Positions 1 through 64,000 of a stretch of DNA of 64,000 bases are shown one piece after another; within the stretch, counting starts at the first letter, position 1; each line of letters starts with the position of its first letter. Where the stretch lies: IMG/VR virus record IMGVR_UViG_3300021197_001489, positions 124,001-188,000 of that record. The stretch is one strand, 5' to 3'. The notes under the pieces were generated by a model. The model worked only from the letters and a program-made list of their open reading frames with translations. It did no database searches and was not told where the DNA came from. The translations under genes and the position numbers were made by a program.

Positions 1-2467
1 AATTGTTTTTGAATACTGGAGTAAGTCCAGTTGCGGCATCGTAATCGACCACACGATTGAAACGTATTTCAAACAAGACTTCACTGGCATTTACATTGCA
101 ACTGCCATCAGGTTCGAATGCACCAAGATTAGATGATGTGTAAAAAAGTTCACTTTGTGTAATCCAATCTGGATCTCCTACGATTTCCATTTCAACTTTG
201 GCTACGTCTGCAGGACCATACAGTCTTGAGGCCAGTTGTGCTGCTGGCAGTGTGCTTTCACCTCTGCCGCCTTGTGTACTTTGCTCTGCACTGGCTTGAA
301 AGTATCTTTTTTCAGCATACCGTGCATCGCCTCTAACCATATCAACTTTGCCACTGTTGTTGATTGGAGTAAGATAGTTTGTGTTTGCGTCAATTTCAAA
401 GTTTAGCACTTCGGTGTTAAGTCCAGTAAACCAATACTCGTATACTTTGTGTACGCCTCTATACATTGCTGGCGGAAAATATGGAGATCTTGGCGTGTTA
501 ATTTGATATCTAGAAACACGATATTTGATTTCGTACGCATAATCTTTCCTAGCACTATCATACTCGAGTGGTGTTGCTGTTTGAATTATTCGATACCATT
601 GCACAGTTTTTACTGGTGTATTTTGTATCTCTTGTTTGGTTATTTCGTCAAATGCCACAGTTTGCTGAGCCGTAATATATGAACTGTTTTTCATCACTTG
701 GTCAATCAACTGCACAATCTGCGTGCCTGCGGCAATACTGAATGATTTTGATTCTGTGTCAAACTGCTGGCGTTTTGGATCATTTATAATATTGGGATTG
801 TTATTGGTTACCATTGGAGAGTCTTGCTTGGCCACTGTTCCTTGTTTTTTCATCTTGGCATCTTTAAAGCCAGGAACATTTTCCAATTCAATGATGTACA
901 CGTCAGGAACATATCCAGGAGTTTTTTTAGCAAGCTCTTGCTGATGCTGATTGAGTGCTTCAACCAGCCCTTGTGTTACTGTTGCATTGGCCAGTCCTGC
1001 TGATTCGTTGTTACGATCTTCATTGGGATTGCCGCCGCGAACTGGAGTTTGTTGTTGTCTGGTAAGCAAGCTATTGCCGTTAAGCAATGTTTGGACATCA
1101 GGTGCATTCAACTGGAAGTTAAAAGGTATACTACCTCTGCCTGTGCTATACCCCACTTGAGTCTGTGGTATTACACACTCAATGTTGTATTCAACTGCCT
1201 GGCTGGCAATCTTGTACCTGATATTGGCCATTTGAAATGGAATAAATTTTTCAACTAGAGAGTTAGGATCACTGGTTGGTTCACCGCCTCTGTTAAGTGA
1301 TGCGTTACTAACAAGATTGCCGTTTTCGTCATAGCCAAAAAAGCGTATAACCATGAGATAGTTTTGACCGTTAATAGTTTGGGTTTGATCACCAGTATGT
1401 TGCCAAACTGCTTGGCGCAGCCGCTCCAAGAATGTAATTCCTTGCGGCTCAAGAAGATCAAACTTCATGGTAACAGCATTGTGCGGGCTGGATGTTCCTT
1501 GTGTGCCAACTTGGCATTTAAGTTCAAAATTTTCTGGATAAAAGTCCAAGTCAAAAAACTGGTTACGCTGTCCTATTGGTGCGCCTCCTGATTGAAAAAG
1601 CAACTGCTGACCGGGCAGTATTTTCCTGTCTGTGTTTAAAAACTTTTTAAACTCTTCTTTATCCATAAGATAGACACTGAGTGTGTAGGTTTGACTTGCA
1701 AGACCTGCTAGTTTGTTTGGCGTTGCAACAATGGGTTGCATAAATTCATCTGCAATTGCAGCACGGCCTTCTACTGCTTGTGATGCAGTGCCCACTGTGT
1801 TTTGCTTTTCCTGAAATGCATCATCAGGGTTTTCAATACGACCTTGGGTTGGGGTATTGCCGCCAGTGGTGCTAACTGTGCTGGTATTGTTGTCACTGCC
1901 CAGTTGTGCATCGCTTGGTCCAGCAAGCGTAGGACGAATTGCATTTGTAGCTTTGCTCGCTGATGCTTGCACTACTTGTGCGCTGTCTGTGCTTATGTTA
2001 GGAACACTGTCGTCGTTAGGTCCTAGTGTAAAGTTCTGCTTGAATGGTGTGCTTGGCAATGCATTTTCCAAGTTGCCTGCTTGTGCTGACAAAACTTCTG
2101 CGCCTGCACTGTCTCTGGAAATAGCAGCGGCTGTTGATGCAGCATTTAGGTTGCTAAATGCCGCCGGTCGTATAGCACTGAGTTTGGCTTGCATTGAATC
2201 AACTTGATCTCTGTTACCAACCAGTTGCTCTGCCAATCTCAAACGACCAGGATCACCTTGCAATCCTGAATTTTGCACTTGCAGGTTAACCAAACTGTTT
2301 TCAAGATTTTCTACTGTAACATTGCTGCTATCCCAGCGGGTGTTAATATCATTCCAGGTTGATCCGCTGGCAACGTCAGCAGCCAGTTTATCAACAATGG
2401 GTTGTTGTACATTGATCTGTAGTTGCAAACTTAGTCTGGCTTGATTCAATTGCTGTGACGTTGTCAT
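1..2467 (-). CDS. Baseplate hub-like protein (T4 gp27-like), 3' end truncated by window edge
   Basis: Not in the ORF track. ATG at 2467 follows the wedge gene stop. I translated the frame at several points (MTTSQQLN..., ILPGQQLLFQSGG..., VAKVEMEIVGDPDWITQSE..., FNRVVDYDAATG) and it runs off the window. The 'MEIVGDP' motif and synteny fit hub proteins. Continuity was spot-checked, not checked codon by codon. Confidence 0.7.
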   Translation of the reverse strand, partial: MTTSQQLNQARLSLQLQINVQQPIVDKLAADVASGSTWNDINTRWDSSNVTVENLENSLVNLQVQNSGLQGDPGRLRLAEQLVGNRDQVDSMQAKLSAIRPAAFSNLNAASTAAAISRDSAGAEVLSAQAGNLENALPSTPFKQNFTLGPNDDSVPNISTDSAQVVQASASKATNAIRPTLAGPSDAQLGSDNNTSTVSTTGGNTPTQGRIENPDDAFQEKQNTVGTASQAVEGRAAIADEFMQPIVATPNKLAGLASQTYTLSVYLMDKEEFKKFLNTDRKILPGQQLLFQSGGAPIGQRNQFFDLDFYPENFELKCQVGTQGTSSPHNAVTMKFDLLEPQGITFLERLRQAVWQHTGDQTQTINGQNYLMVIRFFGYDENGNLVSNASLNRGGEPTSDPNSLVEKFIPFQMANIRYKIASQAVEYNIECVIPQTQVGYSTGRGSIPFNFQLNAPDVQTLLNGNSLLTRQQQTPVRGGNPNEDRNNESAGLANATVTQGLVEALNQHQQELAKKTPGYVPDVYIIELENVPGFKDAKMKKQGTVAKQDSPMVTNNNPNIINDPKRQQFDTESKSFSIAAGTQIVQLIDQVMKNSSYITAQQTVAFDEITKQEIQNTPVKTVQWYRIIQTATPLEYDSARKDYAYEIKYRVSRYQINTPRSPYFPPAMYRGVHKVYEYWFTGLNTEVLNFEIDANTNYLTPINNSGKVDMVRGDARYAEKRYFQASAEQSTQGGRGESTLPAAQLASRLYGPADVAKVEMEIVGDPDWITQSELFYTSSNLGAFEPDGSCNVNASEVLFEIRFNRVVDYDAATGLTPVFKNN

Positions 2468-2468
2468 A

Positions 2469-2786
2469 TTAGATTCCTAATACTGTTTTCAGAGTGTCCT
2501 GCTGAGGTAGATAAATGGTAGTGCCTGTTGTAAAGTCGCCGAGTGGATCCTGCAACTGATTGGGATTCCGCTGTGCAAACACCCACCAAAGACCTGAATC
2601 TTGGTACAGGTCATATGCCAGTAGATCTGGGCGCAGATTGTATGTTTCGTTGATTGTCATTGACAAATCATCAACCAATTTAGGAATTGGTCTATTAACC
2701 ATTACGCCAAGATACTGTCTGTTAATAACAGGTGTAGCAAAATAGGAACTGCTACTTAGATATTCGTTGTCGGCACCTGCTTCCAT
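2469..2786 (-). CDS. gp53: Baseplate wedge subunit, LysM-like (T4 gp53-like)
   Basis: Motif 'YNLRPDLLAYDLYQDSGLWWVFAQRNP...GTTIYLP'. ATG at 2786 overlaps the upstream stop (TAATG). Confidence 0.8.
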   Translation of the reverse strand: MEAGADNEYLSSSSYFATPVINRQYLGVMVNRPIPKLVDDLSMTINETYNLRPDLLAYDLYQDSGLWWVFAQRNPNQLQDPLGDFTTGTTIYLPQQDTLKTVLGI

Positions 2787-4369
2787 TACCACATTCCTTT
2801 CTTGATCAAGTTGCCATTTGCATATTCTCTAAGACTGAATGTTTGGCTCTGCTGTTGTCTTGTTGCAACTGGCAATAAGTTAATTGTCATCGACATCTTG
2901 GTTGGTACATAGGTTGCACCTTTGCTGCCAAGATTGCTTGGTCCTGCTTTAAATGGCTTTGCGCCAACTTGCAGAGGCTGTGTGCCGCCATTAAAAGCAT
3001 TGGTAATTGCTGTTCCTAGGCGTGACAGGCTAGCAAAGTTGCCGTTTGTTGGGGCAGTTGCAAGTGGTTTTTGAAATTGCAAATTGTCGGCGCTTGTTAT
3101 CTGTCTACTTCTTGCTCGTATATAGTTCACATCGCTGGGCAGGTTGTAGTTAAATTCTGATACCACACAAGGTGATTCGTTAAACTGATATTCCCCCAAT
3201 CCTGTTAGGTACAACAGTGGCGGTGGTGACCCTCTTTCGGCATCTTGCCCGTAAAACATTTTGCTAGCACTTCTTAAAAAGTGTATGACTGCTAACATGT
3301 ATTCTGCTTCTACTGTATCTTGTGCTGTAAAATCTGCTTGAATTTGCACAGTTTGCACACTTGACCCTTTGTAAAAATAGTTTATATAGTTGCTGTGTGT
3401 CGGCTGGTAATTGTTGTATTCTGCTCTATACTGCAAATCAATCTGTGGAGTGTATGGAAAGATAATACCGTCTGTCACGGCCAGTGGAGCAAGGATACCA
3501 GGGTTTGACGCCTTGTACAGATATGTGGCCTGTGGAGCAAGACGAAGTTTTACACGCCAGTCGCCGTCGGCGTTTTTAACACCACTTGCTTCTCGCATAG
3601 CATTGACTGTTTGCTGTTGCTGTGCTTTTTGAGTCAATGCTCGTGCATTGTTTGCAGCTTCTTGCGCTTCAGCATCTGCTGCATCTTGTTCAGCAGCATC
3701 TTCGGCTTCGTCATCGTCGATACCGTAGTCAGTTCCCCCTGCAATAGTGTCGCCGTCTTCGTCTCCAGCTTCAACTCTATCAGCAGCAAAATCAATGTCA
3801 TCTTCATCATCGAAGTCCGATCCGTGATCGCGAGCGTTGTCAGTGAAGTTGACATCGTCGCCGTCATCTAAGACAATCGTGCCATCTTCTTGTAACCCAG
3901 GGCGTTCGTAGCCAACTGGGTTTGGTTCAACCACACTGTAATCTTCAGCGTTTGCTGTAGTTTCTGTTGCAGCATTGTTGATGGCTTCGGTGTTGTCAGT
4001 TACATATTCGCGCGATAAATCAGTTGCAGTTGGCCCAGGGTTTGCTGGTTCTACCAATGGCTCAGGAACTGGTGGACGTTGATACGCAGGTGGTATCGGT
4101 TCTGGTTCTTGGTAAGCATCGCCATAGGCGTCTAGATCGGTATCATCAGAAGTAACATCACTCCAGTCAAATCTTGGTTGAGTTGCCTGGACACTGTTCA
4201 CACGTCCAAAATCTTGATTAATAATAGGTGTAGCGTTTCTATCAATGGTGTAGTTGTCAACCTCAGATGCTGGCACATCTGCTAAAAATGCCAGTGTATT
4301 TAAATCAGCGTCTGGGTTCTGTTGCGCCAGTTCATTCATTTGATTGGCTTTAGCCGGATCGAAAACCAT
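2786..4369 (-). CDS. Baseplate/tail-tube initiator-like protein with long acidic N-terminal region
   Basis: C-terminal half has 'GIIFPYTP...THSNY...FTAQ...GSPPPLLYLTGLGEYQF..SPCVVSEFNYNLP', which resembles the tube-fold baseplate proteins of T4-like phages. A late promoter lies upstream. Confidence 0.6.
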   Translation of the reverse strand: MVFDPAKANQMNELAQQNPDADLNTLAFLADVPASEVDNYTIDRNATPIINQDFGRVNSVQATQPRFDWSDVTSDDTDLDAYGDAYQEPEPIPPAYQRPPVPEPLVEPANPGPTATDLSREYVTDNTEAINNAATETTANAEDYSVVEPNPVGYERPGLQEDGTIVLDDGDDVNFTDNARDHGSDFDDEDDIDFAADRVEAGDEDGDTIAGGTDYGIDDDEAEDAAEQDAADAEAQEAANNARALTQKAQQQQTVNAMREASGVKNADGDWRVKLRLAPQATYLYKASNPGILAPLAVTDGIIFPYTPQIDLQYRAEYNNYQPTHSNYINYFYKGSSVQTVQIQADFTAQDTVEAEYMLAVIHFLRSASKMFYGQDAERGSPPPLLYLTGLGEYQFNESPCVVSEFNYNLPSDVNYIRARSRQITSADNLQFQKPLATAPTNGNFASLSRLGTAITNAFNGGTQPLQVGAKPFKAGPSNLGSKGATYVPTKMSMTINLLPVATRQQQSQTFSLREYANGNLIKKGMW

Positions 4370-4385
4370 GTTAACTCCTATACGT

Positions 4386-4392
4386 TATTTAT
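4386..4392 (-). promoter_or_regulatory. Late (gp55-type) promoter ATAAATA
   Basis: ATAAATA on the minus strand 17 nt upstream of the baseplate operon; T4 late consensus is TATAAATA. Confidence 0.65.
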
Positions 4393-4419
4393 GGCTGGTA
4401 AAAACGGCTAAGTTAATGA

Positions 4420-4447
4420 TTGACAACCCCTATGTATAGTGTATAAT
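4420..4447 (+). promoter_or_regulatory. Sigma70-type promoter for the gp55-gp47-gp46 operon
   Basis: TTGACA-16 nt-TATAAT, followed by an AAGGAG RBS before 4473. Confidence 0.75.
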
Positions 4448-4472
4448 AAGTACTATTAATAAGGAGAACTGA

Positions 4473-5366
4473 ATGCCACCAGTTAAAAAGCCTAAGAAAG
4501 TTAACTATCTTAACAACAGAGATATTCTCAAAGAAATTCACAAAAGCAAAGCAACTTTTTGCTCATTTCAAGAATCGCATCAGGCACAGTATGATATTAT
4601 TGTACCCAGTGTGGACAAAATTAACCAGCGCAGTATTGCAGAAGCAAGGCGCAACAAAGCCGATCGTATCAAGCGAGAGACCGGCGAGATTGTTGATCCA
4701 ACAAAACTAAGCAATCAAGAGCTTGTGTTTCGTGTTACCTGCTGGGATCATATTCCAATGGTGCCCAAGAAGCTAACCAAAGCACAAGAAAAGAAAAAAA
4801 GCAAGCTGGAAGAGATTCTGGAAATGGATGAAGTAGACTACGACGATGATGGTTTACAAGAACTGATGGTTGAAGTTGAACAAGATCTCAACTATGTAAA
4901 GCTAAACTTTCCACCATTCTATCATTACATGCTCGACGAAGACAAAATACCATATCTAGTAGGCAAAAGTCACTGGGTTGGCGGATTTGAAAACGGATAT
5001 TTTTCAAAGGACCATGGCAAAATGACTGACAAGCTGGCACACATGTTTATCAAACTGTGCGAACGCTATGCTACACGTTCAAACTGGCGCGGGTACACCT
5101 ACAATGAAGAAATGCGTGGGCAAGCACTGCTACAGTTGAGTCAAATTGGGTTGCAGTTTGATGAATCAAAAAGTCAAAATCCTTTTGCATACTACACGGC
5201 TGCTATCACAAACAGCTTTACCAGAGTGCTAAACATTGAAAAGAAGAATCAAAACATTCGTGATGATATCCTTGAGCAAAACGGATTGAATCCAAGTTGG
5301 ACACGCCAGTTTAACAACTCGCCAGATGCAAAGAAATTAGTAGAAGAATCAGCAGCTAAAAAGTAA
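4473..5366 (+). CDS. gp55: Late-transcription sigma factor (T4 gp55-like)
   Basis: Motifs 'NYLNNRDILKEIHKSK' and 'RSNWRGYTYNEEMRGQALLQL...FDESKSQNPFAYYTAAITNSF'; adjacent to gp47/gp46 as in T4. Confidence 0.9.
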   Translation: MPPVKKPKKVNYLNNRDILKEIHKSKATFCSFQESHQAQYDIIVPSVDKINQRSIAEARRNKADRIKRETGEIVDPTKLSNQELVFRVTCWDHIPMVPKKLTKAQEKKKSKLEEILEMDEVDYDDDGLQELMVEVEQDLNYVKLNFPPFYHYMLDEDKIPYLVGKSHWVGGFENGYFSKDHGKMTDKLAHMFIKLCERYATRSNWRGYTYNEEMRGQALLQLSQIGLQFDESKSQNPFAYYTAAITNSFTRVLNIEKKNQNIRDDILEQNGLNPSWTRQFNNSPDAKKLVEESAAKK

Positions 5367-5376
5367 GGACGCACAT

Positions 5377-6390
5377 ATGGGTTTGTTTAAAAAAGCCTTG
5401 GTGTTCACTGACATCCACTTTGGCATGAAAAGCAACAGCATCATGCACAATCAAGACTGTGAACAGTTTGTGGATTGGGCAGTGCAGCAAGGCAAACTGC
5501 ATGGCTGCGAAACTTGTATCTTTATGGGAGATTGGCATCACCATAGAGCAAGCCTCAGCCTGCTAACCATGAATCACAGTTTGCGAGCACTAGAAAAGCT
5601 CAGTTCAGGTTTTGACATTACCTACTTTATCACTGGCAACCATGACTTGTACTATCGTGACAAGCGTGATATTTACAGTTTTGAGTGGGCCAAGCATATT
5701 CCAAATTTAAAAATATGCAATGACTGGTTCCAACAAGATGACGTTATACTGTGTCCATGGTTAGTTGGCGATGATCACAAGCGTATCAAAACTGCCAGTG
5801 CCAAGTACATGTTTGGACACTTTGAACTACCGCACTTTAAAATGAATGCCATGGTAGAAATGCCAGATCACGGAGAGATTAAAAGCGAACACTTTCAGCA
5901 ATACGGCGAAGTGTTTTCAGGACATTTCCATTTGCGTCAGAAGAAAAACAACATCAACTATATTGGCAATGCTTTTCCGCATAACTTTTCGGATGCCGGC
6001 GATGATCAACGTGGCGTTATGATTATGGATTGGGATGGCACCAAGGAGTACATTGCTTGGCCTAAACAGCCACTTTACAGTGTTATGGATCTAAGCGATG
6101 TTATTGACTATGCTGACACTAGACTAAAGCCCAACATGCATGTGCGTGTTAACTTGGATATTGAAATTTCCTACGAAGAAGCAAACTACATCAAAGAACA
6201 GTTTATCACCAAGTATAATCTGCGTGAGATGGCACTTATACCAAATAAACGCAGTGCATTAGAAGAAGAAATGAACCCTGGCGATATCAAGTTTGAAAGT
6301 GTTGATCAAATTGTAACTGAACAGATCATAAACATTGACAGTGAATTCTATGACAACAAACTGTTGTTAGAAATTTACCGGAGTTTGTAA
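5377..6390 (+). CDS. gp47: Recombination nuclease subunit (Mre11/SbcD-like, T4 gp47)
   Basis: Metallophosphoesterase motifs DIHFG, GDWHH, GNHD, GHFE and SGHFH. Confidence 0.93.
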   Translation: MGLFKKALVFTDIHFGMKSNSIMHNQDCEQFVDWAVQQGKLHGCETCIFMGDWHHHRASLSLLTMNHSLRALEKLSSGFDITYFITGNHDLYYRDKRDIYSFEWAKHIPNLKICNDWFQQDDVILCPWLVGDDHKRIKTASAKYMFGHFELPHFKMNAMVEMPDHGEIKSEHFQQYGEVFSGHFHLRQKKNNINYIGNAFPHNFSDAGDDQRGVMIMDWDGTKEYIAWPKQPLYSVMDLSDVIDYADTRLKPNMHVRVNLDIEISYEEANYIKEQFITKYNLREMALIPNKRSALEEEMNPGDIKFESVDQIVTEQIINIDSEFYDNKLLLEIYRSL

Positions 6391-6441
6391 ATGGATTCTA
6401 AAGTGTTTGCAAAAGCAATGAATTTATGTTAGTATACTTAC

Positions 6442-8199
6442 ATGATACAACTTAAAGATCTCACAGTTAAAAACTTCATGAGTGTGGGCAACGCCACACA
6501 AGCTATCAACTTTGATCGACAAGATCTCACATTGGTTCTAGGTGAAAACTTGGACCTTGGCGGCGATGGCAGCCGGAACGGCACTGGCAAGACCACTATC
6601 ATCAATGCACTAAGCTATGCACTGTACGGACAAGCACTGACAAATATCCGACGTGACAACTTGATTAACAAGACCAACAGCAAAGGCATGATGGTTAGTT
6701 TGGATTTCTGTGTTGGTGAACAGTGTTACAGGATTGAGCGCGGTCGTAAACCAAATGTGTTAAAGTTTTATATCAACGACAGTGAACAAGAATCAGACGA
6801 CAATGCACAAGGTGATAGTAGAGAAACACAAGGCGCTATTGAAAAACTGTTAAGCATGAGTCACACTATGTTTAAACACTTGGTAGCATTGAACACATAC
6901 ACCGAACCGTTTTTAAGTCTTAAACAAAACGATCAAAGAGAAATAATTGAACAACTGCTGGGTATAACCTTGCTCAGTGAACGTGCTGACAAGATCAAAG
7001 ATCTAAGCAAGCAAACCAAGGATTCAATCAAAGAAGAAGAAATGTCAATCCGTGCATTGCAAAATGCCAATGACAAAATAGGTGAACAAGTTGAAGCACT
7101 CAAGCGTAGACAAACACTGTGGCAAAACAAAAAAACAGAAGACACAGCCAAGTTCGAACGTGCTATTGAAGACTTAGCACATGTAGACATTGATGAGGAA
7201 CTTAGAGCACACACCGAACTTGCTGACTGGAATACGCTCAACAACGAACAGACACAATTACAAAAAGACATTGCGGCATTGCAAGCACAAGTTAGCAGAG
7301 CTGAACGTGATGTGAAAAAAGCAAACAAAGCTCTGGTAGGATGGCAAGACGGAGTTTGTCACAGTTGCAACCAAAGCATTGAACACTTGGATAGCCACAA
7401 ACAAGAAATTGAAAAGGCAGAGAAGGAACATGACGAAGCAAATAATTTCCTTGGAGAACTACAAGAAGGAATTGAAACGCTCTCAGCTGGAAAAACAGAT
7501 GTCCCAGCAAAACCACGCACTTTCTATGATAGCGCCAATGATGCACACAACCATCGTTCAAGCCTATCAGCACTGGAATTACAACTACAAAATAAACAAG
7601 ATGAAAGTGACCCTTACACCGATCAAATAGCAGACATGGAAACATCAGCAGTGCAAGAAGTTAGCTATGACAAACTCAACGACCTAACACGGTTGCACGA
7701 ACATCAAGACTTCTTGCTCAAACTGTTAACCAACAAAGACAGCTTTGTGCGCAAACGTATCATTGATCAAAATCTAAGTTACTTGAATTCAAGACTAACA
7801 CACTACTTGGACAGAATTGGATTGCCGCACACTGTGATATTCCAGAACGACCTAACTGTAGAGATTCAAGAGCTAGGCAGAGACTTAGACTTTGACAATC
7901 TATCAAGAGGTGAACGTAACAGACTTATACTGAGTATGAGTTGGGCGTTCCGTGATGTATGGGAGAGTTTGTATGGTGCAATCAACTTGCTGTTCATTGA
8001 TGAACTGGTTGATTCGGGTATGGATACATCAGGTGTAGAAGCAAGTTTAGCACTGCTTAAGAAGATGGCCCGTGAACGTGACAAGAGTATTTGGTTAGTA
8101 TCGCACAAGGACGAGCTTGCAGGGCGTGTAAACAACTTGCTTAAAGTTGTCAAAGAAAACGGCTTTACCAGCTATAACACAGATGTTGAAATACTATGA
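6442..8199 (+). CDS. gp46: Recombination ATPase subunit (Rad50/SbcC-like, T4 gp46)
   Basis: Walker A 'NGTGKTT', coiled coil with CHSC zinc hook, signature 'LSRGE', Walker B 'LLFIDE', H-loop 'VSH'. Confidence 0.95.
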   Translation: MIQLKDLTVKNFMSVGNATQAINFDRQDLTLVLGENLDLGGDGSRNGTGKTTIINALSYALYGQALTNIRRDNLINKTNSKGMMVSLDFCVGEQCYRIERGRKPNVLKFYINDSEQESDDNAQGDSRETQGAIEKLLSMSHTMFKHLVALNTYTEPFLSLKQNDQREIIEQLLGITLLSERADKIKDLSKQTKDSIKEEEMSIRALQNANDKIGEQVEALKRRQTLWQNKKTEDTAKFERAIEDLAHVDIDEELRAHTELADWNTLNNEQTQLQKDIAALQAQVSRAERDVKKANKALVGWQDGVCHSCNQSIEHLDSHKQEIEKAEKEHDEANNFLGELQEGIETLSAGKTDVPAKPRTFYDSANDAHNHRSSLSALELQLQNKQDESDPYTDQIADMETSAVQEVSYDKLNDLTRLHEHQDFLLKLLTNKDSFVRKRIIDQNLSYLNSRLTHYLDRIGLPHTVIFQNDLTVEIQELGRDLDFDNLSRGERNRLILSMSWAFRDVWESLYGAINLLFIDELVDSGMDTSGVEASLALLKKMARERDKSIWLVSHKDELAGRVNNLLKVVKENGFTSYNTDVEIL

Positions 8200-9227
8200 G
8201 CCTAGCACTGGATCACTGGCATATTGAAGTAAGCAGCGTTTGCACATTGCAGTGCCCGCGATGTACTCGTGCTGAAGTTCCAGAAACACTGCTTAACCGA
8301 AATCTCAATTTAAAATTTTTTCAAGAACAAATCGGTGAAGAATGGATAACAAAAATTCGCAAAATCACATTCTGTGGCGACGATGGTGATCCAATCTATG
8401 CCAAACAGTTTATCGAAATTGTTGAATGGATCAAAACGGTTAATCCTGATATTCAGCTCTTGATTATCACCAACGGCAGTTATAAAACTGCTGATTGGTG
8501 GCATCGTCTTGCTTGTGTACTCAATGAAAATGACGAGGTTCATTGGAGTTTAGACGGCTGGAATCAAGATAGCAACAGCAAATACAGAGTAAACTGCGAC
8601 TGGGCAAGTATTATGTTGGGCATAATAACTTTTCGTGTTTACAACAAAACCACATACACCGTGGTGGCAAGTATAGCATTTAGATTCAACGAAAACAACT
8701 TGCAAGATATAAAACAGATTGCAACAGATAACAATTTTGATTGTTGGCAACTTACAAAAAGTACAAAATTTGGTAGCAAATATCCAGTCGCTTATGGCAC
8801 AGACGACTTGCTAGAGCCTCTAGATACTGAATTGGTTGCGGCAGGACATCGTTTTGAAAGAACACAATACCCACTGAGCGACAAAACTCGACCAGGAAGC
8901 GATCTCAAAGAGTTGTTTTGGCAACGTGCGCAAAAATTAAATGCAAGCGACGAGTATCCTGCATTGTGCTATATCGGCAATAAAGGTGTATTTTTAAAAA
9001 GCACAGGAGAATTTTATCCGTGTTGCTGGACAGCATTACGCTATCCACATAATACAAAGTGGATCGAGCTTGCAGAAACCAAATTTAACCTGTACAATAG
9101 CACATTGGATCAGATACTAGATGATCCATGGTGGAGTACAGAATTTAGGCAGTTTGACAATCTAGAATGCAAAACAAAATGTATTAAAAGCAAACTTTTG
9201 GATCAGGCTCATGTCACAGAGTGGTAA
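8196..9227 (+). CDS. Radical SAM protein with C-terminal SPASM/twitch-like cysteines
   Basis: CxxxCxxC motif (CTLQCPRC), 'FCGDDGDP', and C-terminal 'CYIG...YPCCW...CKTKC'. Confidence 0.85.
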   Translation: MSLALDHWHIEVSSVCTLQCPRCTRAEVPETLLNRNLNLKFFQEQIGEEWITKIRKITFCGDDGDPIYAKQFIEIVEWIKTVNPDIQLLIITNGSYKTADWWHRLACVLNENDEVHWSLDGWNQDSNSKYRVNCDWASIMLGIITFRVYNKTTYTVVASIAFRFNENNLQDIKQIATDNNFDCWQLTKSTKFGSKYPVAYGTDDLLEPLDTELVAAGHRFERTQYPLSDKTRPGSDLKELFWQRAQKLNASDEYPALCYIGNKGVFLKSTGEFYPCCWTALRYPHNTKWIELAETKFNLYNSTLDQILDDPWWSTEFRQFDNLECKTKCIKSKLLDQAHVTEW

Positions 9228-9235
9228 CTATCACT

Positions 9236-9643
9236 ATGACATGGTACTACCAAGACAAAGAAGTAACTGATATTCCAGAAGGAGCAATTGGATTTGTGTA
9301 CATAATCACCAATCTTGTAGACAATCGCAAGTATATTGGCAAGAAATTGGCACAGTTTAAGCGCAGTAGAAAACCACTCAAAGGCAGAAAAAACAAACGC
9401 AGATACACAGTTACATCAGATTGGCAAGACTATTATGGCAGCAGCGATGCACTTACTGCGGATGTCGAACTGCTAGGCAAAGACAAGTTTAAACGCGAAA
9501 TAATGTTTTGGTGTGCAAGCAAAAGCGAACTTAGCTATGTTGAAGCAAGAGAACAATTTGCACACCGAGTATTAGAAAGCAAAGACTGGTATAACGGACA
9601 TATACAGGTTCGGGTACACCAAAAAGGCATACTAAAGGAATAA
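9236..9643 (+). CDS. Small GIY-YIG (Seg-like) endonuclease
   Basis: 'GFVYIITNLVDNRKYIGKK...YYGSS...E...WYNGHI'. ATG at 9236 gives 135 aa. Confidence 0.85.
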   Translation: MTWYYQDKEVTDIPEGAIGFVYIITNLVDNRKYIGKKLAQFKRSRKPLKGRKNKRRYTVTSDWQDYYGSSDALTADVELLGKDKFKREIMFWCASKSELSYVEAREQFAHRVLESKDWYNGHIQVRVHQKGILKE

Positions 9644-10187
9644 ATTTACAGGCAAATGATAACTAGCATAAACACTTATGCACAGGCACACTCAGAGCAA
9701 TGCTCAACTTTCTCTTTTAAATTTCCCAGCTAACATCGGAACACTGATTGGTCGGAATAGTTCGACTCACCTTGCAGTCTGCCAGCAGAAATGTTGTAGC
9801 CGTCAGAACTGGTGCGTTCCAAGGACATAGCTAACTATAGGCTAAAATGACATGGGCTCTGTGAAACAGATACAACCCATGCCCGAAGATACTTTGCTTG
9901 AAGGGGTATACAAGGGTTCCGTTGCGAGTCAAGGCTAGAGTAGGAGGTACAGCGTAACCGCCTCCGTACACAATTGTAATCTCTTTATTCAAGTGACTGA
10001 CACGACTCAGATGATGACTTTCAGTTTATGCTTGCCCTGTGTAAGGGCAAGTATGACCAAAAAATCTAGATGATAACGGAACGCTTCGCTTTGCTCGCGT
10101 GTTAACAGTATTGCTGAGCGTTAGCGATAGCAATAGATGTCTTTAGACATCTCGATAAGTTATTATTAAAACTTTGTGATTGTTATT
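9644..10187 (+). ncRNA. Candidate large structured ncRNA (unknown family)
   Basis: ~540 nt with no ORF of 60 aa or more in an otherwise gene-dense genome. It has about ten stems, a GAAA tetraloop, G-U pairs and long-range pairings (see findings). Strand is inferred from operon direction. Confidence 0.55.
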
Positions 10188-10511
10188 TTAGTATTGGTCT
10201 GGCCAATCTCTATATAGCAAATGTTGAATTGTTTCCATATCAACCATTTGGTTAAAGCCGTGATGCTTTTCTTCGATGTTGTCTGTGTCTGTAACCACAT
10301 GCTTCATGGCATCGTCAAGGTCTTGCATGTTTTTGAATTCCATGTCAATGCGCCACTCACCAACATCCATGCTCCTGAAGCCCAGTTTCATTCTGGTAAT
10401 ACGATAGCTTTGCATGGTAGGCAGTGCATCCAAGAACTTTTTCATATTGGTTACAAATTCATGTGGGTTAACGCCTTCTTTTACGTCACAGTAGATAGTG
10501 TAAACGTCCAT
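10188..10511 (-). CDS. Small alpha/beta-barrel-like protein (recalls DUF6614-type proteins)
   Basis: 'MDVYTIYCD...YRITRMKLGF...LYRDWPD'; family call from memory, unverified. Confidence 0.5.
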   Translation of the reverse strand: MDVYTIYCDVKEGVNPHEFVTNMKKFLDALPTMQSYRITRMKLGFRSMDVGEWRIDMEFKNMQDLDDAMKHVVTDTDNIEEKHHGFNQMVDMETIQHLLYRDWPDQY

Positions 10512-10963
10512 TATTTGACTCCTAAGTTGTCTGATGGAAATATTGTGAATCCATCTATTTGTTTCTTGTATTCATGTGCTTCGCCTAGTATTATCAACTC
10601 GTAACCCAACTCTTTGTATATTGCACATTCGGTTTTCATACTAGCAATGCCCAGTTTCAGTTTTGGATTGCGATAATCCCATGCAAACTGTAGAGCTTCA
10701 ACTGCTCGATTGTTTATCTTGTACATCATACTCCAGGCAACAAGGTCGTTGTTGTCGTAGTATGCTATTATGTCGTTGTGTTCTGCTACAAACTCTTCTT
10801 GATAGATTGGCCACACACTTTTGAATTTTTTATAATCAGCATACTGTTGATAGATTGTGAGCATTTGACTGGTTTTGGCATATCTTTCGTCTTGCAACAA
10901 TATCTTGTGATTGGTTTCTGCTGTGTAGTCAGTATCTGCGAGGTTTATGTAGCAGTAAGTCAT
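10511..10963 (-). CDS. GNAT-fold protein resembling the C-terminal domain of aminoacyl-tRNA-protein transferases (ATE/Bpt-like)
   Basis: 'IAYYDNNDLVAWS...QFAWDYRNPKLKLG...E...KELGYELIILGEAHEYK'. Confidence 0.55.
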   Translation of the reverse strand: MTYCYINLADTDYTAETNHKILLQDERYAKTSQMLTIYQQYADYKKFKSVWPIYQEEFVAEHNDIIAYYDNNDLVAWSMMYKINNRAVEALQFAWDYRNPKLKLGIASMKTECAIYKELGYELIILGEAHEYKKQIDGFTIFPSDNLGVK

Positions 10964-11460
10964 CTTGGGTCTTCTCTGTTTGTAAACAAACCTTGCAAAT
11001 ACTGTTCATCCCAGCCATTGTAAAAACCTTTTTTACCAAGCAGCTTGGCATGACTGTGTAATTTGCTGAGGCTTTGCACCAATGCTAGTGCATACTTACC
11101 CTGATTGAACTGTACCCCTTTGACCATTTCTACATTTTCTGGATGATCAGCCAGTGCCAACATGTCTATGGGTACCAGTGTTTCTTCGTTGATGCTGTCA
11201 ACTGCATCTTCAAAATCGTCTGGTGCATACCCTTGTGGATTGTATGCATAAATGTACACATCTTGGTCTCCCATGCCTTCTTGTGCAACATCTAGCATGT
11301 CAGCGTACAAATCTGTTCCGATACGCACAGTGTACTTGTTTTCCAGACGTGCTTTTCTGGCATAAGGGCATGGTGCCCAGTTGCCCAGTGCAGGATGCGG
11401 CACTTCTACAAAGTTGATCAACCAAGATTCAATGTCAGCTTTTACGTCATCTATTACCAA
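10960..11460 (-). CDS. DUF1415-like protein
   Basis: 'W...FVE......LGNWAPCPYARKA' and 'ADHP' resemble the family's CPFA and FHP motifs. Confidence 0.5.
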   Translation of the reverse strand: MVIDDVKADIESWLINFVEVPHPALGNWAPCPYARKARLENKYTVRIGTDLYADMLDVAQEGMGDQDVYIYAYNPQGYAPDDFEDAVDSINEETLVPIDMLALADHPENVEMVKGVQFNQGKYALALVQSLSKLHSHAKLLGKKGFYNGWDEQYLQGLFTNREDPR

Positions 11461-11630
11461 AACGGTTGTCCAGTCTTTTTTGCAGTCTCAAGGTTCTCTT
11501 TGATTAACTTGCCCATTGATTCGCGTTCACTTACGCTCATTTGTACAATCTCACTGTAAGTCACACCACCTCGCATAAACCAGCAAATCTTGAGCATGTC
11601 TTCTTTGAGGCCCTTAACTTCTTTGTCCAT
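11454..11630 (-). CDS. Small baseplate/tail assembly chaperone-like ORF (gp51- or gpT-like); possibly made mainly as a frameshift extension
   Basis: 'ICWFMRGGVTYSEIVQMSVSERE'. The ATG at 11630 has a weak RBS, and the frame stays open upstream across the gp26-like stop. Confidence 0.6.
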   Translation of the reverse strand: MDKEVKGLKEDMLKICWFMRGGVTYSEIVQMSVSERESMGKLIKENLETAKKTGQPFW

Positions 11631-11677
11631 CTTTTCAACTATGTGTTCAATTTCGTCGGGGGATGATGTTAAGAGCC

Positions 11678-12514
11678 TTATACGAAAAAATTTGCAACAT
11701 TCATTGTGAATGGTGTGTCGTATTCGTGTTTGCAATCTGCACAAGTAATATGCAGCGGTTCTACTGCGCCAGTTTGCTTGATGTCTTCAATTTTCTTGCG
11801 AATCTTATCAAATGCTTTGCTTTCGCAGTTGCGAATGTATTCTTCAATGTGGTCTTTGTCCACAACAAGGTCATCACCAGCTTTGATCATGCTAATGCTT
11901 TGGGAAATGGCACTCAGTGTTAAATGACTGATATTTGTGAATGCTTGTTGTAACAGTTCTAGTTTTTCAGATTCAGGAATTTCCGCGGTTGGCAGCGTCT
12001 CTAACATTTTTTGGTCTTGAAACTGTGCAGAGTTGTTTTCGTTTTGTTCTTTGTAGGTAAGTGGGCGAAAGTGTATTTCGACATCTCCTGCAACAACTGG
12101 CTGTGAAAAGTCTGGTGACTTTATCCGTTCCATAATATCTCTTAGATCAATAGCAAAGTTGTTTTCTTCTTCACATTTTGGACACTTGCTGGTAAATTCC
12201 ATTTCATGCCCATAACTGGCTATTCTCATAGCAATCAACAGTGTGTCAAGATCCAATGTACTGGTCTGCCAAGCGTCTTTGTATGCAGGAACACAGCTTT
12301 CAATAACACTGGCAATGGCACTGCCGTTAAACAGCGCATCAGCAGTTCTATATGTAATCTCATCCAGTGCTGTCATTGGGTAGATTGGCAATTCGCCGTT
12401 TTCTGGCATTGTCAACTGTGACTCGTCATTGAAGGCGCCGCCACTGGGTAACTTGATATAGATGCTGGGTTGCCTGAAATGTTTTGCCAGCGGATTTGGG
12501 TTAGTGTTTGACAT
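11678..12514 (-). CDS. gp26: Baseplate hub assembly protein (T4 gp26-like)
   Basis: 'NPLAKHFRQPSIYIKLPSGG...MTALDE', two CxxC pairs (CPKC, CADC); likely ATG at 12514. Confidence 0.8.
   Translation of the reverse strand: MSNTNPNPLAKHFRQPSIYIKLPSGGAFNDESQLTMPENGELPIYPMTALDEITYRTADALFNGSAIASVIESCVPAYKDAWQTSTLDLDTLLIAMRIASYGHEMEFTSKCPKCEEENNFAIDLRDIMERIKSPDFSQPVVAGDVEIHFRPLTYKEQNENNSAQFQDQKMLETLPTAEIPESEKLELLQQAFTNISHLTLSAISQSISMIKAGDDLVVDKDHIEEYIRNCESKAFDKIRKKIEDIKQTGAVEPLHITCADCKHEYDTPFTMNVANFFV
11684..11693 (-). promoter_or_regulatory. Putative -1 programmed frameshift site (A AAT TTT TTC)
   Basis: Two overlapping X XXY YYZ heptamers in the correct phase, ending one codon before the gp26-like stop; the -1 frame is open for 76 more codons. 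Confidence 0.6.
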
Positions 12515-12580
12515 GTTTTTTCCTACCATAAATATATGTATAACGTACTTATACGACGTAAAAATGGGCAAAAATTAAAT

Positions 12581-14668
12581 ATGGATGAAGAAAGCAACAG
12601 ATTACTTGCAGAAGTTTTAGCAGAACTGAAAAAATCAGGCGGCGATGCTAATGCTCCTGGTGCTGCAAAAGCTATAAAAGATATGAATGCTTATTCAATG
12701 GCGCAAACTCGCGGCACCAAAGCCACTGACGCTAATACAAAATCAACTGACAAGAATACTACTGCTAGCGGCGCGGCAGCCAAAGGGCTGTACAAAATGT
12801 CAACTGGCGCCGCTGATGCTACGAGAACATTCGTAGAAGCAGCCGGTTCTGTTAGAGAAAACAGAGAAAATTTTGAAAGTTTAAATCCTGCTATTAAGTT
12901 GACAGGCAATGCTGTCAGCATGGTAGGCAAGGGTGCTGGCTTAGCTGCCGATGCACTGGGAGATGCAGTGCCTGTAATTGGCAGCTTTATCAGTGCCGGT
13001 GGAAAAATGGCGGCTGCAATTACGCAAGCAGCCGGAGAAATTATCAACACTGTAGGACCTATGCTCACAGCAGAATTGCAACGTGCAAGTGAGGCATTTA
13101 GAGCTGCTGGTTCAGTTGGTGCGCTTGGTGCAGACGGACTGTCTGGGCTTGCCAAGCAGTCTATCCAAGCAGGATTGAGTTTTAGTACATTCAGTAAAGT
13201 TGCTGCAGAAGGCGCAGAAGGATTAACATTTGCATTTGGTGACAGTGCAACTGGTGTAAAGCGTTTTGCTGATGCTTCAGAAGCAATGCGTCCGTTTAGA
13301 CGCGGTTTGTTAGCAATGGGTGTAAGTGCTGAAAGCCAAAATGAACTTACAGCCAAGTATATTCAGCTACAAGCCAGGCAAGGCAATATAGAAGGTAGAA
13401 GTTCTAGAGATCTTGCTCAAGGATCAGCAAATTATATCAAACAGTTGACAGCGTTAAGCAGACTCACTGGTAAAAGTGTTGATGAGCAACAAAAAGCCAT
13501 GGATGAACAGATGCGCAACGTGCGTATGGCAGCCGCAGTCGCTGACGTACAAAGCAGACTAGGTGAAGATGCTGCCAATGCAATGAAAAACACCACAGCG
13601 GCTATAACTTCGATGGCTCCTAACATTGGCAAAGGCTTGCAGGATGCACTCAGTGGCAACTTAGGCACAGAAGCTGCACAAGAATTCCAGCTAGCAGCAG
13701 GCGAAATGGGTGCGCAAGCAGTTGATATGTTGCGCAAGGGAACGATCACTCAAGAAGAAGCTACTGCAATGATCCAAGAGGGTGTCAAAAAGCAAGCGGA
13801 AGCCATTGGCGGCCCAGCTACCATTGGTTCAATTGCAGGATTAGGCACAGCGTTTGACAATGTGTTAGGCGATATGCTCTCAATGGGACAGAGAACCACA
13901 TTAACTGCCTCGCAGATTGAAAATCTTGGTACACAACAGGAAAACTTAGCAAACACCACAGACGCTACAACCAGTTCAATGATTGATGCAAATGAAAGCA
14001 TGCTGAAAGCTGCAACAGCTCTTGACGAATTAGCATTAGGAACCACATTGCCACTAGCTGCTAAAGGCATTGATGTGTTTACCGATGGCATGGTGGTAGC
14101 AACAAAAGCCATGCTGGAGTTTGCTGGACTGAGTCCAGAAGAAATTGAGGCTAAACTAGGTGACGACGCCAAAGAAGCTGGTGGAAACTTTGTAGACGAA
14201 AACAAAGCTGAACTAATCGGTGCTGGTATTGGAACGGTTGTAGGTGGTGCAATTGGACTATTAGGCGGCCCACTTGGTGTAGCTGTTGGAGCAAGTGTTG
14301 GAGCATCACTTGGCGGTATATTTGGGGGTTTCTTCGGCGGCAATAGAGCTGTTGGTGGACCAGTTGATTCTGGAAAAATGTATGTGGTTGGTGAACAAGG
14401 CCCAGAGATTCTTCTAAGTGGAGCATCCGGAACAGTTGTACCAGCTACTGCCGGTCCAGCAGGCGGGTATAACAGCCCAGATCTTGGCAGTGCTGTATCA
14501 AGTTCACTAGGGACAGCACAGTCAGCAACTGCCGCAGCAGGTGGATCAGCTGGTGGCGCAAACAATGCACTCATGGAAGCCAGTGTAAACAGACTGGATC
14601 AACTTGTATCGGCTATGAGTCGCAACAACGACATCAACACCAAAATACTTCAAGCAGCGCATCGATAA
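12581..14668 (+). CDS. Tape measure protein-like
   Basis: Ala/Gly/Gln-rich helical protein of 695 aa with C-terminal 'RAVGGPV...YVVGEQGPE' motif; ATAAATA promoter at 12528-12534. Confidence 0.75.
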   Translation: MDEESNRLLAEVLAELKKSGGDANAPGAAKAIKDMNAYSMAQTRGTKATDANTKSTDKNTTASGAAAKGLYKMSTGAADATRTFVEAAGSVRENRENFESLNPAIKLTGNAVSMVGKGAGLAADALGDAVPVIGSFISAGGKMAAAITQAAGEIINTVGPMLTAELQRASEAFRAAGSVGALGADGLSGLAKQSIQAGLSFSTFSKVAAEGAEGLTFAFGDSATGVKRFADASEAMRPFRRGLLAMGVSAESQNELTAKYIQLQARQGNIEGRSSRDLAQGSANYIKQLTALSRLTGKSVDEQQKAMDEQMRNVRMAAAVADVQSRLGEDAANAMKNTTAAITSMAPNIGKGLQDALSGNLGTEAAQEFQLAAGEMGAQAVDMLRKGTITQEEATAMIQEGVKKQAEAIGGPATIGSIAGLGTAFDNVLGDMLSMGQRTTLTASQIENLGTQQENLANTTDATTSSMIDANESMLKAATALDELALGTTLPLAAKGIDVFTDGMVVATKAMLEFAGLSPEEIEAKLGDDAKEAGGNFVDENKAELIGAGIGTVVGGAIGLLGGPLGVAVGASVGASLGGIFGGFFGGNRAVGGPVDSGKMYVVGEQGPEILLSGASGTVVPATAGPAGGYNSPDLGSAVSSSLGTAQSATAAAGGSAGGANNALMEASVNRLDQLVSAMSRNNDINTKILQAAHR

Positions 14669-14713
14669 CGATAAATACTCTTGTTAACAGCAATGCGCAT
14701 TGGAAAATAATAT

Positions 14714-16459
14714 ATGTCTTGGAAAAAATACTTTAAAGTTGTAGACAACGCAGGCGGACAACTTTCTCCTATAAGCGGACAAAACAACCGTGGTCCAAGT
14801 TATGGATCTGGCGGTTCAGGTGGACAGTTTGGTTTTAAAAACTATCAAAGCCATTTGCCTGAAGTATACTCAGGACATCCTAATAGAATTGAACGCTATA
14901 ATCAATATGAAAACATGGATAGCGACAGTGAAATCAATGCCTGCTTGGATATTATCTCAGAGTTTAGCACACAAACAAACGAAAGCAACAACACACCGTT
15001 TGAAGTTGAGTTTACAGACACTCCAACAAACAACGAAGTTGAAATTATTCGCAAGCAGTTGCAACAGTGGACCAAGCTAAACAAATTTGATCAACGAATG
15101 TTCCGCATCTTTCGCAACACGCTGAAGTATGGAGATCAAGTGTTTGTGCGTGATCCAGAAACATTTGAACTGTACTGGGTCGACATGACCAAAGTGGTGC
15201 GTGTCATTGTAAATGAAAACGAAGGCAAACTTCCTGAGCAGTATGTTATTAGAGACATCAATCCCAACTTTCAAAATATGAGCATTGCGCCTAAACAAAC
15301 CACCGACTATGGCACTGGCACAAATTCAGGACAAATTATTGGCACTGGCGGCAGCAACATGGGCGGCTCAAACTATACCGTACCAAATATGCCCAGTGGG
15401 CAAAGTAGATTTGAACACACTGTAAACGAAACAGTCATTGATGCTAAAAATATTGTGCATCTTGGTCTCAGTGAAGGTTTGGATTTTTTCTGGCCGTTCA
15501 GCCAAAGTGTGCTAGAAATGATATTCAAAGTGTTCAAGCAAAAAGAACTGCTTGAAGATTCAATACTGATATATCGTGTGCAACGTGCGCCAGAGCGCAG
15601 AGTGTTTTACATTGACGTAGGCAATATGCCAAGTCATCTTGCTATGCAGTTTGTGGAGCGTGTGAAAAACGAAGTTCACCAAAGACGTATTCCAAATCAG
15701 CAAGGCGGACAAGCCGGCACTACAATGGATACCACATACAATCCGCTTTCAATCAATGAAGATTACTTCTTTCCGCAGACAGCAGAAGGCAGAGGTTCAA
15801 AAGTTGAAACATTACCCGGTGGTGAAAATCTTGGACAGATTGATGATTTAAAATACTTCAATAACAAGATGTGCAGAGGCCTGCGTGTTCCTAGCAGCTA
15901 CTTGCCAACTGGTCCAGATGATAGCGATCGTCCAATGAATGATGGTCGTGTTGGCACAGCACTTATACAAGAATACAGATTCAATCAGTACTGTGAAAGA
16001 CTGCAAAAGCAGGTTATACAACATCTTGATGATGAATTCAAAATGTTTATGCGTTGGAGAGGCTTTAATATTGACAACAGTCTGTTTGCAATTAAGTTTG
16101 CAGCACCGCAAAACTTTGCCAGTTATCGTCAAGCTGAGCTTGATACAACAAGAATGCAGGCATTTAGCGCATTAGAACAATTGCCCTATATGAGCAAGCG
16201 TTTTCTCATGAAGCGTTACTTGGGATTGACTGACGATGAACTGCAAGAAAACACAGAAATGTGGAGTGAAGAAACTGCACAGCCTGTTGACACACAGCCG
16301 GAAGGCAGTGATTTGCGTACAGTTGGTGTTAGCCCAGGTGATTTTGAAGGTGACATTGAAATGGGAGATGCTGTTAGCGCAGAAGCAGAAGGCGGCGAAG
16401 CAGTTGATGTCAATGTTGATATGGCTGCACCAGCAACACCAGAAGCACCGCCGGCATAA
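14714..16459 (+). CDS. gp20: Portal protein (T4 gp20)
   Basis: 'LLEDSILIYRVQRAPERRVFYIDVGNMP' and 'EDYFFPQTAEGRGSKVETLPGGENLG'; promoter ATAAATA at 14671-14677. Confidence 0.95.
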   Translation: MSWKKYFKVVDNAGGQLSPISGQNNRGPSYGSGGSGGQFGFKNYQSHLPEVYSGHPNRIERYNQYENMDSDSEINACLDIISEFSTQTNESNNTPFEVEFTDTPTNNEVEIIRKQLQQWTKLNKFDQRMFRIFRNTLKYGDQVFVRDPETFELYWVDMTKVVRVIVNENEGKLPEQYVIRDINPNFQNMSIAPKQTTDYGTGTNSGQIIGTGGSNMGGSNYTVPNMPSGQSRFEHTVNETVIDAKNIVHLGLSEGLDFFWPFSQSVLEMIFKVFKQKELLEDSILIYRVQRAPERRVFYIDVGNMPSHLAMQFVERVKNEVHQRRIPNQQGGQAGTTMDTTYNPLSINEDYFFPQTAEGRGSKVETLPGGENLGQIDDLKYFNNKMCRGLRVPSSYLPTGPDDSDRPMNDGRVGTALIQEYRFNQYCERLQKQVIQHLDDEFKMFMRWRGFNIDNSLFAIKFAAPQNFASYRQAELDTTRMQAFSALEQLPYMSKRFLMKRYLGLTDDELQENTEMWSEETAQPVDTQPEGSDLRTVGVSPGDFEGDIEMGDAVSAEAEGGEAVDVNVDMAAPATPEAPPA

Positions 16460-16467
16460 ATATTATT

Positions 16468-16683
16468 ATGAAACTATTTGAATTTTTTAATGCAGCACCA
16501 GAAGGCTACCAGGATTTAGAGGACGATAACTCTACACCCCAGCTTGGTGAACTGCGTAAGACCAAACTGACTCTGAAGCAAGTTTCCAAGTTGCGCAAAA
16601 TGTATGATATGCGTAATTATGAAAAAGAGCAAGACCTCAAGAAGATTCAGGCTCAGTTTGCACCACCACCACCGCAACTGTAG
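16468..16683 (+). CDS. Small head-region protein (gp67/68-like position)
   Basis: 71 aa, lies between portal and core genes, with its own ATAAATA at 16456-16462. Confidence 0.6.
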   Translation: MKLFEFFNAAPEGYQDLEDDNSTPQLGELRKTKLTLKQVSKLRKMYDMRNYEKEQDLKKIQAQFAPPPPQL

Positions 16684-16812
16684 GAATTTATTAGAGATTT
16701 TTTCTTTAGCATAATAAATTCTCCATTTTCTACCCATTTTACCCCTATAAGTACATAGTTTTTAACATTCGTGTTAAATATTACACTGAGCCAACACTTG
16801 GAGGAAAATTTT

Positions 16813-17727
16813 ATGAACAAATTTGAACAACTCATTGAATATGTCATCAACGATGACGAAAAGAATGCTGAGGCTCTTTTCCACGAGATCGTGGTAGAGA
16901 AGTCAAAAGACATTTACGAAGAAATTATGTCTGAAGAAGAAATTTCAGAAAAGAAACAAGGTTACAAGGATCGTGAAGATGAGCATCTAGGTGCTAAAGA
17001 CGGTGCTGAAAAAGACAAAGAACAGTCCATGAAAGATCGTAGAGACGACGAAATGGGCAAGCGCGGCAAGCGTGACGCAGAACATGACAACGATCAAAAA
17101 ATTGACGAAACTGACTTAGGTGGTTCGCAAGTTGATGATCTCATTGATGAAGTAGAAGCCGAAGAGCAAGGCGTTGCTTTTGAAGATGAAGAAGAAGAAA
17201 TTGCAATGATTGACGTTGACGTCGAAGACGATGATGACGAAGATCTAGAAGATCGTGTAGTTGGTCTTGAAGACAAGCTAGACGAACTAATGGCAGAGTT
17301 TGAAGATTTAATGGGTCAGGTTGACGACAACACTGACGATATTGAAGGCGAGCAAGATGAGATTTCAGACATTGATAGCGATACTGACATGGAGCAGGAC
17401 GAAATTGATGATATGCAAGCTCAAATGGATGAGCCAGTTGATGTAAATGTAGAAGTTGAAGGTTTGGAAGAGAACGTCGACTTGGTAGCGGCTCCAAAGC
17501 CAGTAACATCTACACCAGCTAGTAAGTCACCAGTTGCTGCAAACTCAGGTCAAGCAGGAATGGATGCACATCCAGTAGATTTTGATGATGGAAACAAAGG
17601 CGATCAAGGCCGTCCAACACCAAAGTACGTGGATCAAGGCAACACAACTCGTCCAGATGTAAAACCAGCTACTAAGCCGGATCTATCACAAGCTGCTGGT
17701 GTTAACACCAAAAGCCCGATATCATAA
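16813..17727 (+). CDS. Acidic prohead core protein
   Basis: Very Asp/Glu-rich; GGAGGA RBS before the ATG at 16813; sits directly before the protease gene. Confidence 0.7.
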   Translation: MNKFEQLIEYVINDDEKNAEALFHEIVVEKSKDIYEEIMSEEEISEKKQGYKDREDEHLGAKDGAEKDKEQSMKDRRDDEMGKRGKRDAEHDNDQKIDETDLGGSQVDDLIDEVEAEEQGVAFEDEEEEIAMIDVDVEDDDDEDLEDRVVGLEDKLDELMAEFEDLMGQVDDNTDDIEGEQDEISDIDSDTDMEQDEIDDMQAQMDEPVDVNVEVEGLEENVDLVAAPKPVTSTPASKSPVAANSGQAGMDAHPVDFDDGNKGDQGRPTPKYVDQGNTTRPDVKPATKPDLSQAAGVNTKSPIS

Positions 17728-17739
17728 GGATAACCTAGT

Positions 17740-18366
17740 ATGGCTCTGTACCTAAGAGAAAACCTTACCTTCGAAACCGCACAAATTCAACTTGTTGAAG
17801 GCAAAGACGGTAAGGATCTCTATATGGAGGGCATCTGCATACAAGGTGGTGTTAAAAATGCCAATGAGCGCATTTATCCTGTAAGTGAAATTGCTGATGC
17901 AGTAAAGACACTTAATGAACAAATCAAAGACGGAAACAGTGTTCTTGGTGAAGTAGATCACCCAGATGACCTTAAAATTAACCTAGACCGTGTGTGTCAC
18001 ATGATTACTAACATGTGGATGGACGGTCCTAACGGTTACGGAAAACTAAAGATACTCCCAACACCAATGGGCGAACTGGTTAAAACCATGCTGCAATCAG
18101 GTGTAAGATTGGGCGTATCAAGTCGCGGTTCAGGTAACGTGGACCCGCATAACGGACATGTCAGTGACTTTGAAATTGTCACTGTCGATGTGGTCGCACA
18201 ACCCAGTGCTCCAAATGCTTACCCTAAAGCGATCTATGAAGGATTGATGAACATGAAATACGGACATCAAATTCTTGAGATGGCTAGGGAGTCTGGGAAA
18301 GACGACAAAATACAAAAGTACTTGAAAGATGAGGTTTCTCGTCTTATCAAGGACCTAAAGATTTAG
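17740..18366 (+). CDS. gp21: Prohead protease (T4 gp21)
   Basis: 'KNANERIYP', 'LGEVDHP', 'LGVSSRGSG', 'DVVAQPSAPNAYP'. Confidence 0.95.
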   Translation: MALYLRENLTFETAQIQLVEGKDGKDLYMEGICIQGGVKNANERIYPVSEIADAVKTLNEQIKDGNSVLGEVDHPDDLKINLDRVCHMITNMWMDGPNGYGKLKILPTPMGELVKTMLQSGVRLGVSSRGSGNVDPHNGHVSDFEIVTVDVVAQPSAPNAYPKAIYEGLMNMKYGHQILEMARESGKDDKIQKYLKDEVSRLIKDLKI

Positions 18367-18375
18367 GAGAATCGC

Positions 18376-19464
18376 ATGTTAGATGCTATTAAACCACTAC
18401 TGGATAGCGATCTTGTCAATGAGGATACTCGCCAAGCTATTGCCGAACAATGGGAAGCAAAGCTAAGTGAAGCCAAAGAGACAGTTCGTGCAGAACTTCG
18501 TGAGGAGTTTGCACAACGCTATGAGCATGATAAGACTGTGATGGTAGAAGCCCTAGATAAAATGGTAACAGAAGGCTTAACAAGTGAAATTTCTCAACTT
18601 AACGAAGAGAAAAAATCACTTGAAGCGGACCGTGTAAAGTTTGCAAAGTCAATGTCAGAAAACGCCGACAAGTTTAACAACTTTATGGTTACAAAACTGT
18701 CAGAAGAACTACGTGAGCTACGCAAGGATCGTAAAGTACAGGTAGAAGGTTTTGAGAAATTAGAATCTTTTGTTGTTGGTGCTTTAGCCGGCGAAATCAA
18801 GGAGTTTGCAGCAGACAAGAAAGACCTAGTTGAATCTAAGGTAAGACTTGTACGCGACGCACGTGGACAACTTGAAGCATTGAAAGGCAAGTTCATCAAA
18901 GAATCTGCAAAGAAAATGTCAGCCACTGTTTCAACACATCTTAAGGCTGAACTAAGTCAACTACAAGAAGACATTAAAATTGCTCGTGAGAACAATTTTG
19001 GTCGTCGTATCTTTGAAGCATACGCTACAGAGTTTGGTGCTACTCATCTCAATGAGAATGCAGAAGTACGCAAACTAACAGATGCTATTGCTGAAAAGGA
19101 CAAGCAGTTGGCGGAAGCCATCCAAGCTCAAACACAAGCCTCAAAACTTGTAGAGAGTAAAGATCACCAGATTAAAGTTATTCGTGAAGCCAATGAGCGT
19201 GATGCTACATTGGACGAACTTCTTTCTCCTCTCAATGATGAGAAGAGAGCAGTAATGACAAATCTACTTGAAAACGTTCAAACATCCCGTTTAAAGAACG
19301 CATTCGAAAAATATTTGCCAGCAGTTCTTAGCGAAGCAAAAGCCACTAAAAAGGCTGACAGCTTAGTTGAAGCAACTGGTAATAAATCTGCAAAGGCCGT
19401 CGAAGCAACCAACAACACAGATAATAACAATGTTGTTGAACTAAAACGCCTAGCAGGGCTTTAA
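18376..19464 (+). CDS. gp22: Prohead scaffold protein (T4 gp22-like)
   Basis: Long charged coiled coil between the protease and capsid genes. Confidence 0.8.
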   Translation: MLDAIKPLLDSDLVNEDTRQAIAEQWEAKLSEAKETVRAELREEFAQRYEHDKTVMVEALDKMVTEGLTSEISQLNEEKKSLEADRVKFAKSMSENADKFNNFMVTKLSEELRELRKDRKVQVEGFEKLESFVVGALAGEIKEFAADKKDLVESKVRLVRDARGQLEALKGKFIKESAKKMSATVSTHLKAELSQLQEDIKIARENNFGRRIFEAYATEFGATHLNENAEVRKLTDAIAEKDKQLAEAIQAQTQASKLVESKDHQIKVIREANERDATLDELLSPLNDEKRAVMTNLLENVQTSRLKNAFEKYLPAVLSEAKATKKADSLVEATGNKSAKAVEATNNTDNNNVVELKRLAGL

Positions 19465-19486
19465 AATATAGAAAAAGGAGACAGAA

Positions 19487-20677
19487 ATGTCACAAGAACT
19501 ACTAGAAAGCCGTTGGGATGAGACCAAAGAAGCCCTCCTAGAAGGCCTCGGTGGCGCTCGCCGCTCAACAATGAGTGTTGTACTAGAAAACACTCGCAAG
19601 CACTTGGCAGAAAACGCAACTGCAGGTTCTACAGCATCAGGAAACGTTGCTACATTGAACCGCGTTATTCTTCCAGTTATCAGACGTGTCATGCCAACAG
19701 TTATTGCTAACGAGTTGGTTGGTGTTCAGCCAATGACAGGTCCAGTTGGCCAAATTCACACACTTCGTGTACGTTATGCCACTACAATGACAGACAACTC
19801 AGCAGCAGGTACTTCAACAGTAGCTGGTGAAGAAGCTCTTTCACCATTCAAAATTGCCCAGGCATATTCCGGTTCAACTGGAGCGACTGCGGCAGCTTAT
19901 ACTGCAGGTAACACAGCAGCCATGGAAGGTGTTGGCGGACGTCAAATTTCAGTACAGATCTTAAAGCAAGCTGTTGAAGCAAAGACACGCAAGCTACAAG
20001 CTCGCTGGACATTTGAAGCAGCACAAGACGCACAAGCCATGCATGGTATTGACGTTGAAGCTGAAATCATGGCAGCACTTGCACAAGAAATCACAGCTGA
20101 AATTGATCAAGAGATCCTATTTTCTCTTCGCACACTAGCAGCTACTGAGTTCACATACAACCAAGCAACTGTATCAGGTACAGCTACTTACGTTGGTGAC
20201 GAGCATGCAGCACTTGCAGTTCTAATCAACAGAACAGCTAACTTGATCGCTCAGCGTACACGTCGTGGCGCAGGCAACTATGCTGTTGTTTCTCCTGCTG
20301 CACTTACAGTGCTTCAGTCAGCTACAACTTCAGCTTTTGCTCGCACAACAGAAGGCGTCTTCGAAGCACCAACAAACACTAAGTTTGTAGGTACATTGAA
20401 TGGCACAATGCGTGTATTCTGCGATAGTTATGCAGCTGATACAACTCCAGTACTTGTTGGATACAAAGGTGCAAGTGAAACAGACGCTCCAGCGTTTTAT
20501 TGCCCATACGTTCCACTAATGAGTTCAGGCGTTGTCTTGGATCCAAGTACATTCGAGCCAGTCGTATCATTCATGACACGTTATGGTTATATCGAGCTTA
20601 CAAACGTAGCATCTTCATTCGGCAACGCCGGTGATTATGTTGGTGAGATTGCAGTATCTAACTTGTCATTCTCATAA
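19487..20677 (+). CDS. gp23: Major capsid protein (T4 gp23-like)
   Basis: 'VGVQPMTGPVGQIHTLR', 'AKTRKLQARWTFEAAQDAQAMHG', 'FYCPYVPL', 'FMTRYG'. Confidence 0.97.
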   Translation: MSQELLESRWDETKEALLEGLGGARRSTMSVVLENTRKHLAENATAGSTASGNVATLNRVILPVIRRVMPTVIANELVGVQPMTGPVGQIHTLRVRYATTMTDNSAAGTSTVAGEEALSPFKIAQAYSGSTGATAAAYTAGNTAAMEGVGGRQISVQILKQAVEAKTRKLQARWTFEAAQDAQAMHGIDVEAEIMAALAQEITAEIDQEILFSLRTLAATEFTYNQATVSGTATYVGDEHAALAVLINRTANLIAQRTRRGAGNYAVVSPAALTVLQSATTSAFARTTEGVFEAPTNTKFVGTLNGTMRVFCDSYAADTTPVLVGYKGASETDAPAFYCPYVPLMSSGVVLDPSTFEPVVSFMTRYGYIELTNVASSFGNAGDYVGEIAVSNLSFS

Positions 20678-20709
20678 GCCAAAAACAAACCTGCTTTGCG
20701 GGGGAGAAG

Positions 20710-20738
20710 AAACAGCACCTTCGGGTGCTGTTTTTTTT
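20710..20738 (+). terminator. Rho-independent terminator after major capsid gene
   Basis: AAACAGCACC-TTCG-GGTGCTGTTT followed by a T run. Confidence 0.9.
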
Positions 20739-20769
20739 GTTTTAAATTTTATTATACTTAAATACTGTC

Positions 20770-21834
20770 ATGAATATACATTGGCGCTACAATTATGATT
20801 ATAAAAGTTTCATCTGGGTTGATGGAAATCCAAACCAAAGCTATCAACCATTGATGGATCATGTAGCCATTCCTACATTAATTATTGACATTAATTTGGT
20901 TAAAGCCATTGATCTTGAATCATACTTGAATTATGTATTAGATGCCGCAATCACAGACAATAATCCAATAAGTTATAAACAATTGATATTTGATGCAACG
21001 TATGACCCTGTGTACGATTACAAAGAAAAAGTGGAAATTTTGAATGACTATGTGAAGAACAAAGGCATCCCTGGGTTTTTAAGTGTAAGTCATTTTGAGG
21101 TAAACTATCATAGCCATCTAGTAGAAATACTGTATCCTAGTTGGTTGTTTTCTTTCAAAAGACAAAAATTACCAGAACTAAACCTAACAGAAAAAAAATG
21201 GAAGTATAGCTGCTTAAATCGAAATCCTATATGGCATCGTTTGATGTTTTATACAATGATTAAAGAAAAAAATCTATTAGACCAATTTGTTTATACATTC
21301 TATGATCGATGTCCATACATTGGTACATTAGTTGACGGACACTATTATGCTAAAACTGACCATTTTTTTGAAGATTATTACGGTAGATGTATGGAAAACA
21401 TATCTGATTTGCCATTATCATGGCCTAACGATGTCCCAGGACACAGCGATCATACATTAAATCATGACGCTTATATCAACGCAGAATGTAACATTGTTAC
21501 AGAAACAAGTGTTTCGGTTAGTTTCACTAGTGAGAAAATTTGGAAACCAATTGCAGCTGGTCAAATCTTTCATGTTGTTGGCAGTGCGTATACCAACAAA
21601 TGGTTGCAAAGTCTAGGGTTCTATACATTTGATACAGGGTATGATTCAATCATTGATAATGTACAGCGTATTGAGGCAGTCGCTAATCTGGTCGAAAGAG
21701 AAATTGAGACCGCTGCAACCAGGTGGGAGCTACGGAAAACATTTTTTTATGTTCAACAGAATTATCACTTGTTTCATAGCGGAGCAGTTGAAAAAATTAT
21801 TTTAGATCCACTGATTGCACTCCTAAATAAGTAA
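20770..21834 (+). CDS. Hypothetical protein, possibly glycosyltransferase-like
   Basis: AT-rich; 'YSCLNRNP..HR', 'NIVTETS...FTSEKIWKPI...F..VG'; TTAAATA promoter at 20758-20764. Confidence 0.5.
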   Translation: MNIHWRYNYDYKSFIWVDGNPNQSYQPLMDHVAIPTLIIDINLVKAIDLESYLNYVLDAAITDNNPISYKQLIFDATYDPVYDYKEKVEILNDYVKNKGIPGFLSVSHFEVNYHSHLVEILYPSWLFSFKRQKLPELNLTEKKWKYSCLNRNPIWHRLMFYTMIKEKNLLDQFVYTFYDRCPYIGTLVDGHYYAKTDHFFEDYYGRCMENISDLPLSWPNDVPGHSDHTLNHDAYINAECNIVTETSVSVSFTSEKIWKPIAAGQIFHVVGSAYTNKWLQSLGFYTFDTGYDSIIDNVQRIEAVANLVEREIETAATRWELRKTFFYVQQNYHLFHSGAVEKIILDPLIALLNK

Positions 21835-21840
21835 AATTTA

Positions 21841-21940
21841 CTAAATAACTGTAACATAACGCAATAATGCGTTTTATGCGGAATACCATCCGCGTAGTGG
21901 GCTAGAACCCACATCGGACTTCTATAAAGGAGAAAACAAC
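21841..21940 (+). promoter_or_regulatory. Late promoter plus structured leader (two hairpins and an H-type pseudoknot)
   Basis: CTAAATA at 21841-21847. Stems 21858-63/21868-73, 21875-82/21889-96 and 21897-901/21908-12; loop TAGAA pairs with TTCTA at 21920-24; AAGGAG follows. Confidence 0.6.
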
Positions 21941-22615
21941 ATGGGACGTCCTCTCAAAATTAAAAAATCAGCAACCACTGACATTGGTTTCAACAATCCA
22001 GGTGATGATTCATCACCAAGAGTACCAGCTGGCGAACTATACTTTGGTCAAGTTGGCGGAGACACAGCTTTAGCTAACGGCGACAATCCAGTCACATCAT
22101 GCCGTGTCAAAATTGGCTCAGTGGCAGAAGCTGAAGGTTATATCATCCGTCAAAAAGGTGCAACCAAGTACCTAGTTGCTGATGCAACTGGTGTTACAGC
22201 CGGTTCGTTTGTTACTAGTAACACATATATTATTACTTCACTTGGCAACACTGATTTCACTCTTGTTGGCGGTCCAGCAAATGCAGCAGTTGGCACAACA
22301 TTCGTAGCTACCGGCGCAGGCTCAGGCTCAGGCACAGTGGATACAATTGGTACATGTGTACTGGCTAACAAGGCTGATGCTTCTTTAGCAGCAGATGAAA
22401 TGACAATAACTTACTCAGATGTTGGATCAGGTCAAGTTCGCATCAAGCGCATGACTAACAAATATGCAATTAACTTTTCTGATGCTAGAGTTGTAGTTAA
22501 CTACTTTAACATCATTGATGATACAGTTGAGAAGTCAGGTGCTGATAAAGACACAATGACAGGTGGTGTATCAACTATTGACGTAGTACAGGTTGAGAAT
22601 CCAATCTACGGTTAA
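21941..22615 (+). CDS. Virion structural protein (post-capsid, decoration-like)
   Basis: Strong RBS and own terminator; Thr/Gly/Ala-rich. Confidence 0.55.
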   Translation: MGRPLKIKKSATTDIGFNNPGDDSSPRVPAGELYFGQVGGDTALANGDNPVTSCRVKIGSVAEAEGYIIRQKGATKYLVADATGVTAGSFVTSNTYIITSLGNTDFTLVGGPANAAVGTTFVATGAGSGSGTVDTIGTCVLANKADASLAADEMTITYSDVGSGQVRIKRMTNKYAINFSDARVVVNYFNIIDDTVEKSGADKDTMTGGVSTIDVVQVENPIYG

Positions 22616-22635
22616 TAAACACTTTTTAACTAACC

Positions 22636-22671
22636 AAGCCCTCATTGTAATAACTACAGTGAGGGTTTTTT
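22636..22671 (+). terminator. Rho-independent terminator
   Basis: 14-bp stem AAGCCCTCATTGTA / TACAGTGAGGGTTT (2 G-U pairs) plus T run. Confidence 0.75.
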
Positions 22672-23259
22672 ATGAGTGCAGCATTTATATTGGGAAACGG
22701 CAGAAGCAGATTAGTACTTGATCTCAATATGCTAATGGAAGTTGGCTATGTATTTGGTTGCAACGGATTGTACAGAGACTTCACACCTCACTGCTTGGTT
22801 GCCACTGATAGACCAATTGCTGAAGAAATACAAAATTCTGGATATGCTGAAAAGCACAGATTTCACACACGCAAGCCCATTGAAAGTCTTGGAGGCAGAT
22901 CTCTTATTAGAGAGTACAAAGGTTTTAGCAGCGGGCCAAATGCTGCTGCACTTGCACTTGTTGACGGTCACAGCGACATATACCTAATAGGTATGGATCT
23001 TGGCAGCACAAACGGCGTGTTTAACAATGTTTACGCAGGAACACAGTTTTACAAACAAGAACTTGCTTCACAAACATTTCCCGGCAACTGGATTAATCAG
23101 GTTGTTAAACTCACTGAAGACTTTGAAAGTAGACAGTTTTGGAGAATTGAAGGACCCGAAAGTGCATTTGTTCCACAGTTTAATAAAATACCAAACATGC
23201 GGATTTTGTCAATGGACAAGTTTAAAGAGAAGGTAAATACTGCTAGAGGTCCACTATGA
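22672..23259 (+). CDS. Hypothetical, DUF115/MptE-like (GT-D-like) Rossmann protein, copy 1
   Basis: 'AFILGNGRSR...VFGCNGLYRDF...LVATD...SSGPNAAALA...IYLIGMD'. Confidence 0.55.
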   Translation: MSAAFILGNGRSRLVLDLNMLMEVGYVFGCNGLYRDFTPHCLVATDRPIAEEIQNSGYAEKHRFHTRKPIESLGGRSLIREYKGFSSGPNAAALALVDGHSDIYLIGMDLGSTNGVFNNVYAGTQFYKQELASQTFPGNWINQVVKLTEDFESRQFWRIEGPESAFVPQFNKIPNMRILSMDKFKEKVNTARGPL

Positions 23260-23894
23260 GAACAAAGAAAAGAATTGACGGCGATTACTTTATTGAAACC
23301 ATAAACTCAACAGACATGGTTCATATTGCCAGTAACACAGAAATTGACGGTAACCTTACAGTCAGTGGTAATGTTACATATATTAACACAGAACAATTGG
23401 ATGTGAAAGACCCTTTTGTTATGGTTAACATGAGTAACACTGCAACATATGCAAGTAATGCTGGATTGTTAACTCATAAGACTGCAACAACATTTGCTGG
23501 CATTCGTTATAACACCGATGACAATAAATGGGAATTAAGCACAAGCACAGGTAGCACTGGTGAAACTGGTACATGGACAGAAATCGGAACAGCAACCGCT
23601 GGCACTGTTGCAGGAGCAAATACACAAGTACAGTTCAACAATTCAGGTGCTTTTGGTGCTAGTGCAAACTTAACGTTTACAGACACAAGTCAGTTAAACA
23701 TTGGCGGAAATGTCAATTTAACTGCAGGTTTACAACTTGCCCACGTTTCTGCACCAGGGGCAGTTGGTTCGACTACTATTTTACATGGTGGCGGTATGGG
23801 CAGTGGTGGTACCGGTCTGTTTTTTGTAGATGGATCAGACGCAGATGAATTAGTTAGCAAAAGCAAGGCGATTGTTTTTGGAATTATATTTTAA
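23256..23894 (+). CDS. Virion structural protein
   Basis: 'DGNLTVSGNVTYINTEQLDVKDP' fibre-type motif; GTAAATA promoter at 23233-23239. Confidence 0.6.
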   Translation: MRTKKRIDGDYFIETINSTDMVHIASNTEIDGNLTVSGNVTYINTEQLDVKDPFVMVNMSNTATYASNAGLLTHKTATTFAGIRYNTDDNKWELSTSTGSTGETGTWTEIGTATAGTVAGANTQVQFNNSGAFGASANLTFTDTSQLNIGGNVNLTAGLQLAHVSAPGAVGSTTILHGGGMGSGGTGLFFVDGSDADELVSKSKAIVFGIIF

Positions 23895-23903
23895 GGAAAA
23901 ACG

Positions 23904-24218
23904 ATGACAATACAAACAACGCTCGTAACAAATAGTGCAACCACAGTTTATACCAGTACAAACAATACTGCTATAACTTACATGGAATTAACAAATGTTT
24001 CTGCAGGTGCATTGACTGTTGATATTCATGTGATACCAAGTGGAGATAGTTTGTCAAATACAAACATAATAGCAAAGACACTTAGTATTGCAGCCACTGA
24101 CAGTTATCAAATATACACAGGTGGCGAAAAACTATTGCTTGCAAATGGAGATATCATTCAAGTAACTGCAAGTGCAGCCACAGGGATAAACGCAGTAGTA
24201 TCATTTACGGCGATCTAG
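23904..24218 (+). CDS. Small beta-rich virion protein
   Basis: 104 aa with AAGGA RBS, within the structural operon. Confidence 0.6.
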   Translation: MTIQTTLVTNSATTVYTSTNNTAITYMELTNVSAGALTVDIHVIPSGDSLSNTNIIAKTLSIAATDSYQIYTGGEKLLLANGDIIQVTASAATGINAVVSFTAI

Positions 24219-24221
24219 TAA

Positions 24222-24632
24222 ATGGGCACATTTCTAAAAAATAGAATATTACCAAATGGAGACAGCGGAGTAGTTGTTCCTGGCGGGCCAACTGCGGAGC
24301 GACCAGACAATCCAGTATTCGGAGTTTTTAGATATAACACCAGCACAAACACTATGGAATTTTTTAACGGGACAGTATACAAAACTTTCTCCAGCTCTGG
24401 CGAAGCAAATATCACAGTTGACAGTTTCACCGGAGATGGATCAACACTTACATTTACATTAGGCACTGTCGTAAGTGCTGCTGATCAGGTTCTTGTTTTT
24501 GTATCAAACATTTACCAACAACCAACTGGTGTGTACACTATTACAGGCAGTGGCAATGACATTACCTTTAGTTCCGCACCGTTAGCAGCCGAACCAATTA
24601 ATGTAATTCACGGTCTTGGCAACACACCTTAA
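24222..24632 (+). CDS. Small virion protein with 'FTGDGSTLTFTL' module
   Basis: Shares the GDGST..F.L...Q.P..Y...G..ITF..AP module with the fibre genes. Confidence 0.6.
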   Translation: MGTFLKNRILPNGDSGVVVPGGPTAERPDNPVFGVFRYNTSTNTMEFFNGTVYKTFSSSGEANITVDSFTGDGSTLTFTLGTVVSAADQVLVFVSNIYQQPTGVYTITGSGNDITFSSAPLAAEPINVIHGLGNTP

Positions 24633-24672
24633 CAACTGCGATAAATACTGCAAAGTTTAAGGATAGTAATTA

Positions 24673-27600
24673 ATGGCCATTGCAAGAGTCACCGGTAAAG
24701 CACTCGCAGACAATCTTGAGAGAACAACCAATTTAGCTGTCGATACAAGTACATTGTTTATTGACGTGACTAACAATCGTGTTGGCATTGGTACTATTAC
24801 TCCAACACAGTCTTTAACTGTTCCAGGAAATGCTAATATTGCAAATATTTCTATTGCAGGAAATGCAATTTCAGCAGAAGGCAATCTCAATTTAAGCGGC
24901 AGTAACGTAAATCTTGGTGCTAATACCGGAATTACTATTACTGGCGGAACAACTGGCCAGGTACTTACTACTAACGGAAGTGGTGTATTAAGTTGGACTA
25001 CTGGTGCAAATGTATCGAGTGTGTTAGGTAACACAATCGACCTTGGCACACCAGCTGATGGAAGTTTAACTGGAAATGTTGCATATGACGGTTTTACTAC
25101 TACAAGTAAGGTCACTGACAGCATAGATGATCTTAACCAAGTAATATTAAATGTTGGAAACAGCACTTTTGTAGGACAAGCAAGTTTTACAGGAACACCA
25201 GTTAGCGGACCAAGTCCAACAACTGTAGACTTTACTGGAACATTTACTGGCAATGCAACCTCATTTGAATGGAACTTTGGCGATGGGAACACTTCAACTT
25301 CGCAAAATCCATCACATACATATAACGATGCAGCCGGTGGTACGTTTACAGTTGTATTCACTGCAAAAAACACAGATGGAACATTTTCTGGAAACATCGC
25401 TGCAGGGGCAAAAGGCAGTGCAGATAGTTTCACAAGAACAAATTATATCACACTGTTTACACCAACTCCTATTCCAAGTTTCACACTTACTGATAGTACC
25501 ATCGACTCAGGTGCTACTGCAACTATTACTAACACAAGTCAATTTGTCACAACCAGTTTTACACTAGATTGGGGACAAGGTGCAAACGTAAATCCTGCAA
25601 CAGATTTTACAACTGTCAACAACACATACACCAACACAGGTGGTGACACACAGTATCAAATTGTTCTTACTGGAGTATCAAACACTGCTGGTGCTAGTCC
25701 TGTAACAGTGAACAGTGCGCCAACTACTATAAGTGTGTTTACTGCACAAACAACACTATCCAGTGCTAACGTGGTTCGTGTAGTCAATGAAGAAGCAACA
25801 TCAGGTGGTGTTGTGCAGTTTACAAATAGTACTGCAACTGCCCCAGGAACAACTGCACTATTTGGCAGCGGTCAAAAATACAGATGGACTTGGGGAGATG
25901 GTAATGTTGATAGTGTAAACATACAAACAGGCGTAGCGGGCAATCCAGGATCAACTCTTGATCATACATTTGCATTGAGCAGTGTGCAACAAGCCGCTGG
26001 CACAACCGCAACATACGCAGTCCAGCTATCAACACTTACTGGTCATACAAGTAGTCCATTTAATGCAGCCAATATTGCAATAGCACTTGAGCCTGATATA
26101 CGCAGTATTTTTACCGGTACAACTGTTATTGCTAGTGATAAAACAGGTGACAATGCACAAGATGGTTATTTGTTTACAGACTACAGATCAGGACTCTCTA
26201 CCACTGATAGAGGATTAGTTACATTCCAAAACACAAGCCAAAACGTTACAACCACTAATTTCACATTTGGTGATGGTAATACAACCGGCGCTATCACAAG
26301 TGGTGCTGGTACACCAGGAGCAGCCAATATAACAAACAGCTACGGAAGCGTTGCTTCGTTCACTGTGGCATTGGTATCAAGTGGTACACCAGATACTATT
26401 GCACAAACAGACACAGAAACAAAAACAAACTTTATAACTATTAACGCTAATCCTGCTGCACCTACAGCACTGAGTGGCAAAACGCTTAGTATGTCAACTG
26501 GCAGTCAAGGAACTGCTCCGTTGCTGGCAGCAAGTGCCACTGACAGAAGCAGTGGTAACATACCAGCAAATGGTACCAGTGTTACAAGATATACAACTGC
26601 TGATCCAATTGTTACAAGTACAGTCACTGATGCAAACACTGCAATCTCTGGGACACTAACTGCAACATTTAACAATTCAGCTTCAGGCGCAGTTACGTTT
26701 ACTGCCAGCGGCGATGGTGCAGGAACATATACTGACTTGGTAGTAGTCAACGATGGCGACGCACATGATGAAATAAGTGCTAGTACCTATCCAACAGGGT
26801 TTGCAAAAGTATTTGATGCTCGCGTTTCAAAAGCCACTAGCGGAATAAGTGTAGGATACAATGATACAAGTCTGATACACTCAACTGCTGGCGTAACAAA
26901 CACTGTTGGTTTTGTAAAAGATGATATGGTTAGTGTGCCAACAGTAAATCAAGGCGCGGCAACCATTACCCAAGGAACTGCAGGAACATTTAGATATATT
27001 TCAGGAGTGCCTTATTACAACACCGGTTCTCCTACGGTAAACGTTGCAGGGTTGACAGTGTCAAACTTTGTAGGACAAACATATAGAGATACAACCACAC
27101 CATTTCAATCTACAACTGGTACACTTGCAGAAAGCACCACGGGTAGTATTATTGCAACACAAACTAAAACCTACGCTAACATCGATGGAGCACCAACTTT
27201 CTTAACTGGCGGCATTCCAATTGCCGGTACTGGTGTTGGCAGTGCATATACTTTAGGAACTGTTAGTTTAGCAATTAACGGAACTGCTAGGGCTGTAGGG
27301 TATCTTGACGCGCAGATGTTCAACGTAAATGGTAATAGCAGTATTGTTGATCTTACTAACAAATATATACAAATTTATAGTGCAAGTTTAACTGGGTTTG
27401 ACGAAGAAAATATTCCAGTAGCAGATGCACTTGGTACAACCTTTGATGATGACGGAAAGCGTGTAACCGGCTTTGGCAGTTTTGCTGATACTCCTAGTTT
27501 TGCAGGCGGCACAGATTACTATACTTCAAATGTTTTTACAGGAGCAGTTACAGTAGCAGGAACTTCGGAAGCAATAGTACGTTTTGGAACACTAAAACAT

Positions 27601-28059
27601 TTTGTTACAAACCTAAGCAGTGGGTATCTGCCTGCAGGTCCAGATCTAGCTACAAGCAGATCAGGTAATCAGTACATAACTTTTGCATTTAGAAGAGCAA
27701 CTGTAGCAAACTTTGACATAGCAATTAACAGTAGTACTGGAGTTAAGGGTGTGTTTATAGGAGCACCTGGTACGGCAATTGACACTGCTAGTGGATTGAA
27801 TGGATGGGTAAGCGGTAGTACACAGTATGCTGGTTCGGGTGTGCCGGGCAGTGATACTGGTAATGGCGGCAACGGCAGTAATGGTTGTGCTTTAACAGGG
27901 GCAGACGTTATTCCAACAGACACAGGCATCAATGCTTCTTATACCATGACACTAGGAAGTGAGAATAGTTCAAACGCTACAGGAAACAATGTGCTAGTGC
28001 GTATTGCATTAGGCTCAGGCCAAACTCTTACCAGTGTTAGTGTAGGAGAACAAACCTAA
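24673..28059 (+). CDS. Large PKD-domain virion/adhesin protein
   Basis: PKD motif 'SGPSPTTVDF...FEWNFGDGNTSTSQNPSHTY' and further W/FGDG repeats; ATAAATA at 24641-24647. Confidence 0.75.
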   Translation: MAIARVTGKALADNLERTTNLAVDTSTLFIDVTNNRVGIGTITPTQSLTVPGNANIANISIAGNAISAEGNLNLSGSNVNLGANTGITITGGTTGQVLTTNGSGVLSWTTGANVSSVLGNTIDLGTPADGSLTGNVAYDGFTTTSKVTDSIDDLNQVILNVGNSTFVGQASFTGTPVSGPSPTTVDFTGTFTGNATSFEWNFGDGNTSTSQNPSHTYNDAAGGTFTVVFTAKNTDGTFSGNIAAGAKGSADSFTRTNYITLFTPTPIPSFTLTDSTIDSGATATITNTSQFVTTSFTLDWGQGANVNPATDFTTVNNTYTNTGGDTQYQIVLTGVSNTAGASPVTVNSAPTTISVFTAQTTLSSANVVRVVNEEATSGGVVQFTNSTATAPGTTALFGSGQKYRWTWGDGNVDSVNIQTGVAGNPGSTLDHTFALSSVQQAAGTTATYAVQLSTLTGHTSSPFNAANIAIALEPDIRSIFTGTTVIASDKTGDNAQDGYLFTDYRSGLSTTDRGLVTFQNTSQNVTTTNFTFGDGNTTGAITSGAGTPGAANITNSYGSVASFTVALVSSGTPDTIAQTDTETKTNFITINANPAAPTALSGKTLSMSTGSQGTAPLLAASATDRSSGNIPANGTSVTRYTTADPIVTSTVTDANTAISGTLTATFNNSASGAVTFTASGDGAGTYTDLVVVNDGDAHDEISASTYPTGFAKVFDARVSKATSGISVGYNDTSLIHSTAGVTNTVGFVKDDMVSVPTVNQGAATITQGTAGTFRYISGVPYYNTGSPTVNVAGLTVSNFVGQTYRDTTTPFQSTTGTLAESTTGSIIATQTKTYANIDGAPTFLTGGIPIAGTGVGSAYTLGTVSLAINGTARAVGYLDAQMFNVNGNSSIVDLTNKYIQIYSASLTGFDEENIPVADALGTTFDDDGKRVTGFGSFADTPSFAGGTDYYTSNVFTGAVTVAGTSEAIVRFGTLKHFVTNLSSGYLPAGPDLATSRSGNQYITFAFRRATVANFDIAINSSTGVKGVFIGAPGTAIDTASGLNGWVSGSTQYAGSGVPGSDTGNGGNGSNGCALTGADVIPTDTGINASYTMTLGSENSSNATGNNVLVRIALGSGQTLTSVSVGEQT

Positions 28060-31000
28060 TGGCATTAGCTGATAGCACCAAAGTAGATTTTTTATGGAAG
28101 AAACTTGGATTTGGAGTTACTAAAACTGCTCCAAATGCTAACAAGCAGGCATTCAACGAGAGTATTCCATCACCACTGTTGATGCGTGGCGATAAAGTAT
28201 GGCAGAGTTCTGGAAGTATACCAGCAGTGAAGCCTGCGGCTACAAGCAGTATTGTACAAATATATCAAGATGCAGCTGGCGGATCAGCCACTATAGAAAC
28301 CACAGAAGATCTCAGTGCACCAGACAATAGGACTTGGAAAACAAACATCACTGATTGGATACCAACTGAATTTGGATCAACCTACTTGGTGAAAGTTTAT
28401 GTTGATGATGCAGGAGAAGCCGCACCACAAAGCACAGGAACACAGCTATTCCAAGCTGGATCAGGGAACGACGATGAATGGTTTTTTGATTACTCGTCGG
28501 GAGTTTTAAACTTTAATGGTACTAACATTCCTTCAGTAATAGGAACTGGTGTCACAGGAAAGTCTGTGTACATTGTTGGTGCAAGATATGTAGGGCCATT
28601 TGGTGTAGGAGGCGGCACCGGTATAGGTAACTTAACTGTTACTGACACAACTTTTACCACAGATAATGCTGGTAGTAATATAGGATTTACTACAACAGGG
28701 CAAGGCACAATTGAAATAAACAATACCACGGCTATAAAAGTTTCTGTTGGTACAACGGCACAACGACCAACAACACCAACAACCGGTGATTTAAGATTTA
28801 ATTCAACCACTGGATTTGCTGAAGTTTATGATGGTTCGGCCTGGACCAGCTTTGGCAACGACTTTGGCACCATTACAACTCAGACTCTCAATGGGGATAA
28901 CAGCACTGTTGCATTTACGCTGGACCAAGCAGCAAGTACAGCAGGAATTATTGTTAGTATCAACGGTACAATGCAACAACCAGTGACTGCATACAGTGTA
29001 AGCGGAACAACAATAACTTTTACTGAGGCACCAGAGACTGGGGATGCAATTGAAGTAAGATTTATCACACAACTTACTACGTTTACTTCTATTCAAAATA
29101 CCAGTGGCAATGCTATTGTTAGCACCTTAGACACTGCCCCCACAGTACAGATCACTGGAGATTTACTACCAGCCGCAGATGGTACTCAAGATCTAGGTAG
29201 CGCAAGTAAACATTGGCTAGATGCTCATTTAGGAAAAGTTATCTTTTATGATGCTGATGATTCAAATACAGTATCATTGGCAGCTCCGGCGACGGTGGGT
29301 TCAAATGTAGAATTTACCTTACCAGCCGCAGATGGATCAGCTGGACAAACAATTGTTACTGACGGTTCGGGTGCATTGAGTTTTGCTGACAACACATCTG
29401 TAGTTACAGTAGCAAGTGATACAGCCACAAACGCAGAGAGATTGATCTATGTTGGTGCTACAACAACAGGCACTTTGTCAAATGTTACACAGGACAGTGG
29501 ACTTACATACAACCCAAGTACCGGTACTATAACAAGTGCTGAGTTTATAGGTGGCGGCGCTGGGTTAACTGGGTTAAGCGGAAGTGCTATTGCTTCAGGT
29601 ACTGTGGCAGCGGCTAGAGTAGCAACGCTCAACCAAAACACCACTGGTAGTGCAGCCACATTAACCACTACTAGAGCAATTGAAGTAAGTGGTGCTGTCA
29701 CTGGTACTGCCAATTTTGACGGTAGTGCAGCAATCAACATTGTTACAACTGCAACTAGTGATCCAACTATCACACTTGGTGGTGATTTAAGTGGTGCTGT
29801 AACACTAACAAACTTAGCAAGTGGTACCTTAACCGCAACTGTTGGCACACTTAATCAAAGCACCACTGGTAGTGCGGCTACTTTAACAACAGCAAGAGCT
29901 ATTGCACTCACTGGTGACGTAACCGGTACCGCCGACTTTGACGGCAGTGCAGGCATTAGTATTGCAGCAACAATCGCTGCAAATAGTGTTGCACTAGGCA
30001 CCGATACAACTGGAGACTATGTTGGGACGATCACAGGAGGTACTGGCATTGACTCAACAGGGGCAACCTCAGGTGAAGGTATTGCACATACATTATCAAT
30101 TGACAGCACCGTTGCTACACTTACTGGTTCGCAAACATTAACAAACAAAACACTTGGTGCTACTACAATGAGTGGCAATTTAGATGCCGATTCTAACGGC
30201 ATCACTAACCTGGCAACTCCTTCGGCGGCAACTGATGCAGCTAACAAATCATATGTTGACGGGGTTGCCCAAGGACTTGATGTAAAAGCATCAGTGGTAA
30301 ATGCCAGCACAGCAAACTTAACACTAAGTGGTGAACAAACTATTGATGGTGTTTTGACCAGTACCAGTAGGATTCTAGTTAAAGACCAAAGCACTGCCAG
30401 TCAAAATGGCATTTATGTAACAGCCGCTGGCGCCTGGGCTCGCAGTGCAGATATGGACAACTGGTTAGAAGTACCAGGTGCATTTGTGTTTATCGAGCAA
30501 GGCACAACACAAGCCGATACAGGGTTCGTTTGTACTGCTAACGGTGGTGGAACAATTGGTTCAACAGCTATGCCGTGGACACAGTTCAGTGGACAAGGAA
30601 CATTTACAGCCAGCACTGGGTTAACATTAACTGGAACGGCATTCAGTATCACCGATACAGCAGTAACACCTGCAAGTTATGGTAGTACCACTGCAATACC
30701 GACTTTTACTGTTAATCAACAAGGACAACTTACAGCCGCAGGAACTACAGCTACTAGCGCACTTACTGGTCTTAGTGGAACGGCAATATCTTCGGGTACC
30801 GTGGCAGCGGCCCGGGTTGCAACATTAAACCAAAACACAACTGGAAGTGCAGCCACGCTTACCACTGCTAGAGCAATTGAAATAAGTGGCGATGTAACAG
30901 GTACCGCCGACTTTGATGGCAGTGCTGCTATCAATATTGCAGCAACCATTGCAGCTAACAGTGTAGCACTTGGAACCGATACAACTGGTAACTATGTTGC

Positions 31001-31550
31001 TACAGGTGCAGTAAGTGGCGTTGGCCTAAGTGGTAGTTCAAGCAGCGAAGGTGGCACATTTACTGTAACATCAAATGCCACAAATGCAAATACAGCTAGC
31101 ACCATAGTAGCTCGCGATGCCAGTGGTAACTTCAGTGCAGGGACAATTACTGCACTTGCAACTTCAGCACAATATGCTGATGTGGCTGAAAACTTCGAAG
31201 TCAATGAACAAGCAGACGCTGGTACAGTTATGGTATTTGACAAAGATGGATTGCTTGTAATATGCAATAGCTATGCTGATTCGATGTTGGTTGGTGTTAT
31301 ATCAACTGATCCAGCATATCTGTTAAACAGTGACCAGCCAGACGGGCAGCCGATTGCTCTTGCAGGGCAAGTTCCTTGTAAGGTGATTGGGCCAGTTAAA
31401 GTTGGCGATTTATTAACAACAAGTAATACACCAGGTTATGCCACTGTACTTGAATTAAATGACTGGAAGCCCGGTATTACTGTTGGCAAAGCAATGGAAA
31501 ATTGTTCTATTGGCAAGCACACAATAAAAGTTTTTGTAGGTACTTTCTAA
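28059..31550 (+). CDS. Tail fibre-like protein with C-terminal intramolecular-chaperone/autocleavage-like domain
   Basis: Thr/Ala/Gly repeats; C-terminal 'AQYADVAENF...GVISTDPAYLLN...IALAGQVPCKV'. Confidence 0.75.
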   Translation: MALADSTKVDFLWKKLGFGVTKTAPNANKQAFNESIPSPLLMRGDKVWQSSGSIPAVKPAATSSIVQIYQDAAGGSATIETTEDLSAPDNRTWKTNITDWIPTEFGSTYLVKVYVDDAGEAAPQSTGTQLFQAGSGNDDEWFFDYSSGVLNFNGTNIPSVIGTGVTGKSVYIVGARYVGPFGVGGGTGIGNLTVTDTTFTTDNAGSNIGFTTTGQGTIEINNTTAIKVSVGTTAQRPTTPTTGDLRFNSTTGFAEVYDGSAWTSFGNDFGTITTQTLNGDNSTVAFTLDQAASTAGIIVSINGTMQQPVTAYSVSGTTITFTEAPETGDAIEVRFITQLTTFTSIQNTSGNAIVSTLDTAPTVQITGDLLPAADGTQDLGSASKHWLDAHLGKVIFYDADDSNTVSLAAPATVGSNVEFTLPAADGSAGQTIVTDGSGALSFADNTSVVTVASDTATNAERLIYVGATTTGTLSNVTQDSGLTYNPSTGTITSAEFIGGGAGLTGLSGSAIASGTVAAARVATLNQNTTGSAATLTTTRAIEVSGAVTGTANFDGSAAINIVTTATSDPTITLGGDLSGAVTLTNLASGTLTATVGTLNQSTTGSAATLTTARAIALTGDVTGTADFDGSAGISIAATIAANSVALGTDTTGDYVGTITGGTGIDSTGATSGEGIAHTLSIDSTVATLTGSQTLTNKTLGATTMSGNLDADSNGITNLATPSAATDAANKSYVDGVAQGLDVKASVVNASTANLTLSGEQTIDGVLTSTSRILVKDQSTASQNGIYVTAAGAWARSADMDNWLEVPGAFVFIEQGTTQADTGFVCTANGGGTIGSTAMPWTQFSGQGTFTASTGLTLTGTAFSITDTAVTPASYGSTTAIPTFTVNQQGQLTAAGTTATSALTGLSGTAISSGTVAAARVATLNQNTTGSAATLTTARAIEISGDVTGTADFDGSAAINIAATIAANSVALGTDTTGNYVATGAVSGVGLSGSSSSEGGTFTVTSNATNANTASTIVARDASGNFSAGTITALATSAQYADVAENFEVNEQADAGTVMVFDKDGLLVICNSYADSMLVGVISTDPAYLLNSDQPDGQPIALAGQVPCKVIGPVKVGDLLTTSNTPGYATVLELNDWKPGITVGKAMENCSIGKHTIKVFVGTF

Positions 31551-31616
31551 ACAAAAGCGCATCACACAGTACCACTTGAAACAAATATATCCATTAAATT
31601 AAAATATTGTTACTCG

Positions 31617-31729
31617 ATAAATACGTTTATAATGTACGCTGGCGGCGATAAAGCCCAAGGGTGATTGTACCGCAGCTGATGCAACATTATACTAAATTAC
31701 ATGCTTTGGTATAATGGAGAACCTACAAA
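31617..31729 (+). promoter_or_regulatory. Late promoter plus structured leader with alternative pairings
   Basis: ATAAATA at 31617-23. TATAATGT (31628-35) pairs with ACATTATA (31684-91), or ATTATACTAA (31686-95) pairs with TTGGTATAAT (31706-15) next to the GGAGA RBS. Confidence 0.5.
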
Positions 31730-34700
31730 ATGGCAATAACAAGAATTAAGAATAATCAAATCACTGATGCAACTATTGTTGCTAGTGCAAAACTAGTTGA
31801 CGCTAGTATTAGCGCAGGCAAGTTAGCAGCAAACTTGAACTATGGTAGTAACCTTACAGTTACAGGAAACCTAACAGTGAACGGAACAAGTACAACACTT
31901 GATACTGTCAATACAATTATTGAAGATCCGGTAATTCTTCTTGCTAAAAACGAAACTGGTGTACCATCAAAAGATATTGGTTTTATTGGAGAGCGTGGAG
32001 ATTCCCAAAACATTGCATGGATTTTTGACGAAACAGACGACACATTTAAAGCAGGCCTAACAACAGATGACGGTACTGGTACTGCAATTACACTAGCAAG
32101 TTTAGTGGATTCACAGTTCAAAGACATCACAATGGTCAACCTGGCTCCATCAGGTAACGTAACCACTGCACTGAATGCCTCAAGCACAATTGCAGCCGGA
32201 AGTTCTATCACAGCAGTAACAAGTGTAACAGGTGCAACAATAACAGATGGCACTGCCAGTTTAGCTTCTGGAAGTATCACAGGTGGTGTTGCAGCTACAT
32301 TCAGTGGTGCAATCACCGGTGGATCATTAACAGATGGCACTGCAACAATTTCATCTGGTGCAATTACTGGCGCAACATCAGGTGCATTTAGCACAACCCT
32401 TACTGCAACAGGCAACGTAGCTGGCGGCAACTTAACCACTGCTGGCGATGTAACCACAGTTACAGTTACAGCTTCGGGTGCAATTGCAGGTTCAACGACT
32501 ATCACTGCAACTGGCAATGTTACAGGCGGAAATTTAGTAACAGCAGGTAAGATAACAGATGGTGCCATAGTAATGGATGATGGCACTATCACAGGTGGTG
32601 TTGCAGCTACATTCAGTGGCGCAGTTACAGGTGGATCACTTACAGATGGTACAGCAACACTATCAAGTGGTGCTTTATCAGGTGCTACAACACTTACAGC
32701 AAGTGGTGCAATCACCGGTGGTACACTAACAGATGGCACAGCATCAATCAACTCAGGTGCAATTACTGGTGTTACTACAGCAACAGCAAGTGGAGCAATT
32801 ACAGGTGGTACACTAACAGATGGTACAGCATCAATTAACTCAGGTGCAATTACTGGTGCAACGACGGGTACATTCAGTGGTGCAGTAACTGGTGGATCAT
32901 TGACAGATGGTACTGCAACTATTACATCAGGTGCTATCTCAGGTGCAACATCTGGCTCATTTAGTACAACTCTTACTGCAACAGGTAACATCACAGGTGG
33001 CAATGTTAACACAGGCGGTATAGTTGCAGCAACAGGTAACGTAAGTGGTGGAAATATCACCACAGGTGGTAAAGTTGCAGCAACTGGCGACGTAGCTGGT
33101 GGAAGTGTTACCACTAACGTATTCCAAGGTAGCCTTCCAGTTATCAGTTCAACAGGGACAAATGCAGATATTTCAATTGATCCGAACGGAACTGGCGATG
33201 TTGATGTAAACAATGCGAAAATTATTCAACTGGCAACTCCAACTGCTAACGGCGATGCAGCCAACAAAGCATATGTTGATTCAGTTGCTGAAGGCTTAGA
33301 CATCAAAGAATCAGTTGTTGCCGCAACAACTGCCGCACTAGCCGCAGTTACATATAACAACGGTGCTTCAGGTGTTGGTGCTACATTAACAGCCAACGCT
33401 AACGGTGCAATCGCCGCAGTTGATGGCGTTACATTGGTAGCAGACGAAAGAGTGCTTATTCAAGATCAGGCAGCCGCTTTACAGAACGGTATCTACGTTG
33501 TAACAACAGTTGGTACTGCTGGAGCTCCTTTTGTATTAACCAGAGCAGGCGACATGGATGGTTCACCAGCTAGTGAAATTCCAGGTGCGTTTGTATTTGT
33601 TGAAGAAGGTAGTACCAACGCTGATGCTGGTTTTGTTTGTACAACAAACGCTCCTGTGACAATGGGTACAACTGCAATTAACTTTACACAGTTTTCAGGA
33701 GCAGGTTCAATTGTAGCTGGGGACGGTTTAGCAAAAACAGGCGAAACACTCAGTGTTAACGTTGATGACGTAACCACAGCTATTGTTGGTGACGCAGTAA
33801 CAGTTAAAGTAAGTGCTAACCTAACCACACCAAACATTGGTGTTGCTAACGGTGACAGTATTACAGTCACAGGCAATGTTACTGGTGTGAGTGCAACGTT
33901 ATCAGGTGTTGCGGTTGTAACAGGTAACATAACTGGTGGAAATTTAGTAACAGCAGGTAAGATAACAGATGGCGCTATTGTTATGGACGATGGCACAATA
34001 ACAGGCGGCGTTGCAGCTACATTTAGCGGTGCAGTAACTGGCGGGTCACTTACAGATGGCACTGCAACTATCAACTCAGGTGCAATTACTGGTGCAACGA
34101 CGGGTACATTTAGTGGTCAAGTATCAGCTGGAACACTAACAGATGGCACTGCAACTATCACATCAGGTGCAATTGCTGGCGCAACAACAGGTACATTCAG
34201 TGGTGCAGTAACTGGTGGATCATTGACAGATGGCACTGCAACAATTTCATCTGGTGCTATCTCAGGTGCAACATCAGGTGCATTTAGCACAACACTCACA
34301 GCAACTGGAAACGTCACAGGTGGGAACTTGGTAACAGCCGGTGATGTAACCACAGTGACAGTTACAGCTTCAGGTGCAATTGCAGGGTCAACTACAATTA
34401 CTGCAACTGGCAATGTTACAGGTGGGAACTTGGTAACGGCCGGTAAGATAACCGATGGCGCTATTGTTATGGATGATGGTACTATCACAGGTGGTGTTGC
34501 AGCTACATTTAGTGGTGCAGTTACAGGTGGTTCATTGACAGACGGTACTGCAACTATAACAGCAGGGGCTGGTTCAGGATTTACAACTATTACTTCAACT
34601 GGAAACATTACAACTGGTGTAGGAAATGTAATAGCAGGTAATGTAACTGGTGCTATAGGTGACTTCTCAGGCGCAGTTAGTGGTTCTACACTAACGTCAG

Positions 34701-37700
34701 ACAGTGGAATTACCATTAGTGGCAGTGACATTGATACTGCTGGTTCAGTGATTACTGTGAATCAAGCAGGTGCTGATAAAGACTTTGTTGTCGAAGGTGC
34801 TGCTGATACTAATTTGTTAAAAGTAGATGCTGGTTCTGATACTGTATTGATCAGTACTGCAACTGCAACAACAGGTGCAACACTAAAAGTTGATAGTACA
34901 GACTCTATATTGATTCCTAAAGGAACAACTGCACAAAGACCTACTCCAGTTACTGGTATGATACGTTTCAATACTACACTAGATAATTTTGAATTCTATG
35001 ATTCAGACAGCTGGACAACTGCTGGCAGTGACTTTACAGTTATTGCAAGTCAGACATTCGCAGGTGATGGGTCAACAGTGGCATTTACCCTTAGTAGTTC
35101 TCAAACTACTGCTAGTTGTATCGTTAGTATTAACGGTGTGGTACAGCTACCAACAACTGCATATGGTGTAAGTGGCACAACACTTACATTTACTGAAGCA
35201 CCAGAAAGTGGTGATACCATTGAAGTCAGAACCATTGCTACAACAACAACTATTACTGAACTTTCATCTGACGATGCCTCGTCGGTAATAGCTTTACAAG
35301 ATGGTGGTGATGTAAATATTAAAGGCAACGTTATACCACAAGCCAACGTATCATTTGATATTGGTAGTGCATCTGAAAGATATACAAATGTATTTTCAGG
35401 AACTGCATTGATTGTTGGTAACATCCAGATCAAGAACTCAAGTGCAAACACTGTTGGATTCTTTGCCGCAGATGGTACAACACCAGCTTCAATTGATGCT
35501 AACGCAACCATTGTTGGTGATAGTATTTCAAGTGGTTCGAGCGTTGTTGACTTTAGCGGCTCGGGTGGTAGTGTTCAAATTACTGCAGGCGGTACACAGT
35601 CATTGACTGCATTGTCAACAGGTGCTAATGTAGCTGGAGATTTTGCTACAACTGGTGATGTTAGATTCTTAGACAATGACAACAGTCACTATGTAGGGTT
35701 TCAAGCACCAGCAACAGTGGGTACCAATTTAGTATGGACACTTCCAGCAACAGATGGAACTTCTGGACAAGCTCTTGTAACAGATGCAAGCGGAACTTTA
35801 AGTTTTGCAGCCGCAGGTGCTACTATTAGCAGTGATACAAGTACAAACACTGATTTCTTGCTATACTTTGCAAGTACCACATCAGGTGCATTAACAGCAG
35901 TAAAACAGGATAGTGGATTAATCTACAATCCAAGTAGTGGTAGACTTACAAGTGGAGAAGTTGCTGGTGATGGATCTGCGCTGACATCACTTAATGGTAC
36001 ACAAATAACAACAGGTACAGTGGCAGCAGCGAGAGTGGCAACACTTAACCAAAACACCACTGGAAGTGCTGCAACATTAACAACTGCCAGAGCAATTGAA
36101 GTAAGTGGTGCTGTCACTGGTACTGCCAATTTTGATGGAAGTGCAGCAATCAATATTACTACTACTGCAACAAGTGACCCAACTATTACACTATCAGGTG
36201 CAATAACTGGATCAGGTACATTAACCAATCTAGGTGATGTTACTATTGCAACAGCAGCAACAAGTGATCCAACTATCACACTTGCTGGTGCCTTGTCTGG
36301 TAGTGCAACACTAACTAACTTGGGTAGTGCTACACTAACAGCAGCCATGGCAGCTAACTCAGTAGCACTTGGACCTGATACAACTGGTAACTATGTTGGT
36401 ACAATCACTGGCGGAACTGGTATCGATTCATCAGGAGCAACATCAGGTGAAGGTATTGCACATACACTGTCAATTGATAGCACAGTTGCTACTCTTACTG
36501 GTACGCAGACACTAACAAACAAAACACTTGGTGGAGACTTGGATGCTGATTCCAACAGTATTACTAATCTTGCAACTCCTTCAGCATCAACGGACGCAGC
36601 TAACAAATCATACGTTGACGGCGTTGCACAAGGGCTTGATGTAAAAGCATCGGTGTTGAATGCTAGTACAGCTAACTTAACACTTAGTGGCGAACAAACC
36701 ATTGACGGTGTTACAACCAGTACCAGTAGAATATTGGTAAAAGACCAAAGTACTGCCAGTCAAAACGGCATTTATGTAACAGCCTCCGGTTCTTGGGCTC
36801 GTAGTACAGATATGGACAACTGGTTAGAAGTACCGGGTGCATTTGTATTTGTTGAGCAAGGAACGGCTCAGGCAGATGCAGGATTTGTTTGTACTGCTGA
36901 TGGTGGAGGAACGATTGGTTCAACTGCTATGCCTTGGACACAATTCTCAGGTTCAGGTGCGTTTACAGCCAGTACTGGATTAACACTTACTGGAACAGCA
37001 TTTAGCATTACCAATACCGCAGTAACACCTGCAAGTTACGGTAGTACTACTGCTATTCCAAACTTCACAGTTAATCAGCAAGGACAACTTACAGCGGCAA
37101 GCACTAGTGCAGTGGTTGCACCAGCTGGTACATTGTCCGGATCTACTTTGGCAGCGGGTGTTACTGGTTCTAGTTTGACTTCAGTTGGTACACTTGGTGC
37201 AGTAACAGTTACTGGCAACGTAGCAGCCGGCAACGTAACCACAGGCGGTAAAGTAACAGCAACTGGCGAAGTAAAGGGTGCCGACCTAAATGGCACATCA
37301 GGATCACTTACTCTTGAAGCATGGGGCATTGATGCTTCTGCCTTTACTGCGAGTAACACTGTGTTTTATGCAAATGCAATACATAACTTTGTAGGCACTA
37401 TAGTTGGTAATGGCGCAAGTGTCACTGCACTAAACGGAAGCAATATATCAAGTGGTACTGTAGCAGCGGCTAGAGTAGCAACACTCAACCAAGACACAAC
37501 TGGGACAGCAGCAATTGCTACAACTGTCACAGTCACAGACAATGAGTCTACAGATGAATCTAATGTAATTTTGTTTGCGGCAGGAGCTGCTGGGTCAGGT
37601 AACCTTGGTGTCGAAGCTGACGGTAACATGACATATAACCCAAGTACTGGTAAGATTACAGCAACTGGGTTTGTTGGAGCGTTAACAGGTAATGCTGACA

Positions 37701-38392
37701 CGGCAACAGCACTCGCAACTGCAAGAGCAATTGAAATAAGTGGCGATGTAACAGGTACTGCAAACTTTGATGGAACTGCTGCTATTAACATTGCAGCAAC
37801 TATTGCAGCAAATAGTGTTGCACTTGGCACAGACACAACTGGTAACTATGTTGCTACAGGTGCAGTGAGTGGTACAGGACTAAGTGGTAGTTCAAGTAGT
37901 GAAGGCGGAACATTTACTGTTACATCAAACGCCACAAGTGCTAACACAGCCAGTACCATTGTTGCCAGAGATGGCAGTGGCAACTTCACCGCTGGTGTTA
38001 TTACAGGTACAGCAACAGCGGCACGTTACGCTGACTTAGCTGAGATGTATGCGGCAGACAGTGAAATTGATCCAGGTACAGTTGTATGTTTTGCAGGAGA
38101 AGGTAAAGTTGTAGCATGTGACATTGAAAACTGTCGTGCAGTAGCAGGTATTATATCAACAGATCCAGCACACTTGATGAACAGTGATCAAGAAGGTGTA
38201 GCACTTGCACTAGCAGGTCGTGTACCATGTAAAGTGACTGGTGCAGTAGCAGCAGGTGACTTAATGGTGGCAGCAGGCAACGGTATGGCAATGGCCAATA
38301 ACCAAGCAGCAATGGGTACAGTAATTGGTAAAGCAATTGAAGCAAATGAAAGCGGCGAAGGCGTTATTGAAGTACTAGCACTAATGATGTAA
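31730..38392 (+). CDS. Giant repeat-rich tail fibre-like protein (2220 aa)
   Basis: Many 'ITGGSLTDGTATI.SGA' repeats; C-terminal 'ARYADLAEMY...GIISTDPAHLMN...ALAGRVPCKV'. Confidence 0.8.
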   Translation: MAITRIKNNQITDATIVASAKLVDASISAGKLAANLNYGSNLTVTGNLTVNGTSTTLDTVNTIIEDPVILLAKNETGVPSKDIGFIGERGDSQNIAWIFDETDDTFKAGLTTDDGTGTAITLASLVDSQFKDITMVNLAPSGNVTTALNASSTIAAGSSITAVTSVTGATITDGTASLASGSITGGVAATFSGAITGGSLTDGTATISSGAITGATSGAFSTTLTATGNVAGGNLTTAGDVTTVTVTASGAIAGSTTITATGNVTGGNLVTAGKITDGAIVMDDGTITGGVAATFSGAVTGGSLTDGTATLSSGALSGATTLTASGAITGGTLTDGTASINSGAITGVTTATASGAITGGTLTDGTASINSGAITGATTGTFSGAVTGGSLTDGTATITSGAISGATSGSFSTTLTATGNITGGNVNTGGIVAATGNVSGGNITTGGKVAATGDVAGGSVTTNVFQGSLPVISSTGTNADISIDPNGTGDVDVNNAKIIQLATPTANGDAANKAYVDSVAEGLDIKESVVAATTAALAAVTYNNGASGVGATLTANANGAIAAVDGVTLVADERVLIQDQAAALQNGIYVVTTVGTAGAPFVLTRAGDMDGSPASEIPGAFVFVEEGSTNADAGFVCTTNAPVTMGTTAINFTQFSGAGSIVAGDGLAKTGETLSVNVDDVTTAIVGDAVTVKVSANLTTPNIGVANGDSITVTGNVTGVSATLSGVAVVTGNITGGNLVTAGKITDGAIVMDDGTITGGVAATFSGAVTGGSLTDGTATINSGAITGATTGTFSGQVSAGTLTDGTATITSGAIAGATTGTFSGAVTGGSLTDGTATISSGAISGATSGAFSTTLTATGNVTGGNLVTAGDVTTVTVTASGAIAGSTTITATGNVTGGNLVTAGKITDGAIVMDDGTITGGVAATFSGAVTGGSLTDGTATITAGAGSGFTTITSTGNITTGVGNVIAGNVTGAIGDFSGAVSGSTLTSDSGITISGSDIDTAGSVITVNQAGADKDFVVEGAADTNLLKVDAGSDTVLISTATATTGATLKVDSTDSILIPKGTTAQRPTPVTGMIRFNTTLDNFEFYDSDSWTTAGSDFTVIASQTFAGDGSTVAFTLSSSQTTASCIVSINGVVQLPTTAYGVSGTTLTFTEAPESGDTIEVRTIATTTTITELSSDDASSVIALQDGGDVNIKGNVIPQANVSFDIGSASERYTNVFSGTALIVGNIQIKNSSANTVGFFAADGTTPASIDANATIVGDSISSGSSVVDFSGSGGSVQITAGGTQSLTALSTGANVAGDFATTGDVRFLDNDNSHYVGFQAPATVGTNLVWTLPATDGTSGQALVTDASGTLSFAAAGATISSDTSTNTDFLLYFASTTSGALTAVKQDSGLIYNPSSGRLTSGEVAGDGSALTSLNGTQITTGTVAAARVATLNQNTTGSAATLTTARAIEVSGAVTGTANFDGSAAINITTTATSDPTITLSGAITGSGTLTNLGDVTIATAATSDPTITLAGALSGSATLTNLGSATLTAAMAANSVALGPDTTGNYVGTITGGTGIDSSGATSGEGIAHTLSIDSTVATLTGTQTLTNKTLGGDLDADSNSITNLATPSASTDAANKSYVDGVAQGLDVKASVLNASTANLTLSGEQTIDGVTTSTSRILVKDQSTASQNGIYVTASGSWARSTDMDNWLEVPGAFVFVEQGTAQADAGFVCTADGGGTIGSTAMPWTQFSGSGAFTASTGLTLTGTAFSITNTAVTPASYGSTTAIPNFTVNQQGQLTAASTSAVVAPAGTLSGSTLAAGVTGSSLTSVGTLGAVTVTGNVAAGNVTTGGKVTATGEVKGADLNGTSGSLTLEAWGIDASAFTASNTVFYANAIHNFVGTIVGNGASVTALNGSNISSGTVAAARVATLNQDTTGTAAIATTVTVTDNESTDESNVILFAAGAAGSGNLGVEADGNMTYNPSTGKITATGFVGALTGNADTATALATARAIEISGDVTGTANFDGTAAINIAATIAANSVALGTDTTGNYVATGAVSGTGLSGSSSSEGGTFTVTSNATSANTASTIVARDGSGNFTAGVITGTATAARYADLAEMYAADSEIDPGTVVCFAGEGKVVACDIENCRAVAGIISTDPAHLMNSDQEGVALALAGRVPCKVTGAVAAGDLMVAAGNGMAMANNQAAMGTVIGKAIEANESGEGVIEVLALMM
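32215..34700 (+). repeat. Intragenic imperfect repeat arrays (GAxTGGxLTDGTA units) in two blocks
   Basis: The DNA segment encoding 'GGNLVTAGKITDGAIVMDDGTITGGVAATFSG' occurs three times (~32525, ~33935, ~34420). Confidence 0.85.
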
Positions 38393-38412
38393 TCAATAGA
38401 AACTATTTGGAG

Positions 38413-38440
38413 AAATAGCACCTTGGGGTGCTATTTTTTT
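38413..38440 (+). terminator. Rho-independent terminator
   Basis: AAATAGCACC-TTGG-GGTGCTATTT plus T run. Confidence 0.9.
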
Positions 38441-38485
38441 GACTACAGTATCCGATAAATACTGCAAAGATAAGGATTGCTATAA

Positions 38486-41400
38486 ATGGGATTGACCAGA
38501 CCTAGAGCTCATCAGCTTCAAGACATTGACTTCAAACAAACAGCTAGAGCTATTACATCAAGCAATATTACGTTAAGTGGCGGAGCACCAGCAACTGTCG
38601 ACGGTGTAAGTCTTCTTGCTGACGATAGAGTACTGGTTAACGGACAATCCGACGCATCTGAAAACGGAATTTACTTTGTAGCCACGCTGGGAAGCGGATC
38701 CAACGGAACATTTACACGAACAGGTGACGCAAATGCCACAGGTGAAATAAATTCAGGAATGATCATTATGGTCACTGAAGGCACTTCTTTTGCTGATACA
38801 CAGTGGATGCTTACCACTGATGGCACAATCACAGTTGGATCAACAGCCATTTATTTTGCACAGGTTAGTTCAAACTCATTTGGTATTGTAGCTGTTTCTG
38901 GCCAGGATAATATTGTTGCTGACACTGTTGGTGATACACTTACAATGGTTGGTGGGACTAACTTGGCATTGACAACTGTTGCTGGCACTGATACACTTAC
39001 GTTAACGCCAAGTTTGACTCCTGCATTAACCACTGCAACATTTACAAATACAACCACTGATGATAGTATCTTGGTCACCACTACAGAAGCTTCAAGCAGT
39101 GCTGCACCAGTAATTACACTGAAGAGAAATAGTGCAAGTGTAGCCGACGCTGATTACTTAGGACAATTAAAGTTCAAAGGGGAGAATGATGCTGATCAAG
39201 AAGTAGTTTATGCTAAAATTACTGCAAAAATACAAGACGCAAGTGATGGCTCAGAAGATGGTTTAATAGAATTTGCAAATCGCAAAGCAGGATCAAACAC
39301 TATCACTGCTAGACTAAGATCAGATAGTTTACAATTATTAAATGGCACATCCCTTGTTGTTGCTGGACTTACCTACCCCACATCAGATGGATCAAACGGT
39401 CAAGTGATTGTTACTGACGGGTCAGGAACACTTAGTTTTGCAGCGGCATCAGGCGGTGGTGCAACTGTAACCAGTGATACAAGCACTAACGCAGAAAGAT
39501 TGATCTACGTTGGCTCAACTACATCGGGTACTCTAAGTGCAGTAACACAAGACAGTGGATTAACATACAATCCTAGCAGTGGCTCATTGACATCAGCTGC
39601 ATTTATTGGTAATTTAACTGGTGGTGCGGTAACAGCGACTTCTTTAAGTGTTAACAGCGCCTATTCATTACCAACTGCAGATGGTAATGCTAATCAACTT
39701 CTTAAAACAGATGGCTCTGGGACATTAAGTTTCTCTGATCTAACAGCAGCAGATGCATCTATAACTGTAAATAATTTTACAGGAAACAACAGTACAACGG
39801 CATTTACAATTACAACGGCACCTAGTAATGCAAATTCTTTATTAGTTACTATTAACGGAATAACTCAAAGACCAACAACTGATTATACAGTAAGCGGAAC
39901 AACACTAACTTTTGGAACAGCACCATTTACTGGAGCAAATATATCCTCCAGATTAATTGGTGGTAGCGTAGGCGGTACCTTTGATCCTGGTTCTGTAGGT
40001 GAAAGCATCATCCCAGATACAGATGTCACCTATGACTTAGGCACTGCCAGTAAAAGATTTAGAGACATTTTTCTAAGCGGCAGTACTATTAACTTAGGCG
40101 GTGCTATCATCAGTGTTGATGGCACAAGTGGTGCCGTTGCAGTTGTACCAAAATCAACTTCAGGAACGCCCAACCCAGTGGGTGTTGTGTTTACCAAAAC
40201 TGGTGAAATGAAAACAGTTACAAGTGATGGTGGTGCAGTTACTTCAGCAGAAATCGCAACCGCGGCAGCTTCAAATGATGTAACACCAGCAACTACAGTA
40301 GTAACTAATCCAACAGATTTACCTAGCAGCCCTGTTGCTGGAACTATGGGGTATGTAACAAGCAACAATAAGCTATATCTTCATAACGGCACTGCATGGT
40401 ATGTGTTTGCTGGTGTAAATGAAGCACCAACTATATCAGGTTTAAATGCTGCTTATAGTTTAGCAACTGATGGAACAGCAACAGTAATTACAATGAGTTC
40501 TTCTGACCCTGAAGGGCTGCCTGTAACTTTTAGTTCTTCAGCAACCGGGCTGGGTAGTATTGCTACAATCAGCCAAACTGATAACGTTTTTACTATAACG
40601 CCTTCTACAGATTCTTCTAACGCTGGCAGTTTTACTTTGGTGATTACAGGAACAGATGGGGTAAACAGTGTGACCACCGCAACTGCAACACTTACTTTAC
40701 CTGGCGGAGTAACAGCTACAGGGGGAGATAGTATTGTAACTAGTGGTGGATTTAAAATTCATACGTTTACAAGCTCTGGTACGTTTGCAGTTACAGGCAC
40801 TGGAACCGTAGAATACCTAGTTATTGCCGGTGGTGGCGGTGGCGGTAAAGGCGCTTACGGCAATGGCGGAGGAGGCGGCGCGGGTGGCTATAGATCGTCT
40901 GTTTCTGGGGAATCATCTGGTGGAGGTGCTAGTGCTGAAACGGCTTTGAGTGTTTCAACTGGAAACTACACAGTAACAATTGGTGCTGGCGGTGCTGGCG
41001 CAACAAGTGGAGCTGGTTCTAACGGTAGCGATTCAGTATTTGGTTCAATTACTTCAGTTGGCGGCGGTGGTGGTGGAACCTCTACTGGTAGTGGCGGTAT
41101 TCAAGGTGCAGCCACAGCAGGTGGCTCAGGCGGTGGTGGCGGTGGAAGCAACGCAACCGGCGGTGCTGGAACGGCTAATCAAGGCTTTGCAGGTGGTACA
41201 GCAGGTCCTTATTCACCACCTAATTATCCGGGAGGCGGTGGAGGCGGAGCAAGCGCCACTCCTAGTACACCAGCTAATTCTTCAGCCGCTGGTGCTAGTG
41301 GCGGAGCGGGTGTCGCTTCATCAATCACAGGCAGTAGTGTTACTCGTGCAGGCGGCGGAGGAGGTGGTGTTGAAACCGGAACAGCGGGTAGCGGTGGAGC

Positions 41401-41539
41401 TGGCGGTGGTGGTGCTGGAAACTCGGGTGCAACGTCTGGTACTGCTGGAACAGCTAATACTGGAGGTGGCGGTGGCGCAGGATATACCGCTGCTGGTGCA
41501 GGTGGATCTGGCATAGTAATTGTTCGATATGCAGTGTAA
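38486..41539 (+). CDS. Fibre-like virion protein with glycine-rich C-terminal domain
   Basis: Shared fibre modules; C-terminal poly-G motifs ending 'GGSGIVIVRY'; ATAAATA at 38455-38461. Confidence 0.75.
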   Translation: MGLTRPRAHQLQDIDFKQTARAITSSNITLSGGAPATVDGVSLLADDRVLVNGQSDASENGIYFVATLGSGSNGTFTRTGDANATGEINSGMIIMVTEGTSFADTQWMLTTDGTITVGSTAIYFAQVSSNSFGIVAVSGQDNIVADTVGDTLTMVGGTNLALTTVAGTDTLTLTPSLTPALTTATFTNTTTDDSILVTTTEASSSAAPVITLKRNSASVADADYLGQLKFKGENDADQEVVYAKITAKIQDASDGSEDGLIEFANRKAGSNTITARLRSDSLQLLNGTSLVVAGLTYPTSDGSNGQVIVTDGSGTLSFAAASGGGATVTSDTSTNAERLIYVGSTTSGTLSAVTQDSGLTYNPSSGSLTSAAFIGNLTGGAVTATSLSVNSAYSLPTADGNANQLLKTDGSGTLSFSDLTAADASITVNNFTGNNSTTAFTITTAPSNANSLLVTINGITQRPTTDYTVSGTTLTFGTAPFTGANISSRLIGGSVGGTFDPGSVGESIIPDTDVTYDLGTASKRFRDIFLSGSTINLGGAIISVDGTSGAVAVVPKSTSGTPNPVGVVFTKTGEMKTVTSDGGAVTSAEIATAAASNDVTPATTVVTNPTDLPSSPVAGTMGYVTSNNKLYLHNGTAWYVFAGVNEAPTISGLNAAYSLATDGTATVITMSSSDPEGLPVTFSSSATGLGSIATISQTDNVFTITPSTDSSNAGSFTLVITGTDGVNSVTTATATLTLPGGVTATGGDSIVTSGGFKIHTFTSSGTFAVTGTGTVEYLVIAGGGGGGKGAYGNGGGGGAGGYRSSVSGESSGGGASAETALSVSTGNYTVTIGAGGAGATSGAGSNGSDSVFGSITSVGGGGGGTSTGSGGIQGAATAGGSGGGGGGSNATGGAGTANQGFAGGTAGPYSPPNYPGGGGGGASATPSTPANSSAAGASGGAGVASSITGSSVTRAGGGGGGVETGTAGSGGAGGGGAGNSGATSGTAGTANTGGGGGAGYTAAGAGGSGIVIVRYAV

Positions 41540-41563
41540 AAAAATGAAAGCAGGAATTAGCTA

Positions 41564-43837
41564 ATGTCTCAAAAAATTAAAGTTGATCAAATAGCAGATG
41601 TCACAGCTACTTCAACAGAGTTGAATTATACTGATGGCGTAACTAGTGCTATTCAAACACAACTAGACGCAAAGCTGCCAACAACTGGTGGTGCAATGAC
41701 TGGTGCAATCACAACCAACAGTACCTTTGACGGTCGTGATGTTGCAACTGATGGCACTAAGCTCGATACTATAGAAAGTTCGGCAGATGTTACTGATGCC
41801 ACAAACGTCACCGCCGCTGGTGCATTGATGGACAGTGAGGTTACCAATCTAGCACAAGTCAAAGCATTTGATAGCAGTGACTATGCTACCGCCGCTCAGG
41901 GCACCACAGCAGATGCTGCATTGGCACGAACCGGTGGCGCAATGACAGGTGCAATCACAACCAATAGTACATTTGATGGTCGTGATGTTGCAACAGATGG
42001 AACAAAATTAGATACTATAGAAACATCTGCAGATGTTACTGATGCAACTAATGTAACTGCCGCTGGCGCGGCTATGAAGGCTAACAACTTATCTGATTTA
42101 CCAAACGCTTCAACTGCAAGAACAAATCTTGGAGTGGCTATTGGTTCAAATGTGCAAGCGTATGATGCTGATTTGACCGCTATAGGTGGATTAGCAAAAA
42201 CAGACAGTAATATCATTGTAGGTAATGGCTCAACCTGGGTTGCCGAAAACGGAGCAACTGCTCGAACGTCTTTGGGTTTAACCATTGGCACAAACGTACA
42301 AGCATATTCTAGCGTTCTTCAAAACACTACTGCGTCTTTCCTTACTGCGGATGAGACCAAGTTAGATTACATTACTGTTACGCAGGCAGTGAGCCTCGAC
42401 CAAATGGAAATAGATATTGCTGCTCTTGAAAATGGCATGGTCTACAAAGGTGATTGGGACGCTAGTGCAGGGAGTTTTCCAGGCAGCGGGTCTGCCCAAG
42501 TAGGGTGGTTTTACTACGTTTCAGTGGCGGGTACCGTTGACAGTGTGGCATTTGCTGTAGGTGATAACATAGTCGCTTTAACAGACAATGCTTCTACATC
42601 TACATATGCAGGAAACTGGTCAAAGCATGACCAAACGGACGCTGTACAAGCCGTTGTTGGACTAACAGGTTCGATAGCCAAAAGCTCATTGTTAAGTGCA
42701 TTAAACGTAGAAGACGGTGCAGACGTAACTGATACAACTAACGTAACGTCGGCAGGTGCGCTAATGGACAGCGAGGTTACTAATCTTGCACAAGTCAAGG
42801 CATTTGATTCATCCGACTATGCAACAGCGGCTCAAGGCACAACAGCAGATGCTGCATTGCCACGCACTGGTGGTGCAATGACTGGTGCTATTACAACTAA
42901 CTCAACTTTTGATGGACGTGATGTTGCAACTGATGGCACTAAGTTAGACACCATAGAAACCAACGCCGATGTGACAGACACAGCCAATGTAACATCTGCT
43001 GGTGCATTGATGGATTCAGAAGTTACCAATTTAGCACAAGTAAAAGCATTTGATAGCAGTGATTATGCAACAGCGGCTCAAGGCACAACAGCAGACGCAG
43101 CATTACCTACAACAGGCGGAGCAATGACTGGTGCTATTACTACGAATAGTACATTTGATGGGCGTGATGTTGCAACAGATGGCGCTAAGTTAGATGGCAT
43201 AGCCGCAGGCGCCACTAACGTAACTAATAACAATCAAATTACAAACGGTGCAGGTTATACTACTAACGCAGGTGATATTACCAATGTTAGTGTAAGCGGT
43301 ACAGGATTATCAGGCGGTGGTGCAAGTGGTAGTGTAACAATTACCAGTAATGCCACAAGTGCTAACACAGCTAGTACCATTGTTGCTAGAGATGGCAGTG
43401 GCAACTTCACTGCTGGTGTTATTACTGGTACAGCAACCGAAGCACGTTACGCTGACTTGGCTGAAAAATACACTTCAGATGCAGACTATGAACCAGGCAC
43501 TGTGGTCGAGCTAGGCGGCGAAGCAGAAGTAACTCAATCAACTGGTCTAACCAGTCGTCGAATTGCTGGTATAGTTTCTACAAATCCAGCACACTTAATG
43601 AATAATGAACTCGAAGCAGACCATGTAGTTGATGTTGCCCTAATAGGGCGTGTACCTTGCAAGGTTATTGGCGTTTTTAACAAAGGTGATATACTTATAA
43701 GCAGTAATACACACGGACATGCTTGCGCCTGGACTAATGCTACAAATCCACCAGCAGGTAGTGCAATTGGAAAAGCGATTGAATCAAAAACCGATCTTGG
43801 TGCAGGCATTATTGAAGTACTAGTAGGTCGAATGTAA
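41564..43837 (+). CDS. Tail fibre-like protein with 82-aa repeats and C-terminal chaperone-like domain
   Basis: 'TGGAMTGAITTNSTFDGRDVATDG' four times; 'ARYADLAEKY...GIVSTNPAHLMN...ALIGRVPCKV'. Confidence 0.75.
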   Translation: MSQKIKVDQIADVTATSTELNYTDGVTSAIQTQLDAKLPTTGGAMTGAITTNSTFDGRDVATDGTKLDTIESSADVTDATNVTAAGALMDSEVTNLAQVKAFDSSDYATAAQGTTADAALARTGGAMTGAITTNSTFDGRDVATDGTKLDTIETSADVTDATNVTAAGAAMKANNLSDLPNASTARTNLGVAIGSNVQAYDADLTAIGGLAKTDSNIIVGNGSTWVAENGATARTSLGLTIGTNVQAYSSVLQNTTASFLTADETKLDYITVTQAVSLDQMEIDIAALENGMVYKGDWDASAGSFPGSGSAQVGWFYYVSVAGTVDSVAFAVGDNIVALTDNASTSTYAGNWSKHDQTDAVQAVVGLTGSIAKSSLLSALNVEDGADVTDTTNVTSAGALMDSEVTNLAQVKAFDSSDYATAAQGTTADAALPRTGGAMTGAITTNSTFDGRDVATDGTKLDTIETNADVTDTANVTSAGALMDSEVTNLAQVKAFDSSDYATAAQGTTADAALPTTGGAMTGAITTNSTFDGRDVATDGAKLDGIAAGATNVTNNNQITNGAGYTTNAGDITNVSVSGTGLSGGGASGSVTITSNATSANTASTIVARDGSGNFTAGVITGTATEARYADLAEKYTSDADYEPGTVVELGGEAEVTQSTGLTSRRIAGIVSTNPAHLMNNELEADHVVDVALIGRVPCKVIGVFNKGDILISSNTHGHACAWTNATNPPAGSAIGKAIESKTDLGAGIIEVLVGRM
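41684..43200 (+). repeat. 246-bp (82-codon) direct repeats in two tandem pairs
   Basis: Unit starts at 41684 and 41930, and at 42866 and 43112. Confidence 0.9.
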
Positions 43838-44526
43838 TGTCAGAAAGATACAGAACACACTACGACGGCGAATTTGTAATTGTCAGCAACAAAATCCAAG
43901 GTGGTAAAAAATATCAAGAGCGTGAATGGATTGATAACCCTATTCAAAATCAACATATCTCAGGTCGGGCTGCGGTAATTGGACACGGAGACAGTCGTTA
44001 TACTACAAAGTTACATGGAAAATTCAATCTCTGCAACAATATTGAAAAACACAAAGGCGGGCACCTAGCCCGGAAACGTCTGCAAAGTTATGGTGCTGAA
44101 AAAGTGTGGGAAGAAATGATATGTGACTTCTATGTTGAGTTTGACGTACCTACACTGGAAAAATTAATAGAAACCAAATACAACGAGAAAACCAGCGTGT
44201 ATAGCAATGCACGAAATTGTATAAATTCACCTGGTGAATTCTATCTTGTTCCATACGGGGAACGAGGACGCAGTGTTGCTGTAGCTGCCTGGCTGGCATG
44301 TTTTGATGGGCATGACGAAGTGTATTTAATTGGAGTTGATGGAACAAATGCAGCTGGCGAGGTTGATGAAACTACGGTGCACCAGTTCAACCGTGTGATT
44401 ACGAGCTATCCGGGTGTAAAGTTTGTATACGTGAGCGATAGTATTTCGCCTCCCAGTGTGTGGAAAGAAAATGTAAATTTTTCTCAATGCACTTATGGCA
44501 ATTTTGTATCAAAATGTGATATATGA
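43837..44526 (+). CDS. Hypothetical, DUF115/MptE-like Rossmann protein, copy 2
   Basis: 'AAVIGHGDSR...AAWLACFDGHDEVYLIGVDG'; distant resemblance to 22672-23259. Confidence 0.5.
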   Translation: MSERYRTHYDGEFVIVSNKIQGGKKYQEREWIDNPIQNQHISGRAAVIGHGDSRYTTKLHGKFNLCNNIEKHKGGHLARKRLQSYGAEKVWEEMICDFYVEFDVPTLEKLIETKYNEKTSVYSNARNCINSPGEFYLVPYGERGRSVAVAAWLACFDGHDEVYLIGVDGTNAAGEVDETTVHQFNRVITSYPGVKFVYVSDSISPPSVWKENVNFSQCTYGNFVSKCDI

Positions 44527-44951
44527 AATTGCTTAACTGTATCAATTTTGCCTAACACTTCTTCAAAATTAATAGTAGTCCACAAACCTGGGTGCAACGG
44601 TTTTGGCCATATGCCCGATTCAACCCATGCATAACCATGATGTTCGTTGTTAAGCACAGGCGTAAACTCCGTACTTACTAAACAAAAAAATGTATTGTAA
44701 CTGAAATGGTTGTCAGCACTGGTAAACTTTTCAATCGGCACAAGTTGAATAACTTCGGGCCACATGCCAATTTCTTCTTGGCATTCTCGTTGTATTGCTT
44801 CTTGTAGGTTTTCGCCATGATCAACTTTGCCACCTGGTAATCCCCAGCATCCGGGATTTTTTGGATCATTGCGTAGTAGGTATAGATATCTATTGGTGTT
44901 TACACTGTAAAACCAAACGCCAACAGCGTCAATCAAAGTACCAAACTCCAT
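44493..44951 (-). CDS. NUDIX hydrolase
   Basis: NUDIX box 'GGKVDHGENLQEAIQRECQEEIG'. Confidence 0.9.
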   Translation of the reverse strand: MEFGTLIDAVGVWFYSVNTNRYLYLLRNDPKNPGCWGLPGGKVDHGENLQEAIQRECQEEIGMWPEVIQLVPIEKFTSADNHFSYNTFFCLVSTEFTPVLNNEHHGYAWVESGIWPKPLHPGLWTTINFEEVLGKIDTVKQFHISHFDTKLP

Positions 44952-46333
44952 TCACCTTCTGGATACAAGCCCTCGTAGCTTTTTAGCCACTCTCCGTCTG
45001 CCCAGCGATATTGTACAGTGGTTGTTAGATTGGTTAGGTACTGCACACTGCTAATATTTGAACTATCAAATACAATATTCCAGCGTGTGCCGTCGTACTC
45101 AACAATGTCATTGGCATTGGCTACAAGCGGCGATCCGTCTGTGCCTCTCCATGCTTCTGCATTGCCTGTTGCACTGCCTGTTGAATTGTTAATAAGCAAG
45201 TAGCGTTGTCCTGCAGAAGCAGCAGGCAATCCGGCTGTAGTACCTGGTCCTTTGCGTTGAGGGTCTACAATTGCAGTAATAGCCTCTAATGTGTTCTGTG
45301 GAATAGTATCTGTGTCTACTGTAAATAATAAAAATCTATCGTCCGTTGGATGATACGCTACAGTGCCAACAATTATCGTGTCATCATACGGATTGTCAAG
45401 ACGTACTTGGCTAATGCCATTTCTCATGCTACCATATAAGTCGACAACAGTATGCCACATCAAGTTACTAGGCGGAGCAGTTGGCACTTTAACACCTTCG
45501 TCGTTGAGTACAACAGCATTTGGTTCAAGCACTTGTAACTGATTGCCCACCAATAGTGTTTGATAGTTATACGGAGTAAACTTTTGTCTTGTTCCCATTA
45601 GAAGATCATTATCGTAAATTGCGTCAGTGTAGTCACCGCTGGCATCAAACACACTGGCAATAATTTTTTGCACAACTCCAAGTTTTTTAACTTTGGCGGG
45701 CGGTGATATGAAAATAGGCATTACAAAACGCAGTGTGGCAATGTCAATTGGATCATCTGTTCCCATTGGTATTGATCTTGAACTCCATGTAACTTGCTCA
45801 AGATACATTACACTGAGACTGGTCCAGTCAATAAAGTTGTCGGTGCTTTGTATTTCTAACCCTGGGTTAAACAGTGTTAGTATTTGTTCCAGAGCTTGTA
45901 GTTTTTGGTTTGTGTTACTGGTCCAAAGGTCAACGTTTATTTCAAGATCATAAGGAACCGGCATCAACTTTTCAATTGTGAATGCAGTGCCTTGTGTGGT
46001 TTCGTAACTTTCGCTATCAGTATCCCAATAACGTTGTCTTACATTTTGTTGTTCAACAAAGTAAGGTTCTTGTATCCTATCTCGCGCATAGTTTAAGTTT
46101 GTAACGTGAAATGTAATTAGTGGAGTACTCGGCAATGCATTTGCACTGTTTTGCTGCATAATGGTAGCAGCCTGACGAGTTGCATCTCCATAGCGTACAG
46201 GAATTCTATACAGTGTCTTGGCATTGGTGTCAGCATCGCGACCATACTCAACCTGAAAGTTTGAAAAAACTCTGGTAACTTGCAGCAAGAATCTGCGTAT
46301 TTGTTCGTCATAAAAGAACTGTTGTAGTGCCAT
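44933..46333 (-). CDS. gp15: Tail sheath stabiliser/terminator (T4 gp15-like) with C-terminal extension
   Basis: 'FFYDEQIRRFLLQ..R.FSNF', 'MPVPYDL', 'KLQALEQILTLFNP'. Confidence 0.8.
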   Translation of the reverse strand: MALQQFFYDEQIRRFLLQVTRVFSNFQVEYGRDADTNAKTLYRIPVRYGDATRQAATIMQQNSANALPSTPLITFHVTNLNYARDRIQEPYFVEQQNVRQRYWDTDSESYETTQGTAFTIEKLMPVPYDLEINVDLWTSNTNQKLQALEQILTLFNPGLEIQSTDNFIDWTSLSVMYLEQVTWSSRSIPMGTDDPIDIATLRFVMPIFISPPAKVKKLGVVQKIIASVFDASGDYTDAIYDNDLLMGTRQKFTPYNYQTLLVGNQLQVLEPNAVVLNDEGVKVPTAPPSNLMWHTVVDLYGSMRNGISQVRLDNPYDDTIIVGTVAYHPTDDRFLLFTVDTDTIPQNTLEAITAIVDPQRKGPGTTAGLPAASAGQRYLLINNSTGSATGNAEAWRGTDGSPLVANANDIVEYDGTRWNIVFDSSNISSVQYLTNLTTTVQYRWADGEWLKSYEGLYPEGEWSLVL

Positions 46334-47658
46334 TAATTGTCAGCCTCAGGTTTGAGCAGTTTACTAAGTGCTTGACGCTGTGGAATATTGCCTCGATCTT
46401 CAGTTGGTGTCTCGTTTGTATTGTTAACGAAGCCGCTACGCAGTGTTTCGTTCTGCGACCCTGGCGTCAAGTTTGTTCTTACATCGTCTTCGTACTTAAC
46501 CCAACGTGCGCCATTGAAGCGGAAAAGTCTATTAGGAAAGTAATCCAGTCTCAATGCAAAGTCTCCTTCTTGTGCACCTGGCGGAAAGCTAATGCCCGGG
46601 GTAACTGGCAAACCATTTGGCGCTATACCATCGCCAGTTAGGTAGCCAAGCGTGTATCCGTTGGCTCTTGGTGCTTGTGGTTGACCATCAACATCAACGT
46701 TTGTTGTGTCAACTGTAATTCCTGTATTGTCCACTGTATAACTATCTGGATCTGCAGGTGTGCCATCTTCGTTTGTAGGGACAATATAAAATTTAACAGT
46801 GTCGTAACCACTTAGTGGAACTTCGTATTCGGCCTGTGTGAGAATGGCATCGTTAATTTCTGTATCTTTAACGACTGTACCAAAAGTGTGTAACTCATCT
46901 TTGGGAGTAAACTCTTGCCACTTAGTTGTATCAGTAATCTCTACGCCAGGGTTCACATCATCTATTGCTTTATAGTATGTTTCTCCGCTGAGTACAATAC
47001 TACCTTGAGGATAATAGTTTCCATTGTCCCAAATATTTTCAACTTCAAAGGGCTTATTGAGTATATCATTGTATTCTTGAGCACCTACCAGTGGGGTTGC
47101 TTTTACACGCCATAAGTGAGGCAACCAAGTTTGACTGAAACCTTCGCTGGCAAATGCAGCATCTTGTATCACGTAATATTTTGGAATTGCACGAGCAATG
47201 CCACTGTCGAGAGGATGAAAATCTTTGAGGTTTGGTAACTCAAGTACGTCTCCGTTCATCAGTTTGCGGCCAAGTGTGTCAATCATAAAGTTATAGTGGA
47301 ATGTAATGAACAGTGTGTCGTTGTTCAAGAACAGTCCGAATTGGCTTAGGTCAAAATCAATGTCCTGCGAGTTATAGACACCGCGCATTTGATAAACATC
47401 GTCATCATATTTACGATCTCTGTTTTCAAGTAGGAATAAATCTTCAATAAACAGTGGTGATTCTGTGCTGTAGGCTGGTTGTGTTGCATCTTGTGTGCCG
47501 CCACTAACACTTGAACTGTCATCGCCGTGCGGCTGCGGTCCAAGATATTTGTGAACAAACATATCAACGCCACCAACCTGATACATTTCCATAACAGTGC
47601 GGTCAATAAATTTGTAATCGTTTTGACGATTTGGGCGATATAAACTCAAGCGTGGCAT
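46333..47658 (-). CDS. gp14: Neck protein (T4 gp14-like)
   Basis: 'DLFLLENRDRKYD...LSQFGLFL...GDVLELP'; ATAAATA on minus strand at 47677-47683. Confidence 0.75.
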   Translation of the reverse strand: MPRLSLYRPNRQNDYKFIDRTVMEMYQVGGVDMFVHKYLGPQPHGDDSSSVSGGTQDATQPAYSTESPLFIEDLFLLENRDRKYDDDVYQMRGVYNSQDIDFDLSQFGLFLNNDTLFITFHYNFMIDTLGRKLMNGDVLELPNLKDFHPLDSGIARAIPKYYVIQDAAFASEGFSQTWLPHLWRVKATPLVGAQEYNDILNKPFEVENIWDNGNYYPQGSIVLSGETYYKAIDDVNPGVEITDTTKWQEFTPKDELHTFGTVVKDTEINDAILTQAEYEVPLSGYDTVKFYIVPTNEDGTPADPDSYTVDNTGITVDTTNVDVDGQPQAPRANGYTLGYLTGDGIAPNGLPVTPGISFPPGAQEGDFALRLDYFPNRLFRFNGARWVKYEDDVRTNLTPGSQNETLRSGFVNNTNETPTEDRGNIPQRQALSKLLKPEADN

Positions 47659-47686
47659 ACAGTATTCCTCTGCATGTATTTATCGC

Positions 47687-47965
47687 TTATGCTGATACCT
47701 TCTTGGGTTCTGTTTTAGTAATGGTATGCATCTTTTTAACAATAGCAGCAACTTCGCTAAGTGCCAAGTAACCCTGAACAGTATCACCTTTTCTGGTAAT
47801 TCCTGGGAGCTCAACTTGCATGTTGTTTTGGAACACAGCAATTTCATACAAGCCGTTCTTGCCACCATAGCTTCCGCTGTGTTGCACAATACTCAACTCG
47901 TACTGGTCAAAGTCTAGCACAAGTTGTACACCATCAAGAAATGGCTCAAAGCTAAGTCCTAACAT
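47687..47965 (-). CDS. Small hypothetical early protein
   Basis: 'SIVQHSGSYGGKNGLYEIAV'; likely ATG at 47965. Confidence 0.6.
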   Translation of the reverse strand: MLGLSFEPFLDGVQLVLDFDQYELSIVQHSGSYGGKNGLYEIAVFQNNMQVELPGITRKGDTVQGYLALSEVAAIVKKMHTITKTEPKKVSA

Positions 47966-47969
47966 AGTT

Positions 47970-48143
47970 TCATGTTCCACGGATACGATCCTCTCCAAGC
48001 ATAAGATTTAATTGACGCAACATTGTGATAGCAGTGCGTGTCCAAAACTGGTGAGCCCAAGTTCCTTCAGTGCATTTCTCAGCAACACCAAAGCAACGTT
48101 CGATGCGTTGCTCGTACAATTTAATTGTTTCACTACTTACCAT
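47970..48143 (-). CDS. Small hypothetical protein (57 aa, below ORF-track cut-off)
   Basis: Hand-translated MVSSETIKLYEQRIERCFG...DRIRGT*; tiles the gap in the operon. Confidence 0.5.
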   Translation of the reverse strand: MVSSETIKLYEQRIERCFGVAEKCTEGTWAHQFWTRTAITMLRQLNLMLGEDRIRGT

Positions 48144-48303
48144 TTAACATATACCTCGTAAATTCAAAGAACAATAATCCAAATCCAAACACGCCAACTG
48201 CCGTGCCAGCAAGTAGGAAACTCTGTGTAGGATCATATCCTAGTACAAACAAGCCAACTGATCCAACAAACAATACCCAACACGCAAAGATAGATACTAA
48301 CAT
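48133..48303 (-). CDS. Small two-helix membrane protein (56 aa, below cut-off)
   Basis: Hand-translated MLVSIFACWVLFVGSVGLFVLGYDPTQSFLLAGTAVGVFGFGLLFFEF...; GGAG RBS. Confidence 0.55.
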   Translation of the reverse strand: MLVSIFACWVLFVGSVGLFVLGYDPTQSFLLAGTAVGVFGFGLLFFEFTRYMLNGK

Positions 48304-48305
48304 TT

Positions 48306-48509
48306 TTATACTCCTTGCGTATTAAGTTTTACACATGCAGTCTTTACAAACTGATATTCACCAGCATATTTGGCTTTAATTTTCTTTTGTGCAAGTAAAC
48401 AACTTGCCTTGGTTGGCATGTTACGTTCCCACATTAGGTTAAAGTCTTTTGTAGCTCCAAGTTCTGCTACATTTACTAGCGATACTAACAAAATAAATTT
48501 GGTAATCAT
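48306..48509 (-). CDS. Small hypothetical protein, possible signal peptide
   Basis: Hydrophobic N-terminus and two cysteines. Confidence 0.5.
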   Translation of the reverse strand: MITKFILLVSLVNVAELGATKDFNLMWERNMPTKASCLLAQKKIKAKYAGEYQFVKTACVKLNTQGV

Positions 48510-48835
48510 GAGTATTGTGCCTCCTGTTGTATGCTAATCATAGCACAAGCCGCTTCCAGCTCTGCTTCTAGTTCTTCCTTTGTCCAAACACTAAGACGCA
48601 AATTGCGAGCATATCCCTTGCTGTATGCATCTGCTACTGCGTAGTATACACTCTCTTCGAGCTCAATACGCTCATACTCAGCAAGTGTACCTGTAGGCAC
48701 ACGCTCTGCCCAATACGCAAGCTCTGTTGCTTCAGGCATCTTACCCATAAAGCAACCTTCCTGCTTGCTGAACTCTTCAGCCTCTGCACGTTGAGCGTTA
48801 ATCAAATCTACCAAACCTTGATCCAACTTGTACAT
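48506..48835 (-). CDS. Hypothetical early protein
   Basis: First gene behind a sigma70 promoter with an AAGGAG RBS. Confidence 0.65.
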   Translation of the reverse strand: MYKLDQGLVDLINAQRAEAEEFSKQEGCFMGKMPEATELAYWAERVPTGTLAEYERIELEESVYYAVADAYSKGYARNLRLSVWTKEELEAELEAACAMISIQQEAQYS

Positions 48836-48867
48836 TTTGCCTACTCCTTGTTTCTAACTGTACATAC

Positions 48868-48895
48868 AGTATAACACATATATACCAAAGGTCAA
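48868..48895 (-). promoter_or_regulatory. Sigma70-type promoter (leftward)
   Basis: TTGACC-16 nt-TATACT with TG extension. Confidence 0.7.
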
Positions 48896-48928
48896 CCTTT
48901 TTATTGTCTTAGAGCAAATAATTTCCGG

Positions 48929-48956
48929 TTGACGTACACTGTAGATATGTTATAAT
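48929..48956 (+). promoter_or_regulatory. Sigma70-type promoter (rightward)
   Basis: TTGACG-16 nt-TATAAT with TG extension. Confidence 0.75.
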
Positions 48957-48987
48957 GGTATATAAGTTAGAAATTTAGGAGCAGCAA

Positions 48988-50250
48988 ATGGCACTAACAG
49001 CACTTCGCGGTAAGAAAATAGCCCGTAAGAAAGCACCAGCAGCAAGACGTCAGCGCGGCAAAACAGCAGATCCTAGTTGGGACAATGCGCTTAAGATGAG
49101 TGGTGAAGCATATCACAAGTACAAGCGCAAGCAAATTGACTTTTACTACGGCGACAAGAAGTCAGTTGAGCTAATGCCAGATCTTCTTGCATGGATGAAA
49201 GAGGCTGAATACAACAAAGGCGATATTGCTTTGGTCAAGAAGCATGGGCACTCTGGAATGATATATGCTGGTATCTATGCACGTTGTTTACGCAATGGCA
49301 TGCCTGACCTGCATCCTGATCACAATGCATACTGGCAAACATTACCAGGCACAAGCGGTGACGTACAACCTACTAGCGACTTTATCCGACGCAAAATCAA
49401 TGAAGCTATTGCTAAAACTGAACCAGACGTTGAACTTGTCGTAGACAATGACAAGACAGACGTTGTGCGCAGAACCATTCAAGAAAATATGCGTGACAAA
49501 ACCATGCTGATTGGTGGACTGTGTGATGAAGTTATGGATGAGTTTGTTAATGGTGGCTACAAAGACCCAGACAAGTTCTCTATTATGAATACGTTGCGCA
49601 ACGAAGGCTGCCCTCCACAAACAGTTGACATGATTGCAACTCCGTTTAAGAACCAACTCAGTGAAATTGCTGAATTGATGAATGGTCACAGCAAAAAAGA
49701 GCTTGCTAAAATGGGTGAGCATGAGCAAGAAATGGTATTGCAACTTGTTGAAGGGTACGCACATCTTGGCAAACTGCAAATCAGGGCTTTACATAAGTTT
49801 CTCGAACGTGCAGTTGCAGATTGTGCTAGTTATGTGCAGGTTAAAAAAGTAGAACGCAAGCCACGTGCAGTTAAAACAAAAACACCAGCACAGTTGGTTC
49901 GCAAATTTAAATATCTCAAGGAGTTTGCAGAGCTAGGACTTACTAGTATATCTCCAGAAAAGTTAGTTGAAGGTAGCGAGGCTTGGCTGTATAACACAAA
50001 GACACGCAAACTAATCTACGTAGTTGCTGATGAAATGCTTAAAACCTACAATGTTAAAAGCAACAGTGTGATTGGTTTCGATCCTAACAAGAGTGTTATG
50101 AAAACACTACGCAAACCAGCAGAGCAGCTTAAAGCACTAATAGCTGGAGGCAAACCAGCCAATAGAAAGTTCTTTCAAGATATCAAAGCCACCGAGGTCA
50201 AGTATAACGGGCGCGGGAACGAACACGTGGTATTGCTTAAGGCTTGGTGA
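48988..50250 (+). CDS. Hypothetical protein, early promoter
   Basis: 420 aa; basic N-terminus; C-terminal 'AWLYNTKTRKL...KTLRKP...GR.NEHVVLLK' resembles a conserved T4-like phage protein of unknown function. Confidence 0.7.
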   Translation: MALTALRGKKIARKKAPAARRQRGKTADPSWDNALKMSGEAYHKYKRKQIDFYYGDKKSVELMPDLLAWMKEAEYNKGDIALVKKHGHSGMIYAGIYARCLRNGMPDLHPDHNAYWQTLPGTSGDVQPTSDFIRRKINEAIAKTEPDVELVVDNDKTDVVRRTIQENMRDKTMLIGGLCDEVMDEFVNGGYKDPDKFSIMNTLRNEGCPPQTVDMIATPFKNQLSEIAELMNGHSKKELAKMGEHEQEMVLQLVEGYAHLGKLQIRALHKFLERAVADCASYVQVKKVERKPRAVKTKTPAQLVRKFKYLKEFAELGLTSISPEKLVEGSEAWLYNTKTRKLIYVVADEMLKTYNVKSNSVIGFDPNKSVMKTLRKPAEQLKALIAGGKPANRKFFQDIKATEVKYNGRGNEHVVLLKAW

Positions 50251-50281
50251 TAATGCTAAATACTGCATAAGGACAGTATAA

Positions 50282-51055
50282 ATGGCAACAGAAACACTTG
50301 ATCAAACCCTAGAAACACTCAAACAGGAAGCTATCGATTTTGTAAAGTTACAACTTGGCGACGGCATCATTGACTTGGAATTGGATGCAGATCATTACGA
50401 AGGTGCATATCAAAGAGCTTTAGGCACATATCGCCAACGAGCAGAGAATGCATTTGAAGAGAGTTACACTTTTCTAAAATTGCAAGACAATGTAAACATT
50501 TATACATTGCCCAACGAAATACAAACAGTTAGACAGGTATTTAGACGCACTATTGGATGGGATAACGGCGGCGAAGGCAGCGCATTTGAACCATTTAGCG
50601 CAGCCGCGCTTAACACATACCTTTTGAACGGTAATCAAATGGGCGGCCTTGCAACATATGACTTTTATTCACAGTATGTTGAACTAACTGCTAAGATGTT
50701 TGGTGGATTCCTAAACTACAATTACAACACTGCAAGCAAACAGCTTACATTGATGCGCGACATCAAAGGATCAGGTGAGATTGTGTTACTTTGGTGCTAC
50801 AATCTTCGTCCAGAAGCACAACTGCTTAGTGATTTTTCAACATCACAGTGGATGAAAGACTACATGGTTGGCAACTGTAAACTGATCATTGGCGAAGCTC
50901 GTGAAAAGTTTGCCACTATTGCCGGTCCACAAGGCGGCACTGCTCTCAATGGTGCACAAATGAAAGCAGAAGGCAACGCTATTATGGATGCTAAAATTGA
51001 AGAGCTGAAAAACTATGTAGATGGAAGCCAGCCACTTACCTGGGTTATTGGTTAA
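50282..51055 (+). CDS. gp13: Neck protein (T4 gp13-like)
   Basis: 'LQLGDGIIDLELD', 'WMKDY...LIIGEAREKF...GPQGGTALNG'; CTAAATA at 50256-50262. Confidence 0.85.
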   Translation: MATETLDQTLETLKQEAIDFVKLQLGDGIIDLELDADHYEGAYQRALGTYRQRAENAFEESYTFLKLQDNVNIYTLPNEIQTVRQVFRRTIGWDNGGEGSAFEPFSAAALNTYLLNGNQMGGLATYDFYSQYVELTAKMFGGFLNYNYNTASKQLTLMRDIKGSGEIVLLWCYNLRPEAQLLSDFSTSQWMKDYMVGNCKLIIGEAREKFATIAGPQGGTALNGAQMKAEGNAIMDAKIEELKNYVDGSQPLTWVIG

Positions 51056-51432
51056 TGAGAGCATACGAAATCATCACTGAACATGAAATGGTGTTTAGTA
51101 GAGCAGGCAACAAACTAAAAACAAAATGGCGTTGCACCACTGGCGCAAGAAGCGGCCGTGTTGTTGGCAATGCCAAGGATTGCGACAAGCCAATCGATCA
51201 AAAGAAACGAGCGCAAATGAAAGTGACTCGCAAAACCAAAGCCAAGCAAGCAGCTCGCAAATCAGCCAAGACCAAAAGAGTAAATCCAGCAAGCAAGTTG
51301 TTGGGCATGCTTAACAAGATGCGCAAAGCATCAGTTACCAGTGGCGGCAAAAAGAAAACAGCCTACAAGCAGCCAAAGAGCAGTCTCAAAGGCACAATCA
51401 AGCCAAGAAAAACAGTAAAGACCCGAAAGTAA
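51055..51432 (+). CDS. Small highly basic (Lys/Arg-rich) protein
   Basis: Very rich in Lys and Arg; translationally coupled to the neck gene (TAATG). Confidence 0.7.
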   Translation: MRAYEIITEHEMVFSRAGNKLKTKWRCTTGARSGRVVGNAKDCDKPIDQKKRAQMKVTRKTKAKQAARKSAKTKRVNPASKLLGMLNKMRKASVTSGGKKKTAYKQPKSSLKGTIKPRKTVKTRK

Positions 51433-51453
51433 TCACTAACTCAGAGGCAATCC

Positions 51454-52278
51454 ATGCTGATAAATGATTTAGAATACTATACCCGCAAATCCAATTATGT
51501 AAATCAGTATAGCGGTATGGATGATCCACAACATCATGACCGTGATTTTTATGATTATCCAATTCAAGATTTTGATTATCAATTTAACAGTTGGGGCTTT
51601 AGAGGACCTGAGTATGAACAGTACCGTGATAAGCCTGTTAATATTTGCGTAGGTGATAGTTTTACAGTTAACCTTGGCGGTCCAGTTGAACACAGTTGGT
51701 GTAGTCAGTTAGCGGCGCATTTTTCAATCCCAACTCTAAACTTAGGGATGGATGGTGCTGGTAACGATGCGCTGCATTTAGTACATAGTCGGGCTTGCGA
51801 ATTATTTGATGTACAAAATACCTTTGTTATGTATTCTTATCTACATCGCAGACTAAAGGACGGTGTGTTTGCACAACATGTAGATGGGGACGAAGAAAAT
51901 TTTTCTTACTTCTTACAACATCGACTGAACAATGCAATTGAATGTGCATTACCAATGTGGAACTGGACTGAAAGTGAAAAAACATTTTTACATGATCAAA
52001 ACGTTTACTTTTTCGATACCAAGATGTACTTTGCTGACTACCAACACATAGATAGAAAGCACATTGTCAAGCAAGACTACAACAATCTAAAAGGTCCTGA
52101 TTGGCCTACATTGGAAGATTTTCAAAACGGAGCAGATCCGCATAGCGATATGTTCACTAAGCAATTTGGTCAATTTATATCTCACAGTTGTCATATGAAC
52201 CGTGATGGTCACCACAACAGCTTTGCTATCAACAAGCAGTATGCTGACTGGCTGTACAAAGAATCAAATAAAGGTTGA
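51454..52278 (+). CDS. SGNH/GDSL hydrolase-like protein
   Basis: Block I 'CVGDSFT', block II 'NLGMDGAGND', block V 'RDGHH'. Confidence 0.65.
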   Translation: MLINDLEYYTRKSNYVNQYSGMDDPQHHDRDFYDYPIQDFDYQFNSWGFRGPEYEQYRDKPVNICVGDSFTVNLGGPVEHSWCSQLAAHFSIPTLNLGMDGAGNDALHLVHSRACELFDVQNTFVMYSYLHRRLKDGVFAQHVDGDEENFSYFLQHRLNNAIECALPMWNWTESEKTFLHDQNVYFFDTKMYFADYQHIDRKHIVKQDYNNLKGPDWPTLEDFQNGADPHSDMFTKQFGQFISHSCHMNRDGHHNSFAINKQYADWLYKESNKG

Positions 52279-52302
52279 CAACAATTGTTATTCTGTTAAA
52301 CT
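52275..52302 (+). promoter_or_regulatory. Sigma70-type promoter
   Basis: TTGACA-16 nt-TAAACT with TG extension. Confidence 0.6.
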
Positions 52303-52308
52303 AAAAGC

Positions 52309-52833
52309 ATGACAGATATTATGATTGACTTGGAAACTGTGAGTACAACGCCTAATGCTTGTATCCTCACCATCGCCGCCCAGACTTTTGATCCAACTGG
52401 CTCTGGGTACCTTCCACAAGACTACTATGCTCGTGTTGACATTGATAGCCAACCCAATCGAGATGTTGATGATGCCACTGTTGAGTGGTGGGCTTCACAA
52501 CCAGCCGAAGCACAAGCTGAAGCATTTGGCGAAGACGGCCGCATCCCACTTAGACAAGCACTAGAGGAGCTGGGCAAACTGTGTTTCCACTGTGATCTTA
52601 TCTGGGCAAATGGTACAACATTTGACATGGTTATACTTGAAAATGCATACAAGCAAGAAGGCATCCCAGTACCATGGCAGTTTTGGCGTGTGCGTGATGC
52701 AAGAACGGTATATAGTTTGTATCCTGACTTGCCTAAACCAAAAGCTAGTCACCATGCATTAGAAGATTGCAAACGGCAAATTGATCTTTTGCAGCAAACA
52801 TTACAGCACCTTGGAGTAGTAAAATTACGATGA
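52309..52833 (+). CDS. DEDDh 3'-5' exonuclease (RNase AS/DUF5051-like)
   Basis: 'IMIDLET', 'WANGTTFDMVIL', 'HHALEDCKRQ'. Confidence 0.85.
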   Translation: MTDIMIDLETVSTTPNACILTIAAQTFDPTGSGYLPQDYYARVDIDSQPNRDVDDATVEWWASQPAEAQAEAFGEDGRIPLRQALEELGKLCFHCDLIWANGTTFDMVILENAYKQEGIPVPWQFWRVRDARTVYSLYPDLPKPKASHHALEDCKRQIDLLQQTLQHLGVVKLR

Positions 52834-52845
52834 TGCATATACCAA

Positions 52846-53559
52846 ATGCTTAAAATGCTACGCTGGGTAGGCGGCTATGGCGGCGATACAATCCTTTCTT
52901 CATTATTATCGGTTAATACAGATGTGTTGTCTAATATTGATTGTGTAAAAATAGCAAACAACGGGCAATCGATTGTAGAGCCTAACAGAGAACATATTCT
53001 ATTTGATTTAACACAGTCACACAGAGTACCAATTCCAGCTGACATTGCTTTATTAGAAGAAAAAATTGAAACAACAATCAATGATACTCAAACTCATCTT
53101 ATAAAAAATCATTATTATCTGCCTTTCTTGGACAAGTATAGCGATCATATGGTTGATATTGTTAGTACAAACAATTTTTTAAGTTTTACAACTGGTGCAA
53201 ATTTTTACAAGAATTATAAATGGTCTTCAAAATTTCTAAGAGACACAGACAACATTTATAAAATTTTAGAGCAGAAAGATAAAGTTGAAGCTGACAATTA
53301 TATGATATGGCAGCTTGCAGTATCTCACTACAAGCTCAATTGTAAAAGGCATAAATCAAAAAACAAAATTGTACTAGACAAATGGATCAACTCGCAATAT
53401 AATAATATACTAGGGTATGATTTTGATCGCAGCATGCGGGATCATTGGATAGAAAAAAATCAGTACTTACTAAACAAAAGTAATTCCAACATTGAAAAAA
53501 TTTGTGAGTTAGTAAAGCAACAAATTCCGTATAATGAAATAAGAAAGCAGTTAATATGA
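52846..53559 (+). CDS. Hypothetical protein (AT-rich)
   Basis: 237-aa ORF filling the gap; no recognisable motif. Confidence 0.6.
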   Translation: MLKMLRWVGGYGGDTILSSLLSVNTDVLSNIDCVKIANNGQSIVEPNREHILFDLTQSHRVPIPADIALLEEKIETTINDTQTHLIKNHYYLPFLDKYSDHMVDIVSTNNFLSFTTGANFYKNYKWSSKFLRDTDNIYKILEQKDKVEADNYMIWQLAVSHYKLNCKRHKSKNKIVLDKWINSQYNNILGYDFDRSMRDHWIEKNQYLLNKSNSNIEKICELVKQQIPYNEIRKQLI

Positions 53560-54173
53560 TTATCGGACTATGCGGATTAATTGGTGCCGGAAAAGGAACA
53601 GTAAGCGATATCCTGGTTGAACAAGGATTTACCAAAGTAAGTTTTGCTGACAAACTCAAGGATGGCGTTGCTGATATTTTTGGGTGGGATAGAGCGTTAC
53701 TAGAAGGAGACACTGATGAGTCAAGACAATGGCGAGAGCAAAGAGACGACTTTTGGAGTGCTGAAACGGAAATGGAAATCACTCCTCGTTTGGTGCTTCA
53801 GTTATTTGGTACTGATTGCATGCGTAATGGCTTCTATGAAGGCATCTGGGTAAGCACACTGAAGAAAAGAATCATAGACCATCCTGGAGACTATGTGATT
53901 CCTGATGTCCGGTTCCGCAATGAACAAAACATGATTCGTGAACTTGGTGGACAAATTTGGCGTGTACAACGTGGTGACATTCCTGAGTGGTATGGTTGTG
54001 CTATGTTAGACAATACTACTGGCAGCACTCTAATGGAAGCATATGATGTACACTCAAGCGAATATAAATGGATAGACATGAACAATAAATTTGATGCTAC
54101 GTTTTACAACGAAAACACTATTGAAGATCTAAAAAATCTAGTCCTCGCTGAGATCGCCAACTTGCCACGGTAA
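53556..54173 (+). CDS. gp1: Deoxynucleoside monophosphate kinase (T4 gp1-like)
   Basis: 'IIGLCGLIGAGKGT', 'FADKLKD', 'TPRLVLQLFGT', 'VIPDVRFRNE'. Confidence 0.9.
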   Translation: MIIGLCGLIGAGKGTVSDILVEQGFTKVSFADKLKDGVADIFGWDRALLEGDTDESRQWREQRDDFWSAETEMEITPRLVLQLFGTDCMRNGFYEGIWVSTLKKRIIDHPGDYVIPDVRFRNEQNMIRELGGQIWRVQRGDIPEWYGCAMLDNTTGSTLMEAYDVHSSEYKWIDMNNKFDATFYNENTIEDLKNLVLAEIANLPR

Positions 54174-54482
54174 ATCCAATCTGGTAATTTCTACAGTACA
54201 GTTCAAACACACATTTCTCAAATTAGTAAGATTGCTATTATTGAGATTTCCGTCCAAGTGATATACCAATATCTGTGCGCCACTCACTGCTCTAAACCCG
54301 CACCTATCACATTCTAGTTTTTTCTTAAATCCGCTTTGTTGCCATCTTGGTTTTGGTACTCGCATCTTCCTATTTTTTCGTTCACAACTGTCGCAGCGTT
54401 TGCGATAGTGTGTTCTATTGCCTTTTCGATAGTTTATAGCGGCAAGTTTACGGTTACATGCGGTGCATAGAGGGCGATCCAT
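54138..54482 (-). CDS. Zn-finger/HNH-like protein
   Basis: CxxC pairs plus 'VYHLDGNLNN...NL..VCLNC'; ATAAATA on minus strand at 54488-54494; likely ATG at 54482. Confidence 0.7.
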   Translation of the reverse strand: MDRPLCTACNRKLAAINYRKGNRTHYRKRCDSCERKNRKMRVPKPRWQQSGFKKKLECDRCGFRAVSGAQILVYHLDGNLNNSNLTNLRNVCLNCTVEITRLDLPWQVGDLSED

Positions 54483-54588
54483 GGCGATATTTATCTTAAA
54501 ACCTTTGCAAAGGGCAGCTTTAACCACCGGATTTTATAGATTTTAATAAATATCGTTAGAGAATAATTTTTATAAAGGAAGAGAAAAC

Positions 54589-57500
54589 ATGGCACTAACA
54601 TCCCCAGGCGTAGAAGTTACCATAATTGACGAAAGTAACTATCTACCAGCCCCAACTAATTCAGTTCCGTTTATCCTTGTTGCAACTGCACAAAACAAGG
54701 TCAGTGGAGCAGGTGTCGGCGTAGCTGCTGGCACAACAGCAGCCAATGCAAACAAGCCTTACTTGATCACATCACAAAGAGATCTGGCAGCAACATTTGG
54801 CACACCGTTCTTCTACAGCACCAGTGCTGGTACAAGCATCAACGGTTACGAGCTTAACGAATACGGATTGCTTGCTGCATACTCAGTATTGGGTATTAGC
54901 AATAGAGCATACATTCAGAGAGCCGACATTGACCTCAGTGAGCTAACAGCTTCTTTGCAGCGTCCTAAGGGCGATCCTGCTAACGGAGCATACTGGTTAG
55001 ACACTGGTTTAACAACCTGGGGCACTTTTGAGTGGAGTGCTGTTACTGAAACATTTGCAGCTAAAACTCCACTTGCTATCACTAACACAAGTGACCTAGA
55101 TGGTGGCGTGCCTAAAACTTCAATTGGTAGTATTGGCGACTATGCAGTAGTTACAACCAATTTAAACAATCCAGTGTACTATAAGACACCAGGAAACACA
55201 GCAGCCAGTGTTACAGCTAACACTTGGGTATTAGTAGGCAGTGACGAATGGAAAAATTCATGGCCAACAGTGACTAGTACAGTAAGTAACCCAACATTGA
55301 CTAGCGGTAACAGTATCATATTAAACGATATTACAGTTACACTGGCAGGAACAACAATAACAGCTATGGCTTCTGATATTAACAGTGCCTCTGTCCCAGG
55401 CGTAGTTGCTACTGTTTCGAATGGCAAGTTAAACATCTTTGTTGACAGTGCTGGATCAAACGATGGTTCAACTGATGACGGCAATGGTATTATGATGGTT
55501 GAAAATGGTAACAATGCTACACTGCTCACTGAGCTAGGCATTACAGCAAGTGATACCAAGCCTTATTTTGCTCCAGTATTGCAGATGTCGGCTAGCTATA
55601 GCAACCCAAGTTGGGCAGCGACAGGCACAGAGCCACATCCAACAGGCAGTGTGTGGGCTAAGACCAACAATGTTAACTCAGGTGCAAACATAGTTGTTAG
55701 CAGCTACGATGCAACAACTGATACTTTTGTAACACAGAATACACCAGTTTACGCAAACGATCAAACAGCATTAAAAAATCTTGATCCAGCAGGCGGCGGA
55801 ACTAACATTGCAGCCGGAGCACTTTATGTACAAAATGACGTAAGCGGCAACGACACTTACACTTACAAGGTGTTTGAAAGATACGCAACCGGTGCAACAT
55901 TGGTCACAGGAACAGATACTGCTCCAGTTTTTGTAAACTCAGAAACATTTACTATTCAAGCAAGTGCAAAAAATAGCACAGTGCTTACAACCGCAGTAAC
56001 AGCACAACTAGGTGGCACTGCTGCCGCAGACTTTGTTGCAGCATTTACCGCAGCAAACGTTGCGAATACTACAGCAAGAGTGCTATCAACTGGTGCAGTT
56101 CAAGTTGAACACACCCAAGGCGGCACTATTGTACTTACAGACACAAGTGGTACGCCAGTAGTAGACGCAGGCATTACAACCGCAGTTACAACTGGTCAAG
56201 TCCGAACCGAAAGTTCCGGTGTACTGTTAAGCAACTGGATTCCACTAGGATTTGGGTTAACACCAGTTTACGTTGCAAAAGATGAAGCACCAAGTACTGA
56301 TCCAGCAGACGGCACAAGATGGTATTACAGTGCAACTGATGAAGTTGATATCTTGATTCAAAGTGGCGGTACTTGGAAAGGTTACCAAAATGTTACTTCA
56401 GACATTAGAGGATTCAACCTTTCAACCACAAATGCTACAGGCCCAATTGTTGCTGCATCTGCGCCAACAACACAGAACGATACTGCTAAGAGTGCATTGG
56501 TGTATGGCGATCTTTGGTTAAGCACAGCAGACTTAGACAACTATCCTATACTTTACAGATGGCAGAGTGTTGATTCAGTGGATCAATGGGTGTTAATTGA
56601 CAATTCAGATCAAACCACACAGAATGGTATACTGTTTGCTGATGTACGTTGGGCCGGCAACGGAACAACTGATCCAATAACAGACACAAAGCCAACCATT
56701 GTTAGTTTGCTAACTAGCAATTATGTTGACTTGGACAAGCCAGATCCTACACTGTATCCAGAAGGCTGTTTAGTTTGGAACATGAGACGTTCGGGCTTTA
56801 ATGTAAAATCTTACGAAGTTGATTATTTTAACGCCTCAGACTTCCCATTCTCTACGTATGGTGCATTGCCTACAGTGAAAGATGCATGGGTAACAGCAAG
56901 CGGATTACAAAGTAACGGTGCTATGTATGCAGGACGCAAAGCTGTAAGAGCAATTGTTGTTGCAGCAATGAAATCCAGTATTGACGGCGCACAGGAACTT
57001 CGTGAAGAGCAAAAGATATACAACTTGATTGCATGTCCAAACTACGAAGAACTTGCAACCAACATGGTAGCACTGAACAACGAGCGAAACAACACAGCAT
57101 TTGTTATCGGCGACACACCACTGCGTCTAGAAGACACTGGCACAGATATTGTTAACTGGGCAACCAATGCTAACGGTGACGGCTTAACGGTAGCAGATCC
57201 ATACTTTGGTGTGTTCTATCCAAGTTGTCAAACAACTGACCTAAGCGGTGCTACAGTAGTTGCTCCACCAAGTCATATGATTTTGAGAACGATAGTGCGT
57301 TCTGATGATGTTGCTTATCCATGGTTAGCACCAGCAGGTACAAGACGTGGTACAGTAGACAACGCAAGCCAGTTAGGTTATATTAACGCACAAACAGGTG
57401 AGTTTGTACAAACAGCAATTCGCCAAGGACTGCGTGATACACTGTATGAGAACAGCATCAACCCAATTACCTTTATCCCAGGTAGTGGCATTCTCAACTA

Positions 57501-57876
57501 CGGTAACAAAACAACATTCACACAGAGTTCACTGGATAGAATTAACGTTGCAAGACTTGTTGCATTCATTCGTGGAAGACTTGAAGTTATCGGCAAGAAC
57601 TTTGTGTTTGAACCAAACGATCAAACAACACGCGATGAAATCAAAAACTCAATTGAGAGCTTGATGATTGATCTTGTAGCAAAGCGCGGACTATATGATT
57701 ACTTGGTAGTATGTGATGAATCAAACAACACACCGGCTAGAATTGATAGAAACGAACTATACGTTGACGTTGCTATTGAGCCAGTGAAAGCTGTTGAATT
57801 CATCTACATTCCAGTCAGGATCAAGAACACAGGTGAAATTGCAGCAGGTAATGTAGCAAGCGCATCCGCAGTTTAA
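54589..57876 (+). CDS. gp18: Tail sheath protein (T4 gp18-like)
   Basis: 'LTSPGVEVTIIDES', 'YPWLAPAGTRRG', 'LDRINVARL', 'FVFEPND'; ATAAATA at 54546-54552. Confidence 0.95.
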   Translation: MALTSPGVEVTIIDESNYLPAPTNSVPFILVATAQNKVSGAGVGVAAGTTAANANKPYLITSQRDLAATFGTPFFYSTSAGTSINGYELNEYGLLAAYSVLGISNRAYIQRADIDLSELTASLQRPKGDPANGAYWLDTGLTTWGTFEWSAVTETFAAKTPLAITNTSDLDGGVPKTSIGSIGDYAVVTTNLNNPVYYKTPGNTAASVTANTWVLVGSDEWKNSWPTVTSTVSNPTLTSGNSIILNDITVTLAGTTITAMASDINSASVPGVVATVSNGKLNIFVDSAGSNDGSTDDGNGIMMVENGNNATLLTELGITASDTKPYFAPVLQMSASYSNPSWAATGTEPHPTGSVWAKTNNVNSGANIVVSSYDATTDTFVTQNTPVYANDQTALKNLDPAGGGTNIAAGALYVQNDVSGNDTYTYKVFERYATGATLVTGTDTAPVFVNSETFTIQASAKNSTVLTTAVTAQLGGTAAADFVAAFTAANVANTTARVLSTGAVQVEHTQGGTIVLTDTSGTPVVDAGITTAVTTGQVRTESSGVLLSNWIPLGFGLTPVYVAKDEAPSTDPADGTRWYYSATDEVDILIQSGGTWKGYQNVTSDIRGFNLSTTNATGPIVAASAPTTQNDTAKSALVYGDLWLSTADLDNYPILYRWQSVDSVDQWVLIDNSDQTTQNGILFADVRWAGNGTTDPITDTKPTIVSLLTSNYVDLDKPDPTLYPEGCLVWNMRRSGFNVKSYEVDYFNASDFPFSTYGALPTVKDAWVTASGLQSNGAMYAGRKAVRAIVVAAMKSSIDGAQELREEQKIYNLIACPNYEELATNMVALNNERNNTAFVIGDTPLRLEDTGTDIVNWATNANGDGLTVADPYFGVFYPSCQTTDLSGATVVAPPSHMILRTIVRSDDVAYPWLAPAGTRRGTVDNASQLGYINAQTGEFVQTAIRQGLRDTLYENSINPITFIPGSGILNYGNKTTFTQSSLDRINVARLVAFIRGRLEVIGKNFVFEPNDQTTRDEIKNSIESLMIDLVAKRGLYDYLVVCDESNNTPARIDRNELYVDVAIEPVKAVEFIYIPVRIKNTGEIAAGNVASASAV

Positions 57877-57894
57877 AGCACACACAACACAGAT

Positions 57895-57920
57895 AAATGA
57901 GGTTTCGGCCTCATTTTTTT
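57895..57920 (+). terminator. Rho-independent terminator
   Basis: AAATGAGGT-TTCG-GCCTCATTT plus T run. Confidence 0.85.
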
Positions 57921-57966
57921 GTGGCTAATTTTAGATAAATAACTATTGTAATAGGAGAATTATAAC

Positions 57967-58584
57967 ATGGCCGTATCATCGCTAACAAGAATGACAGTGC
58001 CTTTGGCCAGTGACCAATCAAGTCCAACCCAAGGTCTGTTAATGCCAAAACTAAAATACCGCTACCGTGTGGTATTTGAAAACCTTGGTGTAACTACACC
58101 TAGAACAGAGCTTACCAAACAGGTAATGACATTTAATCGTCCAACGATTAACTTTGAAGAGATTGAAATTCCAATCTACAACAGTCGTATGTATCTAGCA
58201 GGACGTCAAACATGGGATGCAGTAGGTGCAACTTTCCGTGACGATGCCGGCGGACACGTTAGTCGACTGATTGGAGAGCAATTACAAAAGCAAATGGATA
58301 CCATGGAGCAGGCTTCAGCTAGTTCTGGTATTGATTACAAGTTCACTACACGTTGTGAAGTACTTGACGGTGGCAACGGCACAAGCGCACCAGTTGTACT
58401 TGAGACTTGGGAACTATATGGTTGCTTCTTAGTAAGTGCTAACTATGGTGATCTTGATTATGGTTCAAACGATCCAGCAACTATTGAAATATCAATTCGC
58501 TATGATAATGCTGTTCAAACACCACTTGGTACAGGCATTGGCTCTACAGTAGGAAGAACACTAGGCGACGTCGTAACTGGCTAA
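57967..58584 (+). CDS. gp19: Tail tube protein (T4 gp19-like)
   Basis: Follows the sheath; 'LMPKLKYRYRV', 'WELYGCF', 'LDYGSNDPATIEISIRYDNA'; ATAAATA at 57935-57941. Confidence 0.85.
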   Translation: MAVSSLTRMTVPLASDQSSPTQGLLMPKLKYRYRVVFENLGVTTPRTELTKQVMTFNRPTINFEEIEIPIYNSRMYLAGRQTWDAVGATFRDDAGGHVSRLIGEQLQKQMDTMEQASASSGIDYKFTTRCEVLDGGNGTSAPVVLETWELYGCFLVSANYGDLDYGSNDPATIEISIRYDNAVQTPLGTGIGSTVGRTLGDVVTG

Positions 58585-58597
58585 TAAGGAGTAACTT

Positions 58598-59794
58598 ATG
58601 GCCTTTGGTGAAGACTTTCTTAAAGGATTTTTTGGCAGCGATTTCTTAAAAGACTATACGCATGCTAGCAAGACGTTCCGTAGCGATAACGGTGCGCTTG
58701 CTCCGCGCAGGAAATTTCTTTTCCATGTTGTGTTCAATCTAAATGTGCAACAAATTCCGCAGTTGCGCAACGTATTTCAAACACAAGACCTGGACAACCT
58801 AAGTTTGCTAGTAAAAGAAGTTAAACTTCCTAGCTACAAGTTCAGTGTTGACACAATGAATCAGTATAACAGAAAACGTAAAGTTCAAACACAAATTGAA
58901 TATGATCCAATTACATGTATTATGCATGATGATGCAAGCGACCTATCTAGAGAAATGTGGTACAACTACTATGCGTATTACTACAAAGATGCCAGTCAGA
59001 AATATTGGGATGCCGCAGTAACCAATGGCAGTATGGGACAGAATGCGCAGGGTGTTAACCCGGGTGCTGCATATCCATACAACTACAGAGATATCTACAC
59101 ACAAGATAGAGAAATAAACGACTGGGGCTACATAGGCGAAAGTTATACAGACGGCGCAAGAGCAGGCAAACCAGCATTTTTCCGCGACATTACAATCTTT
59201 GGCTTCAATGATCACAAATGGGCAGCATACACACTGATTAACCCTATTATCAGCTCGTTCGAGCATGATACCTACAACTACACCGAAGGTGCTGGCATTA
59301 TGCAAAATACTTTTACCTTTGATTATGAAACAGTTAAGTACTATAACGGAGCTCTTACAGGTACCAAACCAGATGGCGGCATACCGAGCTTTGCAAATCC
59401 TGGTAGTTATGATACAGTGCAGTCACCGTTGTCTCGCCCAGGCAGCGCGGGTACTATATTTGGTAATGGCGGCTTGATTGACGCGGCAGCAGGTATTGTT
59501 ACAGATTTAAGTGCTGGAAATTTAGCTGGTGTTGTTGGTGCAATACAAAAAGGCGGAACAGCATTTGAAACGTTTAGAGGTAGAGATTTGCAATCAATAT
59601 TGAAAACAGAATCACGTGACATATTAAGAAACACAATCAAGCAGGATTTACCAGGCGCAGCCCGCGGTGCGCTATTTCCAAAGGCACCTGTGCAACAAGC
59701 AGTTGGTATCAATGCTCCAGCTACACCAAAATCAGCAACGGCTACAGTAAGCAACGGCCCTATTACAGTTCCTAGCCAGACCAAGGTACAATAA
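58598..59794 (+). CDS. Second tail-tube-like protein
   Basis: 'VKEVKLPSYKF.VDTMNQYNRKR', 'LINPIISSFEHD..Y...TF.YE', plus a low-complexity C-terminal tail. Confidence 0.6.
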   Translation: MAFGEDFLKGFFGSDFLKDYTHASKTFRSDNGALAPRRKFLFHVVFNLNVQQIPQLRNVFQTQDLDNLSLLVKEVKLPSYKFSVDTMNQYNRKRKVQTQIEYDPITCIMHDDASDLSREMWYNYYAYYYKDASQKYWDAAVTNGSMGQNAQGVNPGAAYPYNYRDIYTQDREINDWGYIGESYTDGARAGKPAFFRDITIFGFNDHKWAAYTLINPIISSFEHDTYNYTEGAGIMQNTFTFDYETVKYYNGALTGTKPDGGIPSFANPGSYDTVQSPLSRPGSAGTIFGNGGLIDAAAGIVTDLSAGNLAGVVGAIQKGGTAFETFRGRDLQSILKTESRDILRNTIKQDLPGAARGALFPKAPVQQAVGINAPATPKSATATVSNGPITVPSQTKVQ

Positions 59795-59796
59795 CA

Positions 59797-60156
59797 ATGA
59801 CAACAGTAAATTACACAAATCCCAAAACCGATCCTACAGTCAGGGTATTTGATGAATTTTACCAACGTGAATTGGTCATTGATGCAAACATCTATGACAA
59901 TGTACTAAGTTTCTTTAATAGTATCTTTGCTGATCCACTAGCTGCTAAAAACTTTACGCTTACAGTTTTTACTATCAGTGAAGATTCAGGTACACCTGTT
60001 GAGACATTGTTGACCGAACTGAGCGACCAAAACCAAGTGCAAATTACAGCAACCCTTGCATATTACCTAAATAACCTACGCAGCAATAGCACACTGCTAG
60101 GAATTAAGACCACAGCAACTCCAAATCAATTCGCAGCCCGCAACGTCTTCATATAG
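59797..60156 (+). CDS. Hypothetical protein
   Basis: 119-aa ORF in the tail operon. Confidence 0.65.
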   Translation: MTTVNYTNPKTDPTVRVFDEFYQRELVIDANIYDNVLSFFNSIFADPLAAKNFTLTVFTISEDSGTPVETLLTELSDQNQVQITATLAYYLNNLRSNSTLLGIKTTATPNQFAARNVFI

Positions 60157-60163
60157 GTGACCT

Positions 60164-60604
60164 ATGGCTAATAACTATCAGCAAGGTTACTACACAGTTC
60201 TAAATCAAGCAAAGTATGCAGGCAAAAAAGCACCCAAATACCGTAGTGGATGGGAATTGGCTTTCATGCGTTTCTGCGACAGCAACGATAACATTGTAAG
60301 TTGGGCAAGCGAAAGTCTTGTTATTCCTTATCGGAATCCACTTACTGGTAAACCAACACGCTACATTCCAGACTTTCTCATACAGTACAAGAATAGGCAC
60401 AATCAAGTTATTACAGAGTTAATTGAAATTAAACCCAAGAAACAAAGTATACTGGAAAGCAAAGCATCAAACAGAGACAAAGCAATTGTTGCGGTAAATT
60501 ATGCTAAGTGGGACGCTGCTACCAAATGGTGTGCAAGAAACGGTTTAAAATTTAGAGTGATAACAGAAGACGATATCTTCCGTCAAGGCGGCAAACGCCG
60601 GTAA
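60164..60604 (+). CDS. gp4: Head completion nuclease (T4 gp4-like, TnsA-type)
   Basis: 'YRSGWE..FM.FCD....IVSWASE', 'YIPDF', 'IEIKPKKQ', 'KWDAA..WC..NG.KF..ITE'. Confidence 0.9.
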   Translation: MANNYQQGYYTVLNQAKYAGKKAPKYRSGWELAFMRFCDSNDNIVSWASESLVIPYRNPLTGKPTRYIPDFLIQYKNRHNQVITELIEIKPKKQSILESKASNRDKAIVAVNYAKWDAATKWCARNGLKFRVITEDDIFRQGGKRR

Positions 60605-60612
60605 ATACCCAT

Positions 60613-61119
60613 ATGACACGGAAACTAGAAGAACTATTTGAATTACCAACGGATTCAGTGGACGATGGTTTGGCCAACGAAGTAACGCCAGATAATGTTC
60701 CTGATCCTACACCTGAAAACATGCCTGCTATGCAAAATGCACTGAGCGAGCTTGACAAAGTTCAAGCAGCATTACCGCAGGTCCGAGGACTCGAAGCCAG
60801 TGATCAAGAAATGGATGATCTTGCTGTAAAAGCATCGAAGAGCTTTGATGACCTGATGGACTTGGGAATGAACGTTGATAGTCGATGGGCAAGCGACATT
60901 TTTGGGGTTGCAAGCACAATGCTCGGGCATGCTATTACTGCTAAAACTGCCAAGCTAAACAAAAAACTCAAGATGGTTGATTTACAACTGAAAAAAGCCA
61001 CACTGGATGCACGACAAGCAGCCAACAGCGACAATGATATTGCAACAGGGACTGGTGTTGTACTTGACAGAAACGCACTTTTAGATCGGCTGTTGAACAA
61101 AGACAAAGATGAAAAGTAA
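60613..61119 (+). CDS. gp16: Terminase small subunit (T4 gp16-like)
   Basis: Helical; 'DLMDLGMNV..R' and a C-terminal 'VLDRNALLDRL'; GTAAATA at 60601-60607. Confidence 0.65.
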   Translation: MTRKLEELFELPTDSVDDGLANEVTPDNVPDPTPENMPAMQNALSELDKVQAALPQVRGLEASDQEMDDLAVKASKSFDDLMDLGMNVDSRWASDIFGVASTMLGHAITAKTAKLNKKLKMVDLQLKKATLDARQAANSDNDIATGTGVVLDRNALLDRLLNKDKDEK

Positions 61120-61155
61120 ACAGATTTTGCTAAATACTGCATAGGGGAATAAACG

Positions 61156-61815
61156 ATGAAATCATTCGCACAATACTTGACAGAGACACGCCAAACATTT
61201 GATTATCGAATCAAAATTTGTGGCGACGTAACTGCTGAACAGGTCAACGAGCTAGAAGAAAAACTTCAGCAGTTTGATGTTATTAAAATGTCAGAACCAA
61301 AGAAAACACCGATCCAGAAAACACTTCCAGATTTTCCAGGTGTTGAAAACGAAAGTATGTCAATTATTGACGTTACTTTTAACTATCCAACAACGCCGCC
61401 GCAGATGATACAGATTGCGCGATTGTTAGGTATGGATCCAAATAGAATGTGTATCCAAGACACACAATATGCTGACAGTATTGATCAAGAACGTGCAGAT
61501 TACGAAGCACAACCTAATCCAGTACTAGGTGCAGATTACGAACCAGACACTGCTGAAGCAAAAGAAGCCAGCGAATATTACGGCGCAGATCCCTATAAGC
61601 GCAAAGTAGTTGGCAATGAATATAGCAGTGATTTTACAATTGCAGGCGGTGCTGATCCAGATATTTTCCCATCAGGCCCGCTATACACAACAGATTACCC
61701 TAATAGTACAGATAGCCCAATTATGGGTACTAACAAGATTCCAAAGGTTACCAGTTCCGCTGGTGATTCAGCGCCAGAGAATCGCAAAAACGGCCCTCCA
61801 GGCAAGAACAGTTAA
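61156..61815 (+). CDS. Hypothetical late protein
   Basis: CTAAATA at 61130-61136; 'MKSFAQYLTE' N-terminus resembles gp21-processed head proteins. Confidence 0.65.
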   Translation: MKSFAQYLTETRQTFDYRIKICGDVTAEQVNELEEKLQQFDVIKMSEPKKTPIQKTLPDFPGVENESMSIIDVTFNYPTTPPQMIQIARLLGMDPNRMCIQDTQYADSIDQERADYEAQPNPVLGADYEPDTAEAKEASEYYGADPYKRKVVGNEYSSDFTIAGGADPDIFPSGPLYTTDYPNSTDSPIMGTNKIPKVTSSAGDSAPENRKNGPPGKNS

Positions 61816-61827
61816 AGGAACGGAAAC

Positions 61828-63471
61828 ATGGACAACATTTATAAAGTATTAGAAAAATACGATCAAGTAATGGAAGACAATGCGGCTGTTGATGCTAGCA
61901 AGATGAACAAGCAAGCAAATTACAAGCCATTTGGTAAAAGCGACAAAGACTATGAAACTGGTCTGCCAAGGGATGCTAAGAAGGACAAAATGTTTGATGA
62001 CATGGCGGCTGTTGATGCAAGCAAAATGAACAAGCAGGCAAACTATACGCCGTTTAGCGACAAACAAAGTCCAGATGGGTTACCAGAGAAGAAAAAAGAT
62101 AACAAGATGTTTGAAAAAGAGTCTGATGTTGAAAGAGATGATCGTGCAGAAAAAGCAGGACGTGAAGTAAAGCGTGATGCAAAATATGATCACTATCGGC
62201 ATGCTGGTAAAGATGGCAAGTCAGTAACCAAAGACATTGAGTATGATGAGAAGCATGACAAAGATGGAATGCACGAAGCTCAAGGCTATGACGATAAAGA
62301 AGACGAGTCAATGGGTATGCGTACTGGCAAAGAGTCAGACAAAAAGCAGTCAATGAAAGATCGTAGAGATGATTCCTATGGGAAATTTGGCAAACGTGAT
62401 AAAGAACACGAAGATGGAAAGATGCACATGGGTGAAAACTCAGGCACACTTAAAGACGCAGCCAGACAAGGCGTGTTAGCACGTTTAGCAGAACTAGCCG
62501 GTGTACCAGCACAAGAAATTGAAGAAGCACTAGGTACTCCACAAGAGATTGCAAACAAGATTATGTCTGAAAATCCACTTGATGAAGCAGACGTCGAAGA
62601 AGGTAATGCATTCTCAGGTGCTATGGCACAAGCTAAAAAAGATGGCAAAGATGATTTTGAAGTTGACGGCAAGAAGTACAAAGTATCTGAAGCTGAGATG
62701 GAAGAAGATCACATGGACATGAAAACACTCAAATGTAAAGAGTGTGGTGATATGCTTGGCATGCCAACTACAGATTGTGAATGTGACAGTATGGATCCAA
62801 AAGGTGACAACTGGATTATGGTTGATGTTGACAATGATGGCGATATGGATATGGCAGTTGCAAACGAAGCAGCCAAGCCAGATTTTGCAGATATTGACGG
62901 AGACGGCGACAAAAAAGAAGATATGAAAAAAGCTGCCAAAGACAAAGCCAAGAACGAAGACAAAGTTGAAGAAACCACAGTAGCTGGAGCAATTGCAACA
63001 GATGCTAGCGGCAACGGAAAAGCATTATACAAGCAGGCAAGTGTTTATGAGTCAAACGAAATTGCCCGTGCAGCAAGCAAACTAATGGAAGGCATGGACA
63101 TCAATGTTAGTTTAAGTGACCGAGCTGGTCCCAGTCTAACCATTAATGCAACTGATGAAGATGCAATGAAATTAGGTGGATTGCTTAAACTAGCCGGAAT
63201 TGGTATGAACATGCAGAATGAAATGACTGAAGAGATGGAATTTGCAAATGGTGCAGATGATACTGCAACAGCAGATACAGACACATTGGTTAACGGTATT
63301 GCTGGCGGACTAAACGGTCCAAAGATGCAAGTGAACCCAAACAACATGGCTGATAATCCGCTTGCTATGAAAGGTATGAAAAATAACTCAGTCAACCTTG
63401 GTGAGTCAGAGCTTGAAGAAACAAGTGCAAGTCATTTAATGGAACTTTACAAGGAATACAAAGCAAAATGA
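61828..63471 (+). CDS. Acidic low-complexity internal head-like protein
   Basis: Many [LVIM]xE motifs, a 41-aa internal duplication and DxDxDG motifs. Confidence 0.65.
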   Translation: MDNIYKVLEKYDQVMEDNAAVDASKMNKQANYKPFGKSDKDYETGLPRDAKKDKMFDDMAAVDASKMNKQANYTPFSDKQSPDGLPEKKKDNKMFEKESDVERDDRAEKAGREVKRDAKYDHYRHAGKDGKSVTKDIEYDEKHDKDGMHEAQGYDDKEDESMGMRTGKESDKKQSMKDRRDDSYGKFGKRDKEHEDGKMHMGENSGTLKDAARQGVLARLAELAGVPAQEIEEALGTPQEIANKIMSENPLDEADVEEGNAFSGAMAQAKKDGKDDFEVDGKKYKVSEAEMEEDHMDMKTLKCKECGDMLGMPTTDCECDSMDPKGDNWIMVDVDNDGDMDMAVANEAAKPDFADIDGDGDKKEDMKKAAKDKAKNEDKVEETTVAGAIATDASGNGKALYKQASVYESNEIARAASKLMEGMDINVSLSDRAGPSLTINATDEDAMKLGGLLKLAGIGMNMQNEMTEEMEFANGADDTATADTDTLVNGIAGGLNGPKMQVNPNNMADNPLAMKGMKNNSVNLGESELEETSASHLMELYKEYKAK

Positions 63472-64000
63472 GTCTAAAGAAATACATCACTGAGAGTGAA
63501 AGAGCGCAAGCCTTTATGGTCGAAGGCGATGTGTTTACAGTTGCAGTCAATGAAGAACTTGCACTGGAGTTTGATGTGGTTAGCCACACAGATGACAGCG
63601 TAGTTGTCGAAACAGATGACTTTGGGACAACAGTGCTTGAGCATTGCGGTTGCCACATGATTGCAGACGACGATAAGGAAGTTACAGAAGATACTATAGA
63701 CGAAGCAAGAAATTGTGGTTGTGGACAGACACCTTGTATAACATACGGTAATAAAAATGAATCAAATGAAGAAGTTGCTGAAGATCGTGAAGTAATGGTT
63801 AGAGCAAGAGACATTCGTTTTGCTGGGTCAGCACTTGATAAACTTCCAACAGACTTAAATGTAAAAGTAATGGCCAATCCTGGTGATGATGACGAAGCAA
63901 TTTATGATATGGTTGCAGATGAACTAGAAGATCGATATGGGGTCAAAGTAAGTGGCTTTCATATGCAGATGACAGAAGCTGAAGACAGTCATGTACACGA
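63468..64000 (+). CDS. Acidic protein, truncated by window edge
   Basis: Not in the track. ATG overlaps the upstream TGA; reads MSLKKYITESERAQAFMVEGDVF... open to the end of the window. Confidence 0.7.
   Translation, partial: MSLKKYITESERAQAFMVEGDVFTVAVNEELALEFDVVSHTDDSVVVETDDFGTTVLEHCGCHMIADDDKEVTEDTIDEARNCGCGQTPCITYGNKNESNEEVAEDREVMVRARDIRFAGSALDKLPTDLNVKVMANPGDDDEAIYDMVADELEDRYGVKVSGFHMQMTEAEDSHVH

Follow-up and report, generated by a model that had tools for sequence, protein, structure and literature searches.

A GIY-YIG nuclease gene and an adjoining large structured RNA in a T4-like gene block of an uncultured virus

Results

The locus and its setting

The stretch of DNA analysed here, hereafter the window, comprises 64,000 nucleotides (bases 124001-188000) of the IMG/VR record IMGVR_UViG_3300021197_001489, a 316-kb, 91%-complete uncultured virus. 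On its plus strand, an open reading frame that starts with ATG at 9236 and stops with TAA at 9641-9643 encodes a GIY-YIG nuclease of 135 residues. A gap of 544 nt (9644-10187) separates this gene from a convergent DUF6614 gene, and within the gap lies a structured RNA gene of about 495 nt. The features discussed below are as follows.

9236..9643, plus strand: GIY-YIG nuclease gene, 135 aa, catalytic domain only (Pfam, PHROG, AlphaFold2, Foldseek)
9341..9406, plus strand: basic segment KKLAQFKRSRKPLKGRKNKRRY, residues 36-57, modelled as a beta-hairpin; family-wide, RNA-less homologues included
9660..10155, plus strand: structured RNA gene, about 495 nt (conservation, covariation; profile match 9667-10152)
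9660..9845, plus strand: clade-specific 5' domain of the RNA; its equivalent in clade C is Rfam RF01718, with no match in the window
9851..9881, plus strand: helix P1 (9851-9856 with 9876-9881), with a UGAAA-capped inner hairpin; 5 of 6 pairs change on both sides
9882..9916, plus strand: helix P2, whose loop CUUGAA (9897-9902) is the 5' strand of pseudoknot PK1
9943..9965, plus strand: helix P3, with the near-universal loop UACMGSNNRACCG; 21 complementary stem variants, 90% paired
9988..9993, plus strand: 3' strand of PK1, UUCAAG (per-sequence duplex test)
10005..10015, plus strand: twin 1, ACUC followed by the 7-nt word X1 (AGAUGAU)
10031..10051, plus strand: hairpin P5, between the twins; best helix 9.55 versus 5.58 shuffled, 54 distinct stems
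10064..10074, plus strand: twin 2, AUCU followed by X2 (AGAUGAU), identical to X1
10110..10134, plus strand: helix P7 around the conserved GAGCGNNAGCGA (10116-10127); two-sided changes in 6 of 6 outer pairs, inner part 96% paired
10135..10152, plus strand: terminal hairpin P8 (per-sequence helix test); terminator-like in clade B (L040), not in the window

According to Pfam, a Metallophos (gp47-like) gene and a 585-aa SMC/AAA_23 (gp46-like) gene lie on the 5' side of the nuclease gene, and a T4_baseplate-family gene lies on the 3' side of the RNA. These neighbouring genes identify the source, an uncultured marine phage, as a T4-like myovirus. The neighbourhood is a conserved T4-like gene block: among 145 distinct loci of the RNA, at least 100 carry the gp46-like gene on the upstream side, 95 carry the baseplate-family gene on the downstream side, and the small genes between these anchors are variable.

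Three small genes on the minus strand (10188-11460) are convergent with the RNA: the DUF6614 gene (E = 1e-20), a gene weakly similar to the C-terminal part of Arg-tRNA-protein transferase (E = 1e-3), and one for a 166-aa phrog_28122 protein. Each was found in just 36-47 of the 145 loci. Between the gp46-like gene and the nuclease gene, the plus strand also carries a radical SAM/SPASM-like gene (8196-9227; weak Pfam scores; phrog_21308). A metatranscriptome contig (run X16) joins position 8176 straight to 9235, indicating that some relatives lack this gene.

The nuclease is a GIY-YIG catalytic domain

The Pfam profile PF19835 (SegE_GIY-YIG) was matched by residues 3-123 over positions 1-123 of its 123 (E = 6.8e-35); GIY-YIG families were the sole matches in the Pfam search of the 135-aa protein, and no second domain was found there. 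In the AlphaFold2 model (22 homologues; pLDDT 87), residues 124-135 are disordered. The best solved-structure match of the model was the catalytic domain of I-TevI (1LN0), a weak one (probability 0.92, Foldseek E = 0.23); no solved structure was matched at Foldseek E <= 0.001, and none by sequence search. The near-complete coverage by PF19835, the disordered tail and the fold match to the I-TevI domain together indicate that the protein consists of the catalytic domain only, which bears out the description in an earlier note, made from the letters of the window, of a protein that is essentially the catalytic domain alone.

The two signature motifs, set roughly 10 residues apart near the N-terminus, are GFVY (residues 19-22) and KYIG (residues 32-35), in which Y22, Y33 and G35 are invariant among the 22 homologues, as are the catalytic residues R87, E103 and N120. 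With these paired motifs, the catalytic Arg, Glu and Asn and an alpha/beta fold, the protein belongs to the GIY-YIG superfamily. It is a member of phrog_447, the family of P-SSM2 PSSM2_218 (cyanophage gene cluster T4-GC 213), which is present in 514 isolate phage records; the nearest isolate homologues are from Methylophilales phage Melnitz (58% identity) and cyanophages. The label of phrog_447, 'NAD synthetase', is a misnomer that neither Pfam nor the predicted fold supports. This label has been copied into many isolate records (e.g. NC_006883.2 PSSM2_218 and KR052482.1 PHIN3_314), where the mis-annotation of this GIY-YIG family can now be corrected.

The Arg/Lys-rich insert to which the earlier note drew attention is present as KKLAQFKRSRKPLKGRKNKRRY and is an insertion relative to I-TevI. 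In the model, strands 40-44 and 56-60 make this basic segment a beta-hairpin. The PF19835 profile spans it ungapped, and its conservation is just as high in the RNA-less homologues of Melnitz, Sinorhizobium phage phiN3, P-SSM2, L026 and L053, which indicates that it is a feature of the family and not an adaptation to the RNA. The idea, put forward in the earlier note, that the insert binds the adjacent RNA and so founds a ribonucleoprotein is therefore not supported, and an obligate ribonucleoprotein resting on the insert is unlikely. On the first of the readings discussed below, the basic hairpin would most likely contact DNA.

The gap encodes a large, covarying RNA

The sequence of the gap is conserved in relatives at 74-80% identity across about 500 nt, and the combination of BLAST and an iterated nucleotide profile detected the RNA in 61 of 80 viral contigs that encode relatives of the protein. 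The small open reading frames in the gap showed no third-position bias and were broken in 11-12 of 12 close relatives. A coding remnant, such as a decayed C-terminal domain of the nuclease, was rejected on these two grounds. Rfam and tRNA searches of the gap and its surroundings yielded no tRNA, tmRNA, group I intron or other known RNA. The folding energy of the gap was mildly better than that of shuffled sequences (z = -2.3 for the plus strand and -2.1 for the minus strand). The covarying hairpins carry GNRA loops on the plus strand, suggesting that this is the sense strand of the RNA.

Covariation was tested on two alignments of 39-40 sequences each, with 500 shuffles per alignment. The score was 0.355 versus 0.168 for shuffled sequences in the first alignment, where 18 of 21 pairs change on both sides, and 0.310 versus 0.166 in the second, where 16 of 22 do so; none of the 500 shuffles reached the observed score in either case, and slid controls scored below the true pairings. 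These results show that the RNA noticed beside the nuclease gene in the earlier note is real: it is non-coding, covarying and conserved.

The RNA consists of a conserved core of about 340 nt and a 5' domain that varies by clade. In the core, the loop of P2 pairs with the stretch preceding a GUGAC word to form PK1. The best PK1 duplex averaged 7.25 nt, versus 4.88 nt for shuffled strands and 5.18 nt with the strand of another RNA, and 62 distinct duplexes were found in 92 RNAs. For P5 and P8, column-based counts were poor (63% and 42% paired, respectively) because changes in loop length shift the MAFFT register, and per-sequence helix tests were used instead; these support both hairpins. In clade C loci (e.g. 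L094 and L116), a word resembling TATAAATA, the T4 late-promoter consensus, lies just 3' of P8 and before the next gene, where it marks the 3' border of the RNA.

Two identical segments vary by lineage

The two twin segments carry the same 7 nt as each other in 153 RNAs, in 21 variants and with a spacing of 48-88 nt. The variation is confined mainly to positions 1 and 5, which are A or G and always match between the two copies. An exact complement of the twins at any fixed place was not found within 3 kb, and complementarity within 420 nt showed no excess over a mismatched control.

Several readings of the twins were tried and rejected. Two stems, M1 and M2, that would set the twins in hairpin loops were no better than shuffled sequences (5.45 versus 5.22 and 5.17 versus 5.01, respectively), and the box C/D, CsrA-type GGA and anticodon-loop readings each fitted some variants only. 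A guide-like variable segment, for which the earlier note had suggested looking, is thus present in part: the twins vary by lineage and have no internal partner, but they are 7-nt words inside the RNA, with most changes at two purine positions, and do not form a guide at its end.

The RNA is a long relative of Polynucleobacter-1 RNA

In the clade C relatives L075, L064 and L052, the stretch from the stop codon of the nuclease gene to the core is Rfam RF01718, the Polynucleobacter-1 RNA (114-121 bits). The same model, whose threshold is 37 bits, gave no match at E <= 1 in positions 8000-12000 of the window. An iterated nucleotide profile links the core of the window's RNA to those of L075 and L064 (E = 1e-40 to 1e-46), and the core motifs are also present in a Polynucleobacter chromosome copy. 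On these sequence similarities, the RNA of the window is a long relative of the orphan Polynucleobacter-1 RNA.

When that RNA was described in 2010, its examples were noted to lie mostly downstream of a gene family, GOS11034, 'with possible homology to PSSM2_218' (Weinberg et al. 2010, supplement, PMC2864571). The family was not recognised as a nuclease, no example was found in purified phages, and the 340-nt core appeared only as unaligned flank in the alignment file (PMC2864571). PSSM2_218 is the P-SSM2 homologue of the 135-aa protein, so that the RNA of the window likewise lies downstream of a gene of the GOS11034/PSSM2_218 family. The association of gene and RNA is therefore not new (PMC2864571), and the earlier note's term 'undescribed' does not wholly fit the pairing. 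The new points are that the gene is recognised to encode a nuclease, that the RNA has a large conserved core, and how extensive the association is. The 3' core, the pseudoknot and the co-varying identical 7-nt twins are absent from the Rfam model.

The gene and the RNA are tightly linked

Linkage was examined in both directions. Starting from the protein, the RNA was found to adjoin the nuclease gene in 61 of 80 relatives. For the reverse direction, viral contigs were scanned with a motif of the RNA only, which located at least 120 places, 120 of 120 of them confirmed by the profile; 10 of these loci end too early to tell, leaving 110 informative ones. The GIY-YIG gene lies on the 5' side of the RNA in 100 of the 110 (89 on the same strand and 11 divergent), a proportion that may overstate the association since the motif derives from GIY-linked RNAs and fails to detect divergent copies, those of Polynucleobacter among them; separability is not understated by it. 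The other 10 loci have room for a GIY-YIG gene and lack one, and none of the RNA-motif loci has such a gene on the 3' side of the RNA in either orientation. The co-occurrence across genomes that the earlier note proposed to examine is thus strong both ways. A further sample, drawn via the baseplate gene, contained only clade A relatives, all of which held both gene and RNA where they had enough sequence, and is uninformative.

The distance between gene and RNA is usually 25-250 nt, whereas the genes that flank the pair on either side vary. In 32 loci, the RNA and the nuclease gene are divergent, and in one of the divergent cases, L103, the pair was apparently inverted as one unit. Distances between the proteins and between the RNAs are correlated (Mantel rho 0.52, reached by 0 of 500 permutations), and the gene has diverged along with the RNA down to about 45% identity. 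This correlation is as expected under joint vertical descent; together with the synteny of the block, it suggests that much of the adjacency can be inherited gene order. The pair of gene and RNA is nevertheless tighter than the rest of the block.

In seven loci (L005, L014, L110, L111, L123, L157 and L199), ORFs of 257-356 aa without a Pfam match lie between the nuclease gene and the RNA, and several of these share similar N-termini (e.g. ...AGCSFTAGSGW...).

Each occurs without the other

A BLAST search with RNAs of three clades found no match in isolate phages. In four isolate loci (Melnitz, phiN3, P-HM2 and P-SSM2), the nuclease family stands in other contexts, with no room for the RNA and no RNA motif. 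Likewise, no RNA was found within 3 kb of the gene in L026/27, whose protein is 75% identical, or in the Melnitz-like loci L053-L079.

Conversely, the RNA occurs without the GIY-YIG gene. In 6 of the 10 RNA loci that lack it, a PDDEXK_15 nuclease of about 170 aa occupies the GIY-YIG slot. These genes (PF24608; phrog_244, 'RusA-like Holliday junction resolvase') are at L095:6475-6987 (minus strand), L131, L137, L117, L175 and L195. L095 belongs to clade A and is a close relative of the phage studied here, and its RNA clusters with that of the window; there, PDDEXK_15 replaces GIY-YIG. The distribution suggests that the two nucleases are mutually exclusive in the records searched. The RNAs beside PDDEXK_15 and those beside GIY-YIG carry the same kinds of twins.

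In addition, 13-14 of 121 Polynucleobacter genomes contain RF01718, in some cases as two copies; the complete chromosome cited in 2010 is among them. The RNA is present there in full, with both RF01718 and the core, and paired copies are sometimes about 18 kb apart. In all five chromosomal copies examined, a divergent DUF6641 (phrog_31551) gene lies on the 5' side of the RNA, and no GIY-YIG match was found in the loci of about 3 kb around the copies. The model of DUF6641 matched no solved fold, whether of a nuclease or of any other protein. Near the copies are integrase genes and a tRNA gene, so that the setting looks like a genomic island. The loci include L277:9138-10265 (G042:C1, about 2.13 Mb), L270, L271, L274, L276 and L278; in L277, from Polynucleobacter asymbioticus, the RNA itself spans 9773-10265. 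Upstream of the DUF6641 gene in L277, 1.8 kb (7362-9138) contain no ORF of 80 aa or more and gave no Rfam match at the gathering score. The RNA and the nuclease are thus separable, and the Polynucleobacter strains with a chromosomal RNA offer a cultivable handle on it.

The exchange of nucleases in one slot also bears on homing. Homing endonuclease genes of phages adjoin conserved genes, and their cleavage sites are close to where they are inserted; selfish free-standing nuclease genes might have settled by a conserved RNA gene, with no role for the RNA beyond the possibility that its gene or a nearby site serves as the cleavage target. The catalytic domain is of the SegE/I-TevI type, PHROG homing-endonuclease families match the protein at about 1e-11, and the slot holds two unrelated nuclease families, in both orientations and with extra ORFs inserted nearby; these points speak for homing. 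However, the protein lacks the DNA-binding domain that Seg enzymes and I-TevI need to recognise their targets, and its gene, which is present in about 90% of RNA loci, has diverged jointly with the RNA to about 45% identity and forms a conserved cyanophage cluster (T4-GC 213), does not look sporadic. We regard homing as improbable.

Transcription of the RNA

In members of clades A and C, the RNA lies on the strand of the nuclease gene and begins 6-250 nt past the stop codon of that gene. In the window, no promoter-like site was found between the two, and P8 is not terminator-like. In clade B, by contrast, the RNA strand carries sigma-70-like promoters, and P8 resembles a terminator.

Parts of the RNA were found in at least 18 metatranscriptome runs, and in 8 of 8 runs examined the depth peaked at the RNA (9778-9904). 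Two runs contained pieces of the RNA only, and a third contained nothing but such pieces and one of 73 nt near 8104-8176. A single contig covers both the nuclease gene and the 5' half of the RNA. Since the runs were chosen with the window sequence, depths sum over relatives, and DNA carry-over is possible, this signal is a hint of expression; the contigs are strandless.

The arrangement in clades A and C and the lack of a promoter-like site between the gene and the RNA in the window would suit a cis-acting 3' untranslated part of the nuclease mRNA, serving its stability or regulation, in which the RNA has no function of its own. In contrast, the RNA points away from the gene in the 32 divergent loci, has its own promoter-like sites in clade B, and elsewhere follows other genes or none. 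Its 0.5 kb and pseudoknotted architecture also far exceed known 3' stabilisers. A purely cis-acting role is thus very improbable.

Discussion

The results leave two main readings, in which the nuclease and the RNA work separately or together. We give about an even chance to the first, which we consider the best: two separately functioning neighbours, inherited together in a conserved T4-like block in the order gp47/gp46-like genes, variable small genes, nuclease, RNA, variable small genes and baseplate gene. The first unit would be a stand-alone GIY-YIG DNA nuclease of catalytic domain only, widespread in marine T4-like phages. It would serve as a housekeeping enzyme that processes DNA, possibly through structure-specific cleavage of branched molecules. 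In the 91%-complete genome there is a single GIY-YIG gene, and Endonuclease_7, RusA, RuvC and PDDEXK_15 were not found; these absences, and the placement of its PDDEXK_15 replacement in a resolvase-like PHROG, point to a housekeeping role, and the resolvase-like part of this suggestion is drawn purely from absence. The second unit would be a stable pseudoknotted RNA of about 495 nt, a long relative of Polynucleobacter-1 RNA. In the clade of the window, it would probably be transcribed by read-through from the nuclease gene, and in other clades from its own promoter. It would act alone, presumably through the two identical exposed 7-nt segments meeting a partner in trans.

Four observations that this separate-neighbours reading has to accommodate would also fit a working partnership: the tight, directional pair, the inversion in L103, the swap of nucleases and the unpartnered twins. 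The alternative is therefore a two-component system in which the RNA works with the small nuclease on its 5' side, GIY-YIG or PD-(D/E)XK, and either aims it via the twins, restrains it, scaffolds it or is processed by it. Whichever of the two served as the starting point, the linkage proved tight and directional, and it persists where the gene is inverted (32 loci) or ORFs have been inserted; a nuclease that is not homologous stands in the same slot in 6 loci, including the clade A relative L095, and the two nucleases look mutually exclusive in the records searched. Moreover, the twins always match, vary by lineage and have no internal complement, and one metatranscriptome contig covers the gene and the 5' half of the RNA. 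These points favour cooperation.

On the other side, the nuclease family is common without the RNA and has the same basic segment there, whereas the RNA occurs in bacterial islands beside DUF6641, whose model matches no solved fold. The twins are just 7-8 nt long, with most of their variation at two A/G positions; this would not suffice to specify an address. They are of the same kinds beside PDDEXK_15 as beside GIY-YIG. Furthermore, no RNA-guided GIY-YIG enzyme is known to us as a precedent. The two are near-constant neighbours, yet each is found alone, so that an RNA-guided nuclease is possible and is not the likeliest reading. Overall, cooperation of the two in some form is conceivable, although somewhat doubtful. 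Its more specific version, a two-part system of T4-like phages in which a pseudoknotted RNA of about 0.5 kb with identical lineage-specific segments addresses or gates an interchangeable upstream nuclease (GIY-YIG or PD-(D/E)XK), is rather unlikely. Should the RNA and the nuclease cooperate, no GIY-YIG enzyme before this one would have had an RNA partner; otherwise, the RNA is still one more of the few large RNAs of bacteria and phages without an assigned function.

Comparison with known systems

In I-TevI and the T4 Seg enzymes, which are mobile and occur sporadically, a linker leads to a DNA-binding domain at the C-terminus. The 135-aa protein shares their type of catalytic domain (PF19835, E = 7e-35), and I-TevI is its best, if weak, solved-structure match. 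In contrast to these enzymes, it ends about 10 residues past the catalytic core without a second domain, and its gene is inherited with its neighbourhood. As to sporadic occurrence, the relatives give a mixed picture: GIY-YIG adjoins the RNA in 100 of 110 informative loci and diverges in step with it, but PDDEXK_15 takes its place in the clade A relative L095. T4 endonuclease II (DenA), a stand-alone GIY-YIG enzyme of 136 aa with no separate DNA-binding domain, resembles the protein in size and in the lack of such a domain. It was, however, absent among the 50 fold matches listed for the 135-aa protein, which had no sequence match to solved structures, so that the kinship shown is at most at the level of the superfamily.

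For the OMEGA/HEARO systems (IscB or TnpB with omega RNA), the likeness is a compact nuclease gene beside a large conserved structured RNA. In these systems, one end of a conserved scaffold bears a variable guide, some 16 nt or more in length. The nuclease of the window differs in being GIY-YIG, not RuvC/HNH, and in being common without the RNA. Its RNA neighbour gave no Rfam HEARO match and has no terminal guide, and the RNA ends are conserved or clade-specific structure.

In type III toxin-antitoxin systems (ToxIN-like), tandem near-identical RNA repeats of about 36 nt lie upstream of an endoribonuclease toxin. This class was rejected for the present locus, where two short twins lie inside a unique 0.5-kb RNA downstream of a GIY-YIG gene.

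GOLLD and ROOL are, like the RNA described here, large, intricately folded, phage-borne orphan RNAs found by comparative genomics. The present RNA has no Rfam match to them, is about 0.5 kb long and has a fixed position by a nuclease gene.

A further counterpart is Polynucleobacter-1 RNA itself. The Rfam model comprises 141 nt from 16 examples, without the core P1-P8, the pseudoknot and the twins, and the 5' domain of the window does not match it. In clade C, however, RF01718 is the 5' domain of the same larger RNA; both RNAs lie downstream of the same GIY-YIG family, and neither has an assigned function. A 15-year-old orphan RNA motif is thus one domain of a far larger, widespread and highly structured phage RNA, and the habitual neighbour of that orphan is a nuclease gene.

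Follow-up and report, generated by a model that had tools for sequence, protein, structure and literature searches.

The analysed window is a stretch of 64,000 nucleotides of the IMG/VR virus record IMGVR_UViG_3300021197_001489 (positions 124,001 to 188,000 of that record), and at 9644-10187 it holds a gene-free gap between a small GIY-YIG nuclease gene on the + strand and a convergent DUF6614 ORF. The gap (544 nt) is the longest ORF-free stretch of the window, but not "by far", as the preliminary description had stated, since the next one is 507 nt long (47999-48505). All six frames are closed (3-11 stops), with 8-11 stops per + frame in the conserved core; no conserved ORF was found, and the ORF pieces hit nothing in Pfam or PHROGs. 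GC content is slightly raised, at 0.45-0.46.

Reading the sequence directly, we found every element of the preliminary description in place: the stems GCATAA/TTATGC (9666-81), GTCGGA/TTCGAC (9751-66), CAGCA-GAAA-TGTTG (9783-96), CATGGG/CCCATG (9851-81) and GGAGG/CCTCC (9943-65), the 11-bp stem (10028-54) and the AGATGAT repeat, which extends to the 10-mer AGATGAT(G/A)AC at 10009-18 and 10068-77. The observation it reported is thus confirmed, with the corrections given below.

Conservation and location

Conservation in related phages had been named as a condition that the candidate RNA must satisfy, and it is satisfied at the DNA level in about 130 viral and metagenomic contigs: 43 IMG/VR and 87 metagenome stretches carry the invariant 26-nt motif, giving 79 distinct full-length copies. 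The nhmmer E-values reached 1e-74 when the single window sequence was the query and 1e-169 with a profile. The RNA stays alignable at 70-83% identity where the flanking genes are only partly alignable, and the neighbours on both sides vary while the RNA stays. It occupies one fixed position in a clade of uncultured marine and freshwater jumbo T4-superfamily phages, namely the 3' end of the + strand gp55-gp47-gp46-(variable genes)-nuclease unit, just before the convergent structural-gene block. The features of the locus are collected in Table 1, where homologous loci are denoted by their number in our set (L005, L010, L018, L026, L107).

Table 1. Features of the locus in window coordinates, with the observations that support them.
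Coordinates	Strand	Feature	Supporting observations
9221..9643	+	140-aa single-domain GIY-YIG nuclease (SegE / T4 EndoII-like size), last ORF of the gp55-gp47-gp46-rSAM operon, directly upstream of the RNA	SegE-type, Pfam PF19835, E 7.7e-35; PHROG 447 (148-aa profile) covers the full length, so the protein is not truncated
9644..9734	+	Clade-specific 5' extension or leader: hairpin 9666-9681 (GCATAA/TTATGC), conserved ACAGGCA, small GAGC/GCTC hairpin followed by a T-rich run	Conserved at 79-84% only in the window's close clade; hairpin keeps pairing through a compensatory inserted base pair (GUCAUA/UAUGAC in L018); in L010, L005 and L026 a TTtACA-N17-TAnTAT promoter-like site lies just upstream
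9735..10155	+	Conserved core of the RNA, about 420 nt	nhmmer matches to related loci; 79 distinct full-length copies; four alignments
9750..9767	+	P1 hairpin (GGUCGGA / UUCGACU, tetraloop)	38 distinct sequences all form a 6-7 bp hairpin here, with many different stem sequences
9768..9814	+	P2 (9768-71 with 9811-14; 9772-74 with 9804-06) enclosing P3, an irregular hairpin at about 9776-9802 capped by GAAA 9788-91	P2a pairs switch AU:46/CG:29 and CG:40/AU:30; P3 forms in 39 of 39 distinct sequences; GNRA-type loops in many homologs
9828..9844	+	P4 hairpin with a nearly invariant loop, UAACU(A/U)(U/A)AG	Loop CTAACTTA(A)GG conserved in all clades
9851..9881	+	P5: outer stem 9851-56 with 9876-81, inner stem 9860-63 with 9871-74, 7-nt loop AAACAGA	All five outer pairs in the model show double-sided changes; inner register UGUG/UACA 77-79 of 79 paired, with a UA to CG switch
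9882..9916	+	P6 hairpin (9882-84 with 9914-16; 9889-92 with 9906-09); its 13-nt loop supplies the 5' strand of P7	9883-9915 GC:64 UG:7 CG:6; 9884-9914 UA:42 CG:27 UG:9; distal pairs, read by eye in one alignment, switch AUAC/GUAU, GAC/GUC and UGU/ACA
9894..9996	+	P7, pseudoknot 1: 9894-9902 (inside the P6 loop) with 9988-9996, 9 bp	Six of six modelled pairs have double-sided changes, e.g. 9897-9993 CG:56/UA:23 and 9901-9989 AU:48/UA:28/CG:3
9921..9958	+	P8, pseudoknot 2: 9921-9926 (GUUGCG) with 9953-9958 (CGUAAC) in the loop of P10, crossing P9 and P10	79 of 79 paired at all six positions; 9925-9954 UA:61 CG:17 AU:1; L107 carries GUUGAU/GUCAAC
9937..9984	+	P9 (9937-40 with 9981-84) enclosing P10 (9943-48 with 9960-65) and the variable hairpin P11 (9968-77)	P9: four of four pairs with double-sided changes; P10: three of six, at 99.5% paired; P11: GNRA loops in many homologs
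9997..10018	+	P12 (9997-99 with 10008-10) and conserved motif copy 1, AGAUGAUGAC (10009-18)	9998-10009 UA:57 UG:9 CG:3; motif nearly invariant in two alignments
10028..10054	+	P13, a long, almost invariant stem (CUUGCCC / GGGCAAG core), followed by the invariant UAUGAC	77-79 of 79 paired in six of the seven core pairs (10031-37 with 10045-51); the seventh, 10035-10047, gapped in 67 of 79 and paired in 11 of the other 12; almost no variation, so neither confirmed nor contradicted by covariation
10064..10077	+	Single-stranded conserved element: palindrome AUCUAGAU overlapping motif copy 2, AGAUGAUAAC (10068-77), in an A-rich context	Invariant except A/G at 10068, a change that keeps self-complementarity through U-G; any role is inferred only
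10111..10133	+	P14: stem 10111-15 with 10129-33, conserved GA / GA(A) internal loop, 2-bp mini-stem 10118-19 with 10124-25, tetraloop	Forms in nearly all of 62 distinct 3' ends, with many different outer-stem sequences; 10114-10130 CG:45 AU:28
10135..10152	+	P15, terminal hairpin (AGAUGUC/GACAUCU); conservation ends right after it and no U-tract follows	Forms in nearly all of 62 distinct 3' ends, with covarying stems such as AGAUCUAC, AGAACUUC and AGAUGUGC; no terminator-like site found
10188..10511	-	Convergent DUF6614 ORF, first gene of the minus-strand block that runs to the baseplate hub	Pfam PF20319, E 1.3e-20; synteny table

Secondary structure and covariation

The core folds into about 15 helices. 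A 5' domain holds P1-P4, and a central domain (P5-P11) is locked by two pseudoknots, P7 and P8, while P13 is flanked by the two copies of AGAUGAU(G/A)AC and, after an A-rich linker, is followed by the two adjacent 3' hairpins, P14 with tandem G-A pairs and P15. Covariation had been proposed in advance as a test, and the outcome is strongly in favour of the fold. RNAalifold on 31 sequences gave 60 pairs, 26 of them with compensatory changes. For the central domain, on the model-based alignment of 90 hits, 97.1% of cells are paired against 80.9% in shuffles, 19 of 29 pairs have double-sided changes, and the covariation score is 0.462 against 0.152 shuffled and at most 0.129 in slid controls (0 of 500 shuffles reach it). 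The structure is thus conserved and supported by compensatory substitutions beyond phylogenetic and positional controls. In supported pairs, G-U/U-G outnumber A-C/C-A 511 to 40, so this is an RNA read from the + strand.

Folding energy against dinucleotide shuffles, a further test set beforehand, gave a much weaker result, with z = -2.29 for the whole gap on the + strand, -2.08 on the - strand, -1.61 for the core and -1.0 for a homolog, and thermodynamics alone would not carry the claim; it is the comparative evidence that decides it. RNAalifold on plain MAFFT alignments missed P1 and P3 because the variable hairpins were misaligned, and both were recovered by folding each sequence separately between anchors. 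An all-against-all covariation scan was swamped by phylogenetic signal from two main clades and was used only together with a requirement for helix continuity. Several junction contacts are, like P13, invariant, so covariation does not bear on them. The long-range pairing of GCGUCA (9815-20) with UGAC (10055-58) proposed by RNAalifold is invariant or mismatched in the window clade and is left unconfirmed.

Most of the stems in the preliminary description are conserved with compensatory changes, and its CTTGAA/TTCAAG pseudoknot is confirmed and corresponds to P7. However, three of its pairings are not conserved: GTTCCGTT/AACGGAAC is specific to the window lineage, GAGTC/GACTC keeps only three invariant pairs, and TCTG/CAGA is displaced by the better-supported register TGTG/TACA.

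Searches against known families and in cultured phages

An Rfam search had also been named in advance as a test of novelty, and it returned no matching family. In Rfam 15, the whole window at gathering threshold gave only freshwater-2 at 21857-21943, region 9400-10400 at E up to 10 gave three chance-level snoRNA/RUF2 hits far below threshold, and ten homolog loci at E up to 1 gave nothing. ARAGORN found no tRNA or tmRNA gene in the whole window. The exact motif has 0 matches in 185,579 bacterial and archaeal genomes, and a distant-homology blastn search of the region against 50,697 GenBank phage records gave no match.

We then sought cultured relatives through the capsid protein, gp46, rSAM and GIY-YIG (tblastn of DUF6614 against phages gave no match), and scanned the syntenic loci of PA5oct, Vibrio phage 2.275.O and Sinorhizobium phage Phosso, plus the Melnitz locus around its GIY-YIG homolog, with the covariance model with filters off. 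Only chance-level scores were obtained, and no cultured phage examined has the RNA. The four ncRNAs reported for PA5oct lie elsewhere in that genome (PMC7318152). Literature searches by topic and by conserved sequence strings found no description of a roughly 420-nt RNA at this locus.

Interpretation

The main inference of the preliminary description, a large structured phage ncRNA matching no family known to its author, is supported, while its two optional additions, a partnership with the upstream nuclease and a replication-origin transcript, are not established. What our analysis shows is that 9735-10155 (+), with a clade-specific 5' extension from about 9644, is a gene for a large structured non-coding RNA of a family not present in Rfam 15, roughly 420-515 nt long. 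Everything on how the RNA is made and what it does is inferred, since no transcriptome data were at hand for these uncultured phages, and transcription, transcript ends and stability are therefore inferences too.

Our best reading, held with moderate confidence, is a stand-alone, trans-acting RNA gene. In favour of an independent gene are the neighbours on both sides, which vary while the RNA stays, and the promoter-like site that appears directly upstream when an ORF is inserted. In this view the RNA would be made early or mid infection, in the window by read-through from the strong sigma-70-type operon promoter and, where an extra ORF separates it from the nuclease gene, from its own TTtACA-N17-TAnTAT promoter. 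Its 3' end would be defined by the P14-P15 hairpins through processing or exonuclease trimming rather than by an intrinsic terminator; no terminator-like site was found in 9400-10400, and P15 is not followed by a U-run in any clade. The RNA would then act in trans as a compactly folded molecule, either as the RNA subunit or scaffold of a ribonucleoprotein or as a ribozyme, with the invariant single-stranded segments (the P4 loop, the P5 loop, the two AGAUGAU motifs, UAUGAC and the AUCUAGAU palindrome) as the functional surface and the peripheral helices and GNRA loops holding the fold. Against this reading, the window has no convincing promoter of its own directly upstream of the RNA, no terminator follows it, and single-sequence folding energy is only weakly better than shuffles. 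Nothing identifies a partner protein or a substrate, no biochemical activity is known for it, and the constant presence of a nuclease gene upstream could mean that the RNA works with or on that gene rather than independently. A T4-type late promoter at 9637-9646 (AATAAATTTA) only partly fits the late motif of this phage, GATAAATACTG, and was left undecided.

Large RNAs with this much conserved tertiary-type structure are rare and have historically turned out to be ribozymes or cores of ribonucleoprotein machines, and the few orphan classes (GOLLD, ROOL, OLE, raiA) are actively studied. The complexity of the present RNA matches that of ribozymes and ribonucleoprotein RNAs. The RNA would add a new orphan class, confined to abundant but uncultured jumbo T4-like phages and located beside the host-DNA-degradation and recombination genes. 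Its sequence diversity is already sufficient for structure modelling and for synthesis-based biochemistry, and it gives a practical marker for this phage clade in metagenomes.

Alternative explanations

It is possible, although we consider it unlikely, that the RNA is a functional partner of the small nuclease encoded upstream, as an RNA cofactor or specificity subunit, or as an inhibitor or antidote that restrains it, for example by sparing phage DNA while host DNA is degraded together with gp46/gp47. All 72 RNA loci with enough upstream sequence carry a same-strand nuclease gene upstream (GIY-YIG in 55, PDDEXK_15, PF24608, in 17), and in 49 loci it ends less than 150 nt before the RNA or overlaps its start. 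A divergent RNA variant at a further locus (L140) also follows a PDDEXK gene, and both nucleases are single catalytic domains of 135-176 aa with no obvious nucleic-acid-binding extension. However, two unrelated nuclease folds alternate before the same RNA, and the nuclease type does not track the RNA subtype, because PDDEXK occurs with both central-domain variants. In 23 loci one or two unrelated ORFs sit between nuclease and RNA, and a close relative (L084) has the GIY-YIG gene but no RNA. More than 500 cultured cyanophage, pelagiphage and other genomes carry homologs of this GIY-YIG without such an RNA (in Melnitz, ordinary small ORFs follow the gene), and conserved gene order in T4-like phages can explain the adjacency. 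The partnership is thus unproven.

About equally doubtful is a cis-acting part of the operon mRNA, that is, a structured 3' UTR that blocks 3'-5' exonucleases, directs processing, or insulates the convergent early and late transcription units. In favour of this, the element lies at the 3' end of the + strand unit facing convergent genes, the upstream ORF in several clades runs right up to, or about 10-36 nt into, the modelled 5' edge of the RNA, no own promoter is evident in the window, and the element ends in two stable hairpins. On the other hand, about 15 covarying helices, two pseudoknots and long invariant single-stranded motifs far exceed what known 3' stabilisers or terminators need, there is no U-tract, another + strand ORF follows the RNA in many loci, so it is not always terminal, and a dedicated promoter-like site appears when it is separated from the operon.

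Less likely still, the RNA gene may be mainly a landing site for free-standing homing endonucleases, with the upstream GIY-YIG and PDDEXK genes as selfish elements that target this highly conserved sequence, which would explain the adjacency without any functional link. Unrelated nuclease families occupying the same slot next to a highly conserved sequence is a pattern of the Seg/Mob endonucleases of T4-like phages, and the best Pfam match is the SegE GIY-YIG domain. However, no endonuclease-free allele was seen among the 72 informative loci, the proteins lack the DNA-binding domain typical of Seg enzymes, and homologs are near-universal in cyanomyophages (514 records), which fits a resident gene of the T4 EndoII type better than a mobile one. 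In any case, this explains only the neighbourhood and not what the RNA does.

A replication-origin or other DNA-level element, such as an R-loop primer transcript, a packaging site or cruciforms, is very unlikely. The region lies at a module boundary, and related cultured jumbo phages have 1-1.3 kb poorly coding gaps at the syntenic place (10050-11530 in PA5oct, record L292 of our set, and 15411-16424 in Phosso, record L294). Against this, the G-U excess means that pairing is selected in RNA of one strand only, pseudoknots have no DNA-duplex counterpart, and there are no iterons or AT-rich unwinding element, as no direct repeat in the region exceeds 18 nt and GC is slightly raised. An origin primer needs no double-pseudoknot fold with about 15 covarying helices.

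A decayed protein-coding gene or a self-splicing intron, although group I introns in phages are often linked to GIY-YIG endonuclease genes, is effectively refuted by the closed frames, hairpin lengths that differ among homologs by 1-2 nt, the ORF pieces without Pfam or PHROG hits, the complete flanking ORFs (no split host gene), the absence of any group I or group II model hit even at E up to 10, and a pseudoknot topology that differs from the P3/P7 arrangement of group I introns.

To hypothesize further, the RNA could be a new catalytic or nuclease-coupled RNA: either a novel ribozyme class carried by jumbo phages, or the RNA subunit, specificity factor or antidote of the small nuclease that precedes it in every informative genome, which would make it an RNA-dependent DNA-degradation or self/non-self discrimination module acting with the gp46/gp47 nuclease. 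We regard this as unlikely, but the ribozyme-like complexity of the fold, the single-stranded invariant motifs and the 72 of 72 nuclease association leave both forms possible, and if the RNA works with the adjacent mini-nuclease, it would reveal a new kind of RNA-protein partnership in phage-host conflict.

Comparison with known RNAs

GOLLD and ROOL RNAs are also several hundred nucleotides long, with many covarying helices, pseudoknots and GNRA loops, often phage- or prophage-encoded, without a known biochemical function and discovered by comparative genomics. The AUCUAGAU palindrome could in principle mediate self-association, as kissing contacts do in the cryo-EM assemblies reported for those RNAs (bioRxiv 10.1101/2024.12.08.627333), although this is inference only. 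No match to the GOLLD, ROOL, HEARO or OLE models was found; the RNA is smaller than GOLLD, occurs in aquatic jumbo T4-like phages rather than in Lactobacillales or rumen-associated elements, and is not next to tRNA clusters. Candidate structured RNAs predicted from IMG/VR (Fremin et al. 2023, PMC10690425) come from intergenic regions of the same data source, rest on covariation evidence of the same type and average 67 nt; whether fragments of the present RNA are among them was not checked.

The omega-RNAs of OMEGA nucleases (HEARO/IscB, TnpB) are likewise structured RNAs of a few hundred nucleotides encoded immediately next to, or overlapping the 3' end of, a small nuclease gene, but the nucleases here are GIY-YIG or PDDEXK and not RuvC/HNH, the HEARO model does not hit, the nuclease family exists widely without the RNA, and no transposon ends or obvious variable guide segment were identified, although a guide segment was not specifically assayed. 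Group I introns with GIY-YIG homing endonucleases, such as the T4 td intron with I-TevI, share the T4-like phage context and a GIY-YIG gene beside a pseudoknotted RNA of a few hundred nucleotides with GNRA loops; here, the nuclease ORF has its own stop and lies outside the RNA, no Intron_gpI hit was obtained, and the helix order differs.

Bacterial RNase P RNA and tmRNA have a similar size (350-420 nt) and pseudoknotted, multi-domain folds, but no RNase P family was among the hits at E up to 10, and there is no tRNA-like acceptor end and no tag reading frame. A type III toxin-antitoxin antitoxin RNA (ToxI-like) is not indicated, as there is no tandem array of short direct repeats but only short two-copy repeats, such as the AGATGAT(G/A)AC motif 59 nt apart. 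A hammerhead-like reading of P14 (UGAUGA...GAA) was rejected because stems I and III have no counterpart, and a kink-turn / C-D box reading of UGAUGA with CUGA was rejected because CUGA is not conserved (CUGG, UCGU and CUGU in other clades).

Genomic Context

The ORF-free gap is bounded by two genes, upstream by a 140-aa single-domain SegE-type GIY-YIG nuclease (PF19835, E 7.7e-35), whose full-length match to a 148-aa PHROG profile shows that it is not truncated, and downstream by a convergent DUF6614 gene. Every stem and repeat listed in the preliminary description is physically present at its position, including the AGATGAT(G/A)AC repeat, and the observation itself is real. The gap is also the longest ORF-free stretch of the window, but not by far as had been claimed, since its 544 nt compare with 507 nt for the next one. 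Folding energy, which had been named in advance as a point on which the idea could fail, is weak evidence when taken alone, with z = -2.29 on the + strand and -2.08 on the - strand for the whole gap, -1.61 for the core and -1.0 for a homolog.

The window belongs to a 316-kb IMG/VR contig, in which the gene order is gp55-like late sigma factor, gp47, gp46, radical-SAM/SPASM protein, GIY-YIG nuclease, the gap, then convergent DUF6614, an ATE_C-like ORF, two unknown ORFs and a baseplate hub, followed by + strand portal and major capsid genes. The ATE_C-like ORF (150 aa) has only weak similarity to the C-terminal domain of arginyl-tRNA-protein transferase (PF04377, E 0.001, below threshold), and it is conserved next to DUF6614 in most RNA-bearing loci. 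The capsid protein is 64-67% identical to those of jumbo phages such as PA5oct, Vibrio phage 2.275.O and CBB, and gp46 is 50% identical to that of PA5oct; this is a jumbo member of the T4 superfamily with no close cultured relative.

Positions of the features (window coordinates unless a locus is named)
Feature	Position	Strand	Remarks
GIY-YIG nuclease ORF	9221-9643	+	upstream of the gap
Gap	9644-10187		
5' part	9644-9734		conserved only in the window's own clade
Core	9735-10155		conserved across all clades
P1	9750-56 with 9761-67		
P2	9768-74 with 9804-14		encloses P3
P3 loop	9788-91		GAAA; GNRA-type in many homologs
P4	9828-31 with 9841-44		invariant loop
Central domain model	9848-9998		region of the covariance model
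P5	9851-56 with 9876-81, plus 9860-63 with 9871-74		
P6	9882-84 with 9914-16, plus 9889-92 with 9906-09		
P7	9894-9902 with 9988-96		uses the loop of P6
P8	9921-26 with 9953-58		uses the loop of P10
P9	9937-40 with 9981-84		
P10	9943-48 with 9960-65		
P11	9968-77		variable hairpin
P12	9997-99 with 10008-10		
P13	10028-38 with 10044-54		
P14	10111-15 with 10129-33		conserved GA/GA(A) internal loop, 2-bp capped mini-stem
P15	10135-41 with 10146-52		
DUF6614 gene	10188-10511	-	convergent
ATE_C-like ORF	10511-10963	-	
freshwater-2 RNA motif	21857-21943	+	ends at the start codon of ORF 21941-22615
Second-longest ORF-free stretch	47999-48505		507 nt
12-nt inverted repeat	47884-95 and 48509-20		perfect; brackets the 507-nt stretch
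ORFs preceded by the recurring motif	14714, 24673, 38486, 50282, 57967, 61156		ORF starts
Divergent form of the RNA	L140:5590-6030		also in loci L139, L142-L148, L150
Syntenic stretch, PA5oct	L292:10050-11530		
Syntenic stretch, Sinorhizobium phage Phosso	L294:15411-16424		

Conservation and Coding Potential

Conservation in related phages was one of the conditions set beforehand, and it is fulfilled: the gap alone finds DNA homologs in about 60 of 160 related viral loci, with E down to 1e-74 over nearly its full length, while a profile raises this to 117 hits among 203 loci, some of which hold the same contig twice. An invariant 24-26-nt motif (CCGTTGYGAG.CAAGGCTRGRGTA) was matched exactly in 43 IMG/VR contigs and in 87 metagenome contigs, marine (Tara) and lake, and in none of 185,579 bacterial and archaeal species, each represented by one genome. 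After removal of duplicates, there are 79 distinct full-length copies, with an effective number of about 29 at 90% identity. At the DNA level, the RNA is as conserved as its protein-coding neighbours or more so, and it stays alignable over 300 nt or more in distant relatives where the neighbours align only in patches.

The region is not coding. The core has 8-11 stops in each + frame and 3-8 in each minus frame, the hairpins differ in length by one or two bases among homologs, the longest accidental ORFs differ from locus to locus, and the ORF pieces hit nothing in Pfam or PHROGs.

Structure of the RNA

RNAalifold on 31 sequences predicted 60 pairs, 26 of them with compensatory changes. A covariance model of the central domain was then built, which recovered 90 matches among 100 sources (the window and 99 loci). 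In that alignment, 97.1% of cells form standard pairs (80.9% after shuffling), 19 of 29 pairs show changes on both sides, and the covariation score is 0.462, against 0.152 shuffled and at most 0.129 when partners are slid; no shuffle out of 500 reached the observed value on any of the five measures. This alignment is fitted to the model, which favours the structure somewhat, although the same helices stand out in plain MAFFT alignments. A helix-continuity scan and explicit pair counts gave the model of P1 to P15 listed in the table.

The central domain contains two pseudoknots, formed by P7 and P8. P8 is paired in 79 of 79 sequences at all six positions, with UA, CG and AU alternatives at one of them. 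P1, P3, P14 and P15 were misaligned by sequence-only alignment, however, folding each distinct sequence between conserved anchors shows a hairpin at the same place in every case for P1 (38 sequences) and P3 (39), and in nearly every case for P14 and P15 (62), with widely differing stem sequences. P13 and several junctions never vary, and so they are neither supported nor contradicted. Three pairings of the preliminary description fail the comparative test: GTTCCGTT/AACGGAAC has an unconserved 3' partner, GAGTC/GACTC keeps only three invariant pairs with mismatches elsewhere, and TCTG/CAGA is broken in 22 of 79 sequences at one pair, while the overlapping register is 77-79 of 79.

In the supported helices, G-U/U-G pairs number 511 and A-C/C-A only 40; the pairing is therefore selected in RNA read from the + strand, which is the strand of the upstream operon. 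This result, together with the pseudoknots, excludes DNA cruciforms.

Inferred Expression Signals

The early promoters of the phage are near-perfect sigma-70 sites, e.g., TTGACA-N17-TATAAT before the gp55-like gene, and its late motif is GATAAATACTG. A recurring motif, (G/C)(A/C)TAAATACTG, lies 15-25 nt before the start codons of six structural genes, and is probably the gp55-dependent late promoter of this phage, a variant of TATAAATA of T4. In the window there is no convincing promoter just before the RNA and no terminator after it, and co-transcription with the operon is the simplest reading. In relatives where an extra ORF separates the nuclease gene from the RNA (loci L010, L005 and L026), a TTtACA-N17-TAnTAT site sits directly upstream of the 5' extension, which suggests selection to keep the RNA transcribed. 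As P15 is never followed by a U-tract, the 3' end is probably made by processing.

Neighbourhood of the RNA

The RNA sits in a variable island, where radical-SAM genes, a glutamate-synthase-like oxidoreductase, sulfotransferase-like and pyruvyl-transferase-like ORFs and unknown ORFs come and go on both sides. Auxiliary-metabolism-like genes, including a 471-aa glutamate-synthase-small-subunit-like oxidoreductase, a sulfotransferase-like ORF and a polysaccharide pyruvyl-transferase-like ORF, are inserted around the RNA in different relatives (loci L208 and L026, +424 to +1839 after the RNA; L015, L005 and others), marking the site as a hot spot for gene gain and loss. One feature is constant: in all 72 distinct loci with enough upstream sequence, a small nuclease gene lies upstream on the same strand, GIY-YIG in 55 and PDDEXK_15 in 17, and in 49 of them it is immediately adjacent. 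A divergent form of the RNA (locus L140) has the same length and position and also follows a PDDEXK gene; its P1-P3 and P14-P15 parts are recognisable by nhmmer, but its centre is too diverged for the covariance model. The family is broader than the 79 copies analysed.

However, an obligate partnership is argued against by the fact that the two nuclease folds are unrelated and do not track the RNA subtype, that ORFs are inserted between nuclease and RNA in 23 loci, and that locus L084 has the nuclease but no RNA. Also against it, homologs of this GIY-YIG are present in 514 GenBank phage records, most of them cyanophages, and the closest one examined (Melnitz, 58% identity) is followed by ordinary small ORFs rather than a long non-coding gap. 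This small family (PHROG 447) is widely annotated as "NAD synthetase" in cyanophage genomes, although the Pfam match shows that it is a GIY-YIG nuclease domain, so that annotation looks wrong. In T4, a 136-aa GIY-YIG enzyme (endonuclease II) starts host DNA breakdown, which gp46/gp47 completes. A resident nuclease at the end of a gp47-gp46 operon is therefore plausible without invoking homing or an RNA partner, which is a lead and not a test.

Comparison with Known Families and Possible Roles

A search of Rfam 15, proposed beforehand as a check on novelty, gave no match to the RNA of the window or to ten diverse homologs, and ARAGORN finds no tRNA or tmRNA. It is not a group I intron, as no host gene is split, no model hits and the pseudoknot topology differs; it is not an omega-RNA, because the nuclease type is wrong and no HEARO model hits; and it is neither a ToxI-like repeat array nor a terminator. 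Literature searches by topic and by sequence found no description, although fragments could be among the roughly 67-nt IMG/VR candidates of PMC10690425, which were not inspected here. The cultured relatives examined do not have it. The nearest analogues in kind are the orphan large ornate RNAs GOLLD and ROOL, which are also phage-linked and of unknown function.

The main interpretation of the preliminary description is supported: this is a new family of large, double-pseudoknotted non-coding RNA, specific to a clade of uncultured aquatic jumbo T4-like phages. The fold is demonstrated by our analysis, while transcription, the transcript ends and the function are only inferred. We consider a trans-acting ribonucleoprotein RNA or a ribozyme to be the most likely mode of action, with slightly better than even confidence. 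A role as partner of the nuclease and a cis-acting role as a 3' UTR are possible but, to the same degree, unlikely, and it is more doubtful still that the RNA is a mere homing-endonuclease target, which would explain the neighbourhood. An origin element is very improbable.

Other Non-Coding Stretches

Cultured jumbo relatives, PA5oct and Sinorhizobium phage Phosso, have 1-1.3 kb stretches with no ORFs, or only tiny annotated ones, at the syntenic place between the gp46 side and the baseplate hub, and in PA5oct the stretch includes a perfect TTGACA-N17-TATAAT site. There is no similarity to this RNA and no Rfam hit, but they might hold unrelated ncRNAs or origins. The second-longest ORF-free stretch of the window gave no Rfam hit at gathering threshold; besides being bracketed by the inverted repeat, it lies upstream of a strong TTGACG-N17-TATAAT-type promoter before ORF 48988. 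Just downstream of the capsid-region genes there is a full-length match to the Rfam freshwater-2 RNA motif (68.5 bits against a gathering score of 49.9), a known cis-regulatory candidate of unknown function, found here in a jumbo phage structural module.

Follow-up and report, generated by a model that had tools for sequence, protein, structure and literature searches.

The region of interest lies within a 64,000-nucleotide stretch of DNA (hereafter, the window) that corresponds to positions 124,001 to 188,000 of a 316,012-bp IMG/VR virus record (IMGVR_UViG_3300021197_001489; C1:124001-188000), about 91% complete. The record belongs to a T4-superfamily jumbo phage whose nearest named portal proteins are those of Sinorhizobium phage Phosso (56%), Atu_ph07 and PA5oct (about 49%). 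Within window positions 10188-11460, the ORF list contains exactly three minus-strand ORFs: gene A (10960..11460; 166 amino acids, TTG start), gene B (10511..10963; 150 amino acids, ATG start) and gene C (10188..10511; 107 amino acids, ATG start). We read the junctions directly and found that the stop of A and the start of B share the sequence ATGA at 10960-10963, while the stop of B and the start of C share TAATG at 10509-10513, with GGAG 9 nt upstream. Upstream of A, in the same direction of transcription, lies a small ORF, most likely 11454..11630 (58 amino acids from ATG; the longest ORF reading runs to 11744), whose TAA stop (11454-11456) is overlapped by the TTG start of A at 11460 in the junction TTGGTAA. 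This assignment fits the 58-62 amino acid orthologues that occupy the same position in three syntenic jumbo-phage contigs (L010-L012), although the small ORF itself matched no family. Further upstream, on the same strand, a 297-amino acid gene (11678..12571) is a gp26-like baseplate hub gene (T4_baseplate, PF12322, 2e-19; phrog_150, 'baseplate hub'). Downstream of C, about 540 nt without an ORF (9644..10187) separates the module from a convergent segE-like GIY-YIG gene and a radical SAM/SPASM gene. This interval contains two perfect 8-bp hairpins and is a likely 3' end of the operon; it had no Rfam match, no consensus terminator was called, and promoter and terminator scans gave counts no higher than those in shuffled sequence.

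The initial annotation had described three tightly coupled ORFs with overlapping stops and starts, and this observation is confirmed. It had also placed these genes at the end of a baseplate chaperone operon, a description we checked only in part: the hub gene is present, but a chaperone role for the 58-amino acid ORF was not examined. All three ORFs have many homologues, with 46 for B, 1745 for A and 426 for C by word search, and 509 relatives of B and 363 of A in IMG/VR. They are therefore real genes rather than chance ORFs. Among named phages, neither blastn nor tblastn returned a match for B or C, and A matched only Puniceispirillum phage HMO-2011, at 29% identity, where it stands without B, C or D (D being an additional partner gene described below).

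To ask what B encodes, we first compared it with protein family models. Pfam returned ATE_C at 1e-3 (20.1 bits, below the curated cut-off of 25), the only Pfam family hit, and NCBIfam returned the arginyltransferase equivalog at 7.7e-5, over positions 88-203 of the 241-position model. The 46 word-search homologues of B are all metagenomic. When members of the family were scanned one by one, 30 of 31 matched ATE_C at E<0.1, with a best value of 1.9e-7, and the 228-amino acid B-like gene of the closest relative, L010, passed the cut-off at 26.4 bits. The motif that the initial annotation had assigned to the ATE/Bpt enzymes (WDY..P...LG...E......G...I.LG....YK) is present in B, and the invariant block of the B family (QFAWDY..PKL.LG ... 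EC..Y ... LG ... YK..I.GF) lines up with the Bpt blocks (VYSFY.PD..SLG ... YLGY ... MGYK). This profile alignment is weak, however, with an hhalign E of 1.2e-3 and a probability of 19.7% against only five Bpt sequences; with scores falling on either side of the cut-off, sequence evidence alone leaves membership of B in the ATE/Bpt family undecided. B begins at about Bpt residue 88, has no N-terminal extension and contains no ATE_N domain with its conserved cysteine(s), and at about 150 amino acids it is shorter than the ATE1/Bpt enzymes (240-500). We considered whether A might represent a split-off ATE_N domain, as Bpt and A share the tetrapeptide PCPY, but rejected this possibility because hhalign aligned only 7 columns at 3% probability.

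We next examined a structural model of B (pLDDT 92). The model is a GNAT whose top matches are aminoacyl-tRNA-dependent transferases: the top six by Z score are MprF lobes (14.3-16.0), with FemX at 14.1 and Sba18 at 13.1. ATE1 chains were among the Foldseek hits but ranked below MprF, FemX and Sba18 in the structural comparison. Thus, the predicted fold is closest to the tRNA-dependent members rather than to acetyltransferases, but the margin is small, as acyl-CoA enzymes (VipF, 14.2; NMT, 13.9) are close behind. The MprF/aaPGS C-lobe, FemX and Sba18/Sbb17, which act on lipids, peptidoglycan precursors and streptothrisamine, respectively, are tandem GNATs, whereas B is one lobe; sequence identity to them is 9-11%, and no family-level sequence match was found. 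Together, these results indicate that B is a stand-alone, single-lobe GNAT of the tRNA-dependent transferase class, for which aminoacyl-tRNA is a likely, but not proven, donor.

For gene A, the direct hits were phrog_28122 (7e-16) and a weak match to DUF6875 over residues 9-49 (16.2 bits against a cut-off of 24.5, covering model positions 3-44 of 178). Among 24 members of the A family, 23 hit DUF6875 weakly (best 6.9e-5) and 2 hit DUF1415. A recent preprint shows that DUF6875 is cytochrome P422, a family of thiolate-ligated heme b enzymes (Mc170, ThnD) that hydroxylate tryptophan or form a C-S bond; the family has a new sandwich fold and a heme-binding motif RxGxVCP, and acts on tryptophan with ferredoxin and ferredoxin reductase. 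To test for a relationship, we aligned the A family with eleven true DUF6875 genes from cyanobacteria. hhalign gave a probability of 94.8% (E 5e-8) over 40 columns of the N-terminal region, placing Cys31 of A on the heme cysteine, whereas the remainder did not align. The Cys-Pro of the heme-binding motif is kept, but its Arg is replaced by Asn/Gly/Ser and the spacing is one residue shorter, and we therefore draw no conclusion as to whether A possesses this motif. The three substrate-binding motifs for tryptophan are not kept: by eye against the cyanobacterial P422 consensus, in a part that hhalign does not align, the Arg of SBR1 corresponds to Gln129, the Lys of SBR2 is lost and the MxGxF of SBR3 is absent. 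In addition, A is shorter than P422 (166 against about 225 amino acids) and has no neighbours of tryptophan metabolism. In 110 unique viral A sequences, reaching down to 27% identity, Cys31, Ala34, Asp105, His106, Gly121 and Tyr147 never change.

The structural model of A is consistent with this distant relationship. The model matched an ESM Atlas cluster named 'DUF1415 domain-containing protein' and carrying DUF6875/DUF1415 labels at a TM of 0.84, the element count published for P422 (four strands, about seven helices) agrees, and the model shows a four-stranded sheet between helices with the cysteine at the start of helix 2, as in the Cys-heme 'sandwich' fold group (P422, DUF1415, YqcI/YcgG-AglA). 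The only PDB match that stood out was AglA (9ub3), the Cys44-ligated heme guanidine N-hydroxylase of argolaphos biosynthesis in Streptomyces monomycini, which belongs to the YqcI/YcgG family. This link is structural and moderate. A Foldseek search of the A model against the PDB gave no match at E<=0.001, and A has no sequence-level similarity to YqcI/YcgG, a family for which the phage record also gave no hit. Profile searches of A, B, C and true DUF6875 against PDB sequences likewise found nothing significant, the P422 structure 9X39 evidently not being among the entries searched. We conclude that A is a distant member of the DUF6875/DUF1415 fold group that keeps the cysteine corresponding to the heme ligand; binding of heme b through this thiolate was not measured here. 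Prediction of a complex between A and B returned a score of 0.01, which is evidence neither for nor against an interaction.

Gene C matches DUF6614 (PF20319) at 1.3e-20 over its full length (74 bits against a cut-off of 25; positions 1-107 of 116), and all 120 listed homologues, of 426 found, carry that domain. It contains many invariant charged residues (R37, R40, K42, R46, E52, H83, H97, R101, D102 and D105). The initial annotation had called C a small barrel protein; its fold was not determined, there being no model of C or of P0172 in the ESM Atlas, where the clusters are nearly all viral, and it has no PDB relative by sequence. Bacterial DUF6614 genes provided no functional lead: the domain was found in 7 of 401 Pseudomonadota sampled, between an M32 carboxypeptidase gene and gyrA, with Bpt elsewhere and no DUF1415 present. 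A preprint labels the 44-amino acid anti-Druantia factor Druad1 as 'DUF6614', but we did not use this assignment, as that protein is less than half the length of the domain and its authors report no homologues.

Failure of the three genes to co-occur elsewhere had been named in advance as an outcome that would refute the proposed module. To address this, we examined the contexts of homologues and found that those of B are all large phage contigs with an A homologue directly upstream in each. The syntenic jumbo-phage contigs show the order hub gene, small ORF, A, B, C, together with two variants, one with a 375-amino acid gene inserted between A and B and one with a B-like gene on the opposite strand. 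Contexts of C homologues show the orders B-C-A and C-D-A, the latter with B opposite and beside five radical SAM genes. We then carried out a census with our own HMMs. Of 80 IMG/VR loci anchored on B (out of 509 relatives), A is present in 76, and the four exceptions are cut at the contig end just upstream of B. Of the 58 loci with full flanks, A is present in 58, C in 44 and D in 34. Of 80 loci anchored on A (out of 363 relatives), all have B, and the 52 with full flanks all have both B and C. No fusions among A-D were seen in these 160 viral loci. The other recurrent neighbours in B-anchored loci are the hub gene (22 of 80 loci), a Rad50-like gene (21), the portal gene (20), two radical SAM families (14 each), the RNR small subunit (6) and a PLP-enzyme-like gene (6). 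These data demonstrate that the genes co-occur strongly, contrary to the refuting outcome, and that the strict coupling of A and B, our strongest result, holds across changing gene order, strand and neighbourhood.

The frequent fourth partner, D, is a gene of 365-412 amino acids that lies next to or inside the module in many loci. A profile built from 8 D sequences hits StrB1, AGAT, HsvA and SxtG at 3e-35 to 2e-30, including 1bwd at 3e-35 and 1jdw at 2e-32 in two stretches covering both halves, and keeps the C-terminal catalytic Cys block GG.HC.T.D..R.G. D is therefore an L-arginine:X amidinotransferase, although its acceptor is unknown. In the phage studied here, D is not part of the module: three dispersed paralogues lie outside the window, one of them about 4 kb from a run of radical SAM genes.

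Three of the four partners point to arginine or guanidine chemistry: an ATE-like transferase, a fold relative of an arginine-adduct N-hydroxylase, and an arginine amidinotransferase. The argolaphos pathway offers a direct precedent for the core pair, as AglC, an Arg-tRNA-dependent ligase, makes AMPn-Arg in the presence of ArgRS, tRNA and arginine, and AglA then hydroxylates this product. The tRNA-dependent ligases of that cluster are GNATs, but AglC was not compared with B, either by sequence or by structure. The argolaphos cluster is a large bacterial phosphonate cluster with its own reductase, for which no DUF6614 partner is reported, while the phage cassette spans 1.3 kb without a phosphonate gene or a redox partner.

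From these results, we tentatively favour the hypothesis that the genes form a portable tailoring cassette, one that resembles a miniature antibiotic-type biosynthetic pathway more than a protein-degradation tagging system. In this view, A, B and C constitute a translationally coupled operon whose first two genes are an obligate enzyme pair. B most likely takes an amino acid from charged tRNA and places it on the free amine of a small acceptor; arginine is the best guess for the amino acid, and the tRNA could be that of the host or the phage's own tRNA-Arg(UCU), whose presence is compatible with this idea but common in phages. A, with its predicted four-strand, five-helix sandwich fold and conserved axial cysteine, most likely binds heme b and oxygenates the substrate or product of B, which by analogy with AglA would be N-hydroxylation of a guanidine or amine. 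Because we found no Fer2 domain in the 316-kb record, the electrons would have to come from the host, most likely from a ferredoxin system. C would be a frequent third step of unknown chemistry and D an optional fourth, such that the cassette would make an oxygenated, guanidino-type aminoacyl compound during infection. What our analysis establishes is the gene structure, the co-occurrence, the folds and the family relations; heme binding, the use of aminoacyl-tRNA, arginine, the acceptor, the order of the steps, the product and its purpose are inferences.

The interpretation offered by the initial annotation is partly supported. Its calls of a DUF1415-like protein and an ATE/Bpt-like GNAT hold in substance, C is a small DUF6614 protein, and 'phage-encoded module of unknown purpose' is correct as far as it goes. 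Its functional inference, a protein- or envelope-modification module with reference to the N-degron pathway, is not excluded but is less favoured, and we consider it unlikely. In such a scheme, B would act like Bpt/ATE1 and add Leu or Arg to N-termini of host or phage proteins, A would prepare the acceptor, either by oxidising an N-terminal residue as in the eukaryotic Cys/Arg branch or as a Cys-His-Asp amidase, and C could be an adaptor. A preparatory enzyme acts before the transferase in the hierarchical N-degron pathway, the invariant Cys31, Asp105 and His106 of A would fit such a role, and the only sequence families that B hits are ATE_C and the arginyltransferase model; transfer of Arg or Leu to protein N-termini was not assayed. 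However, B lacks ATE_N and is always paired with A, an oxygenase-fold protein unrelated to that domain, and the closest known pairing, AglC/AglA, belongs to a natural-product pathway. Furthermore, D belongs to a family that acts on small amines, the neighbours include metabolic genes (RNR, PRPP synthase, radical SAM and PLP enzymes), C did not hit ClpS or any adaptor family, and bacterial Bpt genes are not linked to DUF6614 or DUF1415.

Similarly unlikely, in our assessment, is a role in nucleic-acid hypermodification, in which B would transfer an amino acid onto a DNA (or RNA) base, with A, C and D tailoring the appended group by oxidation or amidination to protect phage DNA from host nucleases. 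Mom of phage Mu, a GNAT that transfers Gly from Gly-tRNA to adenine in DNA, shows that a phage GNAT can use charged tRNA to modify DNA (PMC13219725), mobile cassettes with variable accessory enzymes are typical of hypermodification pathways, and in several phages the module lies near nucleotide-metabolism genes and radical SAM clusters. Yet B showed no detectable similarity to Mom in any search, no Mom structure appeared among the top 50 Foldseek rows, and Mom works alone whereas B always has A. Moreover, the phage record contains no thymidylate-synthase-like hydroxymethylase, the known relatives of A and D act on free amino acids or small amines, and in this lineage the module lies in a late, structural gene block. 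Aminoacylation of phosphatidylglycerol or another envelope amine or hydroxyl, which would change the surface charge of the infected cell, is very unlikely: it rests on fold rank alone, MprF synthase domains are tandem GNATs tethered to a membrane flippase whereas B is a single soluble lobe, B has no sequence match to DUF2156, and neither an oxygenase-fold partner nor an amidinotransferase is given a role. Least likely is a role in building or decorating the baseplate. Although the genes share a strand and overlapping reading frames with the small ORF downstream of the gp26-like gene, and this position is conserved in the closest lineage, the module follows the hub gene in this lineage only; in other phages the same genes sit beside RNR, PRPP synthase with MazG, or radical SAM clusters, far from baseplate genes, and the folds are enzyme folds with invariant polar residues.

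Each enzyme type is known and the pairing has a bacterial precedent, but this combination has not been described in viruses. The P422 preprint mentions no viral members and no phage or tRNA context, literature searches for phage arginyltransferase-like or tRNA-dependent modules found only Mom, and we found no description of a viral branch of these heme-fold proteins or of a phage ATE_C-like gene. If our reading is correct, then phages tap the charged-tRNA pool for chemistry other than translation more widely than the single Mom example suggests, the newly recognised non-P450 thiolate-heme enzymes have a large viral branch with a different substrate, and two domains of unknown function (DUF1415-like and DUF6614) gain a testable context. 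A bolder version, which we consider unlikely but which our data do not exclude, is that large aquatic phages carry a self-contained, horizontally mobile pathway that diverts host aminoacyl-tRNA, probably Arg-tRNA, and uses a new viral branch of cysteine-ligated heme N-oxygenases to make an N-hydroxyguanidine-type compound, either a free antimetabolite or signalling molecule or a hydroxylated aminoacyl mark on DNA or protein. This would be the first tRNA-dependent, heme-dependent 'natural product' pathway assigned to viruses, and would give DUF6614 a first biochemical context. As the cassette is only 1.3 kb and needs only common cell components, it is an easy target for heterologous expression. 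Contigs of two marine metatranscriptomes from one study cover C, B and part of A of related strains, but this is only a weak hint of transcription, as DNA carry-over cannot be excluded. The cassette is common, and near-identical copies of this region occur in seawater and marine metagenomes from more than ten studies.

To examine the DNA flanking the module, we first considered the region downstream of gene C. Approximately 540 nt without an ORF (window positions 9644-10187) separate C from the convergent segE-like gene. This interval contains two perfect 8-bp hairpins (near 10133-10150 and 10030-10050) but no match to Rfam. In addition, the piece at 9830-9880 exhibited several-fold higher contig depth in all four runs examined, indicating that it is a shared or repeated element or a strain bubble. 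Beyond this interval, at 8196-9643 (+), a radical SAM/SPASM gene (343 aa) overlaps the segE-like GIY-YIG homing endonuclease gene (140 aa, PF19835, 7.7e-35). PHROGs labels the latter family ‘NAD synthetase’, which looks like a mis-annotation. We found that the same pair of genes sits beside the module in relatives. We also found a further unknown family just downstream of the module in two otherwise different contexts, at positions 7568-8464 of locus L007 and 9400-10425 of locus L012. These two proteins (298 and 341 aa, respectively) share 26% identity (E 7e-28), and the family may represent another accessory partner.

Outside the window, the phage genome carries three paralogues of an AGAT/StrB1-type amidinotransferase (loci L019-L021), located at 83449-84471 (+), 232052-233074 (-) and 271828-272757 (+) of the full record. 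The first of these lies about 4 kb from a run of five radical SAM genes at 88.5-96.7 kb, and the record as a whole contains at least nine radical SAM hits.

Homologues of gene A were also found in the absence of an intact module. The only A-like gene in a named, cultured phage is phage1322_66 of Puniceispirillum phage HMO-2011 (positions 3986-4513 of locus L001; 29% identity). This gene stands without B, C or D, near a gene annotated as a methanesulfonate monooxygenase subunit. The chromosome of Oscillatoria sp. PCC 10802 (positions 4995-5833 of locus L023) contains a lone A homologue (169 aa, 49% identity), together with a 45-aa remnant of B on the opposite strand. This segment is inserted beside panB and is accompanied by a duplicated copy of the panB 5′ end; it looks like a scar of gene transfer from a phage into a filamentous cyanobacterium.

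Finally, we identified RNA features of the phage genome. The full record carries four tRNA genes within 49409-67361: Thr(UGU), Arg(UCU), Trp(CCA) and a Ser tRNA with the unusual anticodon ACU. Within the window, positions 21857-21943 (+) match the Rfam ‘freshwater-2 RNA’ motif over its full length, with a score of 68.5 bits against a gathering score of 49.9. DNA near-identical to that of the phage is found in marine and seawater metagenomes.

What the first reader, a model, noticed from the sequence alone, without database searches (positions are those of the whole stretch)
11454..12514. Putative -1 frameshift fusing the gp26-like protein to the next ORF (lambda G/GT-like)
Seen: the gene ends GCA AAT TTT TTC GTA TAA, which contains two in-phase slippery heptamers (A AAT TTT and T TTT TTC, 11693-11684). 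A -1 slip reads ...NFF-RIRLLTSSPDEIEHIVEKMDKEVKG...QPFW, giving a 353-aa fusion versus the 278-aa product. The downstream ATG (11630) lacks a clear SD, and the gene pair is divergently adjacent to the tape measure gene. Established: tail assembly chaperones of long-tailed phages use such frameshifts (lambda G/GT), whereas T4 gp26 and gp51 are treated as separate genes. Inference: this T4-like lineage uses the G/GT strategy.
Basis: partly seen in the sequence, partly recalled or inferred. Interest (0 to 1): 0.75.

Follow-up and report, generated by a model that had tools for sequence, protein, structure and literature searches.

The report
Conserved frameshift in tail chaperone gene
A marine jumbo phage very probably makes a short and a long form of its T4 gp26/gp51-like tail-assembly protein from one gene by a programmed backward ribosome slip at TTTTTTC, a strategy already described for long-tailed and some T4-like phages, so this is a solid but not new kind of finding.

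Summary
The minus-strand gene 12514..11678 (278 aa, PF12322 T4_baseplate) ends AAT TTT TTC GTA TAA. The -1 frame is open from the heptamer to 11457, which gives a 353-aa fusion.

Evidence that the shift is real:
- In the window and 83 related loci (72 distinct sequence contexts, down to 25-34% protein identity), T TTT TTC is invariant and in phase, 1-4 codons before the stop.
- Third-codon-position variability switches from frame 0 to frame -1 exactly at the heptamer.
- The 76-residue extension is conserved from its first codon.
- 52 of 73 loci have no start codon there.
- Some relatives carry the extension in frame as the C-terminus of 319-351-aa proteins, next to a second, short paralogue. 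That is the T4 gp26 (short) / gp51 (long) arrangement. The window's genome has a single PF12322 gene.

A stem starting 5-6 nt downstream of the conserved heptamer is predicted, but the support is only suggestive. The divergent 710-aa neighbour is a probable tape measure protein.

Papers citing Vladimirov et al. [quoted passage not shown] This is therefore a new member of a known kind, not annotated in the four related phage records examined. Ribosomal slippage has not been distinguished experimentally from transcriptional slippage.

The parts
11678..12514 (-). Short form (frame 0) of the gp26/gp51-like protein, 278 aa, ending ...NFFV*
   Evidence: Matches PF12322 at 1.6e-19 (70.9 bits, cut-off 24.5) and phrog_150 baseplate hub at 9.7e-25. 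AF2 model has pLDDT 86.6 with a disordered C-terminus at residues 273-278. BFVD hits named 'baseplate hub assembly protein, T4-like' have TM 0.85-0.91. Four Cys (C111, C114, C258, C261) are invariant.
11684..11690 (-). Slippery heptamer T TTT TTC (X XXY YYZ), the proposed -1 shift site
   Evidence: Invariant and in phase in the window and all 83 related loci, 72 distinct contexts, at 2.0 bits per position.
11687..11693 (-).
   Evidence: The preceding codon is AAT in only 30 of 72 contexts; the others are AGT, CAT, ACT, GAT or GCT.
11457..11684 (-). -1 frame extension, 76 codons (RIRLLTSSPDEI...KKTGQPFW); stop at 11454-11456
   Evidence: Ungapped alignment A3 of 66 sequences with mean column identity 66%. 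The wobble position is in the -1 frame from the first codon, CGN. AF2 gives a four-helix domain at pLDDT 86.8. The extension is found in frame at the C-terminus of 319-351-aa proteins.
11454..12514 (-). Long form, 353 aa: residues 1-277 in frame 0 joined to 76 residues in frame -1 (base 11684 read twice)
   Evidence: Inferred. No protein-level data.
11668..11678 (-). 5' arm (AGGCUCUUAAC) of the predicted stimulatory stem, starting after a 5-nt spacer from the heptamer
   Evidence: The MFE stem of 11 bp is seen in the window and in L006, L008, L009, L010 and L011. Across the family, nt 7-13 after the heptamer have pairing probability 0.89 against 0.71 in codon-shuffled controls. Suggestive only.
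11608..11618 (-). 3' arm (GUUAAGGGCCU) of the predicted stem
   Evidence: L011 has GUUAAGAGCCU, which turns a U-G pair into U-A.
12536..14668 (+). Probable tape measure protein, 710 aa, divergent neighbour
   Evidence: phrog_1538 tape measure at 2.8e-5. PDB 9ki1_g 'probable tape measure protein' at E 0.018 on a Gly-rich segment. Atlas neighbours carry tape-measure Pfam families at score 0.93. The syntenic protein is annotated as a structural protein in PA5oct (with an ESI-MS/MS note) and in 121Q.
14714..16459 (+). T4-like portal (gp20), context
   Evidence: PF07230 at 3.7e-106.
10960..11460 (-). Next gene downstream (166 aa, phrog_28122, function unknown); its start overlaps the end of the extension

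Best explanation
The gene encodes two proteins with a shared N-terminus. Most ribosomes terminate at TAA 11680-11678 and make the 278-aa short form. A fraction slip back one base on U UUU UUC (11690-11684), where both tRNA-Phe re-pair UUU/UUC to UUU/UUU. These ribosomes read CGU AUA AGG... in the -1 frame and add a 76-residue helical domain, giving a 353-aa long form. A stem starting 5-6 nt downstream probably stimulates the slip.

The pair is the single-gene equivalent of T4 gp26 (short) and gp51 (long). By analogy with lambda G/GT, and from the reported identification of T4-like tail assembly chaperones, the shared domain would bind the tape measure protein encoded next door. The extension would then recruit another tail or hub component during tail initiation.

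Shown by sequence comparison: the conserved heptamer, the frame switch of selection, and the existence of in-frame long forms. Inferred: that the slip is ribosomal, its efficiency, the role of the stem, and the chaperone function.
For: 1. T TTT TTC is invariant in the window and 83 related loci, including four phage isolates at 27-34% identity (Atu_ph07, Phosso, 121Q, PA5oct), while the position of the frame-0 stop varies from 1 to 4 codons downstream.
2. The least-conserved codon position moves from frame 0 to frame -1 exactly at the heptamer. The first -1 codon is CGN in 71 of 72 contexts.
3. 52 of 73 distinct loci have no ATG, GTG or TTG in the -1 frame between the upstream stop and extension codon 5. 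In 6 loci the -1 frame opens at the heptamer itself.
4. A profile search with the extension finds it as the in-frame C-terminus of 319-351-aa proteins. The junction there reads ...xF-R-N-K-I-L on non-slippery codons.
5. Two contigs examined that encode such long forms each carry a short and a long PF12322 gene in tandem; on the longer contig (L088) the pair is divergent from a 741-aa gene, the same locus layout as here.
6. T4 gp26 and gp51 both match PF12322 end to end, and gp51 has an extra 48-aa tail. The T4 gp26 Phe-Phe pair is encoded by non-slippery TTC TTT.
7. The gp51 tail aligns weakly but consistently with the end of the extension: hhalign E 0.0018, and HMMER 8-12 bits against 3 or less for reversed controls.
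8. The window's 316-kb genome has only one PF12322 gene.
9. Predicted downstream pairing is enriched.
10. Citing papers state that T4-like phages make short and long tail-assembly-chaperone forms either from two genes (PMC10274946) or at poly-T slippery sites (PMC12846349). Both cite Vladimirov et al. 2022.
Against: - No protein, ribosome-profiling or reporter data exist for this phage or its cultured relatives.
- The RNA reads available were fragmentary assembler contigs and say nothing about slippage.
- No consensus RNA structure was found across the family. The 3' partner of the stem differs between clades, and part of the pairing signal is a composition effect.
- Three isolates have an ATG overlapping the stop (ATGA or TAATG), which would allow translational coupling there.
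- The N-domain fold matches no solved structure, including known tail assembly chaperones.
- No Pfam tail-assembly-chaperone family matches.
- The gene is divergent from the tape measure gene, not upstream of it.
- Homology of the extension to the gp51 tail is weak.
Confidence: 0.8

Rival explanations
1. The same long protein is made by transcriptional slippage. RNA polymerase adds one U in the U6 run, and ordinary translation of that mRNA gives ...NFFR....
For: The shift site is a homopolymer run, and adding one base gives the identical product. The conserved C after the run is required anyway by the Arg codon, so the sequence alone cannot discriminate. The title of Vladimirov et al. [quoted passage not shown]
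Against: The run is only six T in all 72 contexts and never longer. From general knowledge, efficient bacterial transcriptional slippage usually needs about 8-9 identical bases. The run is always in the X XXY YYZ phase. The predicted stem sits 5-6 nt downstream, which is the spacing typical of ribosomal -1 signals. DNA contigs show no length variation at the run.
Confidence: 0.08
2. The downstream ORF is a separate small gene, translated from ATG 11630 (58 aa), from TTG 11744 (96 aa), or by termination-reinitiation at the stop of the gp26-like gene. No fusion protein is made.
For: An ATG at extension codon 20 is present in 56 of 73 loci. Atu_ph07, Phosso and 121Q have an ATG overlapping the stop. 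Gene callers and GenBank records list small stand-alone ORFs.
Against: The 20 codons before that ATG are conserved in the -1 frame, starting at the heptamer. 52 of 73 loci have no start codon near the junction, and 17 of 73 lack the ATG at codon 20. The window has ATA, and PA5oct has no start codon, at the position where the three isolates have ATG. Upstream of the heptamer the -1 frame shows no coding signature, so the TTG 11744 ORF is not supported. The invariance of the heptamer would be left unexplained. In-frame long forms exist.
Confidence: 0.04
3. The frameshift is real, but the two products are baseplate-hub assembly factors with a role unlike lambda G/GT, with no tape measure binding. 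The resemblance to G/GT lies only in the decoding trick.
For: T4 gp26 and gp51 were classically described as hub subunit and hub assembly catalyst (feature table). The fold has no match among solved structures. There is no hit to a Pfam tail-assembly-chaperone family. The orientation is divergent from the tape measure gene.
Against: Adjacency to the probable tape measure gene is conserved in the window, three of the four isolates examined and L088. In T4 the tape measure protein gp29 is itself a hub component encoded in the gene 51 operon. Citing papers report that the T4-like genes were identified as tail assembly chaperones.
Confidence: 0.15
4. Sequencing or assembly error in a homopolymer, or a decaying gene.
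For: Homopolymer runs are error-prone.
Against: The same six-T run and the same two-frame layout appear in 83 related sequences, from independent metagenome contigs and four phage isolates. Independent DNA contigs from two other runs show no indel there. Both frames are under purifying selection.
Confidence: 0.01

Closest known systems
Lambda gpG / gpGT tail assembly chaperones (Xu, Hendrix, Duda 2004; reviewed in PMC5009743)
   Same: One gene gives a short major product and a longer minor product by a -1 shift at an X XXY YYZ heptamer a few codons before the stop. The gene is next to the tape measure gene. The added C-terminal part is a separate small domain.
   Different: There is no detectable sequence or fold similarity to solved structures or to Pfam tail-assembly-chaperone families. 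The shared domain is much larger (277 aa) and has a four-Cys motif. The heptamer is U UUU UUC, whereas I recall lambda using G GGA AAG. The gene is divergent from the tape measure gene. Binding partners are untested.
T4 gp26 and gp51 (PF12322), reported as the tail assembly chaperones of T4-like phages (Vladimirov, Gautam, Davidson 2022, Virology 566:9, PMID 34826709; known here only through the citing papers PMC10274946 and PMC12846349)
   Same: Same protein family. T4 gp26 ends three residues after a Phe-Phe pair, like the short form here. gp51 continues after the aligned Phe with a tail (F-KLL-xNPDE...Y..SI..M.P.ER...L.EKD) that resembles the extension. In T4 the pair sits at the head of the operon that holds the tape measure gene 29.
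   Different: T4 uses two separate paralogous genes on opposite strands, and its Phe-Phe pair has non-slippery TTC TTT codons. This phage has one gene plus a frameshift. The gp51 tail is 48 aa, against 76 aa here.
Tandem short and long PF12322 genes in uncultured relatives (loci L087, L088)
   Same: Same locus layout, divergent from a 741-aa gene (seen on L088). The extension is the same, at E about 1e-22 to the profile.
   Different: The long form is a continuous ORF with non-slippery junction codons (AGT TTC CGT; AAC TTT CGT). The short paralogue has lost the Cys motif.
Tail assembly chaperone frameshift of Pakpunavirus/Andersonviridae myoviruses (PMC12846349) and P2 E/E+E'
   Same: A conserved -1 shift at a T-rich motif at the 3' end of the short-form chaperone gene of contractile-tailed phages. 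The downstream part is routinely mis-annotated as a hypothetical protein.
   Different: The motif there is GTTTTT and the protein family differs. That gene lies upstream of the tape measure gene in the same orientation.

Membership tests
PF12322 T4_baseplate (T4 gp26/gp51 family) | Profile match above the curated cut-off | tested here: met
   70.9 bits against a cut-off of 24.5, E 1.6e-19, profile positions 42-218 of 219. phrog_150 matches at 9.7e-25.
PF12322 T4_baseplate (T4 gp26/gp51 family) | Same predicted fold as annotated T4-like baseplate hub assembly proteins | tested here: met
   BFVD hits at E 1e-21 to 1e-24 with TM 0.85-0.91; further hub proteins of diverse myoviruses match at E down to about 1e-5.
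PF12322 T4_baseplate (T4 gp26/gp51 family) | Paired CxxC ... CxxC cysteines | tested here: met
   C111, C114, C258 and C261 are invariant in 71 sequences. T4 gp51 has CPKC and a Cys-Cys pair, and T4 gp26 has C.C and CPEC. Metal binding was not tested.
Tail assembly chaperone pair made by -1 programmed frameshift (lambda G/GT type) | [quoted passage not shown] | tested here: met
   T TTT TTC lies 1-4 codons before the stop in the window and all 83 related loci. The extension is 76 codons.
Tail assembly chaperone pair made by -1 programmed frameshift (lambda G/GT type) | Evolutionary conservation of the site and of the extension as protein | tested here: met
   The codon-position signature switches at the heptamer. 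A3 has mean column identity 66%. In-frame fusions exist in relatives.
Tail assembly chaperone pair made by -1 programmed frameshift (lambda G/GT type) | Both products actually made, with the long form as the minor fraction | not testable with these tools
   No proteomics is available. The RNA contigs are fragmentary.
Tail assembly chaperone pair made by -1 programmed frameshift (lambda G/GT type) | Gene immediately upstream of, and co-oriented with, the tape measure gene | tested here: not met
   The gene is adjacent but divergent: start codons at 12514 (-) and 12536 (+). Three of the four isolates examined and L088 have the same layout.
Tail assembly chaperone pair made by -1 programmed frameshift (lambda G/GT type) | Sequence or fold similarity to characterised tail assembly chaperones | tested here: not met
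   No Pfam tail-assembly-chaperone family matches. There are no PDB sequence hits. Foldseek against PDB gives best E 0.22. VIA-align matches only a helical hairpin at Z 8 or less. A missing match does not prove a different fold.
Tail assembly chaperone pair made by -1 programmed frameshift (lambda G/GT type) | Shared domain binds the tape measure protein; extension binds the tube or another tail protein; absent from the virion | not tested
   There is only an indirect hint. In the PA5oct record the neighbouring portal and 798-aa protein carry ESI-MS/MS notes, and the hub-like gene does not.
Two-gene (gp26 + gp51) solution of T4 | Two PF12322 paralogues in the genome, one short and one long | tested here: not met
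   A six-frame search of the 316-kb genome (91% complete) finds one PF12322 locus.

The most novel reading that the evidence does not exclude
The gp26/gp51 family may not be homologous to the lambda-type chaperones: a 277-aa fold with four conserved Cys and no solved relative. If so, the short-plus-long decoding strategy arose independently in it. Within this one family the strategy has then been swapped between a U UUU UUC frameshift (jumbo-phage clade) and gene duplication (tandem in L087/L088, divergent in T4). That would make it a natural system for asking why a fixed ratio of two forms is needed. It also remains open whether the shift here is ribosomal or transcriptional.
Probability: 0.25. 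Interest if true: 0.55.

Novelty: new member of a known kind. Interest (0 to 1): 0.35.

Why it matters
- It corrects the annotation of a core tail-assembly gene across a large clade of jumbo myoviruses (the 121Q/PBECO4, RaK2, PA5oct, Atu_ph07 and Phosso groups, and several hundred metagenomic contigs). There the long form is missing or its tail is listed as a hypothetical small protein.
- It gives a clean natural comparison within one protein family: frameshift against duplicated genes at the same locus. This supports the view that T4 gp26 and gp51 are the short and long forms of one chaperone.
- The invariant U UUU UUC plus a nearby stem is a compact, testable recoding signal for hosts other than E. 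coli.
- It does not change the general picture, which is already in the literature.

Tried and rejected
- DNA-level search of the phage collection with the locus found nothing. Relatives were reached only at protein level.
- Pairwise BLASTP of the -1 ORF against T4 gp51 was not significant (E 0.10). hhalign against single T4 sequences was weak. With family profiles, only the last roughly 30 residues align (E about 0.002).
- PF28602, listed on gp51 homologues, is not in the local Pfam copy, so it could not be scanned against the extension.
- RNAalifold found no consensus structure downstream or upstream of the site. One folding script timed out.
- Read laying gave only short assembler contigs from relatives in the two RNA runs. 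There was no information on slippage or co-transcription, and no indel in DNA contigs.
- Fold searches of the N-domain against PDB, Swiss-Prot AlphaFold models and the VIA-wide set gave no meaningful match.
- The fused 353-aa protein could not be folded as one chain, because a -1 fusion is not a letter-for-letter translation. The two parts were folded separately.
- The Vladimirov et al. 2022 paper is not held, so its content is known only through citing papers. Whether it names gp26 and gp51, or covers this clade, rests on my recollection and.
- No complex prediction was run.
Full report
**What is in the window.**
On the minus strand, an ORF runs from ATG 12514 to TAA 11680-11678 (278 aa). It ends GCA AAT TTT TTC GTA TAA. 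The -1 frame is open from well upstream of this point down to a stop at 11456-11454. The T run is six T followed by C.

The protein matches Pfam PF12322 (T4_baseplate) at 1.6e-19 and phrog_150 (baseplate hub) at 9.7e-25. The small downstream ORF matches nothing.

Divergent from it, with start codons 21 nt apart, lies a 710-aa ORF, followed by a T4-type portal gene. The 710-aa protein is a probable tape measure protein on three weak but concordant grounds:
- phrog_1538 at 2.8e-5;
- a solved 'probable tape measure protein', 9ki1_g, at E 0.018;
- tape-measure Pfam families among its language-model neighbours.

**Where it comes from.**
The window is part of a 316-kb, 91%-complete viral contig. DNA runs holding the locus are mostly marine or seawater metagenomes. 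At protein level its nearest named relatives are jumbo myoviruses at 25-34% identity: Atu_ph07, Phosso, XaC1, the 121Q/PBECO4 group, PA5oct, RaK2, SCTP-2 and others. There is no DNA-level match.

**Is the frameshift signal more than chance?**
I examined four phage isolates and 80 metagenomic viral loci found with a family profile. All of them, and the window, carry xxT TTT TTC in phase, 1-4 codons before the frame-0 stop, except L012, which ends before the site. These make 72 distinct sequence contexts.

- The codon before the run is AGT (35), AAT (30), CAT (3), ACT (2), GAT (1) or GCT (1). That is six different amino acids, always with T in third position.
- Elsewhere in the same genes, T at that position of those codon families is 0.23-0.61, and other Phe-Phe pairs use TTT TTC in 13 of 36 cases.
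- Within the window's large ORFs (about 19,000 codons), in-frame TTTTTTC occurs only here and once in the middle of the portal gene.

**Is the -1 frame translated from the heptamer?**
Per-position information content across the 72 contexts shows the usual pattern of a variable third codon position. That pattern is in frame 0 up to the heptamer and in frame -1 from the very next codon, CGN in 71 of 72 contexts. The position of the frame-0 stop varies (FFV*, FFG*, FFESGS*, FFASAS*), while the -1 peptide FFRxRLL... stays constant. The extension aligns without gaps in 66 distinct sequences at 66% mean column identity.

Independent initiation cannot explain this:
- 52 of 73 distinct loci have no ATG, GTG or TTG in the -1 frame between the upstream stop and extension codon 5.
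- 28 of 73 have none before codon 20.
- In six loci the -1 frame opens at the heptamer itself.
- Upstream of the heptamer there is no -1 coding signature, which also removes the 96-aa ORF starting at TTG 11744.

Three isolates (Atu_ph07, Phosso, 121Q) do have an ATG overlapping the stop, so coupling is possible there. The window (ATA) and PA5oct (no start codon) do not.

**Natural fusions.**
A profile of the extension was searched against 1.84 billion representative proteins and found 452 hits. Most are 40-98-aa gene calls with inconsistent starts. About twenty of the best 150 are proteins of 319-351 aa that carry the extension in frame at their C-terminus. Their sequences show a PF12322-like body, then ...xF-R-N-K-I-L..., then the extension. 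The junction codons are non-slippery: AGT TTC CGT and AAC TTT CGT.

Two such contigs were examined. Each has two PF12322 genes in tandem: a short one (294 or 319 aa, ending FFND* or FFAK*) and a long one (346 or 320 aa). On the longer contig (L088) the pair is divergent from a 741-aa gene, which is the same locus layout as the window. So within this family the same two products are specified either by one gene plus a shift or by two genes.

**Relation to T4.**
T4 gp26 (208 aa) and gp51 (249 aa) both match PF12322 over the whole profile. gp26 ends ...EFFELL*, with TTC TTT codons, which are not slippery. gp51 continues past the aligned position (...DVF-KLLVNPDEIF...) for 48 more residues. gp51 homologues carry a second precomputed Pfam family, PF28602, on that tail; it is not in the local library.

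The gp51 tail consensus is FKLLLNPDExF...Y..SIMxMxPxERxIALSLVEKD. It resembles the extension (FFRIRLLTSSPDEI...TYSEIVQMSVSERESMGKLIKEN). Profile comparison aligns the last roughly 30 residues at E about 0.002. HMMER gives 8-12 bits at gp51 residues 224-248, against 3 bits or less for reversed controls. I regard homology of the tails as probable, not proven.

The window's genome has a single PF12322 locus. This phage therefore lacks the T4-style second gene, consistent with the shift supplying the long form.

**Structure.**
With a 71-sequence alignment, the short form folds confidently (pLDDT 86.6) into a mixed alpha/beta body, with four invariant cysteines. The last six residues, which carry the Phe-Phe pair, are disordered. 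This suits a linker position. The model matches predicted structures of 'baseplate hub assembly protein, T4-like' and hub proteins of many myoviruses (TM up to 0.91). It matches no solved structure and no Swiss-Prot model. The extension folds as a small four-helix domain (pLDDT 86.8).

**Stimulatory RNA.**
No consensus structure is found by RNAalifold. However, the 93 nt after the heptamer fold more stably than shuffles (mean z -2.4, against -0.9 for a control segment). Nucleotides 7-13 after the heptamer (GCCUCC/GGCUCUU) are predicted to be paired with probability 0.91-0.94 in the position profile. Averaged over the segment, the figure is 0.89 against 0.71 when the downstream codons are shuffled, and it is higher than the control in 63 of 72 sequences.

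In the window and its closest relatives, the stem is AGGCUCUUAAC (11678-11668) paired with GUUAAGGGCCU (11618-11608). It has 11 bp and a 5-nt spacer. L011 has one change that improves a pair. Other clades pair GCCUCCU with a GGAGGC further downstream at varying distances. This is suggestive: the sequences are related, and the arm is G+C-rich.

In DNA metagenome assemblies, the 36 nt from 11668 to 11703 (heptamer plus 5' arm) come out as a separate, higher-depth unitig. That fits a segment shared between co-occurring strains.

**Mechanism and rivals.**
- Best reading: tandem -1 slippage of the two tRNA-Phe on U UUU UUC.
- Transcriptional insertion of one U would give the same protein and cannot be excluded from sequence. 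A run of only six, never longer, in constant phase and with a structure at ribosomal spacing makes it less likely. The available RNA data were uninformative.
- A separate small gene, and a sequencing error, are rejected.

**Function.**
That the pair acts as a tail assembly chaperone is inferred from three things:
- adjacency to the probable tape measure gene in the window, three of the four isolates and L088;
- the T4 arrangement, where gene 51 heads the operon that contains the tape measure gene 29;
- the literature, as described below.

No binding was tested. The co-orientation criterion and similarity to known chaperone folds are not met.

**What is already known.**
Vladimirov, Gautam and Davidson (Virology 2022; PMID 34826709) is not held in the library. 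Two citing papers summarise it. One says that some T4-like phages carry one short gene and one longer fused gene instead of frameshifting (PMC10274946). [quoted passage not shown] My results match both statements.

The kind of system is therefore known. This instance, and apparently the whole jumbo-phage clade, is an additional member. The records of Atu_ph07, Phosso, 121Q and PA5oct do not annotate the shift.

**Verdict.**
- Confidence that two forms are made by a shift at this site: about 0.85-0.9.
- Confidence that the shift is ribosomal: about 0.8.
- Confidence in the tape-measure chaperone role: about 0.65-0.7.
- Novelty: new member of a known kind. Interest: moderate to low.

Noticed in passing
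window 8196-9227 (+), next to 6442-8199 (+): A radical SAM / SPASM-like protein (phrog_21308 at 1e-25; Pfam hits below cut-off) is encoded directly after, and overlapping, the SbcC/gp46-like recombination nuclease gene.
   Followed up: no
window 24673-43837 (+): A run of very large ORFs (1128, 1163, 2220, 1017 and 757 aa). Those scanned have tail-fibre, decoration-like or unknown-function PHROG hits; the 2220-aa ORF was not scanned. A tail sheath gene lies at 44933-46333 (-).
   Followed up: partly
window 11668-11703: In DNA metagenome assemblies (runs X1, X5) these 36 nt, the heptamer plus the 5' arm of the predicted stem, form a separate higher-depth unitig, and the flanking contigs break there. 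This suggests the segment is identical among co-occurring strains.
   Followed up: partly
window 15484-15490 (+), inside the portal gene: This is the only other in-frame TTTTTTC in a large ORF of the window. It lies mid-gene, 323 codons before the stop. There is no evidence that it is used.
   Followed up: no
L001 (Atu_ph07), L002 (Phosso), L003 (121Q), L004 (PA5oct): The public records annotate the short form as baseplate hub or hypothetical protein. The extension appears as a small hypothetical protein in Phosso and 121Q, only partly in Atu_ph07, and not at all in PA5oct. None annotates a frameshift.
   Followed up: yes
L087:820-1704 and L088:4931-5890: In the two-gene relatives, the short paralogue has lost the CxxC...CxxC cysteines that the long paralogue and all frameshift-type genes keep. 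L087's short gene still ends TCT TTT TTC AAT GAC TAA, a possible relic slippery site with no open -1 extension.
   Followed up: partly
window 10188-10511 (-) and 10511-10963 (-): Downstream in the same strand block lie a DUF6614 protein (1.3e-20) and a 150-aa protein with a sub-threshold hit to the C-terminal domain of arginine-tRNA-protein transferase (E 0.001, below cut-off).
   Followed up: no
window 12514-12536: The start codons of the gp26-like gene and the divergent probable tape measure gene are only 21 nt apart, so their promoters must lie inside each other's coding sequence. TATAAGTA, which from memory resembles the T4 late promoter consensus TATAAATA, lies upstream of the gp26-like start.
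   Followed up: no
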